Shown here piece by piece: positions 1-64,000 of a stretch of 64,000 nt of DNA. Location of the stretch: NCBI GenBank assembly GCA_037045245.1, contig JBAOHR010000009.1:75241-139240 (forward strand), in the 5' to 3' direction. Position numbers and translations under genes: made by a program. Within the stretch, counting starts at the first letter, position 1. Each line of letters starts with the position of its first letter. Below the pieces are notes generated by a model. That model did no database searches, was not told the origin of the DNA, and was given only the letters and a program-made list of their open reading frames with translations. The stretch is from Gemmatimonadales bacterium. GTDB lineage: Bacteria; Gemmatimonadota; Gemmatimonadetes; Gemmatimonadales; GWC2-71-9.

Positions 1-433
1 GTGCCGAGCAGCCCGACGAACGGGGCGGTCGAACCGACGGTGCCGAGGACGCCCGAGCCGCGCTTGAACTCGGCCAGCGTGATCATCATCTGGCGCTCGA
101 CGGCGCGCTCGGCCGAGTTGATGTCGGCGGCGGTGATCGTCGCGCGGTCGCGGAGGAGCGGCTTGACCTCGGCCAGGGCGCCGCCGAGGACGCGGGCGAC
201 GTGCGAGTCCTTGTTCTTCTCGGCCATCGTGATGGCCTGCTCGATGTTCTCTTCCTGGATGGCGCGCGAGAACTGCGGCGCGAACTTCCGGGTGGCGCCC
301 TCGCTCTTCTTGATCTTGATCAGCTTCTGGATCGTGATCGTCAGCGAGTACACCGACATGATCGCCAGCAAGATGACGATGCCTTTGGCGAAGTAGCCCG
401 CGTCTGACCAGAGCTTCAAGAGTGACGTATTCA
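1..433 (-). CDS. exbB: MotA/TolQ/ExbB-family proton channel (ExbB-like); 3' end runs off the window
   Basis: Own translation of the minus strand from ATG 433-431: MNTSLLKLWSDAGYFAKGIVILLAIMSVYSLTITIQKLIKIKKSEGATRKFAPQFSRAIQEENIEQAITMAEKNKDSHVARVLGGALAEV...GSGVLGTVGSTAPFVGLLGT. It has a TM helix, and the GTxxSxAPxxGLLGT block is typical of ExbB/TolQ. It lies directly downstream of tonB. It is absent from the ORF track because no stop lies inside the window. Confidence 0.8.
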
Positions 434-505
434 TCGCTCAACCTCTTCCGGGTGGATGGCTGGCCGCGACGGCGCGGCCCTGGGTTCCTGCGGCGTGATG
501 CGCCG

Positions 506-1216
506 TCAGCGGATATCGAATGCGATTGACTGCTGGACCAGCTGGCGCACGGGCTGCCCGCGCATCTTCGCCGGCTTGAAGCGGGCCCGGCCGATCGCCG
601 TGACCGCCGGCTCCTCGAAGGCCTTGTTCGTGCTGCTCATCACCTTGATCGACGAGCGCTCGACGCGGCCGTCGGTTCCCACGATGAACTGGAGCGTCAC
701 GCGGCCGGCGATGCCGGCGGCCCGCAGCGAGGGCGGGAAGACCGGGTCGGCGCCGTCGATGTACGCGACGGGGTCGTCGACCTGGTCCTGCGTGAAGGTC
801 TCGCCGGCGACGATGTCGCCGACCGGACCGGTGCCGCCAATGATGCCCTTGGCGATGCCGCCCTCGACGCCCTTACCCGAGAAGTCCTTCGCGTCGAACT
901 TCTCGTTCAGGTTCACCGGCGGGATCTCCGTCGGGATCTTGTCCGGCGGCATGATCGTCTGGAATCCCTGCGGGGGGGGATTGTTGGAGACGATGACGTC
1001 CGGCGGCACCTCGTCGGGTGGCGGCGGCGGGGGCGGCTCGGGGGGCTTGATGAACACCGCGGTGGTGTCCTCAAGGATCTGCTTCACCGTCTCGGCCGCC
1101 CCTTGGGTGGCTTTCACGGCGCCGAAGACCAGCAGGATGTGGACGACCACCGAGACGGCAGTCTGCCCGATGGTGCGATCCTTCTTCGGCTTGGACTCGA
1201 TCAGGTTTTCAAACAC
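506..1216 (-). CDS. tonB: TonB family energy transducer
   Basis: ORF 506..1435 (-). It has an N-terminal TM segment (TAVSVVVHILLVFGAV) and a Pro-rich spacer (PPEPPPPPPPDEVPP). The C-terminal TonB domain reads GRVTLQFIVGTDGRVERSSIKVMSSTNKAFEEPAVTAIGRARFKPAKMRGQPV. I moved the start to GTG 1216 (GGAGG 9 nt upstream) because the upstream part of the ORF overlaps the kinase 3' end. Confidence 0.85.
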   Translation of the reverse strand: MFENLIESKPKKDRTIGQTAVSVVVHILLVFGAVKATQGAAETVKQILEDTTAVFIKPPEPPPPPPPDEVPPDVIVSNNPPPQGFQTIMPPDKIPTEIPPVNLNEKFDAKDFSGKGVEGGIAKGIIGGTGPVGDIVAGETFTQDQVDDPVAYIDGADPVFPPSLRAAGIAGRVTLQFIVGTDGRVERSSIKVMSSTNKAFEEPAVTAIGRARFKPAKMRGQPVRQLVQQSIAFDIR

Positions 1217-1326
1217 GCGGACGAACCTCCGCAAGTGGGGCGGGACCAGCAGACTCGGCAAGGAATGTGGCGGGGCGACTTCGCGACCCGCGTCACCGCC
1301 GGATGACAATTCAATGACAACTTGCG

Positions 1327-2849
1327 TTAGCGATTCCCCTCGACCGGCAGGGATGGCGGCGCGGGATCGAGCTTCGGGATCGTCACCGCGAAGGTACTCC
1401 CCCGCCCGGCCGGCTCTGGACCTGGACCGAGCCACCGTGCGCCTCCGCGACCCACTTCACGATCGCCAGGCCCAGCCCCGTCCCGGGGCGGTCGCCGGTC
1501 CGCGACCGCGCCGGATCGGCGCGCCAGAAGCGGTCGAAGACATGTTCCAGGTCGCCCGGAGCGATCCCGATCCCGGTGTCCTGCACGGAGAGAATCGCCG
1601 CATCGGGCTGATCGAGCAAGGTCAGCGTCACCGTCCCGCCTGCCGGGGTGTACTTGACGGCGTTGGTGACGAGGTTCATGCAGGAGCTGGCGCATCCGCG
1701 GCGGGTCGAGCGGCACCTCCACGGCGACGTCCGGAAGTTCCAGCACCACCGGTGCACGCGCTGCTGCTCGCCAAGGATCTCCGCCGTCTCCGCCGGCTTC
1801 CGCCATCAGGCCGCGGAGGTCCGGCGGGTCGAAGGACGAGCGAGGCGCGTCCTTCGTCGGCCCGGGCGAGCGTGAGCAGGTTGGTGACGAGGTCGCTCAT
1901 CTGGTTGATCTGTCGGAGCGTCTCGTCGAGCGAGGCCACCAGCTCCGCGGGCGTGCGCGGATCGGTCAGCGAGCGCTCCACGCCGGCGCGCAGCACCATC
2001 AGCGGCGTCTTGAGTTCGTGCGAGGCGTCGGCGGTGAAGCGACGGAGCGCCACGAACGACTGCTCGACGCGGTCCAGCATCGCGTTGAGGTTCTGCGCCA
2101 GGCGGCTGAGCTCGTCCTGCCCCGGCGGCACCGGCGATCCGGCGGTGGAGGGAGCGGCCGTCGCGCATCGCGACGAGTTCCTCGACCATGGTGTCCATCG
2201 GCTGCAGGGCGCGGCCGGCGAGCCAGTAGCCGAGGACGATCGAGGCGACGAGGATCACCGGTGCCACAATCAGCATCGCCATCAACAGCTCGTTCGGGCC
2301 GTAGCCGGTGGTCTCGTCCGGGCGCGCCGCGAGCAGCACCGCACGCACCTCGCGCACCGAGTCGGTCGGCAGCATGTAGTAGCGGAACGGCTCGCCATCG
2401 GGCGTGAGCCGGAGGCGACCCGAGCGCAGCATCACGGGGGTGCGGATCAGGATGTCGCGAACCGCGGAGAGGGACGCCGGCTCGAGGTCGTTCGCGGACT
2501 GCGACACGAAGAGGAGGCGGCCCGAGGGGTCGGCAACAAAGAGGTAGTCCTGGCCGAGCCCCTGGAAGTAGCCGCGGATTTCGGGGAGGAGGTCCCAGGT
2601 GGAGTCGGCCGGATTGGTGGAGCCGATCCGGCGCATCCCGCGCACCAGGCGCGGATAGATGCGCGACTGCTGCTCCAGCCAGGAGACCGCGAAGTTCGCC
2701 TCGACCTTCAATCGCGTCTCGACCCGCTCCTCGCGTTCGCGCGCGGCCGCGCTGCGCCGATCGAGGTAGAGCGCGGCGCCGAAGACGCCGAGGGTGGTGG
2801 TGAGCGCCAGCGCGTAGGAGAGGGAGAGCCGGCGCCGGATCGATTGCAC
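1327..2849 (-). pseudogene. Sensor histidine kinase (TM-HAMP-HisKA-HATPase_c); reading frame broken at least 4 times as written
   Basis: The domains are spread over four minus-strand ORFs. N-terminal TM/sensor/HAMP is in 1806..2849 (MQSIRRRLSLSYALALTT...LQPMDTMVEELVAM). HisKA is in 1676..2131 (ELSRLAQNLNAMLDRVEQSFVALRRFTADASHELKTPL). The linker is in 1327..1806 (VVLELPDVAVEVPLDPPRMRQLL). HATPase_c is in 1383..1757 (MNLVTNAVKYTPAGG...DTGIGIAPGDLEHVFDRFWRAD...GTGLGLAIVKWVAEAHGGSV). The tail returns to the 1327 frame (GSTFAVTIPKL). Frame breaks lie near 2140, 1810, 1685 and 1400. Confidence 0.8.
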
Positions 2850-2855
2850 GGCTGG

Positions 2856-3524
2856 CTAGCCCTTGACGACGTAGCCGACGCCGCGAACGGTGTGCACCAG
2901 CTTCTGCGTGGCACCGGCGTCGACCTTCTTGCGGAGCCGGTTGATCACCACGTCGACGATGTTCGTGCCCGGGTCGAAGTGGTAGTCCCACGCGTACTCG
3001 GTGATCAGCGTGCGCGACATGACGCGGCCCTGGTGGCGCATCAGGTACTCGAGGACGGCGTACTCCTTCGGCGTGAGCTCCACCAGCACGCCGGCGCGAC
3101 GGACTTCGCGCGCGTCGAGGTCGACCTCGAGGTCGGCAACGCGGAGCGAGCGCGACGAGAGAAGCCGCGGCCGGCGCGAGAGCGCCTCGATGCGCGCGAG
3201 GAGTTCGTCGAACGCGAACGGCTTGGTGACGTAGTCGTCGGCGCCGGCGCGGAGCGCGTCGACCTTGAACTCGACGCTGTCCTGCGCCGTGAGCACCAGC
3301 ACCGGCATGGTGAGGCCGCGGTCGCGCAGCGTGCGCAACACCTCGAGGCCGGTCATCCCCGGCAGGCGCAGGTCGAGGATCACGAGGTCGTACGCCGTGG
3401 CGGTCATCAGGCGCAGCGCCTCCGCCCCGTCCGGGACCCAGTCGGCGAGGTATTGCTGCTCCTCGAGCCCGCGCTTGACGTACTGGCCGACGGTCTTGTC
3501 GTCCTCCACCACGAGCAGCTTCAT
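2856..3524 (-). CDS. OmpR/PhoB-family response regulator (receiver + winged-helix DNA binding)
   Basis: Intact 222-aa ORF. Receiver domain: MKLLVVEDD...DLVILDLRLPGMTGLEVL...VLVLTAQDSVEFKVDALRAGADDYVTKPFAFDELLARI. Trans_reg_C: VELTPKEYAVLEYLMRHQGRVMSRTLI...NIVDVVINRLRKKVD...VHTVRGVGYVV. Its start overlaps the stop of the upstream kinase (ATGA). Confidence 0.93.
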   Translation of the reverse strand: MKLLVVEDDKTVGQYVKRGLEEQQYLADWVPDGAEALRLMTATAYDLVILDLRLPGMTGLEVLRTLRDRGLTMPVLVLTAQDSVEFKVDALRAGADDYVTKPFAFDELLARIEALSRRPRLLSSRSLRVADLEVDLDAREVRRAGVLVELTPKEYAVLEYLMRHQGRVMSRTLITEYAWDYHFDPGTNIVDVVINRLRKKVDAGATQKLVHTVRGVGYVVKG

Positions 3525-4985
3525 GGCGTGCGGTCCTCGCGAGCGATGGGGAGCGCCATCCGGAAGAGCGACCCGCGCCCCGGTTCGCTGCGCACGTCGA
3601 GCCGTCCCTGATGGTCGGCGACGATGCCGTAGCAGATGGCGAGGCCCAGGCCGGTCCCGCGCGAGGGCCCCTTCGTGGTGTAGAACGGCTCGAACACCTT
3701 CGGGAGCACGTCCGGCGGGATGCCCGGCCCGTCATCCTGGATACTCCACGACGACGAACGTCGCCCTCGACCCGCGTGCGCACGACCACCTGGCCGCGCC
3801 CGCCGGTGGCATCGGCCGCGTTCAGCAGGATCGCCATCGCCGCCTGGATCAGCCGCTCCGCGTTGCCCCAGCACCGAGCGGCAGCGGCTCGGTGAACTCC
3901 CGCGCCACCTGCAGCCGCCGGAAGCGCTGGTGGTGCTTCAGGAGGTAGAGGGTGCGCTCGAGCACGCCGTGGAGGTCGGTCGGCTCCATCGCTCCCCCGG
4001 CGCGTCCCGCCCGCGAGAAGTCGAGCAGGCCGTCGACGATGTTGGTGCAGCGCACGACCTCGCTCTCGATGATGTCGAGATACTCGCGCACGACCGGCTC
4101 CGCCGACGCCCCGAGCCGCGACGAGATCGCCGCGACGCAGGCGCCGATCGTCGCGAGCGGGTTGTTGATCTCGTGCATCACGCCGGCGGCGAGCTGACCG
4201 ACGGCCGCGAGCTTCTCGGTCTGCTGCATCGCCCGCTGGAGCGCGCGCGTCTCGGTGACGTCCTCGCCGATGGTGATGACGTGGCTGATCCCGTCGCCGT
4301 CGAGCCGCATCGGGAGGCGCGACGTGCGGAACGTCCGTCGCTCCTCGCCGCTGGCCACCTCCTGCTCCGTCTCGAAGACCTCGCCGGTCCGGAAGACGTG
4401 GTCGAACTCGGCGAGCAGCATCGCGGCGTCCTGCCGGTGGAGCACCTCGGCGACTGGCCGTCCGATCACGTCATCGCGCCGCAATCCCTGCGTCCCGGTC
4501 TCGCGCTTCCGGTTCCACGCCACGATCCGGTACTGGCGATCGACGACGTAGAGGCCGACGGGCAGCGAGTCGATCGTGAGCCGCGCGAGTCGCCGCTCCA
4601 CGCCCTGGTCGTCGGTGGCGCCGTCCTCGAGCACCGGCAGGACGGTCGCGAGCAGCGCGGCGACGGCGTCGAGGACCGGCCGCAGCTCGGCGGGCGGACG
4701 TCGACTCCCGAGCACCTCGAGGACGGCCGGGCGATCGGTGCGCCACGGCACCGCGACGGCGAAGAGGTCGGCGGGCGTCTCGCGCGGGGCGCCGGCGCGA
4801 CGCTCCCCGGAGCGCAGGCGCACTTCTTCGGCGGGCAGCGTCGTGCGGAGATGTTCGCAGAGCGCGCGCAGGCGGGTCGCCGAGGTGCCGGGCGCGCCGA
4901 GCACCCGCGCGGCACCGACCACGACGGCCAGCGGCGGCGCCAGCAACGGCGCGGCCGGGCTCAGGGTGCCGACCGGATCCGCCAT
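3521..4985 (-). pseudogene. PAS-domain sensor histidine kinase; frame broken twice near the ATPase domain as written
   Basis: ORF 3849..4985 gives the sensor region, PAS (LYVVDRQYRIVAWNRKRE...ITIGEDVTE) and HisKA (LAAGVMHEINNPLATI). The N-box (MAILLNAADATGGRGQVVV) lies in the frame of ORF 1999..3837. The G boxes (DDGPGIPPDVLPKVFEPFYTTK...GTGLGLAICYGIV) lie in ORF 3521..3874. Breaks are near 3855 and 3755. Confidence 0.8.
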
Positions 4986-5452
4986 GGCCCGAATTGGGTG
5001 TGGGCAATCCGCCAGGTGCCGTCGCGGCGGCCGAGGGTGAGCAGGTCGGTTGCCTCGACCTCACCGCCTTCCCCGCCCGCCGGCGCCGTCAGGACGACCC
5101 GCGCCACCGCGGTGTTGCCGTCGACGCGGAACTCGCTGTGGACGAGTCGTGGCGCCGCCCCGGCCGTGCGGCGCTCCGGCACGCCGAGGAGTGCGAGCAT
5201 CGGCACCAGCGTCACGTTCCGCCCGGTCGCATCGAGCAAGGCGCTCCCTCCGGTGAAGGCCACCGCTTCCAACGCGGCGGTGTCGCGCGCGGCCAGCGCG
5301 CGGTAGAAGCCGTCGACGGCGGTCTGCACCGCCGCGTCGTCGCGCCGTGATCCGCTCGGCGGACGCACCTCGAGCTGGCATCCGGCGAGGCCGGCCACCA
5401 GCAGGAGTCCCGCAAGCCGACGCCACGCGCCGGCCGGGTGGTGCAGGGTCAC
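4961..5452 (-). CDS. Lipoprotein with NTF2-like (SnoaL/DUF4440-type) fold
   Basis: C-terminal part of ORF 4961..6679. It has a signal/lipobox ([17 protein letters not shown]), followed by [25 protein letters not shown]...[13 protein letters not shown]...[14 protein letters not shown], a pattern typical of DUF4440/SnoaL-like proteins. The GTG start at 5452 overlaps the peroxiredoxin stop (GTGA). Confidence 0.55.
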
Positions 5453-5910
5453 CCGAGCGCCGCGAGCTGCTCGAGCAGTTCGGCGTTGGCGCGGGAGTGC
5501 CCGAGTTCCGATTCGACGTGCGTCCAGCGTACCGTCCCGGTCTTGTCGATCAGGATGTAGGCGCGCTTCGCCACAAAGGCCTCCTCGAAGTACACCCCGT
5601 ACGCCCGCGACACTTCGCGCTTCGAGTCCGACAGCAGATCGATCGTCATTTTCTCGTGGGTCTTGAACGCCTTGAGGGCTGGGACCCAGTCGACACTGAT
5701 CGGGAGGACCACGGTATCCGCCGAGGCGAAGCGGCCGTAGTCCTCGGAGATGGCACAGAGTTCGGTGGTGCAGACACCGCTGAACGCCGCAGGGAAGAAC
5801 GCGAGAAGCACATGCTTGCCGCCCCGGAACTCCGAGAGCGTCACGGTCGACCCCGACGTGGAGGGGAGCGTGAAATCCGGTGCGGGGGAGCCGACTGCAG
5901 GGACGGTCAT
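5449..5910 (-). CDS. Peroxiredoxin (AhpC/TSA, thiol-specific antioxidant family)
   Basis: ORF 5449..6072, with the start set at ATG 5910 ([52 protein letters not shown]...). The peroxidatic Cys sits in an FxxVCTxE context, and the length of about 153 aa fits the family. Confidence 0.85.
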
Positions 5911-5921
5911 CGGGAGGCCTC

Positions 5922-6535
5922 TCAGCGGCCGGCCGCGTAGCGACGGCCGACCTCGGTCCAGTTGACGACATGCCACCATGCGGCGACGTAGTCGGGGCGG
6001 CGGTTCTGATAGTGCAGGTAGTACGCATGCTCCCAGACGTCGCACGCCGAGCAGCGGCGTCCGTCCTTCCATCGATCGGCGAGTCCTGGTTCGCGGTGCT
6101 CTCGATCAGGAGGGTGCCGTCGGCCGCGCGCGACAACCAGCCCCAGCCCGAGCCGAAGCGCGTGGTGCACGCCTTGACGAACTGTTCCTGGAATCCGGCG
6201 AACGAGCCGAAGGTCGCGTCGATCGCGACCGCCAGGTCGCCCGTGGGCGCGGTCGCGCCGCCCGGCGCCATGATCTCCCAGAAGAGGGTGTGGTTGGCGT
6301 GGCCACCACCGTTGTTCCGCACCGCCGTGCGCTTCGCCTCGGGCACCTGGGCCAGGTCGGCGATCAACTGCTCGATCGGCAGCGCCAACAGGGCGTCCTG
6401 CCCCTCGAGCGCGGCGTTCAGGTTGGTCACGTACGCCGCATGGTGCTTGTCGTGGTGGATCCGCATCGTCTGCTCGTCGATGTGCGGCTCGAGGGCAGTG
6501 TAGTCGTAGGGGAGGGGGGGCAGCGAGAACGGCAT
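5922..6535 (-). pseudogene. Fe/Mn superoxide dismutase; two 1-nt frame breaks 30 nt apart as written
   Basis: The N-terminal 150 aa in the frame of ORF 4961..6679 read [40 protein letters not shown]...[14 protein letters not shown]...GSGWGWL...STANQDSPI. The next 10 aa (MEGRTPLLG) lie in the frame of ORF 5449..6072. The C-terminus ([31 protein letters not shown]) lies in ORF 5922..6677. Deleting one G at about 6073 and one at about 6045 restores a canonical SOD. GAGGAG lies upstream of the ATG. Confidence 0.9.
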
Positions 6536-6730
6536 AAGGCAACTCCTCAGGGAGATGGAGACACGCCCCGAATATGGGCGCTGGCGGGAGCCAGAGCAAC
6601 GCGGTGCAACCCCCTTCCCGTCGATGCGGGACGGAGGCAACTTCCGCCGTGGAGACGGGCCGCTTCCATCCCTCCACACACGCTGCCGATACTCAGGCAG
6701 GTCTTCCCCTGTCCCGGAACCGTGCGCGCC

Positions 6731-7249
6731 ATGTCGCTTTCACTCCGCTTTGCCCTCACCACCCCCGGTCGCGCCGTCGTGGCCCTCGAAGCCGACGACC
6801 TGCGGGTGGCGATGCAGGCCACCGACGACACCGACGCCCTCGGCGACCTGACCCGGGCGGCGGTGACGCTCCTCGAAGGCGCCGACCGCGCCACCGTGGT
6901 CCTCGAGGACGCTCCGGGAGTGCACGAGTGGACGTTCGAGCGCCAGGACGACCTCGTCCAGCTGCGGATCCACAGCTGGGCCGATCGACGCTCCGGCAGC
7001 GCCGAGATGACGCTCTCGCAGGAGCGGACGGTGGCGATCGTCTGTCCCCTGTCGGTCATTGCGCGCGAGTTGGTGTTGGTGCTCGACGTGCTGTGGGTCG
7101 GACACGGCCCCGAAGGGTGGAGCCGACTCTCGCCACGGCATCCCTACCCTGCTGCCGAGCGCCGTCGACTGCGCCAGCTCCTCTCCGTCGCCGCGCGGCG
7201 CACCGCCGAACAGGCCGGACTGGCCGACGGCTCACTCCCCGAGGAATAG
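6731..7249 (+). CDS. Hypothetical protein
   Basis: Downstream part of ORF 5978..7249, starting at ATG 6731 ([33 protein letters not shown]...). Codon bias is consistent with coding. I recognise no domain. Confidence 0.45.
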
Positions 7250-7519
7250 CGCGGCGGCACGCTCCGGCGCGAGGCCCTGGACCTCGACCACCTTGCTGCG
7301 CGAGGCAGCACCCCGCACCAGCGTCACCTGCCGTCCCGGCACGCCACTCCGTTCCGCGACAAACGCCAGCAGCGCCTCGTTCGCCCGCCCGTCGATGGGC
7401 GGCGCGGCGAGGCGCACCTTGATGGCATCGCCGTGGCGACCCGCCACGACGGTCTGGCGCGCCCCCGGCTGGACGTGCAGCATCAGCTGCACGCCACCAG
7501 GCACGGCGCGGATGCTCAC
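7232..7519 (-). CDS. DUF167 (YggU-like) family protein
   Basis: ORF 7232..7645 trimmed to GTG 7519: VSIRAVPGGVQLMLHVQPGARQTVVAGRHGDAIKVRLAAPPIDGRANEALLAFVAERSGVPGRQVTLVRGAASRSKVVEV. This matches the DUF167 pattern (V.PgA....i.g.....lkv.v.ApP.dGkAN..l..fla). The start overlaps the upstream stop (GTGA). Confidence 0.7.
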   Translation of the reverse strand: MSIRAVPGGVQLMLHVQPGARQTVVAGRHGDAIKVRLAAPPIDGRANEALLAFVAERSGVPGRQVTLVRGAASRSKVVEVQGLAPERAAALFLGE

Positions 7520-8958
7520 GGCTTCTTCGGCACTCCGACGGTCGGTGCAGTCGGCGGGGTGACTCCCGTCCCCGGCAAGCCGCCCGGCGCCTGCGGCGCG
7601 CCCGGTTGCACCGCGGTCGTATCGTTGGCATGGAGCTCCGCCCACAGCGTCTGCGTCGTCTTGAGCACCTTGCTGATCGAGGCCGTGTCGACCGTCACCT
7701 CGAACTTGGCGCGGAGCACCCCCGACAGCGCCCCGGGGAGCGGACGATACCGGGACCGCCCGAGCACCATCGAATCGACGAACACCGACGGCGCCTGGGC
7801 CGCGGGGACGCCGGCAGTGCGGGTGTCAAACTCGGTCAGCACTTCGGCCACCGCGGCATGATACTGGGGCGCGAGCAGGCCGCGCGCCTTCGGCGCGACC
7901 TGGTGGCTGGCCCCGGCCCGCGCGAGGATCAACTCGCGCTGGCTCATCTCGCGCAGGAACGCGGTCAGTGCCGCATCCGACGCCACCGCGAGGGTGGCGC
8001 GCTCGGCTGCGGGAATCATCACGATCCAATCGTGCGCCAGCTCCGGCGTGAGCGTGCCGCCCTGCCAGGTGGCGAGCGGACCGCCGGCGGCAACGCGCAT
8101 CGGCTCCGACAGCATCGCCCGGACGCGGTCGCGGGCATCGCCCGCGATTTCGATGTTCGCCGCGCGCGAGAGCGAGTCGACGAAGGTCGAGTCGGCACGG
8201 CGGCTGAACCGCGGCGCGAGCCACCGCTTGAGGCCCTGCCGGGATTCGACCAGCATGGCGCGGCGGATGATGTGCAACCCGATCGGCGACGGGATGATGC
8301 GCGAGACTTCGCCGGCCCCGAGGCCCCAGGCGATCGCGCGGATCTGCGGCGGGAGGTCCTCTCGCGCGACGGCGGGGAGGAAGCCATTGGTCTTGACCGT
8401 CGCCGTGTCCTCCGACACCTCCTGAACCAGCTTGGTGAAGTCCTCCGTCTTCGCGCGCTCGAGGATCGCACGCGCGCGGTCCGCGACCCGCACGATGGCC
8501 ATCGAGTCGGCGCCTTTCGGAAACGCGAGGAAGAGATGCTGGAGCACGCGGACGTTGTCGGACTTGCCGAGCGAATCCGCCTGGGCATCGGTCGGTGCCG
8601 GCCGGGCGTTGGCCCGGCCCGCCCAGAACTCCAGGATCATCCCGCGCGCGGCGTCCGGCCCGATGGCCGCGTCGGTGACGGCGGAATCATTCAACGACAT
8701 CCCGGTGAGCTTCGACTGCTGGACCAGCGCGGCGTCGAGCCAGGAGCCGACCAGGATGGCCGCCGTCGAGTTCGTCGGCGGGGTGGGTGACTTCAGCAGC
8801 CATTGCTGCAGCGCCTTGCCCGACACCTTGGCGTCCCCGACCTGCACGACGGTGGCATCAAGGGCATCCTGCGGCACGGCATCCTTGCCGCAGGCCGCGG
8901 CGAGGACCAACGCCGCCATCACGGCGGACGATCGGAAGGAGCGAGGGAATGCGCGCAT
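7516..8958 (-). CDS. Parvulin-type peptidyl-prolyl isomerase lipoprotein (SurA/PrsA-like)
   Basis: ORF 7516..9027, with the start set at ATG 8958 (MRAFPRSFRSSAVMAALVLAAACG lipobox). The PpiC/rotamase core reads RVLQHLFLAF...RARAILERAKTEDFTKLVQEVSEDTATVKTNGFLPAV...GEVSRIIPSPIGLHIIR. Confidence 0.7.
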   Translation of the reverse strand: MRAFPRSFRSSAVMAALVLAAACGKDAVPQDALDATVVQVGDAKVSGKALQQWLLKSPTPPTNSTAAILVGSWLDAALVQQSKLTGMSLNDSAVTDAAIGPDAARGMILEFWAGRANARPAPTDAQADSLGKSDNVRVLQHLFLAFPKGADSMAIVRVADRARAILERAKTEDFTKLVQEVSEDTATVKTNGFLPAVAREDLPPQIRAIAWGLGAGEVSRIIPSPIGLHIIRRAMLVESRQGLKRWLAPRFSRRADSTFVDSLSRAANIEIAGDARDRVRAMLSEPMRVAAGGPLATWQGGTLTPELAHDWIVMIPAAERATLAVASDAALTAFLREMSQRELILARAGASHQVAPKARGLLAPQYHAAVAEVLTEFDTRTAGVPAAQAPSVFVDSMVLGRSRYRPLPGALSGVLRAKFEVTVDTASISKVLKTTQTLWAELHANDTTAVQPGAPQAPGGLPGTGVTPPTAPTVGVPKKP

Positions 8959-9157
8959 GAGGGATCTGGGGCTCGAGGAAGGGGCTGGTGCCCCGGTCAG
9001 GTCCGGCAACAGAGGAAACTTGGCCATGGGGGACAGCTAGGCAAAGGGTGGGCCAGAAACGAGGAAAGGGGCGGGAGCCTAGGCCCGGAGGCGACCTCGC
9101 CCCCGTCCCGACTCTCCGCCCCTCCCCCACCCCAGCAATCGGGGTGTCCGGCGCCCC

Positions 9158-10792
9158 TTACGGCGTCGGACGGGCCGCCGGAGCCGCCTCAGGCTTCCGC
9201 GGCAACTTCTCGTCGCGCTGCGCCGCCTGCCAGGCGAACGCGGCCAGGACGGCGGCATTCCACTTCATGTCCTCGGGCTGGATCTTCTCGTAAACGTCCA
9301 TGTTCGAGTGGTGGGTCCGGCTGTTGTAGTCGAGCCCGTCCTGAATGAACTGGAAGCCCGGGAGACCGGCGCCATCGATCGACTGGTGGTCCGTGCCGCC
9401 GGTGTTCGAGACGGTCAACGTCTTCATCCCGCCGGCGTTGAACGGCGCCATCCAGGCCTGGAAGATCGGCGCCACGGCCGTGTTGCCCTGCTGGTAGACG
9501 CCGCGGATCTTGCCGCCGCCGTTGTCGACGTTGAAATAGGCCGAGAACTTGGCATGCTCCGGGAGCAACTTGAGCCCGGTCGAGTCGCGCGTGGCATAGT
9601 GCTTCGCCACATAGGCGCGGGAGCCCATCAGCCCCTGCTCTTCACTCGTCCACAGCGCGATCCGGATGGTCCGACGCGGCTTCAGGTTGAGGGTCTTGAG
9701 GATCCGCATCGCCTCCATCATCGTCGCCGAGCCGGCGCCGTTGTCGGTGGCGCCGGTGCCCGAGTGCCACGAATCGAAGTGGCCCCCGATCATCACGACC
9801 TCGTCCTTGAGCGCCGGGTCGGTCCCCGGGATCTCGGCGATCACATTGAACGACGTCGAGTCCGCCGGGATGAAGCGGTTCTGCATGTCGAGCTCGAGCT
9901 GGACGGGAATGTTCTTCTCCGCCATGCGCCAGATCCGGCCGTACGACTCGTACGCGACGTGCACCATCGGCACCTGCGGCGCCTTGAGGTTGCGCGACGC
10001 GCCGTTGTCGGTGAAGAGCGTGCCGTCGCTGCCACGCGCCAGCATCAGGACAGCCGCCACGCCCTGCTGTTCCATGAAGCGAAGCGCCGCGGTGTCGGTG
10101 GTCACGTTGAACGGCCGCACGCCGCCGACGCCAAACCCGCCACGACCACCACCGGCCGGTGCACCACGGCCACCGCCCGCGGCCGGCGGCGGCGGGGCGG
10201 CGGCCATTTGCGCCAACTGCTCATCGGTGTAGCGAACGGCATCCGGGGTGAACTTCTGCGACGGCAGCCCGTTCGGCGCCGCCAGCATCATGAACTTCCC
10301 CTTGATCTTCCCGGCGTACTTCGCCTTGAAGGAATCGAGCGTCATCGCGGTGTCGCGCGGCACGATCACGACGCCGCCGGCCACCTTCCCCTTGGTGCCC
10401 GCCGACCAGGCGCGCGGCGCCGCGATGACCTGGAAGAAATTCGGCGCCGTCGAGACGAAGGTGAAGCGCTGATTCTCCCACCCGAGGCCGGCTGGCGTGC
10501 TCCACGGCTCGAGGGCCACGTTGCTGAGCCCCCATCCCTTCATCGTGGTGGCGGCCCAGTTGCCGGCCTTGGTGAGGTTCGGCGACCAGGCGAGGCGCGG
10601 CCCGTAGACGTCGGTCAGCCAGCTCATGATGTCCATGACCTGCGAGCGATCGGTGGCTTCGGCCTTGATCTTCTCGATCGTGGCGACGTCGACCTTCTCC
10701 TGGGCGAGGAGCGGGGCAGTCGGGGCAACAAGGGCGAGCGCCACGGCGGCGCGGAGCGCCGGAACGAGGCGCGGCACGAAAGCGTGCGACAT
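9158..10792 (-). CDS. M28-family aminopeptidase with PA domain, secreted
   Basis: Intact 544-aa ORF with a signal peptide (LRAAVALALVAPTAPLLAQ). The M28 metal-binding blocks are VVMIGGHFDSWHSGTGATDNGAGSATMMEAMRIL and IRIALWTSEEQGLMGSRAYV, followed later by TDHQSF-like GGTDHQSID. Confidence 0.85.
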   Translation of the reverse strand: MSHAFVPRLVPALRAAVALALVAPTAPLLAQEKVDVATIEKIKAEATDRSQVMDIMSWLTDVYGPRLAWSPNLTKAGNWAATTMKGWGLSNVALEPWSTPAGLGWENQRFTFVSTAPNFFQVIAAPRAWSAGTKGKVAGGVVIVPRDTAMTLDSFKAKYAGKIKGKFMMLAAPNGLPSQKFTPDAVRYTDEQLAQMAAAPPPPAAGGGRGAPAGGGRGGFGVGGVRPFNVTTDTAALRFMEQQGVAAVLMLARGSDGTLFTDNGASRNLKAPQVPMVHVAYESYGRIWRMAEKNIPVQLELDMQNRFIPADSTSFNVIAEIPGTDPALKDEVVMIGGHFDSWHSGTGATDNGAGSATMMEAMRILKTLNLKPRRTIRIALWTSEEQGLMGSRAYVAKHYATRDSTGLKLLPEHAKFSAYFNVDNGGGKIRGVYQQGNTAVAPIFQAWMAPFNAGGMKTLTVSNTGGTDHQSIDGAGLPGFQFIQDGLDYNSRTHHSNMDVYEKIQPEDMKWNAAVLAAFAWQAAQRDEKLPRKPEAAPAARPTP

Positions 10793-10923
10793 CAGCGGGA
10801 ACTCCAGATGAGGGACGTGCGGTGAGGGAACCGGCGAACAATGACGCCCGGGCCGCCGATTGTCACCCCCAGCCGGCCCGGACGTACCAACGCGATACGC
10901 CGGCTGCCCTCGGCAGGTTGGTG

Positions 10924-12016
10924 CTACGGCGCCAACCGGTCGCCCGACGCGGCGTCAAACCAGTGGAGTCCCCCTGGGGCGATGGCGCAGCGGAGGGGTT
11001 GCCCCGGATGAAAGCCGACCCCGGCCGCGACTCGCAGCGTCACCGGGACGCCGGCCGCCAGGACGGTCACCAGTGCCTCGTGGCCAAGCGGCTCGACCTC
11101 CTCGACCACCGCCTCGAAGCCGGGACTCCCCTCCCCCGGCATGATCGCCTCCGGACGAACCCCGAGCACCACCGGCGTGCCCGCAGCGACAGCCGGCAGC
11201 CCGGCCGCGGCGAGTCGCAGGACCAGCCCCCCCTCGCTCCGGAACTGCGGCCCATCGTCGCCGGTGATCACGCCCCGCAGGACGTTCATCGGCGGCGAGC
11301 CGAGGAAGCCGGCGACGAAGAGATTCGCCGGGCGATCGTACACCTCAAGCGGCGCGCCGGCCTGCTGCACGCGGCCCTCGTGCATCACCACGATGCGGTC
11401 GCCGAGCGTCATCGCCTCGACCTGGTCGTGGGTGACATAGATCGTGGTGGTGCCGAGGCGACGGCGCAGCGCGGCGAGTTCGCGGCGCGTCTGCGTCCGC
11501 AACTTGGCGTCGAGATTCGAGAGCGGTTCGTCGAAGAGGAAGACCTGCGGCTGGCGCACGATGGCGCGGCCCAGCGCGACCCGCTGCCGCTGCCCGCCGG
11601 AGAGCTGGCGCGGCTTGCGGTCCAGCAGCCCGCCGATGTCGAGCAGCTCCGCGGCCTCGCGGACCATCGTCGCGATCCGATCCGCGGGCGTCTTCCGCAG
11701 CTTGAGGGCGAACGCGAGGTTCTCGCGGACCGTCATGTGCGGGTAGAGGGCGTAATTCTGGAACACCATCGCGATGTCACGATCGCTGGGCCGGCACGTC
11801 GTTGACGACGCGGTCGCCGATGCGGATCGTCCCCTCGGTGACGTCCTCCAGCCCCGCCACCATCCGGAGCGTGGTGCTCTTGCCGCATCCGGAGGGCCCG
11901 ACCAGCACGAGGAATTCGCCCTCGGCGATCGCGAGATCGATTCGATGGACGGCCACCTGAGCCGAGCCCTTCTCCTCGTATATCTTCCGGACACCTTCCA
12001 GCGTCACTCTTGCCAT
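10924..12016 (-). pseudogene. Sugar-type ABC transporter ATP-binding protein (MalK/UgpC-like); one frame break as written
   Basis: The N-terminus with Walker A lies in ORF 11777..12160 ([75 protein letters not shown]). The rest lies in ORF 10924..11994 ([23 protein letters not shown]...[16 protein letters not shown]...[15 protein letters not shown], with a C-terminal MalK-type regulatory domain). The break is near 11780 in a CCC run. Confidence 0.85.
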
Positions 12017-12369
12017 CGAGATGCCTCGTGCCCGAACCTCGGACGTTCCAGTTTCCGGCCAACTTCCTCTGGGGTGCGGCAACCTCCGCCTACCAGATCG
12101 AGGGCTCGCCCCTCGCCGACGGCGCGGGTCCGAGCAATTGGCACCGGTTCTCCCACACACCCGGCACGACCGAACTCGGGGCCACCGGGGACGTCGCCTG
12201 TGATCACTATCGCCGGGCGCCCGACGACGTGCAGCTGATGCGCGCGCTGGGCCTGCAGGCGTACCGCTTCAGCCTCTCCTGGAGCCGCATCCTGCCGACC
12301 GGCCGCGGCGCCGTGAACGCTGCCGGCCTCGGTTTCTACGATCGCCTGGTCGCCGACCCGGATCGCTGA
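12010..12369 (+). pseudogene. GH1 beta-glucosidase, N-terminal remnant only (about 119 of about 450 codons)
   Basis: The ORF reads ...[40 protein letters not shown]...[54 protein letters not shown]. It then diverges (ADPDR) and stops. None of the downstream GH1 blocks (NEP, ITENG) occurs in any frame afterwards. Confidence 0.8.
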
Positions 12370-12414
12370 CTCCCGGGGGAATCCCGCACGCCAGGATCCG
12401 GTCTGGTAGCACCC

Positions 12415-12448
12415 CGCCGCCCCCCAGTCTTCCGATTGGGGGGCGGCG
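12415..12448 (+). other. GC-rich hairpin in the 300-nt non-coding gap after the truncated GH1 gene
   Basis: CGCCGCCCCCC (12415-12425), a 12-nt loop agtcttccgatt, then GGGGGGCGGCG (12438-12448): an 11-bp perfect stem with no U tract. Confidence 0.6.
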
Positions 12449-12666
12449 TGCTGCGAGGCACGACCGCCAATCCTTGGACAAAGACCCGCCGACAGGGCAA
12501 TTTCGTACCGTGGTGGGGTCGCGTCCCGCGCCCCGCTGCCCGCCCAGTCCCCGTGCCGGTATCCAATGATGCGGTTGGTCCATAGTCCGGCGGTCGCGAG
12601 CCGCCTCCCCCCCTGCCCTTCCGCACTGCCGCGTGCAGGCGATCCAGGGCACACCCCGTCGGGCCA

Positions 12667-13494
12667 GTGACGCAGCCGCTCGCGAAGGGGAGGCTGGAGG
12701 TGAGCGCGCAGGGCCCGGGCCTCTCCGTGCACTGCCAGGAACTCACCTGCTCCTACCGGAGTGACCGGGGCTCCGTCCCCGCGCTCGACCGGATCACGCT
12801 CTCCCTGCGCCCGCAGGAATTCGTCTCGTTGGTGGGACCGAGCGGCTGCGGCAAGTCCACCCTGATCCGCGCGATCGCCGGGCTGATGCCGCCGACGTCG
12901 GGGCGCATCCTCTACGGCGACGTCCCGGGCGGCGCGGGCAGTCCGCGCGGCGGCCTCGTCGTGCAGGAGAACGGCACCTTTCCGTGGATGAGCGTCGTCG
13001 ACAACGTCGCCTTCGGGCTGGAGATGCAGGGTGTCGGCCGAACCGAGCGCCGTGATCGGGCCCAGGCCTACCTCGAGCGCGTCGGACTCGCCGGCCACGC
13101 GCACCACTTCCCGCACGAATTGTCCGTCGGGATGCGGCAGCGTGTCGGCATCGGGCGGGCCTTCGTGGCCGAGTCTCCGATCCTGCTGATGGACGAGCCG
13201 TTCGGCGCCCTCGACGCGCAGACGCGCTGGGTGCTCCAGACCGAGTTGTTGCGGGTCTGGTCGGAGAGCAAGCGGCTGGTGCTCTTCGTCACCCACGACA
13301 TCCACGAGGCGGTCCTCCTCGCCGACCGCGTGGTGGTGATGAGCGGACATCCGGGCCGCATCCGCGAGGAGCTCCCGGTGGCCGTCGGCCGTCCGCGTGA
13401 CCCGCGCGACGTGTCGCGGAAGGCGCAGGAGTTGATCTCCCACATCTGGCGACTGCTCGGCGAAGAGGTCGCGAGCGGCCTCACCGACCGATGA
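12667..13494 (+). CDS. ABC transporter ATP-binding protein, NitT/TauT (nitrate/sulfonate/taurine-like) family
   Basis: Intact 275-aa ORF. Walker A is [12 protein letters not shown], the signature is LSVGMRQRVGIGRAF, Walker B is LLMDEPFGALD, and the H-loop is VTHDIHEA. The stop overlaps the permease start (ATGA). Confidence 0.88.
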   Translation: MTQPLAKGRLEVSAQGPGLSVHCQELTCSYRSDRGSVPALDRITLSLRPQEFVSLVGPSGCGKSTLIRAIAGLMPPTSGRILYGDVPGGAGSPRGGLVVQENGTFPWMSVVDNVAFGLEMQGVGRTERRDRAQAYLERVGLAGHAHHFPHELSVGMRQRVGIGRAFVAESPILLMDEPFGALDAQTRWVLQTELLRVWSESKRLVLFVTHDIHEAVLLADRVVVMSGHPGRIREELPVAVGRPRDPRDVSRKAQELISHIWRLLGEEVASGLTDR

Positions 13495-14276
13495 GCACCC
13501 TGCGCCGATCTGCCGACCGCCTCGCCTGGCTCTCGCCGGCGGTCATCGTCCTGCTGCTCGGCTCCTGGGAAGCCGGCGTGCGCCTTGGCGGGATCTCGCC
13601 GCTCCTCACCCCGGCCCCGAGTACGATCCTTCGCGAGCTGGCCACGCTCCTCGCCAACGGGGTGATGCTGACCAACCTCGGCGCCACGCTGCTGCGGCTC
13701 GGGATCGGCCTGGTGCTCGGCGCCAGCCTCGGCGTCGGTCTCGGACTCGCGATGGGCTGGTGGCCGACACTGCGTCGCACCGTCGATCCGATCGTCGCCG
13801 GGATCCACCCAATTCCGAAGATTGCGCTCTTCCCGATCCTGATCGTGCTGCTGGGTATCGGCGAGGAATCGAAGATCGCCGCGATCGCCATCGGGGCCTT
13901 CTTCCCGAGCCTCATCAACACGATGGCCGGCGTGCGTGCGATCAGCCCGGTGCAACTCGACCTGGCGCGCAACTACGGCGCCGGGACCCGTGCGATGTTC
14001 CTCCGCATCCTGCTGCCAGGAAGCCTGCCGCTGGTGCTCACCGGCCTCCGCATCTCGGCCAACGTCGCCTTCCTCTCCGCCATCGGCGTCGAGATGATCT
14101 CGGCGCACACCGGCCTCGGGTCGCTGCTCTGGCTTTCCTGGCAGGTCTTCCGGATCGAGCAGCTCTATGCGACGCTGATCGTCGTGGCGCTGGTGGGCGT
14201 CTCGCTCACCCTGACGGTCCGCGCCGCGAGCCATCGCTGGGCCCCGTGGTTGACCGACTCGGGCGTCGGGCTCTGA
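13491..14276 (+). CDS. ABC transporter permease (BPD_transp_1; SsuC/TauC-like)
   Basis: Intact 261-aa ORF with about 6 hydrophobic helices. The EAA-like loop reads NTMAGVRAISPVQLDLARNYGAGTRAMFLRILLPGSLP. Confidence 0.85.
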   Translation: MSTLRRSADRLAWLSPAVIVLLLGSWEAGVRLGGISPLLTPAPSTILRELATLLANGVMLTNLGATLLRLGIGLVLGASLGVGLGLAMGWWPTLRRTVDPIVAGIHPIPKIALFPILIVLLGIGEESKIAAIAIGAFFPSLINTMAGVRAISPVQLDLARNYGAGTRAMFLRILLPGSLPLVLTGLRISANVAFLSAIGVEMISAHTGLGSLLWLSWQVFRIEQLYATLIVVALVGVSLTLTVRAASHRWAPWLTDSGVGL

Positions 14277-14371
14277 GCGCCGCGCGCGCGGCCCCGGGCG
14301 ACGACATCGCCTCGGAGCTGGTCGCCTTCGGGCGCTTCCTGCTTGGCCTGCCCCGCTTCCTCCGCCAGCGG

Positions 14372-15916
14372 ATGTCGGCCGCCGAGGCCGAGGCGATCCT
14401 CGCCGATCGGCTCGCACACCGCGAGCAGAATTTCCTCGCGCTCATCCGCCATGGCGTGATCGAGCACGCCGCGAGTCCGTATCGCGCCCTGCTGGCCGAG
14501 GCGCGCTGCGAATTCGCCGACCTGGAACGGCTGGTGACCGAGCGCGGCCTCGAGCCGGCACTCCGAGAGCTCCACGCGGCTGGCGTCCACCTGACGTTCG
14601 AGGAGTTCAAGGGACGGGTGCCGGTGGTGCGGAACGGGCGCGAGATCCCCTGCACCGCCGACGATTTTTCCAACCCGAGCCATCGCCGCTACTTCGCCGT
14701 CGGGTCGGGCGGCACGACTGGCCCGTCGCGGCGCGCGCGGATGGACCTGATGGCGATGCGCGGACGGATGCCGCATCGCGTGATGTTCCGCAAGGTGCAC
14801 GGCATCACCGACGCCGCCGTGGCGCGGTGGCAGAACATTCCGCCCGGGAACGGCCTGACCCATGCCCTGATGGCCGCCCCGGCCGGCGAACGGCTCGAAG
14901 CGTGGTACACCTCGTCGGTGGGCGGAGCGGACGGCACGTCGTCGCGCTTTCTCCTGGCGACGCAGGTGGCAGTGACCGTCGCGCGACTGACCGGTTCGAA
15001 GGTGCCGCGCCCGGTCTTCCTGCCGTTCGACCAGGCGATCCGCCTCGCGCAATGGGCGGAAGCGCGGGTGCGGGCGGAGGGTGTCGCCGTCATTCGCGGC
15101 CCGGTGAGTCGACTCGTGCGCGTCGCGGTCGCGGCCACCGAGGCCGGGATCGACCTTCGCGGCGTGGTCATGGGTGGCGGGGGCGAACCGCCGACCCCGG
15201 CGAAGGTGGCGACCATCCTCAAGAGCGGCGCGCGCTTCGTCGCCAACTACTCGTTCTCGGAAGCCGGCTCGGTCGGCTCGGCCTGCCTGCACTCGGATGA
15301 TCCGAACGACCAGCACTTCCTGCAGGATCATCTCGCACTGATCCAGTCGCCACGCATGGTGCCGGGTTTCGCCGTCGAGGTCGCGGCCTTCTGCTTCACG
15401 ACGCTCCTGCCGACGGCCGGCAAGGTGCTGATCAACGTGGAATCCGACGATTACGGCGTGATCGACCAGCGCCCGTGCGGCTGCGCCTGGGAACGCCTGG
15501 GCTACCCGACGCACCTGCGCGGCATCCGCAGCTTCAAGAAGCTGACCGGCGAGGGAATCACCCTCGTCGGCAGCGACGTCGAGCGCGTGATCGACGAAGT
15601 GCTCCCCGCGCGCTTCGGAGGGTCGCCGCTGGATTATCAGCTTGAGGAGACGGAGGACGAGCGCGGCTTCACCCAGGTCGTGCTGCGGATTGCGCCACAC
15701 CTCCCGAATGTCGACGAAGCCGCGGCAGTGCAGTTGCTGCTCGACGCGCTGCGACGGATCGATGCGGGCGGAGCATCCGCCTCGAACGCCTGGTCGCAGG
15801 CCGGCACCCTCCGGGTCCGGCGCGAGGCGCCGCACGCCACGGCGCGCGGCAAGGTGATGCCATTGCATTCCTCCCGGGCGACTGCGGTCGTCCCTCCGCG
15901 TGGAGACACGTCATGA
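14372..15916 (+). CDS. Adenylate-forming enzyme, PaaK / coenzyme F390 synthetase (CapK)-like
   Basis: Downstream part of ORF 13760..15916. AVGSGGTTGPSR resembles the (S/T)(S/G)G(S/T)TGxP P-loop of ANL-type adenylating enzymes, and the size and layout resemble PaaK/F390 synthetase-like proteins. The start is uncertain: it may be ATG 14372, or GTG near 14249 overlapping the permease. The stop overlaps the next start (ATGA). Confidence 0.55.
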   Translation: MSAAEAEAILADRLAHREQNFLALIRHGVIEHAASPYRALLAEARCEFADLERLVTERGLEPALRELHAAGVHLTFEEFKGRVPVVRNGREIPCTADDFSNPSHRRYFAVGSGGTTGPSRRARMDLMAMRGRMPHRVMFRKVHGITDAAVARWQNIPPGNGLTHALMAAPAGERLEAWYTSSVGGADGTSSRFLLATQVAVTVARLTGSKVPRPVFLPFDQAIRLAQWAEARVRAEGVAVIRGPVSRLVRVAVAATEAGIDLRGVVMGGGGEPPTPAKVATILKSGARFVANYSFSEAGSVGSACLHSDDPNDQHFLQDHLALIQSPRMVPGFAVEVAAFCFTTLLPTAGKVLINVESDDYGVIDQRPCGCAWERLGYPTHLRGIRSFKKLTGEGITLVGSDVERVIDEVLPARFGGSPLDYQLEETEDERGFTQVVLRIAPHLPNVDEAAAVQLLLDALRRIDAGGASASNAWSQAGTLRVRREAPHATARGKVMPLHSSRATAVVPPRGDTS

Positions 15917-16929
15917 CCATCCTGCGACGTTGCCGTCGCCTCGCGCCACTCGTCGTGGCAGCGTCCCTCCTGGCGTGCCGCGCTGACGCCCCCGTGCCGG
16001 CCACCGAGGCCCTCGACACGGTCCGTGTCGCGAATGCGACCGGGCTCAGCCAGGCACCGATGTCGCTCGCGGCGGAAGAGGGCTATTTCCGCGAGGCCGG
16101 CATTGTGGTGGAGTTCGTGCCCGTCCGCCAGCATGAGGACGTGCTCGTGGCGCTGCTCACCGACAAGCTCGACGCCGCGGTCGAACTCTTCCAGGCCGGC
16201 TACTTCGGCGCGATGGCGCGCGGCGGCGCGCTCCGCTTCATCACGTCGACGGTGACGCTGACACCGGGCCACTGCCCCTACGTCGGGGTCGTCCTCCGCC
16301 CCGGCCTCGCCCCGGCGGAGGCGGCGCGGGGACTGCACAAGCTGCGGGTGTCCAACGACGGGATGTTCCGGTACCTGCTCAGCCGCGACCTCGAGTCGCA
16401 GGGCCTCCACCTCGCGTCCTTCGAACTGATCCGCCTGCAGGCCGAGCTCGCCGAGCAGGCGCTGGTGAAGGGCACCTTCGACGGGGCGATCCTCGCGGAG
16501 CCGTTCCTGAGTCGTGCCGCCCGGAGCGGCACCTTCTGGATGCCCTCGCAGGCGGCCACCCCCAACGTCGAGATCGGCGGGCTGCTCGTCGGCAACGCCC
16601 TCCTCACGACGCGCCGCGACGTGGGCATCCGCTTCCTCGCCGCCTACCGCCGTGGCGTGGCGACGTTCAACGAGGGCAAGACCCCGGCGAACTTCGCCGC
16701 GATGCAGCGCGCGACGGGGCTCGACTCCACGACCCTCGCCGGGGCGTGCTGGCCGGCGTTCCGTGCCGATGGCCGGCTCAACCTCGACGGGGTCATGGCC
16801 TACCAGTCCTGGCTGGTCAAGCAGGGGCTCGCCGACGTGACCGCGACACCGGCGCAGTTCTGGGATTCGACCTTGGTGGCGGCTACCGACACCATTCTTC
16901 GCCACACTCCACCGAGGACGCCACAATGA
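15913..16929 (+). CDS. ABC transporter substrate-binding lipoprotein (NMT1/THI5-like, SsuA/TauA family)
   Basis: Intact 338-aa ORF with a lipobox (VVAASLLACRAD). The sequence continues ...LSQAPMSLAAEEGYFREAGIVVEFVPVRQHEDVLVALLTDKLDAAV..., typical of the type-2 periplasmic binding fold of NitT/TauT systems. The stop overlaps the receptor start (ATGA). Confidence 0.7.
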   Translation: MTILRRCRRLAPLVVAASLLACRADAPVPATEALDTVRVANATGLSQAPMSLAAEEGYFREAGIVVEFVPVRQHEDVLVALLTDKLDAAVELFQAGYFGAMARGGALRFITSTVTLTPGHCPYVGVVLRPGLAPAEAARGLHKLRVSNDGMFRYLLSRDLESQGLHLASFELIRLQAELAEQALVKGTFDGAILAEPFLSRAARSGTFWMPSQAATPNVEIGGLLVGNALLTTRRDVGIRFLAAYRRGVATFNEGKTPANFAAMQRATGLDSTTLAGACWPAFRADGRLNLDGVMAYQSWLVKQGLADVTATPAQFWDSTLVAATDTILRHTPPRTPQ

Positions 16930-19054
16930 CCCCCCTGGCACTGCGACGCCTTGTCCCGCGCGGACTGCTCCTGATTTCCCTGGCGTGCCTCCCCCGTCTC
17001 GGGGCCCAGGGCGTGCCCGACAGCGCGCAGCAGCGCCCGGTCACCAAGCTCGGCGAAATCGTCACGACGGCGTCCCGCGTGAGCGAGCTCGTCGGCCAGA
17101 GTCCCGTCAACGTCACGACGATCACCCGCCGCGACCTCGCGACGACGCCAGCGTCGACGGTGCCGAGCCTGCTGTGGCGGATCCCGGGCTTCACGATGCG
17201 CGACCATCAGAGCGCCTCGGCGAGCAGCCCGGGGCGTCGCGTCGCCTCGTTCCGCGGCCTCTCCGGCAGCTCGGGCGGACGCACGCTCATCCTGGTCGAC
17301 GGTGTGCCGCTCAACGACGGATTCAACGGGTACATGCAGTGGAACCGGATTCCGCTCGCACTGGTCGATCGGGTCGAGGTGATCCGTGGTGGTGGTTCGA
17401 TGATCTGGGGCAGTCGTTCGCTGGGCGGCGTGGTCAACATCCTGACCCGGCGTCCGTCGGCGACAGGGCTGCAGGCCCAGGCCGAGGGCGGCACCGGCAA
17501 CAGCTATCGCGGGACCGTGAGCGGCAGCCTGGTGCACGCGAAGCTCCGCGCGTCGGCGACGACCGACTGGTCCGGCACCGATGGCTATCTGGTCACCCGT
17601 CCCGATCTTCGGGGCGCCGCCGACGTGCCATCGGGCGACAAGACGAAGGTGGTCACGGGGCAACTCGCGTATGATCTCACGCCCGCGCTGGAGGCCACGG
17701 CGAGCGGCAGCTATTTCGACCTCGATTCGCGCGGACCGACGCCGGGCGGCGGCAACACCTCCGACGCGTCGGAGCTTCGCGCCGGGCTGCGCTGGCTCTC
17801 CGGCCGCAGGCGGCCTCTGGTCGCTGCGGACGCTACCGGACCCACACGAACTACCTGAACCACAGCGGCATCGTGTCGAGCGACCGGAACACGGAGACGC
17901 CGAACCGCGAGCAGACGCAGGCGGCCACGGTGCTGGCCGCGTCGCTGCAGTGGTCCCAGCTGCTCGCCGGGCGGCACCAGGTATCGGCGGGTCTCGACCT
18001 CTCGCGTGCCGAGGGGACGATCGACGAGCTCGGCAACTACGTCAACGGCGCCTGGACGCTGAACCGCGGCAATGGCGGCGAGCAGCAGCTCGGCGGGCTC
18101 TTCCTCCAGGACAACATCCGGCTGAACGACCGCTGGCAGCTGCAGGCCGCGCTCCGCGGCGACCGCATCCACAACGTCGACGGCTATCGGCTCGACACCA
18201 CGCTCCCCGCGGGGACGGCGGTGCTCGACACGGCGTATGCGACGGTGACCCGGAACCACCTGAACTACAGCGTCGGCCTGCGCTTCGAGGCCTCGCCGCA
18301 GATGACGTGGCGCGCCAGCACCTATTCGGCGCTCCGGGCGCCGACGCTCTTCGAGCTCTACCAGACGAACTACTCGACCCGCGGTGCCGTCATCGCGGCC
18401 AACCCCTCGCTCCGCCCCGAGACGCTCCGCGGCGTCGAACTCGGCGTGGACCTGCTGCCGTCGCCTACCTCGGTCCTGCGCCTCAACGCCTTCCTCAACA
18501 AGGTGGAAGACGCGATCCTCGACTTCACGATCGGGACGGCGACCACGAACGGTCAGGTGTTCACCGAATGCGGGGCCGTGCCGAGGAACCAGGCGTGCCG
18601 GCAGCGCCGCAACGTCGCCGGGCTCCGGACCCTCGGCCTCGAGTCGGAGGTCGAGCTCCATCCCGCCGCGCACTGGAGCGTCTGGGGGAGCTACACCTAC
18701 AACCCGACGCGCATCGACGCCCCGGGCGACGCGATCGACGGCCTGCTCGCGCGCGGGGCGGCGAAGCACATGGCGTCCGCGAGCGTCACCTTCGACGCCC
18801 CGAAGCTGGCGACGCTCACGATCGAGCAGCGCTACGTCGGCCCGCGCCAGGACGACGACCTGAACACCACGCCGCTCGACCACTTCTTCGTCACCGGGCT
18901 GCGCGCCTCGCGCCAGCTGGTGCCGCAGGCGACGCTCTACGTGAAGGTGGAGAACCTCTTCGACACCCGGTATGAGGTGACCCGCAGCACCAACGGCTAT
19001 GTCGAGGTCGCGATGCCGCGCTGGATCACCGTGGGGATGAAGACTTCGTGGTGA
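16926..19054 (+). pseudogene. TonB-dependent receptor; two closely spaced frame breaks as written
   Basis: Signal peptide and plug lie in ORF 16746..17858 (GEIVTTASRVSELVGQSPVNVTTITRRDL...SFRGLSGSSGGRTLILVDGVPLNDGFNGYMQWNRIPLALVDRVEVIRGGGSMIWGSRSLGGVVNILT). The barrel lies in ORF 17873..19054 and ends ...VKVENLFDTRYEVTRSTNGYVEVAMPRWITVGMKTSW. A short bridging piece (WSLRT) lies in the frame of ORF 17581. Breaks are near 17800-17835. Confidence 0.88.
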
Positions 19055-19078
19055 CCGGACGCGGGTGATGGGGACGTC

Positions 19079-20939
19079 GTGCGGATAAGGCCCTCGCAGC
19101 GCGGCGAGGGCCAGGGAAAGTTCATCCCGGCGAACGCGGAGGACACGCGCCACCAGCGCGCCTCCCTCCGGAGCGCCTGGCGCGAGTCACGCGACCTGCT
19201 CCGGCAGCACCGCGCGCGCCTCGGGGCCGGCGTGCTGCTGATGGTGATCAGCCGGGGGGCCGGGCTCGTCCTCCCCGCATCGTCCAAGTACCTGATCGAT
19301 CACGTGATCGTCGCCGGCCAGTACGACCTGCTCCTGCCGCTGGCCGCCGTCGTCGCCGTGGCGACCCTGGTGCAGGCCGGCACCGGCTTCGCGCTGTCCC
19401 AGGTGCTCGGCATCGCGGCCCAGCGCGCCGTGGCGAACATGCGCCGGCGCGTCGAGGCGCACGTGCTCCGGCTGCCGGTGCGGCAGTTCGATGCGACGCA
19501 GGTCGGCGTCCTCGTCTCGCGGATCATGACCGACGCCGACGGGCTCCGGAACCTCGTCGGCACGGGCTTCACCGAGCTGCTCGGCGGCCTCTTCACCGCG
19601 ACGGCCGCGCTCGCGGTGCTGATCTCGATCAGCTGGCAGATCACCGCGGTCGTGATGGTGGTGCTGGCGATCTTCGGCGCCACGCTCGCGATCGCCTTCT
19701 CCCGGCTGCGGCCGGTCTTCCGCGAACGGAATCGCCAGAGCGCGGAGGTCACCGGGCGGCTCGCCGAGACGCTTGGCGGGATCCGGATCGTCAAGTCGTA
19801 CGTGGCCGAGCGGCGCGAAGACCTGGTCTTCGCGCGCGGCATCCACCGGATCTTCCGGAGCAGCGCCATCTCGATCACCGGCTGGTCGCTGATCAGCGCG
19901 ATGACCACCCTGGTCATCGGGGCGATTGCGGTGATCATGATCCTGCTGGGCGGCAACGCGCTCCGTGCCGGCGCGCTCACGCTGGGCGACCTCGGCATGT
20001 ACGTCCTCTTTGCCGGCCTGGTCGCGGCGCCACTGATCCAGATCGCCCAGGTCGGGACGCAGGTCGCGGAGGCGTTCGCGGGACTCGACCGGATCCGGGA
20101 ACTCCTCGACCTCCCGACCGAGGACCAGGAGGATGCGGGGCGGCTCCCCGTGCCGCCGCTCCGGGGCGAAGTCCGCTTCGAGGATGTCAGCTTTGCCTAC
20201 GTGCCGGGGGTCCCGGTCCTGCGCCACGTCTCGTTCGTGGCGCCCGGCGGGCACGACGACGGCCCTCGTGGGCGCGAGCGGGTCCGGCAAGAGCACCCTG
20301 CTCTCGCTGATGACGGCGTTCAACCGGCCGACATCGGGCCGCATCCTGATCGACGGACTCGACCTCGCCTCGCTGCGGTTGCGCGAGTTCCGCGGGCGAC
20401 TCGGGATGGTGCTCCAGGACAACTTCCTCTTCGACGGGACGATCCTCGAGAACATCCGGTTTTCGCGCCCCGAGGCGACGCTCGCGCAGGTGCGGGCGGT
20501 CGGGCGGATCGCGCACTGCGACGAGTTCATCGCGCTCTTCCCCGACGGCTATGACACCATCGTGGGCGAGCGCGGCATCAAGTTGTCGGGCGGGCAGCGG
20601 CAGCGCGTGGCGATCGCCCGCGCGATCCTGGCGGACCCGGCCATCCTGCTGCTGGACGAGGCCACCTCGTCGCTCGACAGCGAAAGCGAGGCGATGGTGC
20701 AGGAGGGATTGGAGGCGCTGCGCCGCGGGCGCACCTCATTCGTGATTGCGCACCGGCTCTCGACCATCACCAGCGCCGACCGGATCCTCGTGCTCGAGGC
20801 CGGCGCGGTCGTCGAATCAGGTACGCACGAGGAACTGCTGGCCCTGGGTGGCCGGTACCACGCGCTCTACCAGCGCCAGTACCGCCGGGAGCGCAATCGC
20901 TTCACGAATCCCGGCGAAGAGCTCATCCCCCCGAGCTGA
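19079..20939 (+). pseudogene. ABC exporter, fused TMD-NBD (MsbA/ABCB-type); one frame break at Walker A as written
   Basis: The six-helix TMD lies in ORF 19079..20554, ending ...VRFEDVSFAYVPGVPVLRHVSFVAPGG. The NBD lies in ORF 20133..20939 (TTALVGASGSGKSTLLSL...[16 protein letters not shown]...LLLDEATSSLD...VIAHRLSTI). The break is near 20248 in a GGG run. The 3' end overlaps the convergent GT gene by 17 nt. Confidence 0.88.
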
Positions 20940-22158
20940 CGTCCGCGGCGCCCGCCTCCCCGCGCACGTCCCGGATCAGCGCGAGAAAACGCTCCACCAC
21001 GACCTCCTCCGACCAGTGCGCCGCGACGGCCGGTTCCGCCCGGGCGGCAAGGTCGTCCCGGTAAACCGGGTCGTCCACGAGTCGGCGCAGGATGCCAAGG
21101 AGCTCCTCCGGCGTCCGGAAGAGTGTGCCGGCGCCCGACCGCTCGGCGACTTCGGGGGCCGGACCGATGTCGCGCGCCACGAACGGCACCCCCGCCTGGA
21201 GCGACTCGATGAGCACGCGGGCGAATGCCTCGAAACCCATGGAGGGGGCGATCGTGGCGATGGCCCCGCGGTACAGGTCGGCCACCTCCGCATGGGGGAT
21301 CCGTCCGAGGAAGTGCACGTTGGGCAATGGCTGTGCAAGCGCCCGCAGCGCGGCGCCGTGACTCCCGTCGCCGGCAATGAGGAGGTCGACATCCGGCAGC
21401 GCCCCGAAGAGCGGGATCACGTCGTCGAGGCCCTTGATATGTTCGAGGCGGCCGACGAAGAGGAAGTAGCGTCGTGCCCGGCGCGGGGGCGGCGTCGCCG
21501 GGCGGCGCTCCGGCAGGAAGTTCGGCAGCACCGTCATCGGCTGCGTGATCCCGTGCTCGCGGTGCTTCTGGCGACTGAATTCGCTGAGCGCGATGATCAG
21601 GTCCATCCTCGCGAGGCCGCGCGAGATCGCGCCGGTGTGGCGCCAGAGCTGCGGCGGCCGCCGGTAGGTCAGGCTGCAGCGCACGCAGGTGCGGGTCGTG
21701 CACGGCTCGCGCCGGTGACGGAGCAGCACGTGCGTGGCGCAGACGAGCCAATGCTCCCGGGCGACGTAGACGGTGGTGGCCGGCGTCGGCCAGGCGAGCA
21801 TGCCGGGACCACCGATGAGCGACGGGTTGTGATAGACGATCACGTCGAAGCCGCCGCCCTGCACCAGGGCCCGGAGTCGGCGGCGGTGCACGACCGGCGC
21901 GCCGACCTGCTGGACCAGCGCGGCGGAAAACGTCGGCCACCGGCTCCGGAGGGCAATGACCTCGATCCCGTCGTCGGCAGCGGTCGGGTGGTGTGGCGGG
22001 GGAGGATCGGGATGGAGGGCCGCGAACGCTTCGGCCGAGTGGACCACGGTCACCTGATGCCCACGACGAACCAGCGCCTGCGACCATTCCCGGACGCTGA
22101 TCGCGTCGCCGCCAAAGGAGTGCGGCGGATAGAAGGTGCAGACCATCAGGAAGCGCAT
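20923..22158 (-). CDS. Glycosyltransferase, GT-B fold, family 4-like
   Basis: ORF 20923..22215, with the start set at ATG 22158 (MRFLMVCTFYPPHSFGGDAISVREWSQALVRRGHQVTVV). The C-terminal half has the GT4 pattern YFLFVGRLEHIKGLDDVI...LLIAGDGSHG...FLGRIPHAEVADLYRGA...PSMGFEAFARVLIESLQAGVPFVA. Confidence 0.8.
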   Translation of the reverse strand: MRFLMVCTFYPPHSFGGDAISVREWSQALVRRGHQVTVVHSAEAFAALHPDPPPPHHPTAADDGIEVIALRSRWPTFSAALVQQVGAPVVHRRRLRALVQGGGFDVIVYHNPSLIGGPGMLAWPTPATTVYVAREHWLVCATHVLLRHRREPCTTRTCVRCSLTYRRPPQLWRHTGAISRGLARMDLIIALSEFSRQKHREHGITQPMTVLPNFLPERRPATPPPRRARRYFLFVGRLEHIKGLDDVIPLFGALPDVDLLIAGDGSHGAALRALAQPLPNVHFLGRIPHAEVADLYRGAIATIAPSMGFEAFARVLIESLQAGVPFVARDIGPAPEVAERSGAGTLFRTPEELLGILRRLVDDPVYRDDLAARAEPAVAAHWSEEVVVERFLALIRDVRGEAGAADVSSGG

Positions 22159-22174
22159 CGCGACACCCGATCCA

Positions 22175-22247
22175 TGGAGCGGAGGGGAATCGAACCCCTG
22201 ACCCCCTGCTTGCAAAGCAGGTGCTCTCCCAACTGAGCTACCGCCCC
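22175..22247 (-). tRNA. tRNA-Ala (anticodon UGC)
   Basis: The reverse complement reads GGGGCGGTAGCTCAGTTGGGAGAGCACCTGCTTTGCAAGCAGGGGGTCAGGGGTTCGATTCCCCTCCGCTCCA (73 nt). It has a 7-bp acceptor stem with the G3:U70 alanine identity pair, a D loop AGCTCAGTTGGGAGAGC, an anticodon loop TTTGCAA and a T arm GGTTCGATTCC. No CCA is encoded. Confidence 0.93.
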
Positions 22248-22377
22248 GACGCCGGGGAAGGTAGCGCGGTGCCCCCCGACGAAAAAGGCGTCAGGGGGGG
22301 ATTACGTTTCATCAAGGCCGCCCCCGACCGGGTGCCCAATCAGCCGCCTCACCATTCTCTGCCCGGAGTGCCTCGCC

Positions 22378-22842
22378 ATGCCCTTCTCGCGTCCCGCCGC
22401 CCTCGCCCTCGCCGTTCTCCTCGTCGCCGCGTGCGGCGATTCCGGCACCAACTCCGGCAATGAAAGCACTATGACGGCGACGGTCGCCGGCAGCGCCTGG
22501 AGCGGCACGCTGGCCGTGCAGGGCACCCACAATGGCAACGTGCTGGCCATCAGTGGCACCAATGGCACCTACCAGCTCTCGCTGACGATTCCGGGCGTAG
22601 CCGCCACCGGCACCTTCAACTTCGGGCCGGGCAACCTCGGCATCGCCCAGCTGGTCCAGGTCACGACAGGCACGCCCGCGTGGACGACCTCCCTCGTCGG
22701 TGGCACCGGGTCGATCACCGTGACCACGCTCACCGCGACCCGCGCCGCCGGCAGCTTCTCCTTCACGGGCGCCGCGTCGCCTGGCACGTCGGCGACCGGG
22801 ACGCGGGCGGTGACGAGTGGGTCGTTCGATGTGACGTTCTAG
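22378..22842 (+). CDS. Small lipoprotein, unknown function
   Basis: Intact 154-aa ORF with a lipobox (LAVLLVAACGD) and a Thr/Gly/Ser-rich beta-type sequence (TATVAGSAWSGTLAVQGTHNGNVLAISGTNG...). I recognise no domain. Confidence 0.6.
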   Translation: MPFSRPAALALAVLLVAACGDSGTNSGNESTMTATVAGSAWSGTLAVQGTHNGNVLAISGTNGTYQLSLTIPGVAATGTFNFGPGNLGIAQLVQVTTGTPAWTTSLVGGTGSITVTTLTATRAAGSFSFTGAASPGTSATGTRAVTSGSFDVTF

Positions 22843-22943
22843 TCGTTAGTCGTTGGTCGGTAGTCATTTGCACTCGGAGGCCGGCTCCCACTACGGGCAC
22901 CGGCCTTCTTGCGGTCCAACAACGACTAACGACTAACGACTCA
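22840..22943. repeat. Heptad-periodic palindrome between convergent genes (TAGTCGT units), with an inner GC hairpin
   Basis: The left arm is TAGTCGT TAGTCGT TGGTCGG TAGTCAT (22840-22867) and starts with the lipoprotein stop codon. The right arm is AACGACT x3 (22921-22941) and runs into the dipeptidase stop (tca 22941-22943). There is a 15-bp perfect inverted repeat, 22841-22855 / 22920-22934. The inner hairpin is AGGCCGG (22878-22884) / CCGGCCT (22900-22906). Confidence 0.85.
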
Positions 22944-24261
22944 CGATGTCTTCTGCAGCTTCGCCGCCACCTTCTCCACCTCCCCCATCACCCGCAACAG
23001 ATTCCCGCCCCAGATCTTGGCGATCTGCGCCTCGGTGTAGCCGCGCTTCACCATTTCGAGCGTGACGTTGAAGGTCTCGCCGGCGTTCCGCCACCCTTCG
23101 ACGCCGCCACCGCCATCGAAATCCGAAGATGATCCCCACATGGTCGATGCCGATCAATTTGACCGCGTAGTCGATATGGTCGACGAAGTCGGCGACGGTC
23201 GCAGCGGCGTCGGCGGGATAGCGGCGATTGGTGATGTCTTCCTGGGCGGCGAGGTAGCGGTTGCGTGCCTCGTTCGGGAGCGCCTCGACCTGGGCCGTCA
23301 CCTGCGCCTGCTGGGTCGCGGTGATGCCGAACTCCTTCCGCAGGCTGGCGATCGCGTCGCGACGCGCGGAATCGCGCACGGCCGCGTCGGCGTTGCACTT
23401 CACATAACCGTTGAAGGCCACGAGCTGCGCGACGCCGCCATTCTTCGCGAGCGCCCGCAACTGCTCGTCGTCGAGGTTGCGGCTGTGGTTGCAGATCGCC
23501 CGGACACCGGAATGCGACGCAATGATCGGCGCCTTGGTGATTGCCAACGTCTGCATCATCGATTCCTTCGACGGGTGCGAAATGTCGATCATCATCCCGA
23601 CCCGGTTCATCTCGACGATCACCTCGCGACCGAGCGGCGAGAGGCCATGATGCAGCCAGACGCCGTCCCGTTCGCCGGTATTCGAATCGGAGAGCTGGGA
23701 GTGGCCGTTGTGCGCCAGGGACATATACCGGCCGCCAAGGGCATGGAACTTGGCGACGTTCGTGATGTCGGTCCCGATCGAGAAGCCGTTTTCGACCCCG
23801 ATGAAGATGACCTTCTTCCCTTCCTTGTGGATCCGCCGCGCATCCGCGGCCGTCAAGGCGAGCGCGGCCCGGGTCGGCGCGATCGAATCGACCAGCCGGT
23901 GGACCGCCGCAAACTTCTCCAGTGCCTGGGCGTTCGCGCGCGCGAAACTCGCCGGCGTAAGGTCTGCGGACTGTCCGACGTACGCAATCAGGAACGCGCC
24001 GCCGAGGCCACCCTTTTCCATCTTGACCAGGTCGACCTGCTGCCGGCCCGGGAGGTCGGTGCCGTAGTTGGGCATCCCGACGCGAAATGCCGACGGATTG
24101 ATGTCGACGTGGGTATCGATCGACAGGACCTTGTCGTGGATCGCGCGGGCCTTGGCGAGCAGCTTGGCGTCCGGGACGGCCGCTGGTGCCTGAGCGGCCG
24201 CTGGCGACGCGCCAATCGCGGTGAACAGCAGCAGCGGCAAGACGGAACGGAAACGGGTCAC
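22941..24261 (-). pseudogene. Membrane dipeptidase (peptidase M19, renal dipeptidase family); one frame break near the 3' end as written
   Basis: ORF 22933..24603 from GTG 24261 (GGAG upstream) begins VTRFRSVLPLLLFTAIGASPAAAQ. It carries the M19 blocks VLSIDTHVDIN, FLIAYVG, YMSLAHNGHSQLSDS, GMMIDISHPS, IIASHSGVRAICNHSRNL and IGIDHVGI. The C-terminus SSDFDGGGGVEGWRNAGETFNVTLEMVKRGYTEAQIAKIWGGNLLRVM lies in ORF 22941..23141. The break is near 23135. Confidence 0.88.
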
Positions 24262-24346
24262 GACGGGCTCCGGAGAGGAGGGAAACGATGATCGCGAGTG
24301 CGCTGGCTCAAAAGTAACGTCCGATCCGGCAGGTGGCCTCGGTCGC

Positions 24347-25705
24347 TCAGCGGGCCGGGGCGACAAGCTGTTCGGCGGCGCGCAGACCGCCGAGCATGAC
24401 CTCATGTACGGCGAGACCCGCACGCCAGGCGCCGGTGAAGCGCAGGCCCGGTCGGCTCGCTTCGAGTGCCGCTGCCGGTGCGAGCCGCGCCGCATGGCCA
24501 CGCGTCGCAATCGGCAGCGCCGCGCGCCACCGACGCACTTCACAGAACGCCGGCTCACCGGCCGCACCCAGCAGATCCCGCAGCTCCGCGCGCACCATCT
24601 CAACGATGCTCGCGTCGGTCATCTCGGCGACCTCCGGATGACGCATCCCTCCAGCGAACGCGGTGAGCAGCACGTGGCCTGCGGGGACACGTTCGGGGAA
24701 GAGTGTCGACGGGAAGAGAGTGCCGAGGATCCGACGCCCTTCACTCGACGGCGCGAGGAGGCCGGAGCCGTCGAGCGGGTGGGCAACATGTTCGCGTCGA
24801 TAGCCGAGCGAGACGGTCACCAACGAGGAATGCGGGATGGTCGCGACGCTGCGGGTGGCGTCGCCACCGGGGAAGTCGAGCTGTAACGACTCGAAGGCGC
24901 TCGCCGGGCAGGCGAAGATCACGCCGTCGACTTCCGCACTCGCGCCGTCGGCGGTGTGGACGGAATAGCCATTGTCGCGCGCGGCGACGCGCACGACAGG
25001 GCGCCCGGACCGAACCTGGGGCCCGAGCAGGGTCGCGAGTTGCTCGATGATTTCCCCGAGGCCGTGCCGACACGACCAGAGTCCGCCACCGAGTGCTTCG
25101 CCGCGTCGACGCGCCTGGCTGCGTGAACGCACGGCCCCCTTGAGGACCGAGCCACCGATCTGCTCGTACTCCACCAGCTTCGGGAAGGCGACGCGTACCA
25201 GCATTTGCGTGGGGTCCGCCCCGCTCGTGCCCGCCACCAGCGGATCGAAGAGTCTGGCGGCAACCTCGTCGCCGAAGCGTCGGCGCGCGAAGGCGTCCAC
25301 ACTCTCATCCGGGTCATTCCTCCCCTTCGCGACGAACGGCTCCTTCAACATGCGGAGTCGACCGGCGACCGAGAGGATCGGCGTCGCGACGAGATCGCCG
25401 GGCGAGAGCGGCAGGAGCTGCGGTGCACCATCGTGCACGAGGTAGCGTCGCTTCACCGCGTCCGTGGGGCGCACGATCCGACCGGCAAGGCCCGCGCGAT
25501 CGAGCAACGCGCGCACGTCGCGGTCGGGTTCGTTCACCGTATTGGGTCCGCATTCGGCCAGCCACCCGTCGCGGCGGATGGTCTCGATCGAGCCGCCCAG
25601 TCTGTTCGAGGCCTCAAAGACCAGCGGCTCGGCGTCGAGCTCCTGCAGCCGACGCGCCGCGACCAAACCAGCGGCCCCGGCACCGACGATGGCGATCCGA
25701 GGCAC
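24347..25705 (-). CDS. hemY: Protoporphyrinogen/coproporphyrinogen oxidase (HemY-type FAD amine-oxidase fold)
   Basis: Intact 452-aa ORF (GTG start). The FAD dinucleotide fold reads RIAIVGAGAAGLVAARRLQE...VFEASNRLGGSI. The sequence continues ...DESVDAFARRRFGDEVAARLFDPLVAGTSGADPTQMLV... and has a C-terminal ...TGAWRAGLAVHEVMLGGLRAAEQL, typical of HemY. Confidence 0.8.
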   Translation of the reverse strand: MPRIAIVGAGAAGLVAARRLQELDAEPLVFEASNRLGGSIETIRRDGWLAECGPNTVNEPDRDVRALLDRAGLAGRIVRPTDAVKRRYLVHDGAPQLLPLSPGDLVATPILSVAGRLRMLKEPFVAKGRNDPDESVDAFARRRFGDEVAARLFDPLVAGTSGADPTQMLVRVAFPKLVEYEQIGGSVLKGAVRSRSQARRRGEALGGGLWSCRHGLGEIIEQLATLLGPQVRSGRPVVRVAARDNGYSVHTADGASAEVDGVIFACPASAFESLQLDFPGGDATRSVATIPHSSLVTVSLGYRREHVAHPLDGSGLLAPSSEGRRILGTLFPSTLFPERVPAGHVLLTAFAGGMRHPEVAEMTDASIVEMVRAELRDLLGAAGEPAFCEVRRWRAALPIATRGHAARLAPAAALEASRPGLRFTGAWRAGLAVHEVMLGGLRAAEQLVAPAR

Positions 25706-25852
25706 GCTCAGCGGTTCTCGAACGCCGCTACGCCGGCACGGCGCGACCGACGATGGTTAGACGGAAGGTCCACGACTCAACCTGCACGTGAGGGGAGGAC
25801 GGGGGTGCCGCATGCCTGGGGGTTCCTGCGAAGATAGCGCAGACCGGCCGCG

Positions 25853-26236
25853 TCAGGGACGGGTGACGAGCGTGGCCCCCCATTGCGTGGCATCGAGCAG
25901 CGCGAAGGTCGCCCCGTCGGCCACCTGGTCCACCCGCACCACGTAGCGACTCGCGAGCGCACGATCGGGAATGCGGAGCACCGCGACCTCCCCGGCACCC
26001 GCCGGGCCGAGCAGCAGCAGGTGCGTGCCACTGCCGTCGCTCGTCATGGCCTCCTCGAGTCCGCCCCCGGGCACCACACTGGTCACGAGCCCGCCGCTCA
26101 CCGTGAGCACGATCGCACCGGCGGCCGCCCCTCCGGGTACCGTGAGGTGGACCGCGAGTTCCCCCGGCGTCGGTGGCACGGCGTCGGTCCCGCCACACCC
26201 CGCCACGAGCAGCACGACCATCAGCGTTCGGCGCAT
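25853..26236 (-). CDS. Small lipoprotein, unknown function
   Basis: C-terminal part of ORF 25853..26686 from ATG 26236 (MRRTLMVVLLVAGCGG lipobox). The start overlaps the stop of the M6 protease (ATGA). Confidence 0.55.
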   Translation of the reverse strand: MRRTLMVVLLVAGCGGTDAVPPTPGELAVHLTVPGGAAAGAIVLTVSGGLVTSVVPGGGLEEAMTSDGSGTHLLLLGPAGAGEVAVLRIPDRALASRYVVRVDQVADGATFALLDATQWGATLVTRP

Positions 26237-28520
26237 CAGCGCCCTCCCGCGCCGACCAGGCGCTGCAAGGCAGTGGGCAGCGGGCGTCCGGTCCGACGCA
26301 ACCACGCCAGCAGGTCGCCGACGTCGTAGCTGCCGTTCCGATTGCCGATCACGTCGAGATACGAAACGCTGGTCGGCGCGCGAGCGCCGGCGCCACCGAG
26401 CACCGCGGCCACCGCCGCAGGCAAGGTCGACCGTCACGGCCTGGACGAAGTCGGCCGTCAGATCGTAGGGATGCTGCACCGTGAGGTTCACGGTCGCGTT
26501 CGAGGTCGTGCTGTCGCCGCGCCAGCCGAGGAACTCGACCCCGGCCCCGGGCGCGGCGTCCAGTCGGACGGTGAGCCCGATGTCGAGGAAGCTCCCGGTG
26601 CCGACCACGCCGCTGACCGAAGTGGTGACGGTGCCGGGCCCATTCACCACGACCCGGATCACGGTGCGCCGCGGCGAAGTCGGCAAAGAGCGAATCGGGC
26701 GGCCCAGCGCGCGTGACCAATGTCTGGGTGCGGGCGCCGCCGTTGCTCCAGCCGAGCCAGCGCAACGCGCTCCGCCCGTCGAAGCTCGACTGGATCGAAT
26801 CGGCGGTGATCGTCACCGCCTCGCCGGGCGGGAAGACCTCGCGATACGTCTGGGCATTGACGCCGTTGACGCGCACCCGGGCCTGGGCGCTGCGCGAGGC
26901 GACCACCGTCGGGGCGCGGCGCAGGAAGCGGAAGTGCACCCGACCACCGGCTTCCGTTTGGATGCGGTCGACGCGCACCTGCAATGGGGTGCCATCGACG
27001 CGCGCCGCCTGCGGCACGGTCGCGAGGCCGAAATCGTGGTTCGCCGTGGTGCCGGGAAAGGGGTCGCCCCCGTCGCCGCGATTGCCGACGCCGGGCACCG
27101 CCGAGCGGAGCTGATTGAGCCCGTCGGCCTGCACGAGCGCCACCCCCTGACCGATGCCCGCGTTCACGGTGTTGCTCGATCGGGTGGCCGCGACGCGCGC
27201 GGCGTCGATCTGCCAGATCAGGAGCCCCGGCCCCTTGGCCCGACTGAACGCCGGATTCATCATCGCGGTGTCGCTGCCGACCCGCTGGCGATTCTCGAGC
27301 AGCAGGTAGGTCGAGGGATCGGCGGTGGCGCCGTAATACACGGTGTCCGCCGTTTGCACCGCCGGCGCCGAACGCTCGGCGCCGCTGCTCAGCGTGTCGA
27401 CGGTCACCCAGCCGAGCTCGACCAGCGACCACGCCTCGAACGATGCCGGCGACCAGGGCCGCGCGTAGTTGCCGGAACCCATCAGCCCCCACTCGCCGAT
27501 CCCCTCGGTGTTCGAGTTGGCGTCGGTGTCGTAAAGGTCAGGGAGCCCGAAGGCGTGACCGGTTTCGTGCGCGACGGTGCCCACCGGCATGATCTGTCCG
27601 GTGGTGCAGGCGGTGTTGCCACCGACCGCGCTCTGCAGCGTGTACGAGTTCACCCGCAGGAAACTGCCGGGAACGACGACGCCGCCGGGCCCGCGACGCG
27701 GCGTGCGCGTCAGGTACGCCTGGCCGCCATTCCACCCGGAGATGCGGAAGCGGTGCGCCCAGAGGCCGGTGCCCCCGCACGCGCCATCGACACGCGCCTG
27801 CAGGAAGGTCACGAAGTCGACGATGCCGTCGTCGTCACCGGAATTCGGCAGGCCATCGGGGCCGTCGTTGTCGTAGGCACCCCAGACGGTCGCGCTGTCG
27901 GCTCGCAGGGAGACGGCGTCGAGCGCGCCGAGGAGCAGGTCGGCCATCCGGCTCCGGACACGCGCGGGACAGGGGCCGTTCACCCCGATGCCGTTGCAGC
28001 CGTCCTCGTAGAAGCCGGCAGTGCTGTCCATCGTGACCCAGTCGAAGACCGCGCCATCGAGGGTGATCTTCCCGCGCGACTGGGCCGCATAGAACGTCTT
28101 CAGGCTCCACGCCTGTCCCACCGGGGCGGCCGAGAAGAGCACCTGCTGGTAGTCGGGAGCCGGAAAGGGGGCGACGACGTCGCGGAAGGCGATCGGGACG
28201 ACCGGAACGAAGTAGTTGCCGGTGACCCGGAGGCCCGCATCGTTGGCGTTCAGCCGGGCCAGGGCGCCGCCCCGGAGGATCGCCTCGCGGGTGGCCAGGA
28301 TCCGGGATGTGGCGAGGCGCCAGGCGCCGTCCGGCGCGATGTCGAAGCCCCGGACCTCGAACTGCCCCGGTCGGGCCCTGGGGTACTGCGCCTGCGCCGG
28401 CCAGGCGCCGAGCAGCGCCAGACCGACCCCGAGGAATCCCCGAAGCCCCCGCCGACGCCCCGGCCCCGTGGGGCCTGACTTGCCTTGTCTCGCCCCGCCG
28501 TCGGTCATAGCTTTCCCCAT
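26236..28520 (-). pseudogene. Secreted M6-family (immune inhibitor A-like) zinc metalloprotease; two frame breaks in the C-terminal third as written
   Basis: ORF 26349..28520 has a signal peptide (FLGVGLALLGAWPAQAQ) and the zincin motif TVAHETGHAFGLPDLYD with a downstream GEWGLMGSGN. The C-terminal beta domains lie in ORF 25853..26686 (VIRVVVNGPGTVTTSVSGVVGTGSFLDIGLTVRLDAAPGAGVEFLGWRGDSTTSNATVNLTV). The last 60 aa lie in ORF 26236..26424 (SVSYLDVIGNRNGSYDVGDLLAWLRRTG, dockerin/EF-hand-like). Breaks are near 26685 and 26425. Confidence 0.8.
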
Positions 28521-28622
28521 TGGCCAAGCTCCAACTTAGGCCCCATCCCTATCGAAGTTCCACCCGTAACTCCGCGAGGAACCGTGGCGACTGAGACACA
28601 CCCCACGCAGGAGGCCCAGGTG

Positions 28623-29801
28623 ATGCTCTTCGACAAGTGTCGGCAGTTCACCCAGGCCCGCGAGATCCAGGCGGCCGGGTTGTACCCCTACTTCAAGCCG
28701 ATTTCCGAGTCCGAGGACACGGTCGTCACCATCGACGGCCAAAAGCGGATCATGCTCGGCTCGAACAACTACCTCGGCCTGACCCACCACCCCAAGGTGC
28801 TCGAGGCGGCCACCCGGGCGCTGCACCGCTACGGGGCGGGCTGCACCGGCTCACGCTTCCTGAATGGCTCGCTCGACCTGCATGAGCAGCTCGAAGCGGC
28901 GCTGGCCAAGTTCCTCGGCAAGGAAGCCGCCCTGGTCTTCTCGACCGGCTACGGCGCGAACCTCGGCCTGATCTCCGGCCTCCTCGGGCGCGGCGAGACG
29001 GTGTATCTCGACAAGCTCGACCACGCCTGCATCGTCGACGGCGCCAAGCTCTCGTACGGCGAGACGCAGCGCTTCAACCACGGCGACCTCGACCACCTGA
29101 CTCGGCTGCTCGAGCGGAACACGACAGGCAAGGGGACGATGGTCGTGGTCGACGGCGTGTATTCGATGGAAGGGGACATCGCCGACATCCCGGGCCTCAG
29201 CAAGATCTGCAAGCGCTTCGGCGCGGCCCTCGTGGTGGACGATGCCCACGCCCTCGGCGTGATCGGCCCGAATGGCGAAGGCACCGGCGCGCACTGGGGG
29301 ATGCAGGACGACGTCGACATCATCGCCGGCACCTTCTCGAAGTCGCTCGCGTCGGTCGGCGGCTTCGTCGCCGCCGATGAGTCGGTGATCCACTTCCTCA
29401 AGCACCACTCGCGGCCCTTCATCTTCACCGCCTCGCTCCCGCCCGCCAACACGGCCGGCGTGCTCGCGGCGCTGGAAGTGCTGCAGGAGGAGCCGGAACG
29501 CCGCACCACGCTGTGGGCCAACGCCAAGCACCTCGCCGACGGCTTCCGCGCCCTCGGCTTCGAGATCGGCGAGACCGTCACGCCGATCATCCCCGTGCTG
29601 ATCGGCCCGCTCGAGACCACCTTCGTCTTCTGGCGGAAGCTGTACGACGCCGGCGTCTTCACCAATCCGGTGGTGCCGCCCGCCGTGCCGCCCTCGCAGT
29701 GCCGCCTCCGCACCAGCGTGATGGCGACCCACACGCCGGCCCAGATCGACACCGCCCTGGAGGCCTTCGGGCGCATCGGTCGCGAGCTGGGGGTCATCTG
29801 A
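28623..29801 (+). CDS. spt: Alpha-oxoamine synthase, serine palmitoyltransferase-like (PLP-dependent)
   Basis: ORF 28485..29801, with the start at ATG 28623 (AGGAGG 8 nt upstream). The sequence reads MLFDKCRQFTQAREIQAAGLYPYFKPISESEDTVVTIDGQKRIMLGSNNYLGLTHHPKVLEAA...GSRFLNGSLDLHEQLE...VFSTGYGANLGLIS...DGVYSMEGDIA...VDDAHALG...GTFSKSLASVGGFV...PFIFTASLPP...THTPAQID. The N-terminal extension and the GTFSKS PLP-lysine block resemble bacterial Spt more than BioF or Kbl. Confidence 0.75.
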   Translation: MLFDKCRQFTQAREIQAAGLYPYFKPISESEDTVVTIDGQKRIMLGSNNYLGLTHHPKVLEAATRALHRYGAGCTGSRFLNGSLDLHEQLEAALAKFLGKEAALVFSTGYGANLGLISGLLGRGETVYLDKLDHACIVDGAKLSYGETQRFNHGDLDHLTRLLERNTTGKGTMVVVDGVYSMEGDIADIPGLSKICKRFGAALVVDDAHALGVIGPNGEGTGAHWGMQDDVDIIAGTFSKSLASVGGFVAADESVIHFLKHHSRPFIFTASLPPANTAGVLAALEVLQEEPERRTTLWANAKHLADGFRALGFEIGETVTPIIPVLIGPLETTFVFWRKLYDAGVFTNPVVPPAVPPSQCRLRTSVMATHTPAQIDTALEAFGRIGRELGVI

Positions 29802-30938
29802 CCGGGGCGCCGGCCATCCGGCGCGTCGAGACCGCCAAGGACCTCGCCGCCTTCATCGACTTGCCGTATCGGCTGCATCGGCGGGACCCGAACTGGGTCC
29901 CGCCGTTTCGCGCCGAGGTGAAGAAGCTGCTCGATCGCGCGAAGAATCCGTTCTTTGCCCACGCCGAGGCCGAATATTTCCTGGCCGAGCGCGGTGGCGA
30001 GGTCGTCGGCCGGATCGCCGCGATCCACAACCGGCTGCACAACGAAGTACACCACGACCGCGTCGGCTTCTTCGGCTTCTTCGAGTGCATCAACGACTTC
30101 ACCGTCGCGGCCCCGCTCCTCGACGCCGCCTCGGCGTGGGTCAAGGCGAAGGGGCTCGACACGGTGCGCGGCCCCGCGTCGTTCTCGGTCAACGACGAAT
30201 GCGGCCTCCTCATCGACGGCTTCGACACGCCGAACACGCTGATGATGCCGCACAATCCGCCCTACTATCTCACGCTCCTCGAGGACCGCGGGCTTCGTGA
30301 AGGCCAAGGACCTGGTCTGCCTGCAGGCCGGCTCGCTCGAGAATCCGCTGGAGCCGCCCGAACGCACCGCGCGCGCCGTCGAGCTGCTGAAGAAGCGCTA
30401 CGGCCTCACGATTCGCGGCCTCGACATGAAGCACTTCCAACAGGAAGTCGAGCTGGTGAAGGTGCTGTACAACGCCTGCTGGGAGAGCAACTGGGGCTTC
30501 GTGCCGATGACCGATGCGGAGATCGACGCGCTGGCCGAGGGCTTCAAGCCGGTGGTGATCCCGAACCTCGTCCCGTTCATCGAGAAGGACGGCAAGCCGA
30601 TCGCCTTCGGCCTGGCGATGCCCGACCTGAACGAGGTGCTGCGGCACAACCATTCGGGCGGGATGTTCCCCGCCTCGCTCACGATGCTCTGGAAGCTCAA
30701 GACCAAGCAGATCACGCGGGCCCGCATCCTGTTGCTCGGCGTGCTGCCGGAGTGGCGCGGCAAGGGAATCGACTCGGCGCTGTACCACTGGATCTGGAGC
30801 AAGGCGGCCGAGATCGGCATCGGCTGGGGCGAGGCCGGCTGGCTGCTCGAAGACAACGGGGCGATCATCCAGGGCCTCACCAAGACCGGCTTCACCCCCT
30901 ACAAGACGTACCGGCTCCTCGACCGCCCCGCGACATGA
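29798..30938 (+). pseudogene. GNAT-fold N-acyltransferase (candidate bacterial ceramide synthase-like); one frame break; start codon unclear
   Basis: The N-terminal half lies in the frame of ORF 29513 (IRRVETAKDLAAFIDLPYRLHRRDPNWVPPFRAEVKKLLDRAKNPFFAHAEAEYFLAERGGEVVGRIAAI...GFFECINDF...MMPHNPPYYLTLLEDRG). The C-terminal half lies in ORF 30297..30938 (KAKDLVCLQAG...NACWESNWGFVPMTDAEIDAL...LLGVLPEWRGKGIDSALY..., a GNAT acyl-CoA site). The break is near 30293 (extra G). There is no ATG/GTG/TTG between the spt stop and the conserved N-terminus; CTG 29798 is the only in-frame candidate. Confidence 0.6.
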
Positions 30939-31909
30939 AGGCGCTCGTCACCGGGGCCACCGGCTTCGTGGGCGGTCACCTGGTGGATCGCCTGCTCGCG
31001 CGCGGCGACACGGTCACCGCGCTGGTGCGCTCCCCCGCGAAGGCGGCGGAGCTCGCCTCGCGTGGCGTGCGGCTGGTGCGCGGCGATCTCGGCGATCATG
31101 CCGCGCTGGCCGAGGCCGCGGCGGCGCAGGAGGTCGTCTACCACGCCGCCGCGCTGACCGGCGCGGTCGACGAGGCGGAGTTCCTCGCGGCCAATCGTGA
31201 TGGGACCGCGAACCTGGTGCAGGCCGCACTCGCCGGCGGAGCACCACGCTTCGTCCTGGTGAGCTCGATGGCGGCCGGCGGCCCTGCCTCGCGGGGTCGG
31301 CCCAAGGGTGCCGATGGGCACGACGCGCCGGTCACGATGTACGGTCGGAGCAAGCTCGCCTCCGAGCAGGTGCTCCGCGGCGCCGCGCTGCCGTGGGTGA
31401 TCCTGCGGCCGCCGACGGTGTATGGCCCCCGCGACCGCGACAACCTGATCACCGTCTACAAGGCGGCGCGCCTCGGCATCGCACCGGTCTTCGGCGACGG
31501 CTCGATGGAGGTGTCGATCGTGCACGTCGAGGACCTCGCCGATGCCATCGTCCTCGCCGGCACAACGGGCGATGCCGTGCTCGGACAGACGTACTACGCC
31601 AACCATCCCGAGGTCCTCTCCTCCGCCGACCTCGTGCGCGAGATCGCGCGGAGCATGGGGCGCGGCGTCACGCTGCTGCCGATTCCGGAATGGGCCGCGC
31701 GCATGGCGCTGACCGCCACCGGCGCTTGGGCCGCGGCGCTCCGGCGCAAGACGATCCTCCGCGCCGACAAGGCGAACGAGTTCTACCAGCCCGCCTGGAC
31801 TGGCGACGCGGCACCCTTCATCGCCGCGACCGGCTGGCAGCCGCGTTTCGACGCGGCCAGCGGGCTGGCCCACACCCACGACTGGTACCGCCAGGCGGGA
31901 TGGCTCTGA
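30935..31909 (+). CDS. NAD(P)-dependent epimerase/dehydratase-family reductase (extended SDR)
   Basis: MKALVTGATGFVGGHLVDRLLARGDTVTALVRS is the Rossmann TGxxGxxG motif. YGRSKLASE is the YxxxK catalytic motif. The start overlaps the stop of the GNAT gene (ATGA). Confidence 0.85.
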   Translation: MKALVTGATGFVGGHLVDRLLARGDTVTALVRSPAKAAELASRGVRLVRGDLGDHAALAEAAAAQEVVYHAAALTGAVDEAEFLAANRDGTANLVQAALAGGAPRFVLVSSMAAGGPASRGRPKGADGHDAPVTMYGRSKLASEQVLRGAALPWVILRPPTVYGPRDRDNLITVYKAARLGIAPVFGDGSMEVSIVHVEDLADAIVLAGTTGDAVLGQTYYANHPEVLSSADLVREIARSMGRGVTLLPIPEWAARMALTATGAWAAALRRKTILRADKANEFYQPAWTGDAAPFIAATGWQPRFDAASGLAHTHDWYRQAGWL

Positions 31910-32808
31910 GCGCGAAGCACGCGTGGCGGCGCGTCGACGTCATGGTCGCCGGCTATGGGCTCTTCGTGGCCAGCCTTGGCCTCACGCGCATCGGCCAGCG
32001 CGGCGTGCCGTGGATCGTCGCCGCACACCTCGCACTCCCGCTGCTGACCTGGCTCGTGACGCGCGCCTCCGACGGCGCGATCGGCCGCGCGCTTCGCGCG
32101 AGCTACCCGGTCCTGCTGCTCGCCGGGCTCTACTCGGCGATCGACATCATGAATGGCTTCGGCGCGGCAGCCACCTGGGATGCACCGCTCCAGGCCGCCG
32201 AGGCGTGGATCTTCCACGGCCAGCCGAGTCGCGACTGGTGGCGCGCTGCACCCAACGCCTTCTGGTCGACGCTGCTGCACGGCGTGTACTTCTCGTACTA
32301 CATCCTCGTGCCGCTCCCGGTGCTCGTCTTCCTGGCACAGCGCCGTCCGGCGGCGCTCGAGCGCTATCTCGACGGCCTGATCGCGACCTTCCTGCTCTGC
32401 TACGTCGCCTATCTGCTGCTGCCCGTCGCGGGGCCGTACTACCAGTTCACGCGCCCGACGGGGGCGTTCGTTGCGAATGGCGCGGCGCAGCTGGTGTACG
32501 CCACGCTCGCGCGCGGAAGCGCGTTCGGCGCCGCATTCCCGTCGTCGCATGTCGCCGCGACCGTCGCCGCGACCGTCGGCGCGTGGCTCGGCTCGAAGCG
32601 GCTCGGGATGGCCATGGCCATCCCCACCGTGCTGCTCGCGGTGGGCGTGGTCTACTGCCAGATGCATTATGTGGTGGACAGTGCGGCCGGGGTGCTGCTC
32701 GGGGTGAGCGTGCCGCTGCTGATGGCGCGGGGCGAACGCAACGCGGGGGCGTCCGATGGACGCCCCCGCGCGGATGGTGCAACCGCCGTCCGACTTACTG
32801 GACGGTGA
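31900..32808 (+). CDS. PAP2-superfamily integral membrane phosphatase/phosphotransferase
   Basis: Downstream part of ORF 31393..32808 from ATG 31900 (MALSAKHAWRRVDVMVAGYGLFVASLG...). It has at least 6 hydrophobic helices. The PAP2 motifs are FTRP (C1-like), FPSSHVAATVA (C2, SxH) and CQMHYVVDSAAG (C3, HxxxD). It overlaps the SDR gene by 10 nt. Confidence 0.7.
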   Translation: MALSAKHAWRRVDVMVAGYGLFVASLGLTRIGQRGVPWIVAAHLALPLLTWLVTRASDGAIGRALRASYPVLLLAGLYSAIDIMNGFGAAATWDAPLQAAEAWIFHGQPSRDWWRAAPNAFWSTLLHGVYFSYYILVPLPVLVFLAQRRPAALERYLDGLIATFLLCYVAYLLLPVAGPYYQFTRPTGAFVANGAAQLVYATLARGSAFGAAFPSSHVAATVAATVGAWLGSKRLGMAMAIPTVLLAVGVVYCQMHYVVDSAAGVLLGVSVPLLMARGERNAGASDGRPRADGATAVRLTGR

Positions 32809-33253
32809 TCTTGCCGTGCATCCCCATCGCCATGTGCGGCAGGCAGGTGAACCGGTACTCACCAACCGGCGCGCCGGCGAAGTTGATCGTCATCTCTTCG
32901 CCCGTGTTCAGCAGCGCAGAGGCCAGCGGGCCCTGCTTGTTCGTGATGGCAGCATCCAGGACCGCGGCGGCGCCGGCCGGAATGCTGTCGCCATGGAACT
33001 GGACGTTGTGCAGGCCGCCCGAGACGCTCTTGAACGTCACGGCATCGCCCGCCTTGATGGTGAGCTCGGCCGGCGAGAACTTGAACGTCGTGCCGTCCTG
33101 GATCATCTCCACCACATGCGTGGTGCCCGTCACCGCCGGGGCCGCCGCCGGAGCGGTCGCTTCCGGGGTCGCAGTCTCCGCCCCTTCCTTCTTCTCTCCA
33201 CCGCAGGCCGCGAGCACCAGGGCCACTGCAGCAATCATCGCAGGAACGCGCAT
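32795..33253 (-). CDS. Lipoprotein-anchored type-1 (blue) copper protein, plastocyanin/auracyanin-like cupredoxin
   Basis: ORF 32795..33436, with the start at ATG 33253 (MRVPAMIAAVALVLAACGG lipobox, then an Ala/Pro/Glu-rich tether). The cupredoxin domain reads HVVEMIQDGTTFKFSPAELTIKAGDAVTFKSVSGGLHNVQFH...EYRFTCLPHMAMGMHGKITV. The ligand spacing C-x2-H-x4-M is identical to plastocyanin, with the upstream His in GGLHNV. Confidence 0.8.
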   Translation of the reverse strand: MRVPAMIAAVALVLAACGGEKKEGAETATPEATAPAAAPAVTGTTHVVEMIQDGTTFKFSPAELTIKAGDAVTFKSVSGGLHNVQFHGDSIPAGAAAVLDAAITNKQGPLASALLNTGEEMTINFAGAPVGEYRFTCLPHMAMGMHGKITVQ

Positions 33254-33468
33254 CGTTCGTCTTGCCTCATCCCTGGTGTGTGATGTGTGCGTCGATGCTG
33301 CCCCCCGGCAGCGCCGGCTCCCGGCCACCAGGATCACGGGAAGGCGGAAGGATAACGCCTTGGCCCGCGATCCTCTAGGCAAGGGGAGGAAGACGCTGGC
33401 GATTCCGTCGGGCCCCGCTACTTTCCGGCCGGTCACCTGCCCCCCCGTACCTCTCGCCCCGGACGGCC

Positions 33469-34230
33469 ATGTCGCTCCCCCCCTGTAGTTCGCTCGGCCG
33501 GCACTGCCGGGCGCTCAAGCTCACCATCCGGGTGGCAGCCATCGAAGGGAACGAGGACCACGACGCGACCTGGCTCTTCGGCCATACCCAGCGGGTGGAT
33601 TTCGGCAGGACGTTCGAGGACGACGAGGAGCTCTGGGTCGAGGCCGAGGTGCACGTCCCGTGTCGCCACCTGCAACAGCGGGAGGATGGCACGGTGCGCT
33701 GCGCCGGGTACGGATACACCGGAAGGGTGGCCGTGCCGAAACGTCCCCCCGCCCCGCGTCGGTTGGGCGGCGACCAGTTCAAGGTGGTCGAGAAGCACCG
33801 CCTGGTGACCCGGACCCTCAAGGCACCGCCGCGGATGTTGCCGGTCCTGGAACACGACCTCGCCCCCGATGCCAATCCCTGCGCCGGGGCGCCATGCCGC
33901 ACCGCCGACCACACCCGGAAGGCCGCCTGCTGCCGGGACCTCCAGGTCGACATCCGCTGCACCCCGCGCCAGGCCAAGCTCGAGGCGCTGCTGCGGCATC
34001 GGAAGTCTCCCTACCTCTGCAAGGTCGAACGGGAGGACGAGCTCCTCCTGAATGCCGAGATCATCTCGGCGTGCACCTACCTGATGGAAGATGGGCTACA
34101 TTGTGACCTGCATGGGCGGCTCCGGGCGGATGGTCGCCCCGCCAAGCCGCTGATGTGTTCACACTGGCCTGAAAAGAGGACAGGGCTCCATCCGGGGTGT
34201 GCCTTCCGGAATCGGCGGATTCCGCTCTAA
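33469..34230 (+). CDS. Cysteine-rich hypothetical protein (possibly YkgJ/UPF0153-like metal-binding cluster protein)
   Basis: Intact 253-aa ORF with 14 Cys. It contains NPCAGAPCRTADHTRKAACCRDLQV and ...LHCDLHGRLRADGRPAKPLMCSHWPE, which recall the CxxCxxCC ... CxxxxxRPxxC pattern of YkgJ-type proteins. The assignment is weak. Confidence 0.4.
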   Translation: MSLPPCSSLGRHCRALKLTIRVAAIEGNEDHDATWLFGHTQRVDFGRTFEDDEELWVEAEVHVPCRHLQQREDGTVRCAGYGYTGRVAVPKRPPAPRRLGGDQFKVVEKHRLVTRTLKAPPRMLPVLEHDLAPDANPCAGAPCRTADHTRKAACCRDLQVDIRCTPRQAKLEALLRHRKSPYLCKVEREDELLLNAEIISACTYLMEDGLHCDLHGRLRADGRPAKPLMCSHWPEKRTGLHPGCAFRNRRIPL

Positions 34231-34237
34231 GTCGTTG

Positions 34238-34266
34238 CAGCACAATACATTATATTGATGTGTGCA
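34238..34266. promoter_or_regulatory. AT-rich island upstream of the ECF sigma gene (candidate promoter/operator)
   Basis: cagcacaatacattatattgatgtgtgca is by far the most AT-rich stretch in the window. It lies 55-83 nt upstream of the sigma start and contains an imperfect palindrome, CACAAT...ATTGATGTG. Confidence 0.4.
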
Positions 34267-34320
34267 AGTTGGCGCATGGTGTGCGTCTTCTATGTGGCGT
34301 CTCTCGCCCCTGGAGGACCA

Positions 34321-34845
34321 ATGGCATTCGATCTCGAAGGTCTCTACCGCACCACCTATGACTCCGTCGTCCGCTTCCTGTACCGCAAGGTGTGGGACGC
34401 CGATCGTGCGGAGGACCTCGCGCAGGAAGTCTTCATGCGCGCCCTGCACCACCAGCCCGAAAAGCCCCGTTCCTGGGTCTTCGCCGTCGCCGCCAACATC
34501 GCGCGCGACGAGGCCCGTTCGGCCATTCGCCGCCGGAAGCACCTGGTCCTCCTGACGCACGAGCCGATTGCCTCGCCCTCGGTGGGCAAGGAAGTCGAGG
34601 AACGGCTGGATTCGGAGGAGCGCCAGGCCGAGGTGCAACGCGCCCTCGCCACGCTGTCGCCGCGAGACCGCGAGGTCCTGCTGTTGTGGGACGCCGGCTT
34701 GTCCTATCCCGAAATCGCTGAACAGACTGGGCTGGCGGTCGGTGCCGTGGGCACGACCCTCGCCCGGGCGCGCAAGCGCCTGGTGGCCGCCCACGACATG
34801 CTGGAGGAGTCCGATGAGCAGGTGCGCTCGTCCGCACGTGCCTGA
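34321..34845 (+). CDS. ECF (group IV, sigma-70 family) RNA polymerase sigma factor
   Basis: ORF 34255..34845, with the start at ATG 34321. Region 2 reads VVRFLYRKVWDADRAEDLAQEVFMRAL...PRSWVFAVAANIARDEARS. Region 4 reads LSPRDREVLLLWDAGLSYPEIAEQTGLAVGAVGTTLARARKRL. Confidence 0.9.
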   Translation: MAFDLEGLYRTTYDSVVRFLYRKVWDADRAEDLAQEVFMRALHHQPEKPRSWVFAVAANIARDEARSAIRRRKHLVLLTHEPIASPSVGKEVEERLDSEERQAEVQRALATLSPRDREVLLLWDAGLSYPEIAEQTGLAVGAVGTTLARARKRLVAAHDMLEESDEQVRSSARA

Positions 34846-35710
34846 GGAGGAGTTCCACGCCTGGCTCGACGGTGCCCTCTCCAAGGTGCAGTCGGCCGAG
34901 ATCGCGGAGCATCTCCTTGGTTGCCTGATCTGCCGTGCGGCGCATTCCGAGGCGGTGGCGGTCCGTGACCGGGCCACCGCCATCCTCGCCTTTGCCGCCC
35001 CCATGGGCCACCGTCGGGCGCTGCCGATGGTCCAGCACACCTCGCGGCGCCGCCAGTCCGCAATCGCCGCGGCCGTGGGCGTCCTGATGCTGGGCGGCTG
35101 GCTCGCCAATCAGCCAGCGACCCTGGCCCTGCCGACGCCTCGCCTCTCGACGATGGCCTTTGTCGCGCCGGCGATGCACGCCTCGTTCCTCGAGACCGCC
35201 GCGCTGCAGGACAACGCGCTGCGCTCGCGGCAGCGCCGCCTCTCGATCGAGTCGACGCTCCGACCCGAGATGGTGCGGCCGGCGGCGCTGGGACGGGTCG
35301 TCACGCTCGCGCCGGTGGTCGAGGTGGACCCGGCCATCAACTGGGAGCCGATCAGCTGGGATGACGCCCTGGCGGCCGCTGGCGGCTCCCTTGCCCGCCT
35401 CGAGGGCCTCCCGGTGACGGGCGTCCGCCTGCAGCGGAACGGCAGCGGCGTCCGGCCGACCTTCTTCGTCAAGCAGCGGCTCCCCGACGGCCGCGCCGTC
35501 TGGGTGATCGAGGGCCCCGAGGACCGCGTCGAGCCCGTCCACGCCGCCGTCGAGGCCTCGGGCCTCTCCTCGTCCGTCGCGCTGCGGACCAAGCCGGACT
35601 ACGTCACCAGTGGCGAGTCGACGGTCCGGACGCTGCGGCTGGTGACGGTCTCGGCGTCGCTGCCGAAGGATTCGGTGGATGCGTTGACGGCGAAGTTGCG
35701 GCTGGAGTAG
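34814..35710 (+). CDS. Anti-sigma factor (zf-HC2 N-terminal domain, one TM, periplasmic domain)
   Basis: Starts at ATG 34814, overlapping the sigma gene by 32 nt. MSRCARPHVPEEEFHAWLDGALSKVQSAEIAEHLLGCLICRAAHSE carries the H-x3-C-x2-C zinc motif. The TM segment is AIAAAVGVLMLGGWLA. Confidence 0.75.
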   Translation: MSRCARPHVPEEEFHAWLDGALSKVQSAEIAEHLLGCLICRAAHSEAVAVRDRATAILAFAAPMGHRRALPMVQHTSRRRQSAIAAAVGVLMLGGWLANQPATLALPTPRLSTMAFVAPAMHASFLETAALQDNALRSRQRRLSIESTLRPEMVRPAALGRVVTLAPVVEVDPAINWEPISWDDALAAAGGSLARLEGLPVTGVRLQRNGSGVRPTFFVKQRLPDGRAVWVIEGPEDRVEPVHAAVEASGLSSSVALRTKPDYVTSGESTVRTLRLVTVSASLPKDSVDALTAKLRLE

Positions 35711-35878
35711 TCCTGAGTCCTGAGTCGTGAGTCCTGAGCGTCGAGGGGCCGGCATTCCAGTTGGGATGCCGGCCCCTTCGCATGTCAGCCGCGAGCACGC
35801 AAGCAGAAGGCCGGCCCATCTACCACAGGGCCGGCCTCCGCAATCTCAGGACTCAGCACTCACCTCTCACAACTTCTA
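35708..35878. repeat. Heptad-periodic stop-codon arrays (GTCCTGA type) flanking two GC hairpins between convergent genes
   Basis: The plus strand reads TA[G TCCTGA] GTCCTGA GTCGTGA GTCCTGA (35710-35737). The minus strand reads CTAGAA GTTGTGA GAGGTGA GTGCTGA GTCCTGA (35878-35846). Between them lie hairpin 1, AGGGGCCGGCAT / ATGCCGGCCCCT (35744-35755 / 35766-35777), and hairpin 2, AGGCCGGCCC / GGGCCGGCCT (35808-35817 / 35828-35837). Confidence 0.85.
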
Positions 35879-37141
35879 GTGCCCCTGCTCCTTCTCCAAC
35901 GTGATCATCGCCAACCGCGGGCTCACCATCGGATACGTCTTCGCGAACCAGCCGTAGCAGAGGAAGAAGAGGCCGAGGAAGAGGAGGATCGGGCCGACCT
36001 CGGGGAGGCCGAAGACCGGGCCAGACTCGAGGGTGACCGACGGCATCACCATCAGGTAGCGCTCGAGCCAGAGGGCGCAGAGCGAGATCGTGGCGAAGAG
36101 GCCCATCGTGAGCGGCATCTTCTTGGGGCCGACGCCGAGGAGACCGGTGAACGGAATCACGAACATCCCGAGGAAGACCGCGGTGCCGACCGGGCGCCAA
36201 GGGCCCCAGAGGCGGGCAAAGACGAAGCCGGTCTCTTCCGGGAGGTTGCCGTACCAGATCACCAGGAACTGGGCCCACATCAGGTAGGTCCAGAAGACGG
36301 TGAAGCCGAAGCAGAGCTTGCCGAGGTCGTGGCGCTGCTTGGCCGAGATGAACTCGTCGAGGCCGACGGCCTTGCGCGAGTGCAGCATGAGGAGCGCCAG
36401 CAGCATGTGGCCGCCGAGGAACGACCCCATGAAGTACCAGCCGCCGAGCAGGTTTGAGAACCAGTGCGGCTGGAGCGCCATGATCGCGTCGAAGGCGACC
36501 ATCGTGAAGACCATCGCGTAGGTCGCGGCGTAGATCGGCGCCAGCTTGTAGGTGCTGGTGTGGTTCGCCGCCTCGTCGTAGCCCTGCAGCATCGCGTCAT
36601 ACTTGGCCTGGCGCGCCCCGGCCTTCCCCTTCATCAGCGCCAGGTCGGCGAGGATGTCGGTGCGGATCAGCCGGATGCCGATCCAGTAGAGCAGCGCGAG
36701 CCCGCCGACGAGGCGGACGGCCATCCACGGCCGCGACAGCCAGAGCGCCTTCCCGTGCGACAGCCCGCCGAGTTCCTCGGCCATGTGGCCGTAGATGTCG
36801 TGGTAGCCCAGCGTCAGCACCAGCACCGCACCGATCAGCGAGACCGGGATCATCGCCGACATCGCCTGCGAGAGGCGGATGATCACGCCCGACCACTTGG
36901 CGTTGGCGATCTTGTGGACCGCGGTGATGGCGATCGAGCCGCCCGTCAGGCCGGTCCAGAAGACCCAGTTCACGTGGAACGTCTGCCACGCGCGGTGCGA
37001 CCCCTCGCCCAGCAACGCCATCACGAAGAGCGCGAGCCCGACGACGGCCAACCCGGCGCCGATTATCGTGAAGTTCTTGTAGTCGGCGGTCAGGCTCTTC
37101 TCGACCAGGCGGTCGCGGATCGCCATCAGATCGGCGGCCAT
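35876..37141 (-). CDS. actF: Alternative complex III subunit ActF (NrfD-like polytopic membrane protein)
   Basis: C-terminal 421 aa of ORF 35876..37702 from ATG 37141 (MAADLMAIRDRLVEKSLTADYKNFTIIGAGLAVVGLALF...). It has about 10 TM helices and is the last gene of the act operon. Confidence 0.75.
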   Translation of the reverse strand: MAADLMAIRDRLVEKSLTADYKNFTIIGAGLAVVGLALFVMALLGEGSHRAWQTFHVNWVFWTGLTGGSIAITAVHKIANAKWSGVIIRLSQAMSAMIPVSLIGAVLVLTLGYHDIYGHMAEELGGLSHGKALWLSRPWMAVRLVGGLALLYWIGIRLIRTDILADLALMKGKAGARQAKYDAMLQGYDEAANHTSTYKLAPIYAATYAMVFTMVAFDAIMALQPHWFSNLLGGWYFMGSFLGGHMLLALLMLHSRKAVGLDEFISAKQRHDLGKLCFGFTVFWTYLMWAQFLVIWYGNLPEETGFVFARLWGPWRPVGTAVFLGMFVIPFTGLLGVGPKKMPLTMGLFATISLCALWLERYLMVMPSVTLESGPVFGLPEVGPILLFLGLFFLCYGWFAKTYPMVSPRLAMITLEKEQGH

Positions 37142-37746
37142 TACTTGGTCCCTCCGGCAGGAGCCGCCGGCAGCGGCGAGGCCGCCTGCAGCGAACGAAC
37201 GTAGTCGACCACCGCCCAGCGCTCGTCGCGGCGGACGATCTTGTCGCCATACTGCGGCATGCCCGCCCGGCCATACCGGATGATGCTGTACAGGTAGCCG
37301 TCGGACCAGTTGCGCGCGACCGGCGTCAGCAGCGAGAACGCCGCCACATACGGGCCGACCGGGCCGTCCCCGACGCCCGTCGGGCCGTGACAGGTCTGGC
37401 AGTAGATCTCGTAGAGTTCCTTGCCGCTCCGCGCGCCCGGGAGCGGCGGCGTGGTCGGCCGGACCTGACGATTGGCGACGACGGTGTCGAAGCCATAGGT
37501 CGGGAACGTGGGCGACGAGGGATCGCCGACGCGATAGTCGCGTTCGCCGCCGCCGACCGGGACGATCCCCGCGGGGACGTTCCGCGGGATGTCGCTCCGC
37601 TGATACGGATGGACGCCCTTCGAGAGGATCATGTGGTCGAACCAGGGCACCTTGTGCATCAGCTGGTCCGGCGACGGCACCTCGTTGTACCACCAGTTGC
37701 ACCCACCGGCCCCGAGGAGGACGGCGGCGAGGAGGACCTTACGCAT
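37141..37746 (-). CDS. actE: Alternative complex III subunit ActE (monohaem cytochrome c lipoprotein)
   Basis: ORF 37141..37770, with the start at ATG 37746 (MRKVLLAAVLLGAGGCN lipobox). It has a single CQTCH haem-binding motif followed by ...YGRAGMPQYGD (Met ligand). Confidence 0.8.
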   Translation of the reverse strand: MRKVLLAAVLLGAGGCNWWYNEVPSPDQLMHKVPWFDHMILSKGVHPYQRSDIPRNVPAGIVPVGGGERDYRVGDPSSPTFPTYGFDTVVANRQVRPTTPPLPGARSGKELYEIYCQTCHGPTGVGDGPVGPYVAAFSLLTPVARNWSDGYLYSIIRYGRAGMPQYGDKIVRRDERWAVVDYVRSLQAASPLPAAPAGGTK

Positions 37747-38248
37747 CACGGGTGACCTCCACGGAGCCATGCCCCGTCAGGAGCTGCTCGACCGCCGCGG
37801 CCTGGTCGGCTCGGCACGGAACGAAGACGCCGATGTGGTCGTCGCTGAACTTCGGGTGGTACGGCCGGCCCTTGAGCGACTTCATCGCGGAGAGGATGAT
37901 CACGCCGAGGACGGTGGCGAGCGAGCCGAAGAGAATCGTCAGCTCGAAGCCGATGACGACGAACGACGGGATCGCGGTGATCGGCTTGCCGCCGACCAGG
38001 AGCGGCCAGTCGCTCGACATCCAGATCGCGAGCGAGAAGCCCGCGGCGCAGCCGGTGAGGCCGGCGACGAGCGTCCAGAGGCGGACCGGCGAGATCGGGT
38101 CGCCGATGGCGGCCTCGAGCTCGTGGTTGTGCGCGGCACAGTAGACCGTCAGATCCTTGTGGCCGGTCTTCTTCAGCTCGCGGATCGCGTCCGCGGCGGC
38201 GTCGACGTGGGCGAAGTGGGCCAGCACGCCCGGCACGGAGGCGGCCAT
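37739..38248 (-). CDS. actD: Alternative complex III subunit ActD (DUF3341-type membrane protein)
   Basis: Starts at ATG 38248, overlapping the actC stop (ATGA): MAASVPGVLAHFAHVDAAADAIRELKKTGHKDLTVYCAAHNHELEAA... It has two TM helices, and its position between actC and actE fits ActD. Confidence 0.75.
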   Translation of the reverse strand: MAASVPGVLAHFAHVDAAADAIRELKKTGHKDLTVYCAAHNHELEAAIGDPISPVRLWTLVAGLTGCAAGFSLAIWMSSDWPLLVGGKPITAIPSFVVIGFELTILFGSLATVLGVIILSAMKSLKGRPYHPKFSDDHIGVFVPCRADQAAAVEQLLTGHGSVEVTRDA

Positions 38249-39612
38249 CAGTGCGCCCCCCCATGGCTGGACGCCTTCCGGCGGGGCATCGGGATCATTT
38301 CCTTGATCTCCTGGATCGCCACGATGGGGAAGTTCTTGTAGAACAGCGTGAACCAGAGCCCGAACCAGCCGAACGACCCGAGGAGCACGAGCCAGTCCGC
38401 CCACGTCGGGTTGATCTGGCCCCAGGCGTACGGCACGTAGTCATTCGCCAGCGACGAGGTGACGATCACGTAGCGCTCGAACCACATCCCGAGGTTGATG
38501 AAGATCGAGATGATGAAGAGCGACGTCAGGTTGGTCCGGATCTTCTTGAACCAGAGCAGCTGCGACACGAAGGCGTTGCAGATGATCATCGCCCAGCCCG
38601 CCCACCACGCCGGCCCGAAGGCACGACGCCAGAAGGTGGTCTGCTCGAAGGTGCTGCCCGAGTACCAGGCGACGAAGTACTCCATCCCGTAGGCGTAGAA
38701 GAGGATGGTGCCGGTGAACAGCGTCAGCTTCGAGAGGTTGTCGAAGTGGTAGTCGGTGATCATGTGCTCGACCTTGAGCACCTTCCGCAGCGGGATCATC
38801 AGCGTCAGCACCATGCCGATGCCGGAATAGATCGCGCCGGCGACGAAGTACGGGGCGAAGATCGTCCCGTGCCAGCCCGGCACGATCGAGACGGCGAAGT
38901 CCCACGAAACGACCGAGTGCACCGAGAGCACCAGCGGCGTCGCGAGGGCGGCGAGGTAGAGGTAGGCGCGGCTGTAGTGGCGCCACTGCGAGTCCGCGCC
39001 GGTCCAGCCGAGCGAGAGCGCACCGTAGAGCTTCTTGCGCCACCCGCTGACGTGGTCGCGAACCGCCGCGATGTCCGGCACGAGGCCGACCATGAGGAAG
39101 GTCGACGACACCGTGAGGTAGGTCGAGATCGCGAAGACGTCCCAGAGCAGCGGCGACTTGAAGTTCGGCCAGAGGTAGCGCGCGTTCGGGTACGGAATCA
39201 GCCAGTAGAAGATCCACTGCCGGCCGATGTGGATGATCGGGAAGAGCGCGGCGGTCATGACGGCGAACACCGTCATCGCTTCGGTCGCCCGGTAGACCGC
39301 CGTGCGCCACGGCGACCGGAAGAGGAAGAGGATCGCCGAGATCAGCGTGCCGGCGTGGCCGATGCCGACCCAGAAGACGAACGTCGTGATGTACACCGAC
39401 CACATGATCGGCGGGGCGTAGCCGGCGAGGCCGAGGCCCTCCTTCAGCAGCAGCGTCACCGTGCCGAGCAGCACCGCGGTGAGGAACGCCATGGTGCCGA
39501 GGAGGATGTAGTACCCCTTCGTCGGCTTCGACGTGATGGTCGCCAGGACGTCACGGGTGACTTCACCGTGCGTCTGGGTCGGCAGGGACGGATCGTGCGC
39601 GATCACGGCCAT
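38248..39612 (-). CDS. actC: Alternative complex III subunit ActC (NrfD/PsrC-like quinol-interacting membrane subunit)
   Basis: Intact 454-aa ORF with about 10 TM helices and NrfD-type composition (...WSVYITTFVFWVGIGHAGTLISAILFL...). Confidence 0.8.
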   Translation of the reverse strand: MAVIAHDPSLPTQTHGEVTRDVLATITSKPTKGYYILLGTMAFLTAVLLGTVTLLLKEGLGLAGYAPPIMWSVYITTFVFWVGIGHAGTLISAILFLFRSPWRTAVYRATEAMTVFAVMTAALFPIIHIGRQWIFYWLIPYPNARYLWPNFKSPLLWDVFAISTYLTVSSTFLMVGLVPDIAAVRDHVSGWRKKLYGALSLGWTGADSQWRHYSRAYLYLAALATPLVLSVHSVVSWDFAVSIVPGWHGTIFAPYFVAGAIYSGIGMVLTLMIPLRKVLKVEHMITDYHFDNLSKLTLFTGTILFYAYGMEYFVAWYSGSTFEQTTFWRRAFGPAWWAGWAMIICNAFVSQLLWFKKIRTNLTSLFIISIFINLGMWFERYVIVTSSLANDYVPYAWGQINPTWADWLVLLGSFGWFGLWFTLFYKNFPIVAIQEIKEMIPMPRRKASSHGGAH

Positions 39613-39613
39613 C

Positions 39614-42600
39614 TCAGTGGCCCTCCCCGGCGGCGGCCGGTGCGTGAGTCACGGGCTCCGCATGCAGCACCTTGGCCAGGTACGTCACCGCAGGCCGCAC
39701 ATTGGTTTCCTCGAGCATGGTGTAGCCGCGCGGGTCGCGCTTCGCCTTGACCACCGCGGCCTCCGGGTCCTTCACGTTGCCGAAGGTCAGGGCGCCGGAC
39801 GGGCAGCCCTGCACGCAGGCCGGCTTGATCTCGCCGTCGCGCACCGTGCGATCCTCGAGCCGCGCGACGTTCTGCTTCTCGCGGATGCGCTGCACGCAGA
39901 AGGTGCACTTCTCCATCACGCCGCGGGCACGCGTCGTCACCTCGGGATTGAGCTGGAGGTTGAGCGGCGCCGGCCAGGCGGTCTCGTTGTACTTGAGCCA
40001 GTTGAAGTAGCGGACCTTGAACGGGCAGTTGTTGCTGCAGTAGCGCGTCCCGACGCAGCGGTTGTAGACCTGGCCGTTGAGGCCGTCCGGCGTGTGGTAC
40101 GCGGCGTAGACCGGGCAGACCGGCTCGCAGGGCGCGTTGTCGCAGTGCTGGCACATCACCGGCGCGAAGCGCGCCTCGAGCTTCTCGCCGTCGGTGCCGC
40201 CCTCCCAGTACCGCTCGATGCGCATCCAGCTCATCTCGCGACCCTTGAAGATCTGCTCCTCGCCGACCGTCGGGATGTTGTTTTCGGCATAGCACGCCGT
40301 GACGCACGCCGAACAGCCGGTGCAGCGCGACAGGTCGACCGCCATGCCCCACTTCGGGGTGGCGTCGTCGGCGTAGTTGCCCAGCTTCCAGCGCTCCTTC
40401 TGCGCGTCGTACCAGCCGTCGATCGCCTCGACTTCCTTCGGCGTGTTGATCTCGTGCTCGGCATGCCCCGCGGCGCTGTACGCCTCCTTCGGCGTCATCC
40501 CCTTGGCGGCATACGCGAGCGGCATCGCCTCGATGATGCCGCGGCCCAGCTGGCGCGGGGTGCCTTCCGTCTTCGAGACCTTCCGGAAGTCGCCGGTGGT
40601 CTTCACCGAGACCTTGGTGGCGACGTACGGCAGGAAGCCCTGGCCATCCGCGGCGCCGAGCAGGTCGAGCGGGTTGGTCCCGCGACCCTTGGCGTAGCGG
40701 CCGTACTCGGTGTGCCCGAGGCCAAGCGGCATCGCGAGCACGTTCGGGTGGACACCCGGGAAGACGTAGACCTGCGCGCGCACGCTGCCGTGCGGCGAGG
40801 TGAGCTCGAGATATTCGCCCTCGCGGACGTCGATCGCCTTGGCGGTGTCGGGGTGCACCTCGACCCAGCTCTGCCAGGTGATCTTGGTCATCGGGTCGGG
40901 GTTCTCGAGCAGCCACGGCTTGTTCGCGCCGCGGCCGTCGTAGTACATCGACGAGGCATACGGCAGCAGCGTGTAGGCGCCGTCGCCGTCGAAGGACGGG
41001 GCCTTCCAGCTCGGCGCGCCGGCCGTCGAGGTCGGCTGGGCCGACGCCGTGGCCGCGGCGTAGACGCCGCCATTGCCGAGCGCGGTGCGCCACGCCTCGT
41101 CGGCATCGCCGACGAGCTTCGGCGCCCACGCGGCCTTCAGGTAGGCCTCGAAGTTCGCGGCGGTGAAGGTCGCCAGCGGTCCGCCGGCCTTCTTCGCGAC
41201 GGCGAGGAGGACGTCGCCGGTGTGCTTCGCGGCGAACACCGGCTCGGTCACGGGCTGCAGCAGCCCGGTGACGCCGGCGCGCGGCTGGAGGTCGTCCCAG
41301 CGCTCGAGGGCATGCAGGTTCGGGATGATCAGGTCGCAGGCCGCGGCGGTCTCGTCGAGCACCTGCGCCGTCGAGACCTTGAAGCCGGCCTTGGCGAAGC
41401 GCTCGGTGAACTTGCCGCTCTTCGGCAGCGCGTACAGCGGGTTCGCCTCGTGCACGAGGAGCACCCCGACCTGGCCCTTGTCGATCGCGTCGAAGAGCCC
41501 GGTGATGCCGGCGTAGCCGTCGTTCGTCGCCGGCTCGGCGCCGAAGACGACCGTCTTGCCGAGGTTGCCTGCGACGAGGTTCAGCGTGTTGACGGCGGCG
41601 CAGAGGTCGATCGCCCCGCGGTGCTGCGCGGCAATGCCGCCGGCGACCGCGAGCGACGGCTGGGCGGCTGCGAATGCCTCGGCGATCGCGGTGAGCTGCG
41701 CCTCGGCGACCCCGGTTTCCTTGGCGACCATCGCCGGCGTGTAGGCCGAGAGCGAGCCGGCGAGCGGATGGCCGCGCTTGGCGGCAACCAGCTGCGCGAT
41801 GCCGAGGGCGACCAGCGTCTCCTGGCCCGGCGCGACCTGGACGTACTCATCGGCGTTCGCGCCGGTCAGCGACATCCGTGGCCCGACGAAGACATGCTTC
41901 GCCATCGTGCCGTCGTGCAGGCCGTGCGACGTCGCGAAGCCGCGCTGCTGCTCGACCACCGGGCCCCACGTCTCGAGGAAGTCGGCGCCGAACGAGAGGA
42001 TGTGCTTGGCGGCGCCGAACTCGTAGCTCGGCAGATCGGTGCGGCCGAAGCTCCGCTCGTTGGCCTTCCGCTCGGCCTCGCGGGCGAACGGCTCCCACTG
42101 CACCATCTGGCCGCCGATCGCAGCAACCCAGTCGCGGACGAGGCCGGTGAACGTCGACGGACCATACCCGTTGAGGACGGCGACCTTCCCCGGCGCGGCA
42201 GCCACCTTGGCCGCGAGGCGGGCGATCGCGTCGTCCCAGGTGATCTCGTCGAAGCCGCCGGCCGCGTTGCGCGCCATCGGGGCGCCGAGCCGGTCCGGAT
42301 TGTAGAGCGCCTGGAGCCCGGCCTGGCCGCGGCTGCAGAGCGTCCCGGCGTTGACCGGGTGGTCGGGATTGCCTTCGAGCTTGATCGGGCGGGCCTCGCG
42401 CGTCTTCACGTGCAGGCCGCAGCCGGTGGCGCACTCGGTGCAGGTGCTGGCGTACCACGTCGCCACGCCGGGCACTTCCTGCTCCGACTGCACGAGGTAC
42501 GGCACCAGCTTGGCGACCCGGTCGGTCGAGCAACCGGAGAGGACTGCCGTCCCCGCGCCGGTCACGCCAAGCACCTTGAGGAACTGTCGCCGGTCGACCC

Positions 42601-42658
42601 CGGTGGTCCCCTGTTCGTCGGCCATCGCCGCTCCCTGGTCAGGCAGTCGCGTCGTCAT
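39614..42658 (-). CDS. actB: Alternative complex III subunit ActB (fused molybdopterin-oxidoreductase-like + 4Fe-4S ferredoxin domains, Tat-exported)
   Basis: Intact 1014-aa ORF. The twin-arginine signal is GVDRRQFLKVLGVTGAGTAVLSGC. The MopB-like N-terminal part contains CTECATGCGLHV. The C-terminal part has four ferredoxin Cys clusters (CTGCSACVTAC, CQHCDNAPCEPVC, CVGTRYCSNNC, CTFCVQR...CVQGCP). Confidence 0.88.
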   Translation of the reverse strand: MTTRLPDQGAAMADEQGTTGVDRRQFLKVLGVTGAGTAVLSGCSTDRVAKLVPYLVQSEQEVPGVATWYASTCTECATGCGLHVKTREARPIKLEGNPDHPVNAGTLCSRGQAGLQALYNPDRLGAPMARNAAGGFDEITWDDAIARLAAKVAAAPGKVAVLNGYGPSTFTGLVRDWVAAIGGQMVQWEPFAREAERKANERSFGRTDLPSYEFGAAKHILSFGADFLETWGPVVEQQRGFATSHGLHDGTMAKHVFVGPRMSLTGANADEYVQVAPGQETLVALGIAQLVAAKRGHPLAGSLSAYTPAMVAKETGVAEAQLTAIAEAFAAAQPSLAVAGGIAAQHRGAIDLCAAVNTLNLVAGNLGKTVVFGAEPATNDGYAGITGLFDAIDKGQVGVLLVHEANPLYALPKSGKFTERFAKAGFKVSTAQVLDETAAACDLIIPNLHALERWDDLQPRAGVTGLLQPVTEPVFAAKHTGDVLLAVAKKAGGPLATFTAANFEAYLKAAWAPKLVGDADEAWRTALGNGGVYAAATASAQPTSTAGAPSWKAPSFDGDGAYTLLPYASSMYYDGRGANKPWLLENPDPMTKITWQSWVEVHPDTAKAIDVREGEYLELTSPHGSVRAQVYVFPGVHPNVLAMPLGLGHTEYGRYAKGRGTNPLDLLGAADGQGFLPYVATKVSVKTTGDFRKVSKTEGTPRQLGRGIIEAMPLAYAAKGMTPKEAYSAAGHAEHEINTPKEVEAIDGWYDAQKERWKLGNYADDATPKWGMAVDLSRCTGCSACVTACYAENNIPTVGEEQIFKGREMSWMRIERYWEGGTDGEKLEARFAPVMCQHCDNAPCEPVCPVYAAYHTPDGLNGQVYNRCVGTRYCSNNCPFKVRYFNWLKYNETAWPAPLNLQLNPEVTTRARGVMEKCTFCVQRIREKQNVARLEDRTVRDGEIKPACVQGCPSGALTFGNVKDPEAAVVKAKRDPRGYTMLEETNVRPAVTYLAKVLHAEPVTHAPAAAGEGH

Positions 42659-42659
42659 A

Positions 42660-43235
42660 TCAGTAGTGGCACACGGTGCAATCGCGCGAAACCTTCCGCT
42701 CGATGTGACAGCTGATGCAGAAGCCCATGTTGTTCACGTTGTTCACCTTGTAGACCTGCGGCATGCGCGCGACGTTGCCGTGGCAGGTGGCGCAGGCGTT
42801 CGCCCCGAGCGCCTTGATGTGGCGCTGGTGCGGGAAGTGGACGTGGCGGGCGAGCTCGTGCACGCGCGTCCACTCCACCGGGAGCTTCTTGCTCCAGGCG
42901 TCCTTGAGCTTCTTGATCTCGACCTGGTTTTCCTTGGTCTTGCCGTTCACGGCGATGTGGCAGCCCATGCAGGTCTGCATGCTCGGGATGCCCGGCTCCG
43001 ACGAGACGCCCACCGAGTAGTGGCAGTACTGGCACTGCATCTTCAGCATGCCGGCATGCACGTCGTGTCGGAAGAGGATCGGCTGCTTCGGACCCTTGAG
43101 CCCCGCCGAGTCGGAGGCCGTGAGGGCCGCGACGGTGGGAAGGGTCGCCTTCTGCGCGCTGACGGGCGAGACGAGCGCCAAGGCGCCCACCGCCGCCATC
43201 GCCGCACCGAGTCCAAGGAAGAACCGCTTGTGCAT
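42660..43235 (-). CDS. actA: Alternative complex III subunit ActA (pentahaem cytochrome c)
   Basis: ORF 42660..43364, with the start at ATG 43235 (MHKRFFLGLGAAMAAVGALALV). It has five CxxCH motifs: CQYCH, CMGCH, CATCH, CISCH and CTVCH. Confidence 0.85.
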   Translation of the reverse strand: MHKRFFLGLGAAMAAVGALALVSPVSAQKATLPTVAALTASDSAGLKGPKQPILFRHDVHAGMLKMQCQYCHYSVGVSSEPGIPSMQTCMGCHIAVNGKTKENQVEIKKLKDAWSKKLPVEWTRVHELARHVHFPHQRHIKALGANACATCHGNVARMPQVYKVNNVNNMGFCISCHIERKVSRDCTVCHY

Positions 43236-43265
43236 AGTCGCTGACCGCCGAAGAGGATCCGACTT

Positions 43266-43281
43266 TGTGAAAGATTTCACG
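43266..43281. promoter_or_regulatory. CRP/FNR-family-type palindrome upstream of actA
   Basis: TGTGA AAGATT TCACG matches the TGTGA-N6-TCACA consensus at 9 of 10 positions. It is centred 38-39 nt upstream of the actA ATG, and no Shine-Dalgarno motif lies in between. Confidence 0.45.
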
Positions 43282-43299
43282 ATCGAGGTCCTGCAATAG

Positions 43300-43324
43300 G
43301 AAGGGGTCGAACGACGACCCCTTC
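43300..43324 (-). terminator. Hairpin downstream of the trmJ-like gene / upstream of the act operon
   Basis: GAAGGGGTCG aacga CGACCCCTTC: a 10-bp perfect stem with a 5-nt loop, 41 nt after the stop at 43365. The U tract is weak (CUAUU on the minus strand). Confidence 0.55.
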
Positions 43325-43364
43325 TGCCGGGCGCAAAGTTAGCGGAGGACCCCCCTCCGTTCAA

Positions 43365-44207
43365 CTACGGTCGGTCCGGCGATGGAGCGGGGTCGAGGGC
43401 GGTACCCGGCGCCTCCGCCGGGGTTCCGGGAGGAGCGTCGCGTTCCCGGGGCGGCAGGAGCCCGGCCCGGCGCATGTAGTGGCCGACCTCGAGGCCGATG
43501 GCCCGGAAGAGGGTGGCCTCCCGGCCGTCGGGATCGGCCCGGTAGATCAGTTCCCGGAAGCCGCGCATGACCAGCTCCGGATCGCGCTTCTTGAAGAACT
43601 GGATCGCGGTCAGGGCCCCCTCCCAGTCGTGGAAGAGCGCCTCCATCTGTTCGTGGGTGGCCGGCCCGGCGGCATGCCGCGGCGCCTTCAGCGGAATCGT
43701 GTCACCTCCGCGCGCCACCCAGAGCTCATGGGCCATCACCGCCCACGCCTGCGCCAGGTTCAGCGACGAGTAGTCGGGGTTGGCCGAGATGGTGACCAGC
43801 TGCGCACAGCGATCGAGCTCCTCGTTCTGGAGGCCGTGCGCCTCGCGCCCGGCGAGGATGCCGACCCGGCCGACCCGCGAGCGCTCCACCAGCTCGGCCG
43901 CGGCTTCGCGCGGGCGGAGGGTGGTGCGCTTGGCGGTGCGCTCGCGCCCGGTCAGGGCCACGACGTGCGTCAGGTCGGCGAACGCCTCGTCGAGCGAATC
44001 GTGGATCGTCATCCGCTCGAGCAAGTCGGCGGTGTTGTGCGCGACCCCTTCGATGCGATAGTGATCGATCGGGCACTCGGGCTGCACCAGCCGCACGTCC
44101 ATCACGCCGAAGTTCTTCGCGATGCGAATGCACGACGCGAGATTCACGAGATCCTGGATCGCGACCAGGATCAAGACTGGCGGTTCGCCCTGCAGCTGGT
44201 CGGTCAT
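43365..44207 (-). CDS. SpoU/TrmH-class RNA 2'-O-methyltransferase (TrmJ-like)
   Basis: Intact 280-aa ORF. The SPOUT motifs are VLILVAIQDLVNLASCIRIAKNFG, VGILAGREAHGLQNEE and LVTISANPDYSSLNLAQAWAVMAHEL. Confidence 0.75.
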   Translation of the reverse strand: MTDQLQGEPPVLILVAIQDLVNLASCIRIAKNFGVMDVRLVQPECPIDHYRIEGVAHNTADLLERMTIHDSLDEAFADLTHVVALTGRERTAKRTTLRPREAAAELVERSRVGRVGILAGREAHGLQNEELDRCAQLVTISANPDYSSLNLAQAWAVMAHELWVARGGDTIPLKAPRHAAGPATHEQMEALFHDWEGALTAIQFFKKRDPELVMRGFRELIYRADPDGREATLFRAIGLEVGHYMRRAGLLPPRERDAPPGTPAEAPGTALDPAPSPDRP

Positions 44208-45097
44208 CCGCGGAGCAGCACGCCCGCCGCCGCTTCGGCCGCGCGGATCGGGTCGAGGTAGTCCGCCTGTTCACCGAGCGAGGCGCGGAGGCCGCGATAC
44301 TCCTCGCGCACCGAGCTGAGCACCGGGGCCGCCACGCCCACCTCGCGCGCCAGCGCCTCGGCGATGCCGATGTCCTTCTCCAGCAGCGCGAGCCGGAAGA
44401 GCTGCGGATAGAGACCGGTGAGCACGCGTTCGGGAATCAGCACTTCGCTGACCAGCGAGCGACCGCTCGAGGCGTTGAGGACGTCGATCGCGGCGCGCGG
44501 ATCGATCCCCGCCTTGGCGAGCGTGACCATCCCCTCGCCCAGCGCGAGAATGTGCACCGCGAGCAGCGCGTTGTTCACGGCCTTCATCGCATGCCCCGCC
44601 CCGACCGGTCCGAGGTGCACGACCTTCCCCGCGAACGGGGCGACGACCTCCTCGGCCCGCGCGACGTCCTCCGCCGTGCCACCGCACATGATCGTCAACG
44701 CCCCCTTGGCGGCGAGCGGCGGGCCGCCACTCACCGGCGCGTCGACGAAGGCGATCCCCCGCTCCGCCAGCCGCGCCGCGATCACCCGCGAGGTGGCCGG
44801 ATCGCCGGAGGTGCAGTCGACCAGGATCGCGCCCTCCGCGAGGCCGGCGAGGAGCCCGTCCGGCCCCTCCAGCAGCGCCGCGACGTCGCCCGAGGTGGGG
44901 AGGCAGGTGATCACCGCCTCCTTCCCCTCCGCGAGCTCGCGCGGGGTTCCCGCCACGGCGGCCCCCGGGTGGTCCGCCGCGAAGGCCCCGGCCTTGGCCG
45001 CCGTCCGGTTCCAGACGACCAGCCCCTCGCGGGCGGCGCAGCGGGCGGCCATCGGGGTGCCGATGGCCCCCAGGCCGGCGAATCCGATCTTCATCAC
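44204..45097 (-). CDS. NAD(P)-dependent oxidoreductase, 3-hydroxyisobutyrate / 6-phosphogluconate dehydrogenase-like family
   Basis: Intact 297-aa ORF. MKIGFAGLGAIGTPMA is the Rossmann motif. It continues ...FVDAPVSGGPPLAAKGALTIMCGG... and ...GAGHAMKAVNNAL..., typical of the HIBADH family. Confidence 0.8.
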   Translation of the reverse strand: MMKIGFAGLGAIGTPMAARCAAREGLVVWNRTAAKAGAFAADHPGAAVAGTPRELAEGKEAVITCLPTSGDVAALLEGPDGLLAGLAEGAILVDCTSGDPATSRVIAARLAERGIAFVDAPVSGGPPLAAKGALTIMCGGTAEDVARAEEVVAPFAGKVVHLGPVGAGHAMKAVNNALLAVHILALGEGMVTLAKAGIDPRAAIDVLNASSGRSLVSEVLIPERVLTGLYPQLFRLALLEKDIGIAEALAREVGVAAPVLSSVREEYRGLRASLGEQADYLDPIRAAEAAAGVLLRG

Positions 45098-45132
45098 GAC
45101 TCCAGTGGTGCGGGACCGCTAGAATCTAGGGG

Positions 45133-46350
45133 ATGTCCACCCGGATCCTGCATTGCGATCTCGACGCCTTCTTCGTCGAGGTCTGCCGCCGCCACGACCC
45201 CGCCCTCGAGGGCGTCGACCTGCTGATCGTCGGCGGCCGACGGCAGTCGCGCGGCGTGGTGCAATCGGCCTCGTACGGGGCGCGCGCGTTCGGCGTGCGG
45301 AGCGGCATGCCGATCGCCGAGGCCGCGCGGCGCTGCCCGGGGGCGACGTTCGTAAAGGGGGAGTTCGCGTGGTACAAGGAGGCGTCGCGCGCGGTGCGCG
45401 CCGTCCTCGAGCGGCATGCCCCGCTGGTCGTGATGACCGGAATGGACGAGGGCTACCTCGACTTCACCGGCACCGACCTCCTGCATCCGGTCTCGCTGCT
45501 GGATGTCGCGACCCAGATCCGCCGCGACGTCCGCGCCGACGCGAACCTCGACTGCTCGATCGGCATCGGCCCGAACCGGATGCTCGCGAAACTCGCATCC
45601 GACTACGCCAAGCCGCGCGGCATCTGCGAGGTGCGTGGTGGCTGGGAGCGCGGCTTCCTCGCGGGATTGCCGTTGAAGGCGTTGCCGGGGATCGGCCCCA
45701 AGACCGCGGATCGGCTGGCGGCGCGCGGCCTCAACGACGTGGCGCAAGTGCAGGTGATGCCGCTGGACGAGCTCGGCGCGCTGCTCGGACGCGAGGAGGC
45801 GATCGCGCTCAAGAGACGCGCCGACGGCGCCGGCGGCAGCATCGTCCGCGCGTCCGGGCCGCCGAAGTCGATTTCGCGCGAGACCACCTTTCCGCGCGAC
45901 GTCACCGACGCCGCAGCGCTCGACCGCATGCTCCACCTGCTGACCGCACGCGTCGCGGGTCAACTGCGAGACGAAGCGCTGCAGGCCGGGGCGGTCGTGC
46001 TCAAGCTGCGCCACAGCGACTTCACCACGGTGACGCGACGGACCACGCTCACCTCGCCGACCGCCATCGATGGCGAACTGATGGCGGCGGCGCGGCGGCT
46101 GCTCACGCCGGCCCTCGCCACCGCGCGCGGGAAGCGGCAGGGCGTCCGCCTGCTCGGGATCGCCGCCACCGCCCTCGGACAGGCCGAGGCGCCGGACCTC
46201 TTCGAGCCCGAGGCACGCGGCAAGGCGCGCGAGGTGTCGCGGGCCGTCGACGCGGTGCGGGCGCGGTTCGGCTTCGAGGCGATGCAGGCCGCCCGGCTCG
46301 TGGGCCGCCCCGACCCGCGGCGCGCCGAGCCCGACGGGGACGCCGACTAG
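45133..46350 (+). CDS. dinB: DNA polymerase IV (Y-family translesion polymerase)
   Basis: Intact 405-aa ORF: MSTRILHCDLDAFFVEVCRRHDP...VVQSASYGARAFGVRSGMPIAEAARRCP...MDEGYLDFTG...IGIGPNRMLAKLASDYAKP...LPGIGPKTADRL. Confidence 0.92.
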   Translation: MSTRILHCDLDAFFVEVCRRHDPALEGVDLLIVGGRRQSRGVVQSASYGARAFGVRSGMPIAEAARRCPGATFVKGEFAWYKEASRAVRAVLERHAPLVVMTGMDEGYLDFTGTDLLHPVSLLDVATQIRRDVRADANLDCSIGIGPNRMLAKLASDYAKPRGICEVRGGWERGFLAGLPLKALPGIGPKTADRLAARGLNDVAQVQVMPLDELGALLGREEAIALKRRADGAGGSIVRASGPPKSISRETTFPRDVTDAAALDRMLHLLTARVAGQLRDEALQAGAVVLKLRHSDFTTVTRRTTLTSPTAIDGELMAAARRLLTPALATARGKRQGVRLLGIAATALGQAEAPDLFEPEARGKAREVSRAVDAVRARFGFEAMQAARLVGRPDPRRAEPDGDAD

Positions 46351-46384
46351 ATTTCCGGCCGGACACTTCTTTCTGGAGTACTGC

Positions 46385-46771
46385 ATGGCGACCGCCGAAG
46401 GCCGCACCATTCCATTCACGGGACCCGAGGCCATCGATGTGGCCGTCCTCGAGACCTTTCCGTATCAGGGCCCCGATCAGCAGATCGTGACCACCACCGA
46501 CGAGTTCTCGGCGGTCTGTCCGTTCAGTGGGCTGCCGGATATCGCGAAGCTCACGCTCGAATACGTGCCCAGCGATGCCTGCATCGAGCTCAAGAGCCTC
46601 AAGTACTACATGATGAGCTATCGCAATGTGGGGATCTTCCAGGAGCACGCCACCGCGCGCTTCGCCGAAGACCTGCAGCGCGTGCTCAAGGCGAAGCGCC
46701 TCTCGGTCACGACCGTCTACAACGTCCGCGGCGGCTTCCTCACGACCTGCACGGTGGCGCTCCCGGCGTAA
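46385..46771 (+). CDS. queF: NADPH-dependent 7-cyano-7-deazaguanine (preQ0) reductase, unimodular type
   Basis: Intact 128-aa ORF: ...TTTDEFSAVCPFSGLPDIAKLTLEYVPSDACIELKSLKYYMMSYRNVGIFQEHATARFAEDL. It carries the catalytic Cys and the QueF motif E(S/L)K(S/A)hK(L/Y)(Y/F/W). Confidence 0.9.
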   Translation: MATAEGRTIPFTGPEAIDVAVLETFPYQGPDQQIVTTTDEFSAVCPFSGLPDIAKLTLEYVPSDACIELKSLKYYMMSYRNVGIFQEHATARFAEDLQRVLKAKRLSVTTVYNVRGGFLTTCTVALPA

Positions 46772-46873
46772 GCTGGCCGCTTGCCGGTTCCGGTACCGGG
46801 CTGCATCCTCAACGTGGCGTCATTCCCACGTCCTGCTCCGTGACGCCACCCCCGGACCGGAGAGCTCCCCACG

Positions 46874-47332
46874 ATGCGTACTCCCCTGCTCTGCACCATC
46901 CTCCTGGCGGCCTGCGCGGGCGGCGAGAAGGCCCCCGCGACTGGCGACTCGACCCCACCCGCTGCCCCGGCGCCACCGCCGGCGCTGACCGCAGCCCAGG
47001 TGACCGGCAGCTGGAGCGGCACCTCCAAGCTGGCCGGGACCGACTCGGTGGTCAGCACGTGGACCGCCACCACGACCAGTGACAGCACCGGCGTCTTCGC
47101 CGAGCCGGGGCAGAAGGACGTCAAGTACACGACGGTTCTCTCGGGCGACAGCATGATCGTGACCTCCGAGCCCCACGTGGCCCCGATGATGGGAAAAGCG
47201 AAGGTCATGTGGGTGTCTGTTGGCCGGCTCGATGCCAGCGGGGCCCTCGTGGGCACCGGCGTGACGATGCTGGCCGAGAAGCACGACTCGGTGCTCGGAC
47301 GCGTTACCTGGTCGGCGACCAAGAAGCCCTGA
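46874..47332 (+). CDS. Small lipoprotein, unknown function
   Basis: Intact 152-aa ORF with a lipobox (LLCTILLAACAGG) and a Pro/Ala linker. I recognise no domain. Confidence 0.6.
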   Translation: MRTPLLCTILLAACAGGEKAPATGDSTPPAAPAPPPALTAAQVTGSWSGTSKLAGTDSVVSTWTATTTSDSTGVFAEPGQKDVKYTTVLSGDSMIVTSEPHVAPMMGKAKVMWVSVGRLDASGALVGTGVTMLAEKHDSVLGRVTWSATKKP

Positions 47333-47348
47333 AGCATTCTGGAACGTG

Positions 47349-47389
47349 AACGGCGGCCCCCCACTCCGATGAGTGGGGGCCGCCGTTTT
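47349..47389 (+). terminator. Rho-independent terminator
   Basis: AACGGCGGCCCCCCACT ccgatg AGTGGGGGCCGCCGTT followed by TTTG: a 16-bp GC-rich stem (one bulged C) with a short U tract, 17 nt after the lipoprotein stop. The left flank (GGAACGTGAACGG) resembles the GTGAACG heptads at 55245. Confidence 0.8.
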
Positions 47390-47432
47390 GTCAGGCGCTG
47401 GACGCACGATTCTTGCGAATGCAGGCGGCGTC

Positions 47433-49394
47433 ATGGCCCTCTCCCCCGAATTCATCGCCCTCCAGGAATCCCTCCTCGGCCGCTATTCGCTCGAGCGCGA
47501 GCTCGGTCGGGGCGGCATGGGGACGGTCTATCTGGCGCGAGACGTGAAGCTCGACCGCCCCGTGGCCATCAAGTTCCTGCACGCCGAGCTCGCCGCTGAC
47601 ACCGCGGCCCGCTCCCGCTTCCTGCACGAGGCCCGGACCGCCGCGCGGCTCGCCCACCCCCATGTCGTGCCGATCTTCGCCGTCGAGGCCGAGGGATCCC
47701 GACCGTTCCTGGTGATGGCGCTGATCGATGGCGAGACGCTGGGGGCCCGACTCCGCCGGCGCGGGGCACTCGGCCCCGACGAGGGGGAGCGGTTGCTGCG
47801 CGAGATGGCGTGGGCTCTCGGCTATGCGCACGCGCAGGGTGTCATCCACCGCGACCTCACGCTCGAGAACGTCCTCATCGAGCGCGACTCGGGGCGGGTG
47901 CTACTGGCCGACTTCGGCCTCGCGACCGCGCGCGAGACGGTCGAGTCGCAGCCGCGGTTCGGCACGCCGGGCTACCTGGCCCCTGAAGTGATTCGCGGCG
48001 AACCGGCAACGACCTCGAGCGATCTCTACGCCCTCGGCGTGGTGACCTGGCACGCGCTCGCCGGACGGGCACCGTTCGAGGCCGACACCGCCGGCGCGCT
48101 CCTCGCCAAGCACCTCGTGCAGCAGGCGCCATCGCTCGCGCCGCTGGCGCGCGGTGCCTCGCGACGGCTGGTCGCTGCGGTGGAGCAGTGCCTGGCGAAG
48201 GACGCCGAGGCTCGACCCGCCGACGCCGCGGCATTGCTCGCCCTGCTCGAGCGCGCGCCGGAACCGGTGGCGATCGCACCGGCATTGCGGCACTGGTTCA
48301 CCCGATGGGAACGGTTCCGGCCCGTCTACGCGCTGGCCACCCCGATCCTCGCGCTGCAGACCTGGCTGCTCTTCCTCAGCGCATCAGAGTTTGCGTCGCG
48401 AAGTCTGCTCGTCGCCGCGGTCGTCTCGGCGGTACTCACCGTGACGGCCATTCCGCTGCTGGCGCACCTCGCCTTCGAGACCCTCGCCCTGCGCGAGTTG
48501 CACCGCGTCGGCTTCGGCATCGCCGACATCCGCGCGGCGTATCCGCACTGGCGTGACACGCTCCTGCGCGAGCGCCGGCAGGAGGGACTTCCGCCGCTCC
48601 CCGGGCGCGTCGTCCTCGACCTTACCGTGATCGGTGCCGTGGTGCTCGCGCTCTTCATGTTCGTCTGGTACCCCAACGCCGACCGCTGGTATGATGCCAA
48701 CGGACATGCGTTCTATATCAAGAACCTCCTGATCGAGACGTCGACCAGCCTCTACCCAGCCGTCCTGATCGGCGTCGGGATCGGCTTCGCCTCACCCGGC
48801 TTCCGGATCGCGCCGAACGGCCGCTTCCGCCAGCTGGTCGAGCGCTTCTGGCAGTCGCGCCTCGCGGCCGGGATCACGAAGCTCGCGTCGCTGTGGCAGC
48901 CGCAGCGTGTCCTCGCCGCGTCGACGCTCCATCGCAACACCGAACTCGTCCTCGGGCTCGCGGTCGACGATCTCTGGCACGCCATCCCCGCCGCGCTCCG
49001 CGAGGGACTCGGCGATGTCCCCGCCCTGGCGCACACGCTGCAGGCGAGTGCCGGGGAGCTGCGCGACATTGCCGACCACCTCCGCGAGAGCGAGCGCGAT
49101 ACCGACCACGACGAGGCAGAGCAGCGGCGACTGATCGCGTCGCGCGAAGCGGTGGAATCGCGGCATCGCGAGGCAGTCGCCACGCTCGAGCGGTTGCGCC
49201 TGCAACTGCTCCGGCTCGTGGCCTCGAAGGAGCAGAGCCAGGAACTCACCGCCCACCTCGCGGGCGCGCGTGCCCTGGAGCAGTCGCTGCTGGTCGACCT
49301 CGCCGCGCACAACGAAGTGCGGGTGCTGCTCGGCCGCCCGGTGCGCCGCCCTGACACCGGCTCGAGCCCGACGCCGACCCCCAGGGCCGCGTGA
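47433..49394 (+). CDS. Membrane Ser/Thr protein kinase, paralogue 1 (Hanks-type kinase + about 4 TM + conserved unknown C-terminal helical domain)
   Basis: ORF 47373..49394, with the start moved to ATG 47433 because the upstream part lies inside the terminator. Kinase motifs: LGRGGMGTVYLA, VAIKFL, HEARTAA, HRDLTLENVLI, LADFGLA, GYLAPEV, DLYALGVV. TM helices follow (ALATPILALQTWLLFL, LVAAVVSAVLTVTAIPLLA, VLDLTVIGAVVLALFMFVW, LYPAVLIGVGIGF). The C-terminal blocks are LHRNTELVLGLAVDDLWHAIP and LERLRLQLLRL. Confidence 0.88.
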   Translation: MALSPEFIALQESLLGRYSLERELGRGGMGTVYLARDVKLDRPVAIKFLHAELAADTAARSRFLHEARTAARLAHPHVVPIFAVEAEGSRPFLVMALIDGETLGARLRRRGALGPDEGERLLREMAWALGYAHAQGVIHRDLTLENVLIERDSGRVLLADFGLATARETVESQPRFGTPGYLAPEVIRGEPATTSSDLYALGVVTWHALAGRAPFEADTAGALLAKHLVQQAPSLAPLARGASRRLVAAVEQCLAKDAEARPADAAALLALLERAPEPVAIAPALRHWFTRWERFRPVYALATPILALQTWLLFLSASEFASRSLLVAAVVSAVLTVTAIPLLAHLAFETLALRELHRVGFGIADIRAAYPHWRDTLLRERRQEGLPPLPGRVVLDLTVIGAVVLALFMFVWYPNADRWYDANGHAFYIKNLLIETSTSLYPAVLIGVGIGFASPGFRIAPNGRFRQLVERFWQSRLAAGITKLASLWQPQRVLAASTLHRNTELVLGLAVDDLWHAIPAALREGLGDVPALAHTLQASAGELRDIADHLRESERDTDHDEAEQRRLIASREAVESRHREAVATLERLRLQLLRLVASKEQSQELTAHLAGARALEQSLLVDLAAHNEVRVLLGRPVRRPDTGSSPTPTPRAA

Positions 49395-51340
49395 CGACTC
49401 CCGCCGACGACACGCGCGCGTTCGAGCGGCTGCAGGAGTCGCTGGCCGGCACCTGGTCGATCGAGCGGGAGCTCGGCCGCGGCGGCATGGGCACGGTCTA
49501 TCTGGCTCGCGACGTGGCGCTCGACCGGCCGGTCGCGCTGAAGGTGCTGCACCCTTTACTGGCGGCTGATCCGGAGCAGCGCGAGCGTTTCCTCCGCGAG
49601 GCGCGCACCGGGGCCAGGCTCTCGCATCCGCACATCGTCCCGATCTATGCCGTCGAGGCGCACGACGACCTCGTCTACTTCGTGATGGGACTGATCGATG
49701 GCGAAAGCGTCGGCGATCGACTCCGCCGCGAGGGACCGTTGCGCGGCGAGGACGCCGAACGGATCCTGCGCGAGGTCGCCTGGGCGCTTGCGTATGCCCA
49801 CGCGATGGGGATCGTCCACCGCGACGTCACCATCGAGAACATCCTGCTCGAGCGGCAGACCGGCCGGGCCGTCCTCGCCGACTTCGGCATCGCCGCCGCC
49901 GTCGATCGTGACGGCGAGGAGCCGTTGCTCGGCACGCCATCGTACATCGCCCCCGAGGTGATCCAGGGCGCCCAGGCCACCGCCGCGAGCGACCTCTACG
50001 CGCTCGGCATCACCGGCTGGACGATGCTGGTCGGGCACACGCCGTTCATGGCCGACGACACGCCGGCGCTGCTCCTCAAGCAGCTGACCGAGCCGGTACC
50101 GCCGCTGGTCCGCGCGGCGCCGGGTACGTCTTCACGACTCGCGCGCGCACTCGAGGCGGCAATGGCGAAGGACCCCGCCGAACGCCCGGATGGCGCCCAG
50201 GGGTACCTCGCGCTGCTTGCCGGCGACGGGGAGAGCGTGGCGCTGGCCGAGCCACTCCGCCGCTGGCTGAACCGCTTCGAACTCGTCCGTCCGTTCTACG
50301 CCCTCGGGATGACGGTGATGGCGTTCACGACGTTCATGGCAATCGGAATCCGCCTGAATTCTGAGGCCCTCGCGGCTCCTTTCATCGCAATTGCCATTCT
50401 CGCGAGTCCGGTCCTCGTCTCCCTCGGCCTCATCCACTTGGGAATCGAACTGACGGCATTGCGGCGCCTCGCCCGCGCTGGCTACACGCACGGCGACCTG
50501 GTGCAAGCGGTGCAGCGGGCGCGGCAGGCCGCCCAGCGCGTCGGCCCACGTCGCCCCTCGTTGCTCGGTCGCGTCGTCCATGACATCGCCTGCCTCGGCG
50601 GCATCATCACCGTGCTGCTGATGGCCGGGCTGGCCGAGCTGCTGCTCCCCTACTCGCCGGACCGCCAGGGCTGGCGTCACCTCGGACAGTTCCTCCATCT
50701 CCTGCAGACCACCAGCCAGTACGCCTATCTCGTCTTCCTGTCAGGCCTCGGCTTCAACTTCCTGGTCCCCGCCTTTCACTTCAAACCCAATGGGCTCTGG
50801 GCCAGGCTTCGTGACGGCTTCTGGCGCTCGGCGCTGGGCGCCGGGATGCTCAAGCTGGCCTCGTTCGGGCTCGGCAAGTCCGAGGCGACCGACCGCACCT
50901 TGCACCGCCCCACCGAGCTGGTGCTCGACCTCGCGATCGAGGAGATGTGGCGGGCGCTGCCGCCAAGCGCGCGCGAAGGGACGTCGGACCTCCCGAAGAT
51001 CGCGCGCGCACTGAGCGACCGCGTGGCCGAGGCGCGCGAGCTGCGCGCCGCGTTGCAGGGGCCGCGGGTGCGCCGCTCGGCCGAGGCCGATGCGCTCGAT
51101 GCACGCCTCGCGACGAGGCAGGAACGTGCCGTGATCGCACTCGAGCGACTGCGCATGGTGCTCGGCCGGGTCGGTGGCGCAGCCGCGATGAGCGGAGAGC
51201 TCACCGCTAAGCTGCACGACGCCCGTGCCCTGGAGCAGGAGCTGCTGCTCGAACTCGGTGCCCATGCGGAGGTCAAGCGGCTGCTGCGGCAAGGGCGGGC
51301 GCCGAGCAAGAGCCTCACGCCGAAGGCGACGCCGGCGTGA
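49391..51340 (+). CDS. Membrane Ser/Thr protein kinase, paralogue 2
   Basis: Intact 649-aa ORF. The GTG start overlaps the paralogue 1 stop (GTGA). The layout is the same: LGRGGMGTVYLA, VALKVL, HRDVTIENILL, LADFGIA, SYIAPEV, TM region, LHRPTELVLDLAIEEMWRALP, LERLRMVL, LTAKLHDARALEQELLLELGAHAEVKRLL. Confidence 0.88.
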   Translation: MTTPADDTRAFERLQESLAGTWSIERELGRGGMGTVYLARDVALDRPVALKVLHPLLAADPEQRERFLREARTGARLSHPHIVPIYAVEAHDDLVYFVMGLIDGESVGDRLRREGPLRGEDAERILREVAWALAYAHAMGIVHRDVTIENILLERQTGRAVLADFGIAAAVDRDGEEPLLGTPSYIAPEVIQGAQATAASDLYALGITGWTMLVGHTPFMADDTPALLLKQLTEPVPPLVRAAPGTSSRLARALEAAMAKDPAERPDGAQGYLALLAGDGESVALAEPLRRWLNRFELVRPFYALGMTVMAFTTFMAIGIRLNSEALAAPFIAIAILASPVLVSLGLIHLGIELTALRRLARAGYTHGDLVQAVQRARQAAQRVGPRRPSLLGRVVHDIACLGGIITVLLMAGLAELLLPYSPDRQGWRHLGQFLHLLQTTSQYAYLVFLSGLGFNFLVPAFHFKPNGLWARLRDGFWRSALGAGMLKLASFGLGKSEATDRTLHRPTELVLDLAIEEMWRALPPSAREGTSDLPKIARALSDRVAEARELRAALQGPRVRRSAEADALDARLATRQERAVIALERLRMVLGRVGGAAAMSGELTAKLHDARALEQELLLELGAHAEVKRLLRQGRAPSKSLTPKATPA

Positions 51341-53328
51341 CGGCGCGCGCCGAATTCATCGCGCTGCAGCAGGCGCTCCTCGGCCGCTACTCGCTCGAGC
51401 GGGAGCTTGGCCGCGGCGGGATGGGGACGGTCTACCTGGCGCGCGACCTCCGCCTCGAGCGACCGGTCGCGATCAAGGCACTGCACCCGGCACTCGCCGC
51501 CGACCCCGAGGCGTGCGCGCGCTTCCTGCGCGAGGCACGCACCGCCGCCGGGCTGGCCCACCCGCACATCGTGCCGATCTACTCCGTCGAGGAATCCGAC
51601 GCGGCACCGCTGCTGGTGATGGCCATGATCGATGGCGAGACGCTCGGCGCGAGGCTCCGGAGCCGCGGACCGCTCCCCGCCGACGACGCCGCGCGCGTCC
51701 TCCGCGAGATCGCCTGGGCGCTCGACCACGCCCACGCCCACGGCGTCGTGCACCGCGACCTCACGGTCGACAACATCCTGCTGGAGCGCCACACCGGCCG
51801 CGCGCTGCTCGGCGACTTCGGACTCGCCCAGCGCAGCGACACCATCGACGTGGGGCCGGTGTTCGGCACGCCGGGCTACCTGGCCCCCGAACTGATCCGT
51901 GGCGATGCGGCCACGCCGGCCAGCGATCTCTACGCCCTCGGCGTCGTCGGCTGGGCAACGCTTACCGGCAAGCTTCCCTTCGCGGGCGATGCCTCGGCGG
52001 TGCTTGCGAGGCACCTGATGCAACCCGCCCCGGCCCTGGCCCCGCTCGCGCACGGGGCGTCGCCGCGGCTGGTGGCGGGCATCATGCAGTGCCTGGCAAA
52101 GGACCCCGATGCGCGCCCTGCGAGTGCCACCGCGTTCCTCGGGCTCGCTCGAGCGCGCACCGGAGCCGATCGCGATTGCGGCACCGCTCCGAGGGGTGGT
52201 TCACTCGTTGGGAGCGGATCGCGCCGATCTACTCAATCGTCGACGCCGTTGCTCGCGCTTGCCAGACCTCGCTGCTGACCTACGCGCTACTACCGGACGG
52301 TGGACCAGCGCATTCTCGTCGCGATGATGGTCAGCACCGCGCTGTCGCTCTCTCTGCGATCCCCCTCGCCGCCCACCTGCTGTTCGAGTTCGTCGCAGCT
52401 CGCGGCGTCTTGCGCGGCCGAAGGATTCACGTTGGCGGACGTTCGGGCAGCGCTTCCCGCACTGGCGCGCCGACCGAGCGCCTCCTCCAGGAGCGGGAGG
52501 GGCTGCGACCGCTCGCGAGCCGGGTGATCCTCGACTTGACCGTGGTCTTCGCCATCACGATCCTGGTCGACATCCTCGATCATCGAGCCGAACATCGGCC
52601 TGCTTGAAGTCACGTCTCGGAGGCGGTCCGCACCTGGGTGCTCGGCCTCACCGGCTTCATGCCCGACGCTCTACCTCTTCACGATGATCGGCGTCGGCGT
52701 CGGCTTCGTCTCACCCGGCTTCCGGATTCCTGCGCAGGGGCGGGCGCGCCGGCTTCCTCGACCGGCTCTGGAGCTCGCTCGGTGGCCCAGCGCTTCGCCG
52801 GCGCTTGCCGGGCGAGGCCAGCGTACCCTCGCCGCGAACGCGTCGACGCTGCATCGCCCCACCGAAATGGTGCTCGGCCTGGCGGTCGACGATCTCTGGC
52901 GCGCCATCCCCGAGGCCCTCCGCGCCGACCTCGGCGACGTCCCGGCGCTGGCGCACACGCTCGAACAGGGCGCAACGGAGTTGCGCGGGCTGATCACGTC
53001 GCTGCAGGAGAGCGAGGCGAGCGATGGCGTCGCGGATGCCGATCGCGCGGCGATCGTCGAGACGCGCCTCGGCCTCGAGAGCGCGGCACCGCGAGACGAT
53101 CGCCACCCTCGGAGCGGGTGCGGCTGCAACTGCTGCGGCTGCTCGCCGACCGCCAGCAAACGGGCGCGCTCACGCAGCAACTCGAGGCCGCGAGAGCCAT
53201 CGAGGCGTCGCTCCACCGCGACGTCGCGGGGCACGCCGAGGTGCGCCGGCTGCTGCATCGGCCGCGGCGTGCCTGCCGCCCCGGGGACGCCGACGCCCAC
53301 GCCGCCGTCGGAGCGCGCCGCCGCATGA
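51337..53328 (+). pseudogene. Membrane Ser/Thr protein kinase, paralogue 3; reading frame broken at least 7 times as written
   Basis: The kinase domain is intact in ORF 51337..52278 up to ...ASATAFLGL. After that the homologous sequence hops between frames. ERAPEPIAIAAPLRG lies in ORF 52109. WFTRWERIAPIYS...AIPLAAHLLFEF...LASRVILDLTVVFAITILV lies in ORF 51225..52607. AEGFTLADVRAALP lies in ORF 52300. GVGVGFVSPGFRI...LHRPTEMVLGLAVDDLWRAIP lies in ORF 52684. ERVRLQLLRLLADRQQTGALTQQLEAARAIEASL lies in ORF 52638. The tail ...TPTPTPPSERAAA is back in ORF 52684. The stop overlaps the paralogue 4 start (ATGA). Confidence 0.8.
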
Positions 53329-55239
53329 GCACCACCACCGCCCACGACGACGACTTCCTCGCGCTGCAGGATGCGCTGGCCGGGCAATGGTCGCTCGAGC
53401 GCGAGCTCGGGCGGGGCGGGATGGCGACGGTGTACCTGGCGCGCGACGTCTCGCTTGATCGACCGGTTGCTATCAAGGTGCTCGCCACCGAGCATGCGGC
53501 CGACCCGGCGATGCGGGCCCGCTTCGAACGCGAGGCGATCACCAGCGCGCGGTCTCTCGCACCCGCACATCGTGCCGACGTACGCGGTTGCCGAGGCGGC
53601 GGGGCGGCCGTACCTCGTGATGGGCTACATCGACGGCGAGTCGCTGGCGCAGCGGCTGCATCGCGCCGGGCCGTTGCCGGGTGCCGAGGGTGAGCGCGTC
53701 ATCCGGGAGGTCGCCTGGGCGCTCGGGCACGCGCATGCCACCGGCGTGCTGCATCGTGACGTCACGCTCGACAACATCCTGCTCGAACGGAGCACCGGCC
53801 GCGCGGTGCTGGTGGACTTCGGCATCGCCGCGCTGGTCGATGGCGACGGCGATGGCACCCTCCTCGGGACGCCGGCGTATCTGGCGCCCGGAAGTCATTC
53901 AGGGTGAGCCGGCGTCGCGGGCGAGTGACCTCTACGCCCTGGCCACGGTGGCGTGGGCCACCTTTGCCGGGCGGCTCCCCTACCATGGCGAGGACAGCGC
54001 CGCCGTGCTGCTCCAGCAGGTGACGGCCTCGGTGCCGTCGCTCGCGGCCGCGGCACCCGGGGTGCCCCGCCGGATCGTCGCGGCTATCGAGGGAGCGCTC
54101 GCCAAGGCTCCAGTGGAGCGCCCCACGACGGTGGAGGCGTGGATCGGTTCGTGGGAGGGGCATCAGGTGGCAGTGCCTCTCGCAGCGCCACTGGAGCGCT
54201 GGCGCGGGCATTGGAGGCAGGTACGGACGTTTTATGCATTCGCCGCGACGATTACCGCCATGTTCGGGGGAATGGCGGGTGGAGCCGGGGGTTACACCGA
54301 CAACATCGCCCTCTGGATGGCGTACCTACTCATGTTCGCGGTGCCGGGCTTAGTGGTGGCAGCAGCGATCCACGTCGCGATGGCCGCCAACCAGCTCCGA
54401 CGCCTTGCACGATCAGGGTTCGGCATTGAGGATCTTCGACTGACCCTCCGTCGTGCCGATCCGGAATCGTCGCGGACCCCCGTCCCACTGGTGGGCCGGC
54501 TCACCTCGGACGCGGTCGTGATCTCCCTGATTGTCTATCTCGCCATGGCCGTCCATGAGTCCGCCTGGAACCGGACTGGCGGTATGACTGGCTGATTCAG
54601 GACTTCTATCGTGAAGTGGCGAGGTGGGCCTTCGTCGGATTCTGGACGGGCCTTGGGCTCTCGGTGCTGACCCCGACCCGCCCGATGCTCCGCCCCGGCA
54701 CACGCGAGGGGATCCGGCGCGCATTCTGGAACTCCCCGCTCGGCGCGCTCTGGTTCGGCCTGGCGCGGGTCGGGCTCGGCAAGCGGATCGCCGCCGCCGA
54801 GACACTGCACCGCCCGACCGAGCTGGTGCTCGACCTCGCCATCGAGGAGCTGTGGCGCGCCCTGCCGGCCGGCGCGCGCCGGGAGGCGGCCGAGCTGCCG
54901 TCGGTGGCGCGGGACCTCCGCCGCCGGGTGGCCTCGTTGCGCGCCATTGCGGGCCACTTCGGCGACCCGAGTCGCGACTCGCCCGCCGAGGCGGCGCTGC
55001 GGGCGAAGGTGAGTGGGCGCATCACCGCCGCGCTCACGGCGCTCGAGCAGCTCCGGCTTCAGCTCCTGCGGCTCGACGACGCGACGCTGCCGACGGGGGC
55101 CCTCACCGCGCAGCTGCATGACGCCCGCGCGCTGGAGCGGGAGCTGCTGACGGACCTCGGCGCGCACCACGGGATCGGGCGGTTGCTGCGGCGCGGCCCG
55201 GTGCGGCGGTCGCCGGGGATGACGCCGACGCCGGCGTAG
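53325..55239 (+). pseudogene. Membrane Ser/Thr protein kinase, paralogue 4; frame broken at least 3 times as written
   Basis: The N-terminus lies in the frame of ORF 52638 (MSTTTAHDDDFLALQDALAGQWSLERELGRGGMATVYLARDVSLDRPVAIKVL). ORF 53371 follows (LSHPHIVPTYAV...HRDVTLDNILLERSTGRAVLVDFGIA...TPAYLAP), then ORF 53681 (EVIQGEPASRASDLYALATVAW...TM region). ORF 54616 carries the rest (ARWAFVGFWTGLG...LHRPTELVLDLAIEELWRALP...LEQLRLQLLRL...LTAQLHDARALERELLTDLGAHHGIGRLL...TPTPA). Breaks are near 53555, 53890 and 54570. Confidence 0.8.
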
Positions 55240-55244
55240 GAACT

Positions 55245-55361
55245 GGTGAACGGTGAACGGGGAACGGGTGCGAAAGCGGTGAGACGTGAGACGTGAGACG
55301 TGCCCACCCCTGACCTCCGTTTCACGCCTTACGTTTCACCGCATACCGTTCACCGTTCACC
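55245..55361. repeat. Nested heptad-periodic palindrome (GGTGAAC outer arms, GTGAGAC/GTTTCAC inner arms) between convergent genes
   Basis: The outer arms, GGTGAACGGTGAACGG (55245-55260) / CCGTTCACCGTTCACC (55346-55361), form a perfect 16-bp pairing. The inner arms are GTGAGAC x3 (55279-55299) and GTTTCAC GCCTTAC GTTTCAC (55319-55339), complementary only with G-U pairs in the plus-strand RNA. The element starts 6 nt after the kinase-4 stop and ends 12 nt before the phytase-like stop (55373-55375). Confidence 0.85.
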
Positions 55362-55372
55362 CTTCCCCGCCC

Positions 55373-56564
55373 CTACTTCACCGTGCAGTCACTCCGCACC
55401 CCGGTCGCCTTCGCGATCGCCTCCCACGAGATCGCCGCGACGCCACCATCATCATGCACCGCGAAGAGGGCGCCCGGCCGGGAAGCCCGGGAGGGCGCGC
55501 TGCGTCAGCGCGATGCCGTCGGTGTTCTTGATGGTCGGTGACCCGAAGGCGCCGACGTGCGCCAGCGTCTTCCGATCGAAGAGGTGATAGGTGTTGATGA
55601 CCTTCCCCTGATCGGTGGCGACCCAGTAGCCGGCGCTGTCGCCGCAGGCATAGAGGACGATCCCTTCCGCCTGGTTGGGGAAGAAGCGCCGCGGCACCGT
55701 GTCGCCGGTGAAGCGGCCGGCGAGGGTGTAGCGCTTCAGCTGTGACGCCCCTTCCAGCTCCTCCGCGATCAGCAGCTGGTCGTTGGCCGGGTCGGCCATG
55801 ATCGACTCGACCACGCGCAGCACCCCCGGCGCCGTGACGTATCCCCGAAGGTGCGCAGCAAGCGTTGCCGTGGCGCGCCCGCGCTCCACGACGACCTGAT
55901 ACTCCCGCACCCGCCGCCCGAGCGCACTGTCGGGTGGCACCGAGTCCTTCACCAGCTCATAGCTGTCGGTGATCCAGCTCCGGTAGCGCCCGGCCCCCTG
56001 GTCGGCGATGGTGACGCCGTACGGCTTCATCAGGTCGCGCTCGCCGTAAGCTGCCGAGCGGCGTGAACTCCGGACAGCTGCAGTACCTGCACGCGCCGAC
56101 CGTCGCGCTCGACGACCCACAAGCAGATCGCCCGCGCACCGCGAGGCCATTCGGCCGCTCGAACTGCCCCGGCCCGCGTCCCGTGCCGTCCCGACGTCCC
56201 GCAGCCACTTGCCGGTGGCGGCCTCGTGCACGCGAATCAGGTTGCCCGCCTTGGCCGAGACGAGCAGCCACGCTTCACCATTCGGTCCGTGCCAGATCGC
56301 CGGCGAATCGATGTCCATCAACGTGTCGCGGACCGTCTGCCACGCCTCGCTGCACCTGCTGCCGCGACTCGGCAGCGCTGTCCGTTGTGGTCCGCGGCAG
56401 GCGGCGGCGTTGGCGGGACGGCCGCAGGCCGAGACGAGCAGGAGGAGCACCAGCAGGAGTCGACACGCAACGACGAAGGGGCCACGACGCGACCTCGCAC
56501 GGAAAGGAAGGAAGAGCGGATCGGCGACGAATCTTCGCGGTCCCGATGTCACGAACGGCTTCAC
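55373..56564 (-). pseudogene. Beta-propeller phytase-like (3-phytase / BPP domain) lipoprotein; several frame breaks as written
   Basis: ORF 55452..56564 has a lipobox (LLLVLLLLVSACG) and DIDSPAIWHGPNGEAWLLVSAKAGNLIRVHEAATGKWLRDVG, the classic BPP DDPAIW...GL.VYDL pattern. A middle segment, GPGQFERPNGLAV...PEFTPLGS, lies in ORF 55957..56271. The sequence then continues ERDLMKPYGVTIADQGAGRYRSWITDSYE...NQAEGIVLYACGDSAGYWVATDQ...TDGIALTQ. My own translation places the true C-terminus, GALFAVHDDGGVAAISWEAIAKATGVRSDCTVK, in a third frame ending at TAG 55375-55373. Confidence 0.65.
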
Positions 56565-56691
56565 AGGATCAGCCGATGGTCGTGACCGGAATGGGACAGG
56601 TGCCGCACCGCAACCCGTGACAGCCGCGGAGAGAACATCTGCGCGGTCGTATTCCGCACACCATGACCACCTTCGCCTCAGGATCCGTCAC

Positions 56692-59485
56692 ATGCCGCTT
56701 GCCGGTCTGTCCCGCGCCCTCCGCTGGGCCGCGCTGCTCACTGCTTCCTCCCCGCGGCCGCGCATGGCGCAGGGCGCCGTCGCGGGCACCGTCGTCGACG
56801 ACGCGTCCGGCATCGCGCTGACCGGCGTGGTGGTCCGCGTCGAGGGCAGCCACGCGCGAGGTGCTGACAGACCGCACCGGCCGATTCCTCCTCACCGGCC
56901 TCCCGACCGGCCGCCAGGAAATCGTCACGCGCTACATCGGCTATGCCGTGGCGCGCGCCACGGTCGTGGTCGAGAGCGGGCGCACTGCCACCACCATCTT
57001 CCGCCTGCGGTCGGTCACGACCGACCTCGGCACCCTCGTGGTCACCGCCACGCGGAGCGGCCAGGCCTCGGCGCTCAACCAGCAGCAGAACGCCGCCAAC
57101 GTGACCAACGTCGTCGCCGCCGACCAGATCGGTCGCTTCCCGGACGCCAACATCGGCGACGCGCTGAAGCGCATCCCGGGCATCACCGTTGCGATCGACC
57201 AGGGCGAGGCCCGCTTCGGCTCGATCCGCGGCACCGAGCCGCGCTTCAATTCGGTGATGGTCAACGGCGAGCGCGTGCCCTCGGCCGAGGCGGAGGTGCG
57301 CCAGGTGCAGCTCGACCTGATTCCGGCGGACATGGTGCAGGCGGTCGAGGTGAACAAGTCGCTCACGCCGGAGATGGATGCCGACGCGATCGGTGGGGCC
57401 GTCAACATCGTGACGCGGGCCGCTCCCGCCGGCTTCCGCCTCTCGACCACGCTCGGCTCCGGCTACAACTGGATCCGCAACGAGCCGGTCCTGCTCGGCT
57501 CCGCCATCATCGGCACGCGCTTCCTCAACGACCGCCTCGGCGTCATCGCGAGCGGCTCGTACTACGACCAGCAATACGGCTCCGACAACAAGGAAGGGGT
57601 CTGGGACAAGAGCGGCACCGGCGCGGTGTACATGACCCAGTTCGACGTCCGCCGCTATGACATCCAGCGGATCCGCAAGTCGGTCTCCGGCTCGGTGGAC
57701 TACCGGTTCGACGCAGGCAACACGGTGATGTTCCGCGCGATCTACAACAACCGCAACGACTGGGAGAACCGCTTCCGCGCCCGCTACGCCTTTGGCGCAC
57801 CGAACGCGAGCGGCGTCCAGAACACCGAGATCCGCCGGCAGACGAAGGGCGGCGGCCCGGCCGACCGCCTCAAGGATGCGCGGCTGGAGGATCAGCGCAC
57901 CCAGAGCTACCAGCTCTCGGGCGAGCACCTCTTCGGCCGCCGGGGCCAGCTCAGCTGGTCGGCGTCGACGGCGAAGGCCTCCGAGAGCCGCCCGGATGAG
58001 CGCTACATCGACTGGCGCGTGCGGAACATCGCCTACACGGCCGACTATTCGGACGAACAGACGCCCCAGTTCGCGCCCGTCAATCCCGCGCTGGTGACCC
58101 CGGACCGCTACACCTTCCGGCGGATCGAGCAGTTGGAGAGCTTCACCGAGGATCGCGACCGCAACGGGCGCCTGGACCTCCGGCTGCCGCTGGTGGATGG
58201 CGATCGGGGCACCACGCTGAAGGTGGGCGCGCGGTACCGCGACAAGGAGAACCTCCGCGACAACAGCTACAATTTTGCGGCACCCGTCACGGGGAGCGCC
58301 TTTGCCAACCTGACGCTCAAGGGCAATGCCGACTTCACGACCGATCGGAACTACGCCGGCAACTATCAGTACGGTGTCTTCACGACGCCGGCCCAGCTGG
58401 CCGCGCTTGACCTCTTCAACGCCTCGCAGTTCACGCTGACCGACCAGCCGGCGGAGTACGCGGCAGGCAACTTCACCGCCACCGAGACCATCACCGCCGG
58501 CTACGCCCAGGTCGAGCAGCGCCTCGGCGCGGCGGTGTCGCTGATCGGCGGGGCCCGCGTGGAACGGACCAAGGTGGACTACCGCGGCTTCGAGTTCAAC
58601 GTGGACGACGAGACGGTCTCGCCCACCAGCGGCGGCCAGTCCTACACCGATGTGCTCCCCAGCGTGAACCTGCGCTGGCAGGCCGCGCCGAGCACCGTCG
58701 TCCGTGCCGCCTGGACGAACTCGCTGGCTCGGCCGAACTACTATGACCTCGTCCCGTACCGCTCCGTCTCGCTCGACGACGACGAGCTCTCGACCGGCAA
58801 CCCCGACCTCAAGCCGACCCGGGCGATGAACCTCGACCTGACCGCGGAGCGCTACTTCGCCTCCGTCGGCCTCCTGTCCGGCGGGATCTTCCACAAGCAG
58901 ATCGACGACTTCATCTACAACTTCACCGCGTTCAATGAAGTGGACGCGGTCACCGGGCGGACCTTCGCCCAGATCTCCCGGCCCCGGAACGGCGCCAAGG
59001 CGCGCCTCACCGGCGCCGAAGTCGCCGTGCAGCGCCAGCTGGACTTCCTTCCCGGCATGCTGAAGGGGCTGGGGATCTACCTCAACTACACCTACACCGA
59101 TTCGAAGGTGGAGGGGCTCGACATCGCCGGCCGGGAGAACGAGAAGCTGCCGCTCCTCGGCACCGCGAAGCACAGCGCGAACGCCTCCCTCTCCTACGAC
59201 GGCAGCCGGCTCTCCTTCCGCGTGGCGCTCAACTACCAGAGCGAATCGCTCGACGCCGGCGAGGGCGGGTACAATGAGGATGCCTTCTTCGACCGCTGGG
59301 CGGACCGGCGGACCGACATCGATGCCAACGCCTCGTTCGCGCTGACCCCGAAGGCGCGGTTCTTCGTCGAGGCGAACAACCTCAACAACCGCCCGCTCCG
59401 CTACTACCAGGGCACCCGCGGCCGCCTGGCCCAGGACGAGTTCTACGGCCGGCGCGTGCAGACGGGGTTGAAGATCGACTTCTAG
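56692..59485 (+). pseudogene. TonB-dependent receptor with N-terminal carboxypeptidase-regulatory-like domain; one frame break as written
   Basis: The signal peptide and start of the CarbopepD_reg domain lie in the frame of ORF 56209 (MPLAGLSRALRWAALL...GAVAGTVVDDASGIALTGVVVRVEGSHA). The rest lies in ORF 56861..59485 (VLTDRTGRFLLTGLPTGRQEIVTRYIGYA...TonB box/plug LGTLVVTATRSG...FPDANIGDALKRIPGITV...GSIRGTEPRFNSVMVNGERVPSAE...). The barrel ends RRVQTGLKIDF with the terminal Phe. The break is near 56855. Confidence 0.88.
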
Positions 59486-59494
59486 CGGCAAGGC

Positions 59495-59558
59495 GGTGAA
59501 ACGTGAAAGGTGAAACGGGCGCCCAGGGCTGGGCACGTTTCACCTTTCACGCTTCACG
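59495..59558. repeat. Heptad-periodic palindrome, GTGAAAC/GTGAAAG type, copy 1 (after the TonB-dependent receptor)
   Basis: GGTGAAACGTGAAAGGTGAAACG (59495-59517) pairs with CGTTTCACCTTTCACGCTTCACG (59536-59558) at 21 of 23 positions. The 18-nt spacer itself folds (GCCCAG gg CTGGGC, 59521-59534). Confidence 0.9.
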
Positions 59559-59563
59559 CCGTA

Positions 59564-59591
59564 CACAGGCCACAGGTCACTGGTCACTGGT
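59564..59591. repeat. Unpaired tandem heptads CACAGGC CACAGGT CACTGGT CACTGGT
   Basis: Four consecutive 7-nt units lie directly after copy 1 of the palindrome. I found no inverted partner within 200 nt. The minus strand reads ACCAGTG ACCAGTG ACCTGTG GCCTGTG, with TGA spanning the unit boundaries in the first two. Confidence 0.8.
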
Positions 59592-59685
59592 CGCCGCGCC
59601 CCGACGGCCGCGGCTGACGGCATCCCATTGCCCTCCCCCGGCCCCGCCCCTAACTTGCTTGCTGACAAGTAAGCGAGGTCCGCCG

Positions 59686-60363
59686 ATGTCGCGCCCCCCT
59701 GCCACCCCCCTCCCCCCGCGCCTCCGCGACGCCGAGCGGAGCCGCGCCGCGATCCTCGAGGCCGGCGCCGAGCTCTTTGCGGAGCAGGGCTACGAGGCCA
59801 CCTCGCTCGCCGCCGTCGGCGTGCGCGCGGGCCTCTCGCGCGGGACGCCGGGCTACTTCTTCGGCTCCAAGGCCGAGCTCTACCACGCCGTGCTGGAGCA
59901 CGCCTTTGCCGATGCCCTCGAGGCGATCCGCGCCGGGCGCCTCCGGGCGATGCGGAGCGCGCGCCCGCCGGCCGAGGTGCTGGCCGGCGTCGTCTCCGAC
60001 TACGTGGACTTCGTGGCGGCCCACCCGAACTTTCTCCGCCTGATCCAGCGCGAGGCGCTCGGGGAGGGGGCTGGCCTCGACCCGCGTTCGCTCCGGCAGG
60101 CGGTGGGGAGCGAGGCGGTCACCGCCCTGGCGCAGGAACTCGGCTTTCCGCCGCGCGCGCGGACGCAGGTGATGCACCTGCTGCTGTCGATGCTCGCCCT
60201 GACCTGGTTCCCCGCCCTGCACGACACGACCCTCGTGCCGGCGATCGGCTTCGATCGACCCTCCCCGGCGTTCCTCGCCGCCCGCAAGCGGCACATCACC
60301 ACCCTGCTCCTCGGCGCCCTGCCCTCGCGGCGCGCCACCCCGTCCAAGCGGAGTGCCCGATGA
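59686..60363 (+). CDS. TetR/AcrR-family transcriptional regulator
   Basis: ORF 59503..60363, with the start at ATG 59686. RSRAAILEAGAELFAEQGYEATSLAAVGVRAGLSRGTPGYFFGSKAELYHAVLE is the TetR HTH. The stop overlaps the start of the acyl-CoA dehydrogenase (ATGA). Confidence 0.9.
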   Translation: MSRPPATPLPPRLRDAERSRAAILEAGAELFAEQGYEATSLAAVGVRAGLSRGTPGYFFGSKAELYHAVLEHAFADALEAIRAGRLRAMRSARPPAEVLAGVVSDYVDFVAAHPNFLRLIQREALGEGAGLDPRSLRQAVGSEAVTALAQELGFPPRARTQVMHLLLSMLALTWFPALHDTTLVPAIGFDRPSPAFLAARKRHITTLLLGALPSRRATPSKRSAR

Positions 60364-62198
60364 CCGACCTGCTCACGCCCCCAGCCGCCCCTGCCGCCCC
60401 GTCGGTCGACGAGGCACGTGCCGTCGCCGAAGCGGCCCGCGAAGCGGAGTGGACCGCACCGTCCTTCCTGCGCGAGCTCTTTGCCGGCCGGCTCCCGATC
60501 GGACTGGTGCATCCCTTTCCCGCCCCCGACCCGGCGATGGTCGCCAAGGCCGCTCCGTTCCTGACCGAACTCGAGCGGTTCCTCCGCGAGGAAGTCGACA
60601 GCGATGCGATCGATCGGGCCGGCAAGGTCCCGGCCGACGTGATCCAGTCGCTCCGCGAGATGGGGGCCTTCGGCATCAAGATCGACGAGCAGTACGGCGG
60701 CCTCGGCCTCTCGCAGTTGATGTACACCAAGGCGATCGGCATGGTGACGTCCCAGGACGGCTCGCTGACCGCCCTCCTCTCGGCGTCGCAGTCGATCGGC
60801 GTTGCCGTGCCGCTCAAGCTCTTCGGCACCCCGGAGCAGAAGCAGCGCTACCTGCCCCGTCTGGCGCAGGGCGCGATCTCGGCGTTCGCGCTGACCGAGA
60901 CCGGCGTCGGCTCCGACCCGGCCGGCCTCACCACGACCGCCGAGCCGAGCGACGACGGGACGCACTGGATCCTCAACGGCGAGAAGCTCTGGTGCACCAA
61001 CGGCCCGGTCGCCGAGGTGATGGTGGTGATGGCGAAGACCGGCAAGCGGATCACCGCGTTCATCGTCGAGGCCGACATGCCCGGCGTCGAGGTGGTGCAC
61101 CGTCTCGGCTTCATGGGACTCAAGGCGATCGAGAACGGCGTGATGCGCTTCACCAACGTGAAGGTGCCCGCCGAGAACGTCATCTGGGGCGAGGGGAAGG
61201 GCCTGAAGCTGGCGCTGATCACCCTCAACACCGGGCGGCTCACGCTGCCGGCCTCGGGGGTCGCGGGCGCCAAGCGTGCACTCCAGATCGCCAGGAAGTG
61301 GGCCGCGACGCGCACGCAGTGGGGCAAGCCGATCGGCAAGCACGACGCGGTGGCGCAGATGATCGGCAGGATGACCGCCGACACCTTCGCGATGGAGGCG
61401 GTCGCGGAACTCGCCTCGCTGCTCGCCGATCGCGGCGACACCGACATCCGCCTCGAGGCGGCGATCGCCAAGCTGTGGAACTCGGAAATCAGCGGCCGGA
61501 TCGTCGACGACTGCCTGCAGATCAAGGGAGGACGCGGCTACGAGACCGCCGATTCGCTCCGGATGCGCGGCGAGGTCCCGGACCCGGTCGAGCGGATGTA
61601 CCGCGACTCGCGCATCAACCGGATCTTCGAGGGATCCAGCGAGATCATGCGACTGTTCATCGCGCGCGAGGCGGTTGACGCGCACCTCAAGGTCGCCGGC
61701 GACCTCATCGACCCGCGCACGCCGCTCGGCACCAAGTTCTCCGCCCTGCTCCGCTCGGCCGTCTTCTATGCCGGCTGGTATCCGCGACTCTGGATCGGCA
61801 CCGAGTGGCTGCGCTTCGGCGGCTTCGGGAAACTGGCAGGCCACCTGCGCTTCGTCGGCCGACGTTCCCGCAAGCTGGCGCGCACGTTGTTCCACGCGAT
61901 GGTGCGTTTCGGCCCGAAGCTCGAGCAGCGGCAGGCGGTGCTCTTCCGCCTGGTCGACGTCGGCGCCGAACTGTTCGCGATGACGGCGGCGATCAGCCGG
62001 GCCGAGACGATGGCGCGTGACGGCAACCGGGATGCGATCGCGGTGGCCGACGTCTTCTGCCGCCATGCGCGGCAACGCGTGGACCACCTCTTCCGGCAGG
62101 CCTTCGGACCGGACGATGTGGCGACGTACCAGTTGGCACAGCGGGTCGTGAAGGAAGAGATGACGTGGCTGGAGGAGGGAATTGTTCGTGGAGCGTGA
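60360..62198 (+). CDS. Long-form acyl-CoA dehydrogenase (ACAD core plus C-terminal helical extension, VLCAD/FadE-like)
   Basis: Intact 612-aa ORF: ...GAFGIKIDEQYGGLGLS...AFALTETGVGSDPAGLTTTA...WILNGEKLWCTNGPVAEVMVVMAKT...ENGVMRFTNVKVPAENVIWGEGKGLK...QIKGGRGYET...ERMYRDSRINRIFEGSSEIM, followed by a tail of about 170 aa. Confidence 0.88.
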   Translation: MTDLLTPPAAPAAPSVDEARAVAEAAREAEWTAPSFLRELFAGRLPIGLVHPFPAPDPAMVAKAAPFLTELERFLREEVDSDAIDRAGKVPADVIQSLREMGAFGIKIDEQYGGLGLSQLMYTKAIGMVTSQDGSLTALLSASQSIGVAVPLKLFGTPEQKQRYLPRLAQGAISAFALTETGVGSDPAGLTTTAEPSDDGTHWILNGEKLWCTNGPVAEVMVVMAKTGKRITAFIVEADMPGVEVVHRLGFMGLKAIENGVMRFTNVKVPAENVIWGEGKGLKLALITLNTGRLTLPASGVAGAKRALQIARKWAATRTQWGKPIGKHDAVAQMIGRMTADTFAMEAVAELASLLADRGDTDIRLEAAIAKLWNSEISGRIVDDCLQIKGGRGYETADSLRMRGEVPDPVERMYRDSRINRIFEGSSEIMRLFIAREAVDAHLKVAGDLIDPRTPLGTKFSALLRSAVFYAGWYPRLWIGTEWLRFGGFGKLAGHLRFVGRRSRKLARTLFHAMVRFGPKLEQRQAVLFRLVDVGAELFAMTAAISRAETMARDGNRDAIAVADVFCRHARQRVDHLFRQAFGPDDVATYQLAQRVVKEEMTWLEEGIVRGA

Positions 62199-62250
62199 AC
62201 AGCCATAGTTGACCGGTGAAGCGTGCAGTGCGGTGACGCGAGGGGTAAGA

Positions 62251-62305
62251 GGTGAAAGGTGAAAGGTGAAACGGCGAGGAGACTCGCGTTTCACCTTTCA
62301 TCTTT
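62251..62305. repeat. Heptad-periodic palindrome, GTGAAAG type, copy 2 (after the acyl-CoA dehydrogenase)
   Basis: GGTGAAAGGTGAAAGGTGAAACGGCGAG gaga CTCGCGTTTCACCTTTCATCTTT: a hairpin of about 24 bp (62255-62305) with a GAGA tetraloop, one bulge and one G-U pair. It is preceded by degenerate units (GGTGAAG CGTGCAG ... GGTGACG) from 62215. Confidence 0.9.
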
Positions 62306-62465
62306 GCGCGAAGTACTCACTCACGCCCGCATGTGCCACTTCGCGGGAACTCCGGCGTCATCCCTTCTGTCCGCGCACTGATGCTTCGCGCGGCGCATGC
62401 ATCGATCCGCACCCGATACTAGCCAGACCACTGGCGCATCCTTTCCTGTTACCCCGGAGCACCTC

Positions 62466-63119
62466 ATGAATCGCACTGCACTCTTCACTGCCCTCATGCT
62501 CTCCGCCGCCGTGGCGGCGTGTAGCGATGACCCCACCGGCAACGGCGACCCTGGTCCGATCCTCGTGGTCGGGAGCGACATGGGCGTCAGGTTCCAGAAC
62601 TTCACCCTCAGCCGCGATGGGGCACCGCTGACGAACGCGGTGGTCAAGATCAATGGCACCACCGTGCCGAACAGCGGGACGGGGAGCTACAGCTACGATC
62701 TCGGGACGCCCCTCACCGCCGGACAGGAACTGGTGCTTCGCGTGGAGCACGATGGCGACGTCGTCGAGGGACGGGCCACCATCATCGACGGCCCCACGTT
62801 GACGGCACCGGCGGCGGACCAGCTGATCACCTTCGGGCAGCCGCTGACCGTCACCTGGACCTCCACGGCGCAGCCAGATTTCTGGGTCACCACGCTGACC
62901 TACACCAACGCAGGGGCAGGCAACGGGGTGACCGATTCCCTTCCCCCGGCGGCGCGGACCAGCGTCCTGGCAACGACGACCGTCCCCGCCACGGCGATCA
63001 ACCCCGCAGCCGGCGTCTACAGCTATCTGCGAGGCACGTTCACCGGCCCCGCGGCGGCCGGTTCGACGATGAAGGTGCGCACCGGCTCTGCCACGGTGAA
63101 CTTGGTCAAGGCGCCGTAG
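62466..63119 (+). CDS. Lipoprotein, unknown function
   Basis: ORF 62397..63119, with the start at ATG 62466 (MNRTALFTALMLSAAVAACSD lipobox). The sequence is beta-rich and Thr/Gly-rich. I recognise no domain. Confidence 0.6.
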   Translation: MNRTALFTALMLSAAVAACSDDPTGNGDPGPILVVGSDMGVRFQNFTLSRDGAPLTNAVVKINGTTVPNSGTGSYSYDLGTPLTAGQELVLRVEHDGDVVEGRATIIDGPTLTAPAADQLITFGQPLTVTWTSTAQPDFWVTTLTYTNAGAGNGVTDSLPPAARTSVLATTTVPATAINPAAGVYSYLRGTFTGPAAAGSTMKVRTGSATVNLVKAP

Positions 63120-63128
63120 CGGGAACGA

Positions 63129-63188
63129 CGTGAAACGTGAAAGGTGAAACGGTCCGCAAGAGCGACGTTTCACCTTTCACGTATCACG
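63129..63188. repeat. Heptad-periodic palindrome, GTGAAAC/GTGAAAG type, copy 3 (between convergent lipoprotein and OMP genes)
   Basis: CGTGAAACGTGAAAGGTGAAACG (63129-63151) pairs with CGTTTCACCTTTCACGTATCACG (63166-63188) at 22 of 23 positions, with a 14-nt loop. Its left arm is identical to copy 1 over 22 nt. Confidence 0.9.
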
Positions 63189-63209
63189 GCTCCTTTCCGG
63201 ACAGCCGCG

Positions 63210-63875
63210 TCAACGCCTCACGCCCACCACCACGGTCGGATTCCAATTGCCGACAATCCCACCCGAGTAGTTGTGAATCAGCCGCGTCATGCGTCCCTCG
63301 ACGAACAGCGCCACCGGCCACGAGGTCGGGCGCGCCGTGACCCCCGCCCCGAGGTGACCCTGCAGCGCCGGATCGTTGAAGCTGCCCTCGAAGGTGAAGT
63401 TCTCGAGCCGGTCGCCGTTGTCATCGGTCACCACTTGCTGCTCGTGCTCGCGCACGGTCAGATAGCCGAGGCCGACGAGGGCGTAGGGCCGCACCGGGCC
63501 ACTGCCGGGGGCGAAGCGCAGCGTGGTCCCGAGCGACCAGCCGGTGTCGCGGTTGCGACTGTCGAAGTGGCATGGTCCCGTGCCGCCGCCGGGGAGGAAG
63601 CAGGTCGTACTCGACTGGCGGTGGATCTCGTTCAGCCGCTCCATGCCGCCCTCGAGCGCCAGGGACAGGTGCGCCCGGCTCAGCAGGTCGACACCGACGC
63701 GGACGAACCGTGCCGTGGTCCGACTGGGAGTCGCCGAGACGGCCCTCCATCTTGGTGTAGCCGGCACCGAGGGAGATCCGCTGCGCCGAGAGGGGGAGGG
63801 CCGCCGAGGTCAGGAGCAGGACGAACAACGACCCGCGCGTCAGGGTCGTGCGAATGGCAGTGATGGGTGCAGCCA
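63210..63875 (-). pseudogene. Outer-membrane beta-barrel protein (OmpW/OMP_b-brl-like); one frame break as written
   Basis: The N-terminus lies in ORF 63421..63909 from ATG 63875 (GGAGG upstream): MAAPITAIRTTLTRGSLFVLLLTSAALPLSAQRISLGAGYTKMEGRLGDS. The remainder lies in ORF 63210..63767 (FVRVGVDLLSRAHLSLALEGG...PYALVGLGYL...ALFVEGRMTRL...). It shows alternating beta-strand patterns. The break is near 63715. Confidence 0.6.
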
Positions 63876-64000
63876 TGGGAACCTCCAGGTTGGTCAAGCG
63901 TCCGGCCACCCACCGAAACGGGGCGCCGGACGCGGACCTAACGGTAAGCCGAACGCGTTTGTTTCAAAACGTTACGAGACATCCTCGAACAGCACCCGCC

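What the first reader, a model, noticed from the sequence alone, without database searches (positions are those of the whole stretch)
59483..63188. Three near-identical palindromes built from 7-nt GTGAAAC/GTGAAAG units sit on gene stop codons and close all three reading frames
Three arrays of three 7-nt units lie right after three stop codons: the TonB-dependent receptor (TAG 59483), the acyl-CoA dehydrogenase (TGA 62196) and a lipoprotein gene (TAG 63117). The arrays are GGTGAAAC-GTGAAAG-GTGAAACG (59495), GGTGAAAG-GTGAAAG-GTGAAACG (62251) and CGTGAAAC-GTGAAAG-GTGAAACG (63129). Each is followed, after a 4-18 nt loop, by its reverse complement. This gives 21-24 bp stems with at most 2 mismatches.

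The stems are far more AT-rich than anything else in this GC-rich window, and they have no U tract.

The unit is 7 nt and contains TGA, so successive TGAs rotate through the frames. They fall at offsets 14, 21 and 28 from the annotated stop at both 59483 and 63117. At 62196 they fall at 57, 64 and 71, preceded by TAG/TGA/TGA at offsets 10, 14 and 21. The reverse-complement arm does the same on the other strand: TGAs at offsets 26, 33 and 40 from the stop of the convergent OMP gene at 63212.

Copies 1 and 3 share even the stop codon and flank (TAGCGG, then an 11-nt spacer).

I do not recognise this as a named repeat family. Possible roles are:
- atypical bidirectional terminators;
- an all-frame translational stop device, useful in a genome where off-frame stops are rare;
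- REP/MITE-like mobile palindromes;
- protein-binding arrays.
Basis: partly seen in the sequence, partly recalled or inferred. Interest (0 to 1): 0.78.

Follow-up and report, generated by a model that had tools for sequence, protein, structure and literature searches.

The report
Heptamer-repeat hairpins at gene ends
The three palindromes are real; they are local examples of a widespread, poorly understood class of bacterial 7-nt tandem repeats that here form long hairpins at gene 3' ends, most likely acting as two-way transcript-end structures rather than a purpose-built "stop in every frame" device.

Summary
Three (GTGAAAS)x3 arrays follow three stop codons, and each pairs with an inverted copy to give a 19-25-nt arm match (0 expected by chance).

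They are not isolated. The window holds 13 period-7 arrays with other units (TAGTCGT, TGAGTCC, GTGAGAC, GGTGAAC). Array hairpins occupy all four non-overlapping convergent gene junctions and no divergent one.

In relatives, orthologous sites carry arrays of different unit, copy number or period (7, 8 or 13 nt), or only a GC hairpin.

(GTGAAAS)x3 occurs in many phyla and is no commoner than composition-matched heptads.

Inverted array pairs almost always have a purine-rich 5' arm and a pyrimidine-rich 3' arm (44 vs 6). Ordinary terminator-like hairpins in the lineage share this polarity.

Stop triplets are not enriched in such units generally (135/228 vs 134.7 expected). Many arrays in relatives have none.

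Best reading: these are heptameric simple-sequence repeats, like Xanthomonas GGGAATC pairs, cyanobacterial STRR and Geobacter paired repeats. They form the outer stems of bidirectional 3'-end hairpins and are remodelled by slippage. Closing all frames is a real effect but probably a by-product.

The kind is known, this member is new, and the function is untested.

The parts
59483..59485 (+). TAG stop of the TonB-dependent receptor gene (56861-59485)
   Evidence: Pfam TonB_dep_Rec_b-barrel and Plug; sequence
59492..59560 (.). Copy 1 hairpin. 5' arm (GTGAAAC GTGAAAG GTGAAAC) 59496-59516; GC tip GCCCA-GGGC-TGGGC 59521-59534; 3' arm 59537-59557.
   Evidence: I2: 25 nt, 92%; 118-nt segment -63.4 kcal/mol, z -6.2
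59571..59592 (+). Single (GGTCACT)x3 array between copy 1 and the TetR-family gene (59659-60363). TGA is on the minus strand only; no inverted partner.
   Evidence: TRF; sequence; Pfam
62196..62198 (+). TGA stop of the acyl-CoA dehydrogenase gene (60360-62198)
   Evidence: Pfam
62252..62307 (.). Copy 2 hairpin. 5' arm (GTGAAAG GTGAAAG GTGAAAC) 62252-62272; tip GCGAG-GAGA-CTCGC 62274-62287; 3' arm GTTTCACCTTTCATCTTTGC 62288-62307.
   Evidence: I16; -60.3 kcal/mol, z -4.9. Conserved with fewer clear units in relative L122 11891-11938.
63117..63119 (+). TAG stop of the putative lipoprotein gene (62397-63119)
63127..63190 (.). Copy 3 hairpin between convergent genes. 5' arm 63130-63150; loop 63151-63166; 3' arm 63167-63187.
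   Evidence: I4: 23 nt, 96%; + strand -49.0, - strand -48.7 kcal/mol
63210..63212 (-). TGA stop of the convergent gene 63210-63767
55240..55369 (.). Composite hairpin between convergent genes 54616-55239(+) and 55452-56564(-). Outer arms (GGTGAAC)n 55240-55267 and (GTTCACC)n 55345-55369. Inner arms (GTGAGAC)x3.4 55279-55302 and GTTTCAC-type 55320-55342, paired partly through G.U.
   Evidence: I1, I9; -73.8 kcal/mol, z -7.2
22840..22946 (.). Hairpin between convergent genes 22378-22842(+) and 22933-24261(-). (TAGTCGT)x3.7 at 22840-22865; GC hairpin about 22877-22911; (AACGACT)x3.7 at 22921-22946. Both stop codons lie inside the arrays.
   Evidence: I17; -60.1 kcal/mol, z -7.7
35708..35878 (.). 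Junction of convergent genes 34814-35710(+) and 35876-37141(-). (AGTCCTG)x4.3 at 35709-35738 starts in the TAG stop. Two GC-rich hairpins at 35745-35776 and 35808-35837. Inverted TGAG-type heptads at 35845-35878 end in the other gene's TAG.

Best explanation
The three palindromes are heptameric simple-sequence repeats, of the kind long known to be over-represented in bacterial intergenic DNA. In this lineage they form the outer stem of bidirectional 3'-end hairpins.

How it works, with shown and inferred steps marked:

(a) Shown: each element lies just past a stop codon. It consists of a purine-rich 5' arm of about three 7-nt units, a locus-specific GC-rich tip, and the complementary pyrimidine-rich 3' arm. 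Because it is a palindrome, transcripts from either direction see the same order.

(b) Inferred: in RNA the tip nucleates and the arms zip into a stem of about 25-30 bp. This stem either helps release the transcript or blocks 3'-to-5' exonucleases and so sets the mature 3' end. For release, the U/C-rich 3' arm with its UUU triplets would give a weak RNA:DNA hybrid in place of a continuous U tract.

(c) Shown by comparison: the arms are made and remodelled by slipped-strand mispairing. Copy number changes, one variant unit spreads through a single arm, and whole unit types (and even the period) are replaced at orthologous sites, while position and architecture persist.

(d) Shown as an effect, inferred to be a by-product: the units contain TGA and 7 = 1 mod 3, so three units close all three frames on both strands.
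For: Location:
- Array hairpins occupy all four non-overlapping convergent junctions of the window and 0/5 divergent gaps.
- In about 880 kb from relatives, arrays are in 25% of convergent, 9% of co-directional and 7% of divergent gaps.

Structure:
- MFE is -41 to -74 kcal/mol, z = -3.5 to -7.7. GC tips are flanked by repeat arms.

Polarity:
- The 5' arm is purine-rich in 15 vs 1 inverted array pairs (relatives plus window) and 29 vs 5 (loci from many phyla). This includes units with no stop triplet.
- Ordinary GC hairpins at convergent gaps without arrays show the same flank polarity, 12 vs 1.
- A canonical U-tract terminator at about 47354-47392 is itself preceded by two GAACG-type heptads.

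Turnover with positional conservation:
- The ACAD-downstream hairpin is conserved in L122 with two clear units instead of three.
- The lipoprotein site carries GTGAGGG/GTGAGGA arms in L122.
- Across ACAD orthologues the site carries GGGGTGA, GTGAGAG, GGTGAGTT, AGTACGRA, GGTGCGGA, AGTGCGTG, ACGCAGAG or AGCCGTC arrays, or only a GC hairpin.
- GTGAGAC is homogenised in one arm and pairs by G.U with a GTTTCAC partner.

Class membership:
- Period 7 dominates the non-triplet periods (window 13 vs 2/4/3 for periods 8/10/11).
[quoted passage not shown] Position is conserved while length and sequence vary between species (PMC4692102).
- Geobacter has paired sites on opposite strands, each of 3-5 tandem 7-9-mers (PMC2700814).
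Against: - There are no transcript data, so termination or stabilisation is inferred only.
- The consensus terminator scan does not flag the elements, because they lack a T run.
- A test for RNA-level, strand-specific selection was inconclusive. Sense folds were more stable than antisense in 5 of 8 one-sided sites. Copy 1 goes the wrong way.
- Some arrays in relatives sit only on the 5' side of a GC hairpin and are not part of a stem (L171, L179, L197). About 7% of divergent gaps also have arrays.
- Enrichment at 3' ends could partly reflect weaker constraint there.
- The reason for a 7-8-nt period is unexplained.
Confidence: 0.5

Rival explanations
1. Neutral slippage repeats. The arrays are non-functional simple-sequence repeats that accumulate where constraint is lowest, in 3' flanks and especially between convergent genes. 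They stop expanding at the coding boundary. The hairpin symmetry comes from template switching in pre-existing palindromes.
For: - Unit, copy number and period turn over quickly at orthologous sites.
- GTGAAAS is no commoner than composition-matched heptads (23 loci against 30, 90, 10 and 8).
- Stop content is as expected from composition.
- Many relatives have only a GC hairpin at the same site.
- Mrazek et al. 2007, as summarised in PMC4679880, attribute the heptamer excess to polymerase slippage.
Against: - The strong purine-first polarity of inverted pairs (44 vs 6) is not predicted by slippage.
- 4/4 convergent junctions in the window carry arrays.
- The arms stay 92-96% complementary, including the order of unit variants (C,G,C mirrored in copies 1 and 3).
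- The architecture persists while the sequence is replaced.
Confidence: 0.2
2. All-frame translational firewall. TGA- or TAG-bearing 7-nt units are selected because three units stop read-through or frameshifted ribosomes in every frame on both strands. This would be valuable in a 70% GC genome where off-frame and antisense frames stay open for hundreds of codons.
For: - In the window every array hairpin closes all three frames soon after the stop, whereas most array-free 3' flanks leave at least one frame open for more than 110 nt.
- The stop-bearing arm is always the 5' arm.
- Arrays next to stops: sense-strand stops 24/53 vs 15.2 expected, antisense 6.
- Antisense ORFs of 932 and 764 aa are bounded by the arrays.
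- Array-adjacent genes in the window end in TAG 7/10 times against 7/49 for the rest. TGA back-ups would suit this.
Against: - The excess disappears when arrays are grouped by unit family. By my hand grouping of the and lists, about 8 families have a stop and about 17 do not.
- Units with no stop on either strand are equally common in relatives (ACGCAGAG, GGTGCGGA, AGTACGGA, GCAGACGC, GGCGGAAG and the 13-mers).
- Stop content across 228 arrays from many phyla is 135 vs 134.7 expected.
- The stop-free (TGGAAAS)x3 is as frequent as (GTGAAAS)x3.
- The G of TGA is substituted as often as other unit positions.
- Most genes in the window have no such device.
- The TAG association is absent in relatives.
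- The Xanthomonas GGGAATC repeats occupy the same position, and by my own inspection of that unit it has no stop triplet on either strand (position: PMC4692102).
Confidence: 0.1
3. REPIN/MITE-like mobile palindromes. The GTGAAAS hairpins are copies of a small non-autonomous element that spreads locally and lands at gene ends.
For: - Three near-identical arm pairs lie within 3.7 kb. Copies 1 and 3 share the unit-variant order (C,G,C) and the TAGCGG flank.
- The copy-3 site carries a different array in L122.
- A 4.2-kb indel relative to L122 is bounded by array hairpins.
- L165 has two homologous copies of an element of roughly 170-180 nt with octamer-array termini and a conserved central hairpin.
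- Many metagenome contigs end inside arrays.
Against: - The window copies share no internal sequence and no target-site duplication. Only the arrays align.
- At least four unrelated unit types occur in 64 kb.
- The ACAD-site hairpin is orthologous and stable between the window and L122.
- The arms are tandem arrays, not the imperfect palindromes of REP units.
- No transposase was examined.
Confidence: 0.12
4. Periodic protein-binding arrays. A multimeric DNA- or RNA-binding protein (a global regulator, a nucleoid protein, or an S1/cold-shock-type RNA binder) reads the units at 7-nt spacing.
For: - Copy number is typically 3-5 (PMC4692102; PMC2700814).
- Geobacter paired tandem repeats were annotated as putative global-regulator sites.
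- MacGregor proposed S1, Csp or CsrA binding for TAACTGA repeats.
- Many GTGA-type units create Shine-Dalgarno-like strings such as GAGGTGA, GGAGGTG and AAGGTGA.
Against: - Unit sequences differ widely within one genome and at orthologous sites.
- The period varies between 7, 8 and 13.
- No candidate protein was identified.
Confidence: 0.08

Closest known systems
Xanthomonas GGGAATC (and Nostoc GGGGAYT) heptameric repeats, Rehm et al. 2015 (PMC4692102)
   Same: Tandem 7-nt units, mostly about four copies. Intergenic and under-represented between divergent ORFs. Within 50 bp of, or overlapping, the stop codon with the purine/G-rich strand as sense. About 70 cases per genome occur as convergent inverted pairs able to form stem-loops. 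Position is conserved between species while length and sequence vary.
   Different: Those units are G-tract repeats that form G-quadruplexes. By my own inspection GGGAATC carries no stop triplet. GTGAAAS cannot form a G4, contains TGA, and here forms near-perfect hairpins around a GC tip. The relatives L123/L124 do carry a G4-type GGGGTGA array at the ACAD site.
Long simple sequence repeats with a heptanucleotide excess (Mrazek et al. 2007, as summarised in PMC4679880 and PMC4692102) and cyanobacterial STRR heptamers (Calothrix PCC7601 heptanucleotides cited in PMC4692102; the STRR name and Mazel 1990 reference are from memory)
   Same: Head-to-tail 7-nt repeats, over-represented relative to other non-triplet periods, intergenic, and phylogenetically scattered. 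The proposed origin is slippage.
   Different: Those descriptions do not stress the inverted-pair hairpin architecture, the stop-codon adjacency or the polarity seen here.
Geobacter metallireducens paired tandem-repeat sites (Aklujkar et al. 2009, PMC2700814)
   Same: Pairs of sites on opposite strands, each with 3-5 tandem 7-9-nt repeats (GTTGCTYN, TCTCCGTS[Y], MTYCTGA), separated by a variable distance, with tens of copies per genome.
   Different: They were interpreted as global-regulator binding sites. Their relation to stop codons and terminators was not analysed in the text I read.
TAACTGA direct repeats of marine Beggiatoaceae (MacGregor 2015, PMC4679880)
   Same: Intergenic heptamer arrays of 2-6 copies. 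The unit contains stop codons, so arrays cannot extend into coding sequence. Found in several phyla.
   Different: They lie mostly just upstream of start codons, almost never as inverted pairs (one indirect repeat among 170 sets), and a role in translation initiation was proposed.
Bidirectional intrinsic (Rho-independent) terminators
   Same: They lie between convergent genes or at operon ends. A GC-rich stem-loop has an A-rich (purine) 5' flank and a U-rich (pyrimidine) 3' flank that can extend the stem.
   Different: There is no continuous U tract, only UUU triplets every 7 nt. The flanks are tandem repeats, and the stems are far longer than typical terminators.
REP/REPIN elements (Bertels and Rainey 2011, PMC3116915, listed but not read)
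   Same: Extragenic inverted doublets forming hairpins, often at gene 3' ends. The arms are conserved more than the loops.
   Different: REP units are themselves imperfect palindromes, occur in hundreds of near-identical copies and depend on a RAYT transposase. Here the arms are tandem heptads of several unrelated types, and no RAYT was examined.

Membership tests
Heptameric simple sequence repeats (LSSR / STRR type) | Head-to-tail iteration of a 7-nt unit, about 3 or more copies | tested here: met
   TRF finds 13 period-7 arrays of 2.7-4.3 copies in the window
Heptameric simple sequence repeats (LSSR / STRR type) | Period 7 over-represented among periods that are not multiples of three | tested here: met
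   Window: 13 arrays (period 7) vs 2, 4 and 3 (periods 8, 10, 11). Diverse loci: 367 vs 69, 42 and 48. In more distant relatives, period 8 is as common as 7.
Heptameric simple sequence repeats (LSSR / STRR type) | Intergenic location | tested here: met
   By my reading, 12 of the 13 window arrays are intergenic or overlap only a stop codon. The exception is a weak array at 50823-50841.
Heptameric simple sequence repeats (LSSR / STRR type) | Copy-number and sequence variation between related genomes | tested here: met
   Window vs L122 at two orthologous sites; ACAD orthologues
Xanthomonas-type inverted heptamer pairs (Rehm 2015) | Convergent inverted pairs of about four units near a stop codon, purine/G-rich strand as sense | tested here: met
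Xanthomonas-type inverted heptamer pairs (Rehm 2015) | G-tract unit able to form a G-quadruplex | tested here: not met
   GTGAAAS, TAGTCGT and TGAGTCC have no G tracts. Only the relatives L123/L124 have GGGGTGA.
Intrinsic (Rho-independent) terminator | GC-rich stem-loop at the 3' end of a transcription unit | tested here: met
   GC tips and long stems; convergent and operon-end positions
Intrinsic (Rho-independent) terminator | U tract (at least 5 T in 8) immediately 3' of the stem | tested here: not met
   The consensus scan of 46000-64000 flags none of the elements. The 3' arms carry only TTT triplets.
Intrinsic (Rho-independent) terminator | Transcripts end at the site | not testable with these tools
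   No RNA 3'-end data available
REP / REPIN | One conserved imperfect-palindrome unit of 20-40 nt in many copies, as inverted doublets | tested here: inconclusive
   Three doublets with conserved arms in 64 kb. The arms are tandem heptads, not palindromes. Other loci use unrelated units. Genome-wide copy number is unknown.
REP / REPIN | Cognate RAYT (Y1) transposase in the genome | not tested
   Only 10 of about 60 window proteins were scanned. The rest of the genome is not available.
MITE | Copies share internal sequence and are flanked by target-site duplications | tested here: not met
   Alignment A1 shows only the arrays conserved and no direct-repeat flanks. The L165 element does have conserved internal sequence.
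Any Rfam family | Score at or above the family gathering threshold | tested here: not met
   Only a tRNA passes. The permissive scan gives sub-threshold miRNA-precursor look-alikes, i.e. generic long hairpins.

The most novel reading that the evidence does not exclude
Purine-first, pyrimidine-last tandem-repeat arms of 7-8 nt are a general, unrecognised substitute for the A and U tracts of bidirectional terminators in GC-rich bacteria, continually rebuilt by slippage. In this particular lineage the TGA-bearing 'GGTGA' unit family is additionally kept because it stops ribosomes in every frame before they enter the hairpin or the antisense strand of the neighbouring gene.
Probability: 0.2. Interest if true: 0.65.

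Novelty: new member of a known kind. Interest (0 to 1): 0.4.

Why it matters
Heptamer repeats are among the most over-represented short repeats in bacterial intergenic DNA, yet in the papers I could search and read their function remains unestablished. This window, with its relatives, shows three regularities that any explanation must meet:
- The repeats sit at gene ends, above all between convergent genes.
- Inverted pairs have a fixed purine-then-pyrimidine polarity, shared with ordinary terminator-like hairpins.
- The site and architecture persist while the repeat unit, its copy number and even its period are replaced.

If the repeats really act as terminator or 3'-end-protecting stems, they would be a source of quickly tunable 3'-end signals in GC-rich genomes. 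They would also be a practical annotation cue for operon ends in metagenome-assembled genomes. They break assemblies too, since many contigs end inside them.

Tried and rejected
- **Rfam.** Gathering and permissive scans found nothing relevant.
- **GTGAAAS as a special, cross-phylum motif.** Rejected. The genome scan hit its 120-locus limit in many phyla. Composition-matched heptads are about as frequent, or more so, in viral contigs: 23 against 30, 90, 10 and 8.
- **General stop-triplet enrichment in heptad units.** Rejected. The modest sense-strand excess next to stop codons does not survive grouping by unit family.
- **Conservation of the TGA core among unit variants.** Not seen in the diverse loci: G3 was substituted 23 times, as often as G1 and A5.
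- **MITE signature.** No shared internal sequence or target-site duplication in the window.
- **Sense versus antisense RNA stability at one-sided sites.** Inconclusive, 5 vs 3.
- **TAG-stop association.** Significant in the window but absent in relatives.
- **Orientation of single GTGAAAS arrays after ORF ends in diverse genomes.** 36 sense vs 12 antisense. The crude ORF caller placed 40 of 120 arrays inside 'genes', and any ORF running into a stop-bearing array must end there. I do not lean on this result.
- **Identifying the organism.** The only exact-match contig is a 4.4-kb Logan contig. tblastn of window proteins against the named genome loci gave at most 50% identity. Taxonomy is left open.
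- **Mrazek et al. 2007.** Not held in the library, so it is cited only through two papers that summarise it.

Full report
**1. The observation**

The sequence is as described.
- Copy 1: after the TAG of a TonB-dependent receptor (56861-59485; Pfam) come 10 nt and then GTGAAAC-GTGAAAG-GTGAAAC (59496-59516).
- Copy 2: after the TGA of an acyl-CoA dehydrogenase (60360-62198) come 53 nt and then GTGAAAG-GTGAAAG-GTGAAAC (62252-62272).
- Copy 3: after the TAG of a putative lipoprotein (62397-63119) come 10 nt and then GTGAAAC-GTGAAAG-GTGAAAC (63130-63150).

Each array is followed by its reverse complement. The arms are 25 nt at 92%, 19 nt at 95% and 23 nt at 96% complementary. The 21-nt pattern, allowing three mismatches, matches six times against none in 100 shuffles. 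Five matches are hairpin arms and one is a shifted register of copy 2.

As RNA the three loci fold at -49 to -63 kcal/mol, with z-scores of -4.9 to -7.7.

Two statements need trimming. The stems are low in GC (47-50% against a 70% mean) but are not the lowest in the window. Only the arrays are shared between the copies, while loops and flanks differ.

**2. The three copies belong to a larger set**

TRF finds 13 period-7 arrays in the window, against 2, 4 and 3 for periods 8, 10 and 11. They use other units as well:
- (TAGTCGT)n and (AACGACT)n flank a GC hairpin at 22840-22946.
- (AGTCCTG)n starts inside the TAG at 35708 and is mirrored by TGAG-type heptads at 35845-35878, on the far side of two GC-rich hairpins.
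- A composite hairpin at 55240-55369 has (GGTGAAC)n outer arms and (GTGAGAC)x3 inner arms.
- A single (GGTCACT)x3 array lies at 59571-59592.

All the inverted pairs fold into long hairpins.

With the lipoprotein-like ORF 22378-22842 included (GC3 0.90), all four non-overlapping convergent junctions carry array hairpins. No divergent gap does. At 22.8 kb and 35.7 kb the stop codons are part of the arrays.

**3. Relatives**

A metagenome scan with the dehydrogenase returned 80 loci.

L122 is about 85% identical in DNA and syntenic.
- It keeps the dehydrogenase-downstream hairpin, with two clear units instead of three.
- At the lipoprotein site it has GTGAGGG/GTGAGGA arms instead of GTGAAAS, with an unrelated small palindrome inserted in the loop.
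- It lacks window 55240-59485 altogether.

Across dehydrogenase orthologues of 60-96% identity, the same site shows many states.
- Inverted pairs or arrays directly after the stop: GGGGTGA x4-5, GTGAGAG x7-10, GGTGAGTT x3, ACGCAGAG, AGCCGTC, AGCCATC/ACGGCTG.
- Arrays on the 5' side only: AGTACGRA x4, GGTGCGGA x4, AGTGCGTG x6.
- Or just a GC hairpin.

In 945 kb of this lineage, intergenic arrays of period 7 (36), 8 (48) and 13 (19) are common and usually come as inverted pairs.

Arrays are found in 25% of convergent gaps, 9% of co-directional gaps and 7% of divergent gaps.

So the position and the architecture persist, while the unit, the copy number and even the period do not.

**4. Wider distribution**

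(GTGAAAS)x3 hit the 120-locus limit of the genome collection. The hits were in Chloroflexota, Bacteroidota, Nitrospirota, Proteobacteria, Verrucomicrobiota, Gemmatimonadota and Bacillota, at 36-71% GC.

In those loci the arrays usually sit beside other heptad arrays that differ by a base or two, and often have an inverted partner.

The unit is not special. In viral contigs it occurs in 23 loci. Composition-matched units occur in 30 loci (TGGAAAS, no stop), 90 (GATGAAS), 10 (GGTAAAS) and 8 (GAGTAAS).

**5. Testing the all-frame-stop idea**

The effect is real in the window. Array-bearing 3' flanks close all frames quickly, and most other flanks leave a frame open beyond 110 nt.

The evidence for selection is weak.
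- In 228 non-seed heptad arrays from many phyla, a stop triplet is present on at least one strand in 135, against 134.7 expected from letter-shuffled units.
- Next to stop codons in the lineage, sense-strand stops are 24/53 against 15.2 expected, and antisense 6. Most of the positives belong to one GTGA-type family. By my hand grouping, about 8 unit families have a stop and about 17 do not. The stop-less ones include ACGCAGAG, GGTGCGGA, AGTACGGA, GCAGACGC, GGCGGAAG and the 13-mers.
- Among unit variants in the diverse loci, the G of TGA is substituted as often as other positions.
- An excess of TAG stops at array-adjacent genes in the window (7/10 against 7/49) is not seen in relatives.

**6. 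What does generalise: polarity**

In inverted array pairs the 5' arm is purine-rich and the 3' arm pyrimidine-rich. The counts are 15 against 1 in the lineage and 29 against 5 in the diverse loci, and this includes units without stops.

A palindrome reads the same from both strands, so this polarity is an intrinsic property of the element.

It is the polarity of bidirectional intrinsic terminators, which have an A-rich 5' flank and a U-rich 3' flank. Ordinary GC hairpins at convergent gaps in the same lineage show it too, 12 against 1.

Rehm et al. reported the matching rule for Xanthomonas heptamers: the G-rich strand is the sense strand within 50 bp of the stop codon (PMC4692102).

From established knowledge, RNA:DNA hybrids with a pyrimidine-rich RNA strand are comparatively weak. 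That is the logic of the U tract. I infer, without a test, that the pyrimidine-rich arm plays that part here.

**7. How the arms evolve**

- At 55279-55302 the variant GTGAGAC fills one arm perfectly, while its partner arm keeps GTTTCAC-type units. The two still pair through G.U in the + strand RNA. This indicates homogenisation within an arm.
- Copy number differs between the window and L122.
- Whole unit types are replaced at orthologous sites.

These are signatures of slipped-strand mispairing, the origin proposed for the heptamer excess by Mrazek et al. 2007 (as summarised in PMC4679880, and PMC4692102).

Arm complementarity, including the mirrored order of unit variants, is nevertheless maintained.

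**8. Rivals**

- *Mobile-element origin.* It is not excluded. Copies 1 and 3 share variant order and the TAGCGG flank. A 4.2-kb indel is bounded by array hairpins. L165 carries two homologous copies of an element of roughly 170-180 nt with octamer-array ends and a conserved central hairpin. Against this, the window copies share no internal sequence or target-site duplication, and several unrelated unit types coexist.
- *Single sequence-specific binding protein.* It is hard to reconcile with the diversity of units.
- *Purely neutral repeats.* This does not explain the polarity or the maintained pairing.
- *Strand-specific RNA selection.* A test comparing sense and antisense fold energies was inconclusive.

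**9. Verdict**

The elements belong to a known but functionally unresolved class. This class comprises heptameric simple-sequence repeats, often as inverted pairs at stop codons (PMC4692102), with parallels in Geobacter (PMC2700814) and in Beggiatoaceae and cyanobacteria (PMC4679880).

The most likely role is as the repeat-built outer stem of bidirectional 3'-end hairpins (confidence 0.5). Frame closure is probably a by-product.

No transcript data exist, so every functional statement here is inference.

Noticed in passing
window 55240-59485, compared with L122 9129-9236: The phytase-like and TonB-receptor genes are absent from the 85%-identical syntenic relative L122. The junctions are GGCGTAG|GAACTGG and CTTCTAG|CGGCAAGG, and L122 reads GGCGTAG|CGGCGAGG. 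The 4.2-kb indel therefore starts right after one TAG stop and ends with another, and is bounded by heptad hairpins.
   Followed up: partly
L122 9149-9220 and 12791-12865; L124 2325-2400: A palindromic element of about 75 nt (GTCATCCCGAGCRACGCGAGGGATCTGCG...CTCACTGCGYTCGGGATGAC) sits in the loop of heptad hairpins in relatives but is absent from the window. A similar core (GTCATCCTGAGCGTAGCGAAGGATC) recurs in Chloroflexota loci L055 and L060.
   Followed up: partly
L165 7930-8150 and 19365-19585: These are two homologous copies of an element of roughly 170-180 nt (82% column identity over the aligned 220 nt, which includes flanks). It has GCAGACGC/CTGCGCGT octamer arrays at its ends and a conserved central hairpin. 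In a distant relative it looks like a dispersed, possibly mobile, repeat-armed palindrome.
   Followed up: partly
window, stop codons of the 10 array-adjacent genes: Seven of the ten end in TAG, against 7 of 49 other genes (window totals: TGA 39, TAG 14, TAA 6). This is not reproduced in relatives. There, array-adjacent genes instead show more TAA (12/38 against 47/519).
   Followed up: partly
window 59571-59592: A single (GGTCACT)x3 array with no inverted partner lies about 65 nt upstream of a TetR-family gene (59659-60363). It might be an operator or promoter element rather than part of the 3'-end hairpin.
   Followed up: no
window 47340-47392: A canonical intrinsic terminator (GC stem plus CCGTTTTGTC) downstream of gene 47000-47332 is preceded by two heptads, TGGAACG and TGAACGG. 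It resembles a minimal version of the repeat-flanked hairpins.
   Followed up: no
L024 3924-4217 (Methylotuvimicrobium sp. KM1) and L047 1718-1885 (Methylomicrobium sp. wino1): Very long GTGAAAG arrays (42 and 24 units) are followed by a second heptad array (TTCTCTA or TTCACTA). The flanks look similar in the two methanotroph genomes.
   Followed up: no
L123, L132, L144, L152, L162 (contig ends): Several metagenome contigs end inside or at a tandem array. The arrays therefore appear to break assemblies, through multi-copy units or copy-number heterogeneity.
   Followed up: no
window 34219-34278: This is the lowest-GC 60-nt stretch of the window (43%). It lies between genes 33469-34230 and 34255-34845, upstream of a zf-HC2 (anti-sigma-like) gene, and may be a promoter region.
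   Followed up: no
window 22175-22247 (-): This is the only Rfam hit above threshold, a tRNA gene. My GC3-based gene caller placed a gene (20923-22215) overlapping it, so that call is doubtful.
   Followed up: no
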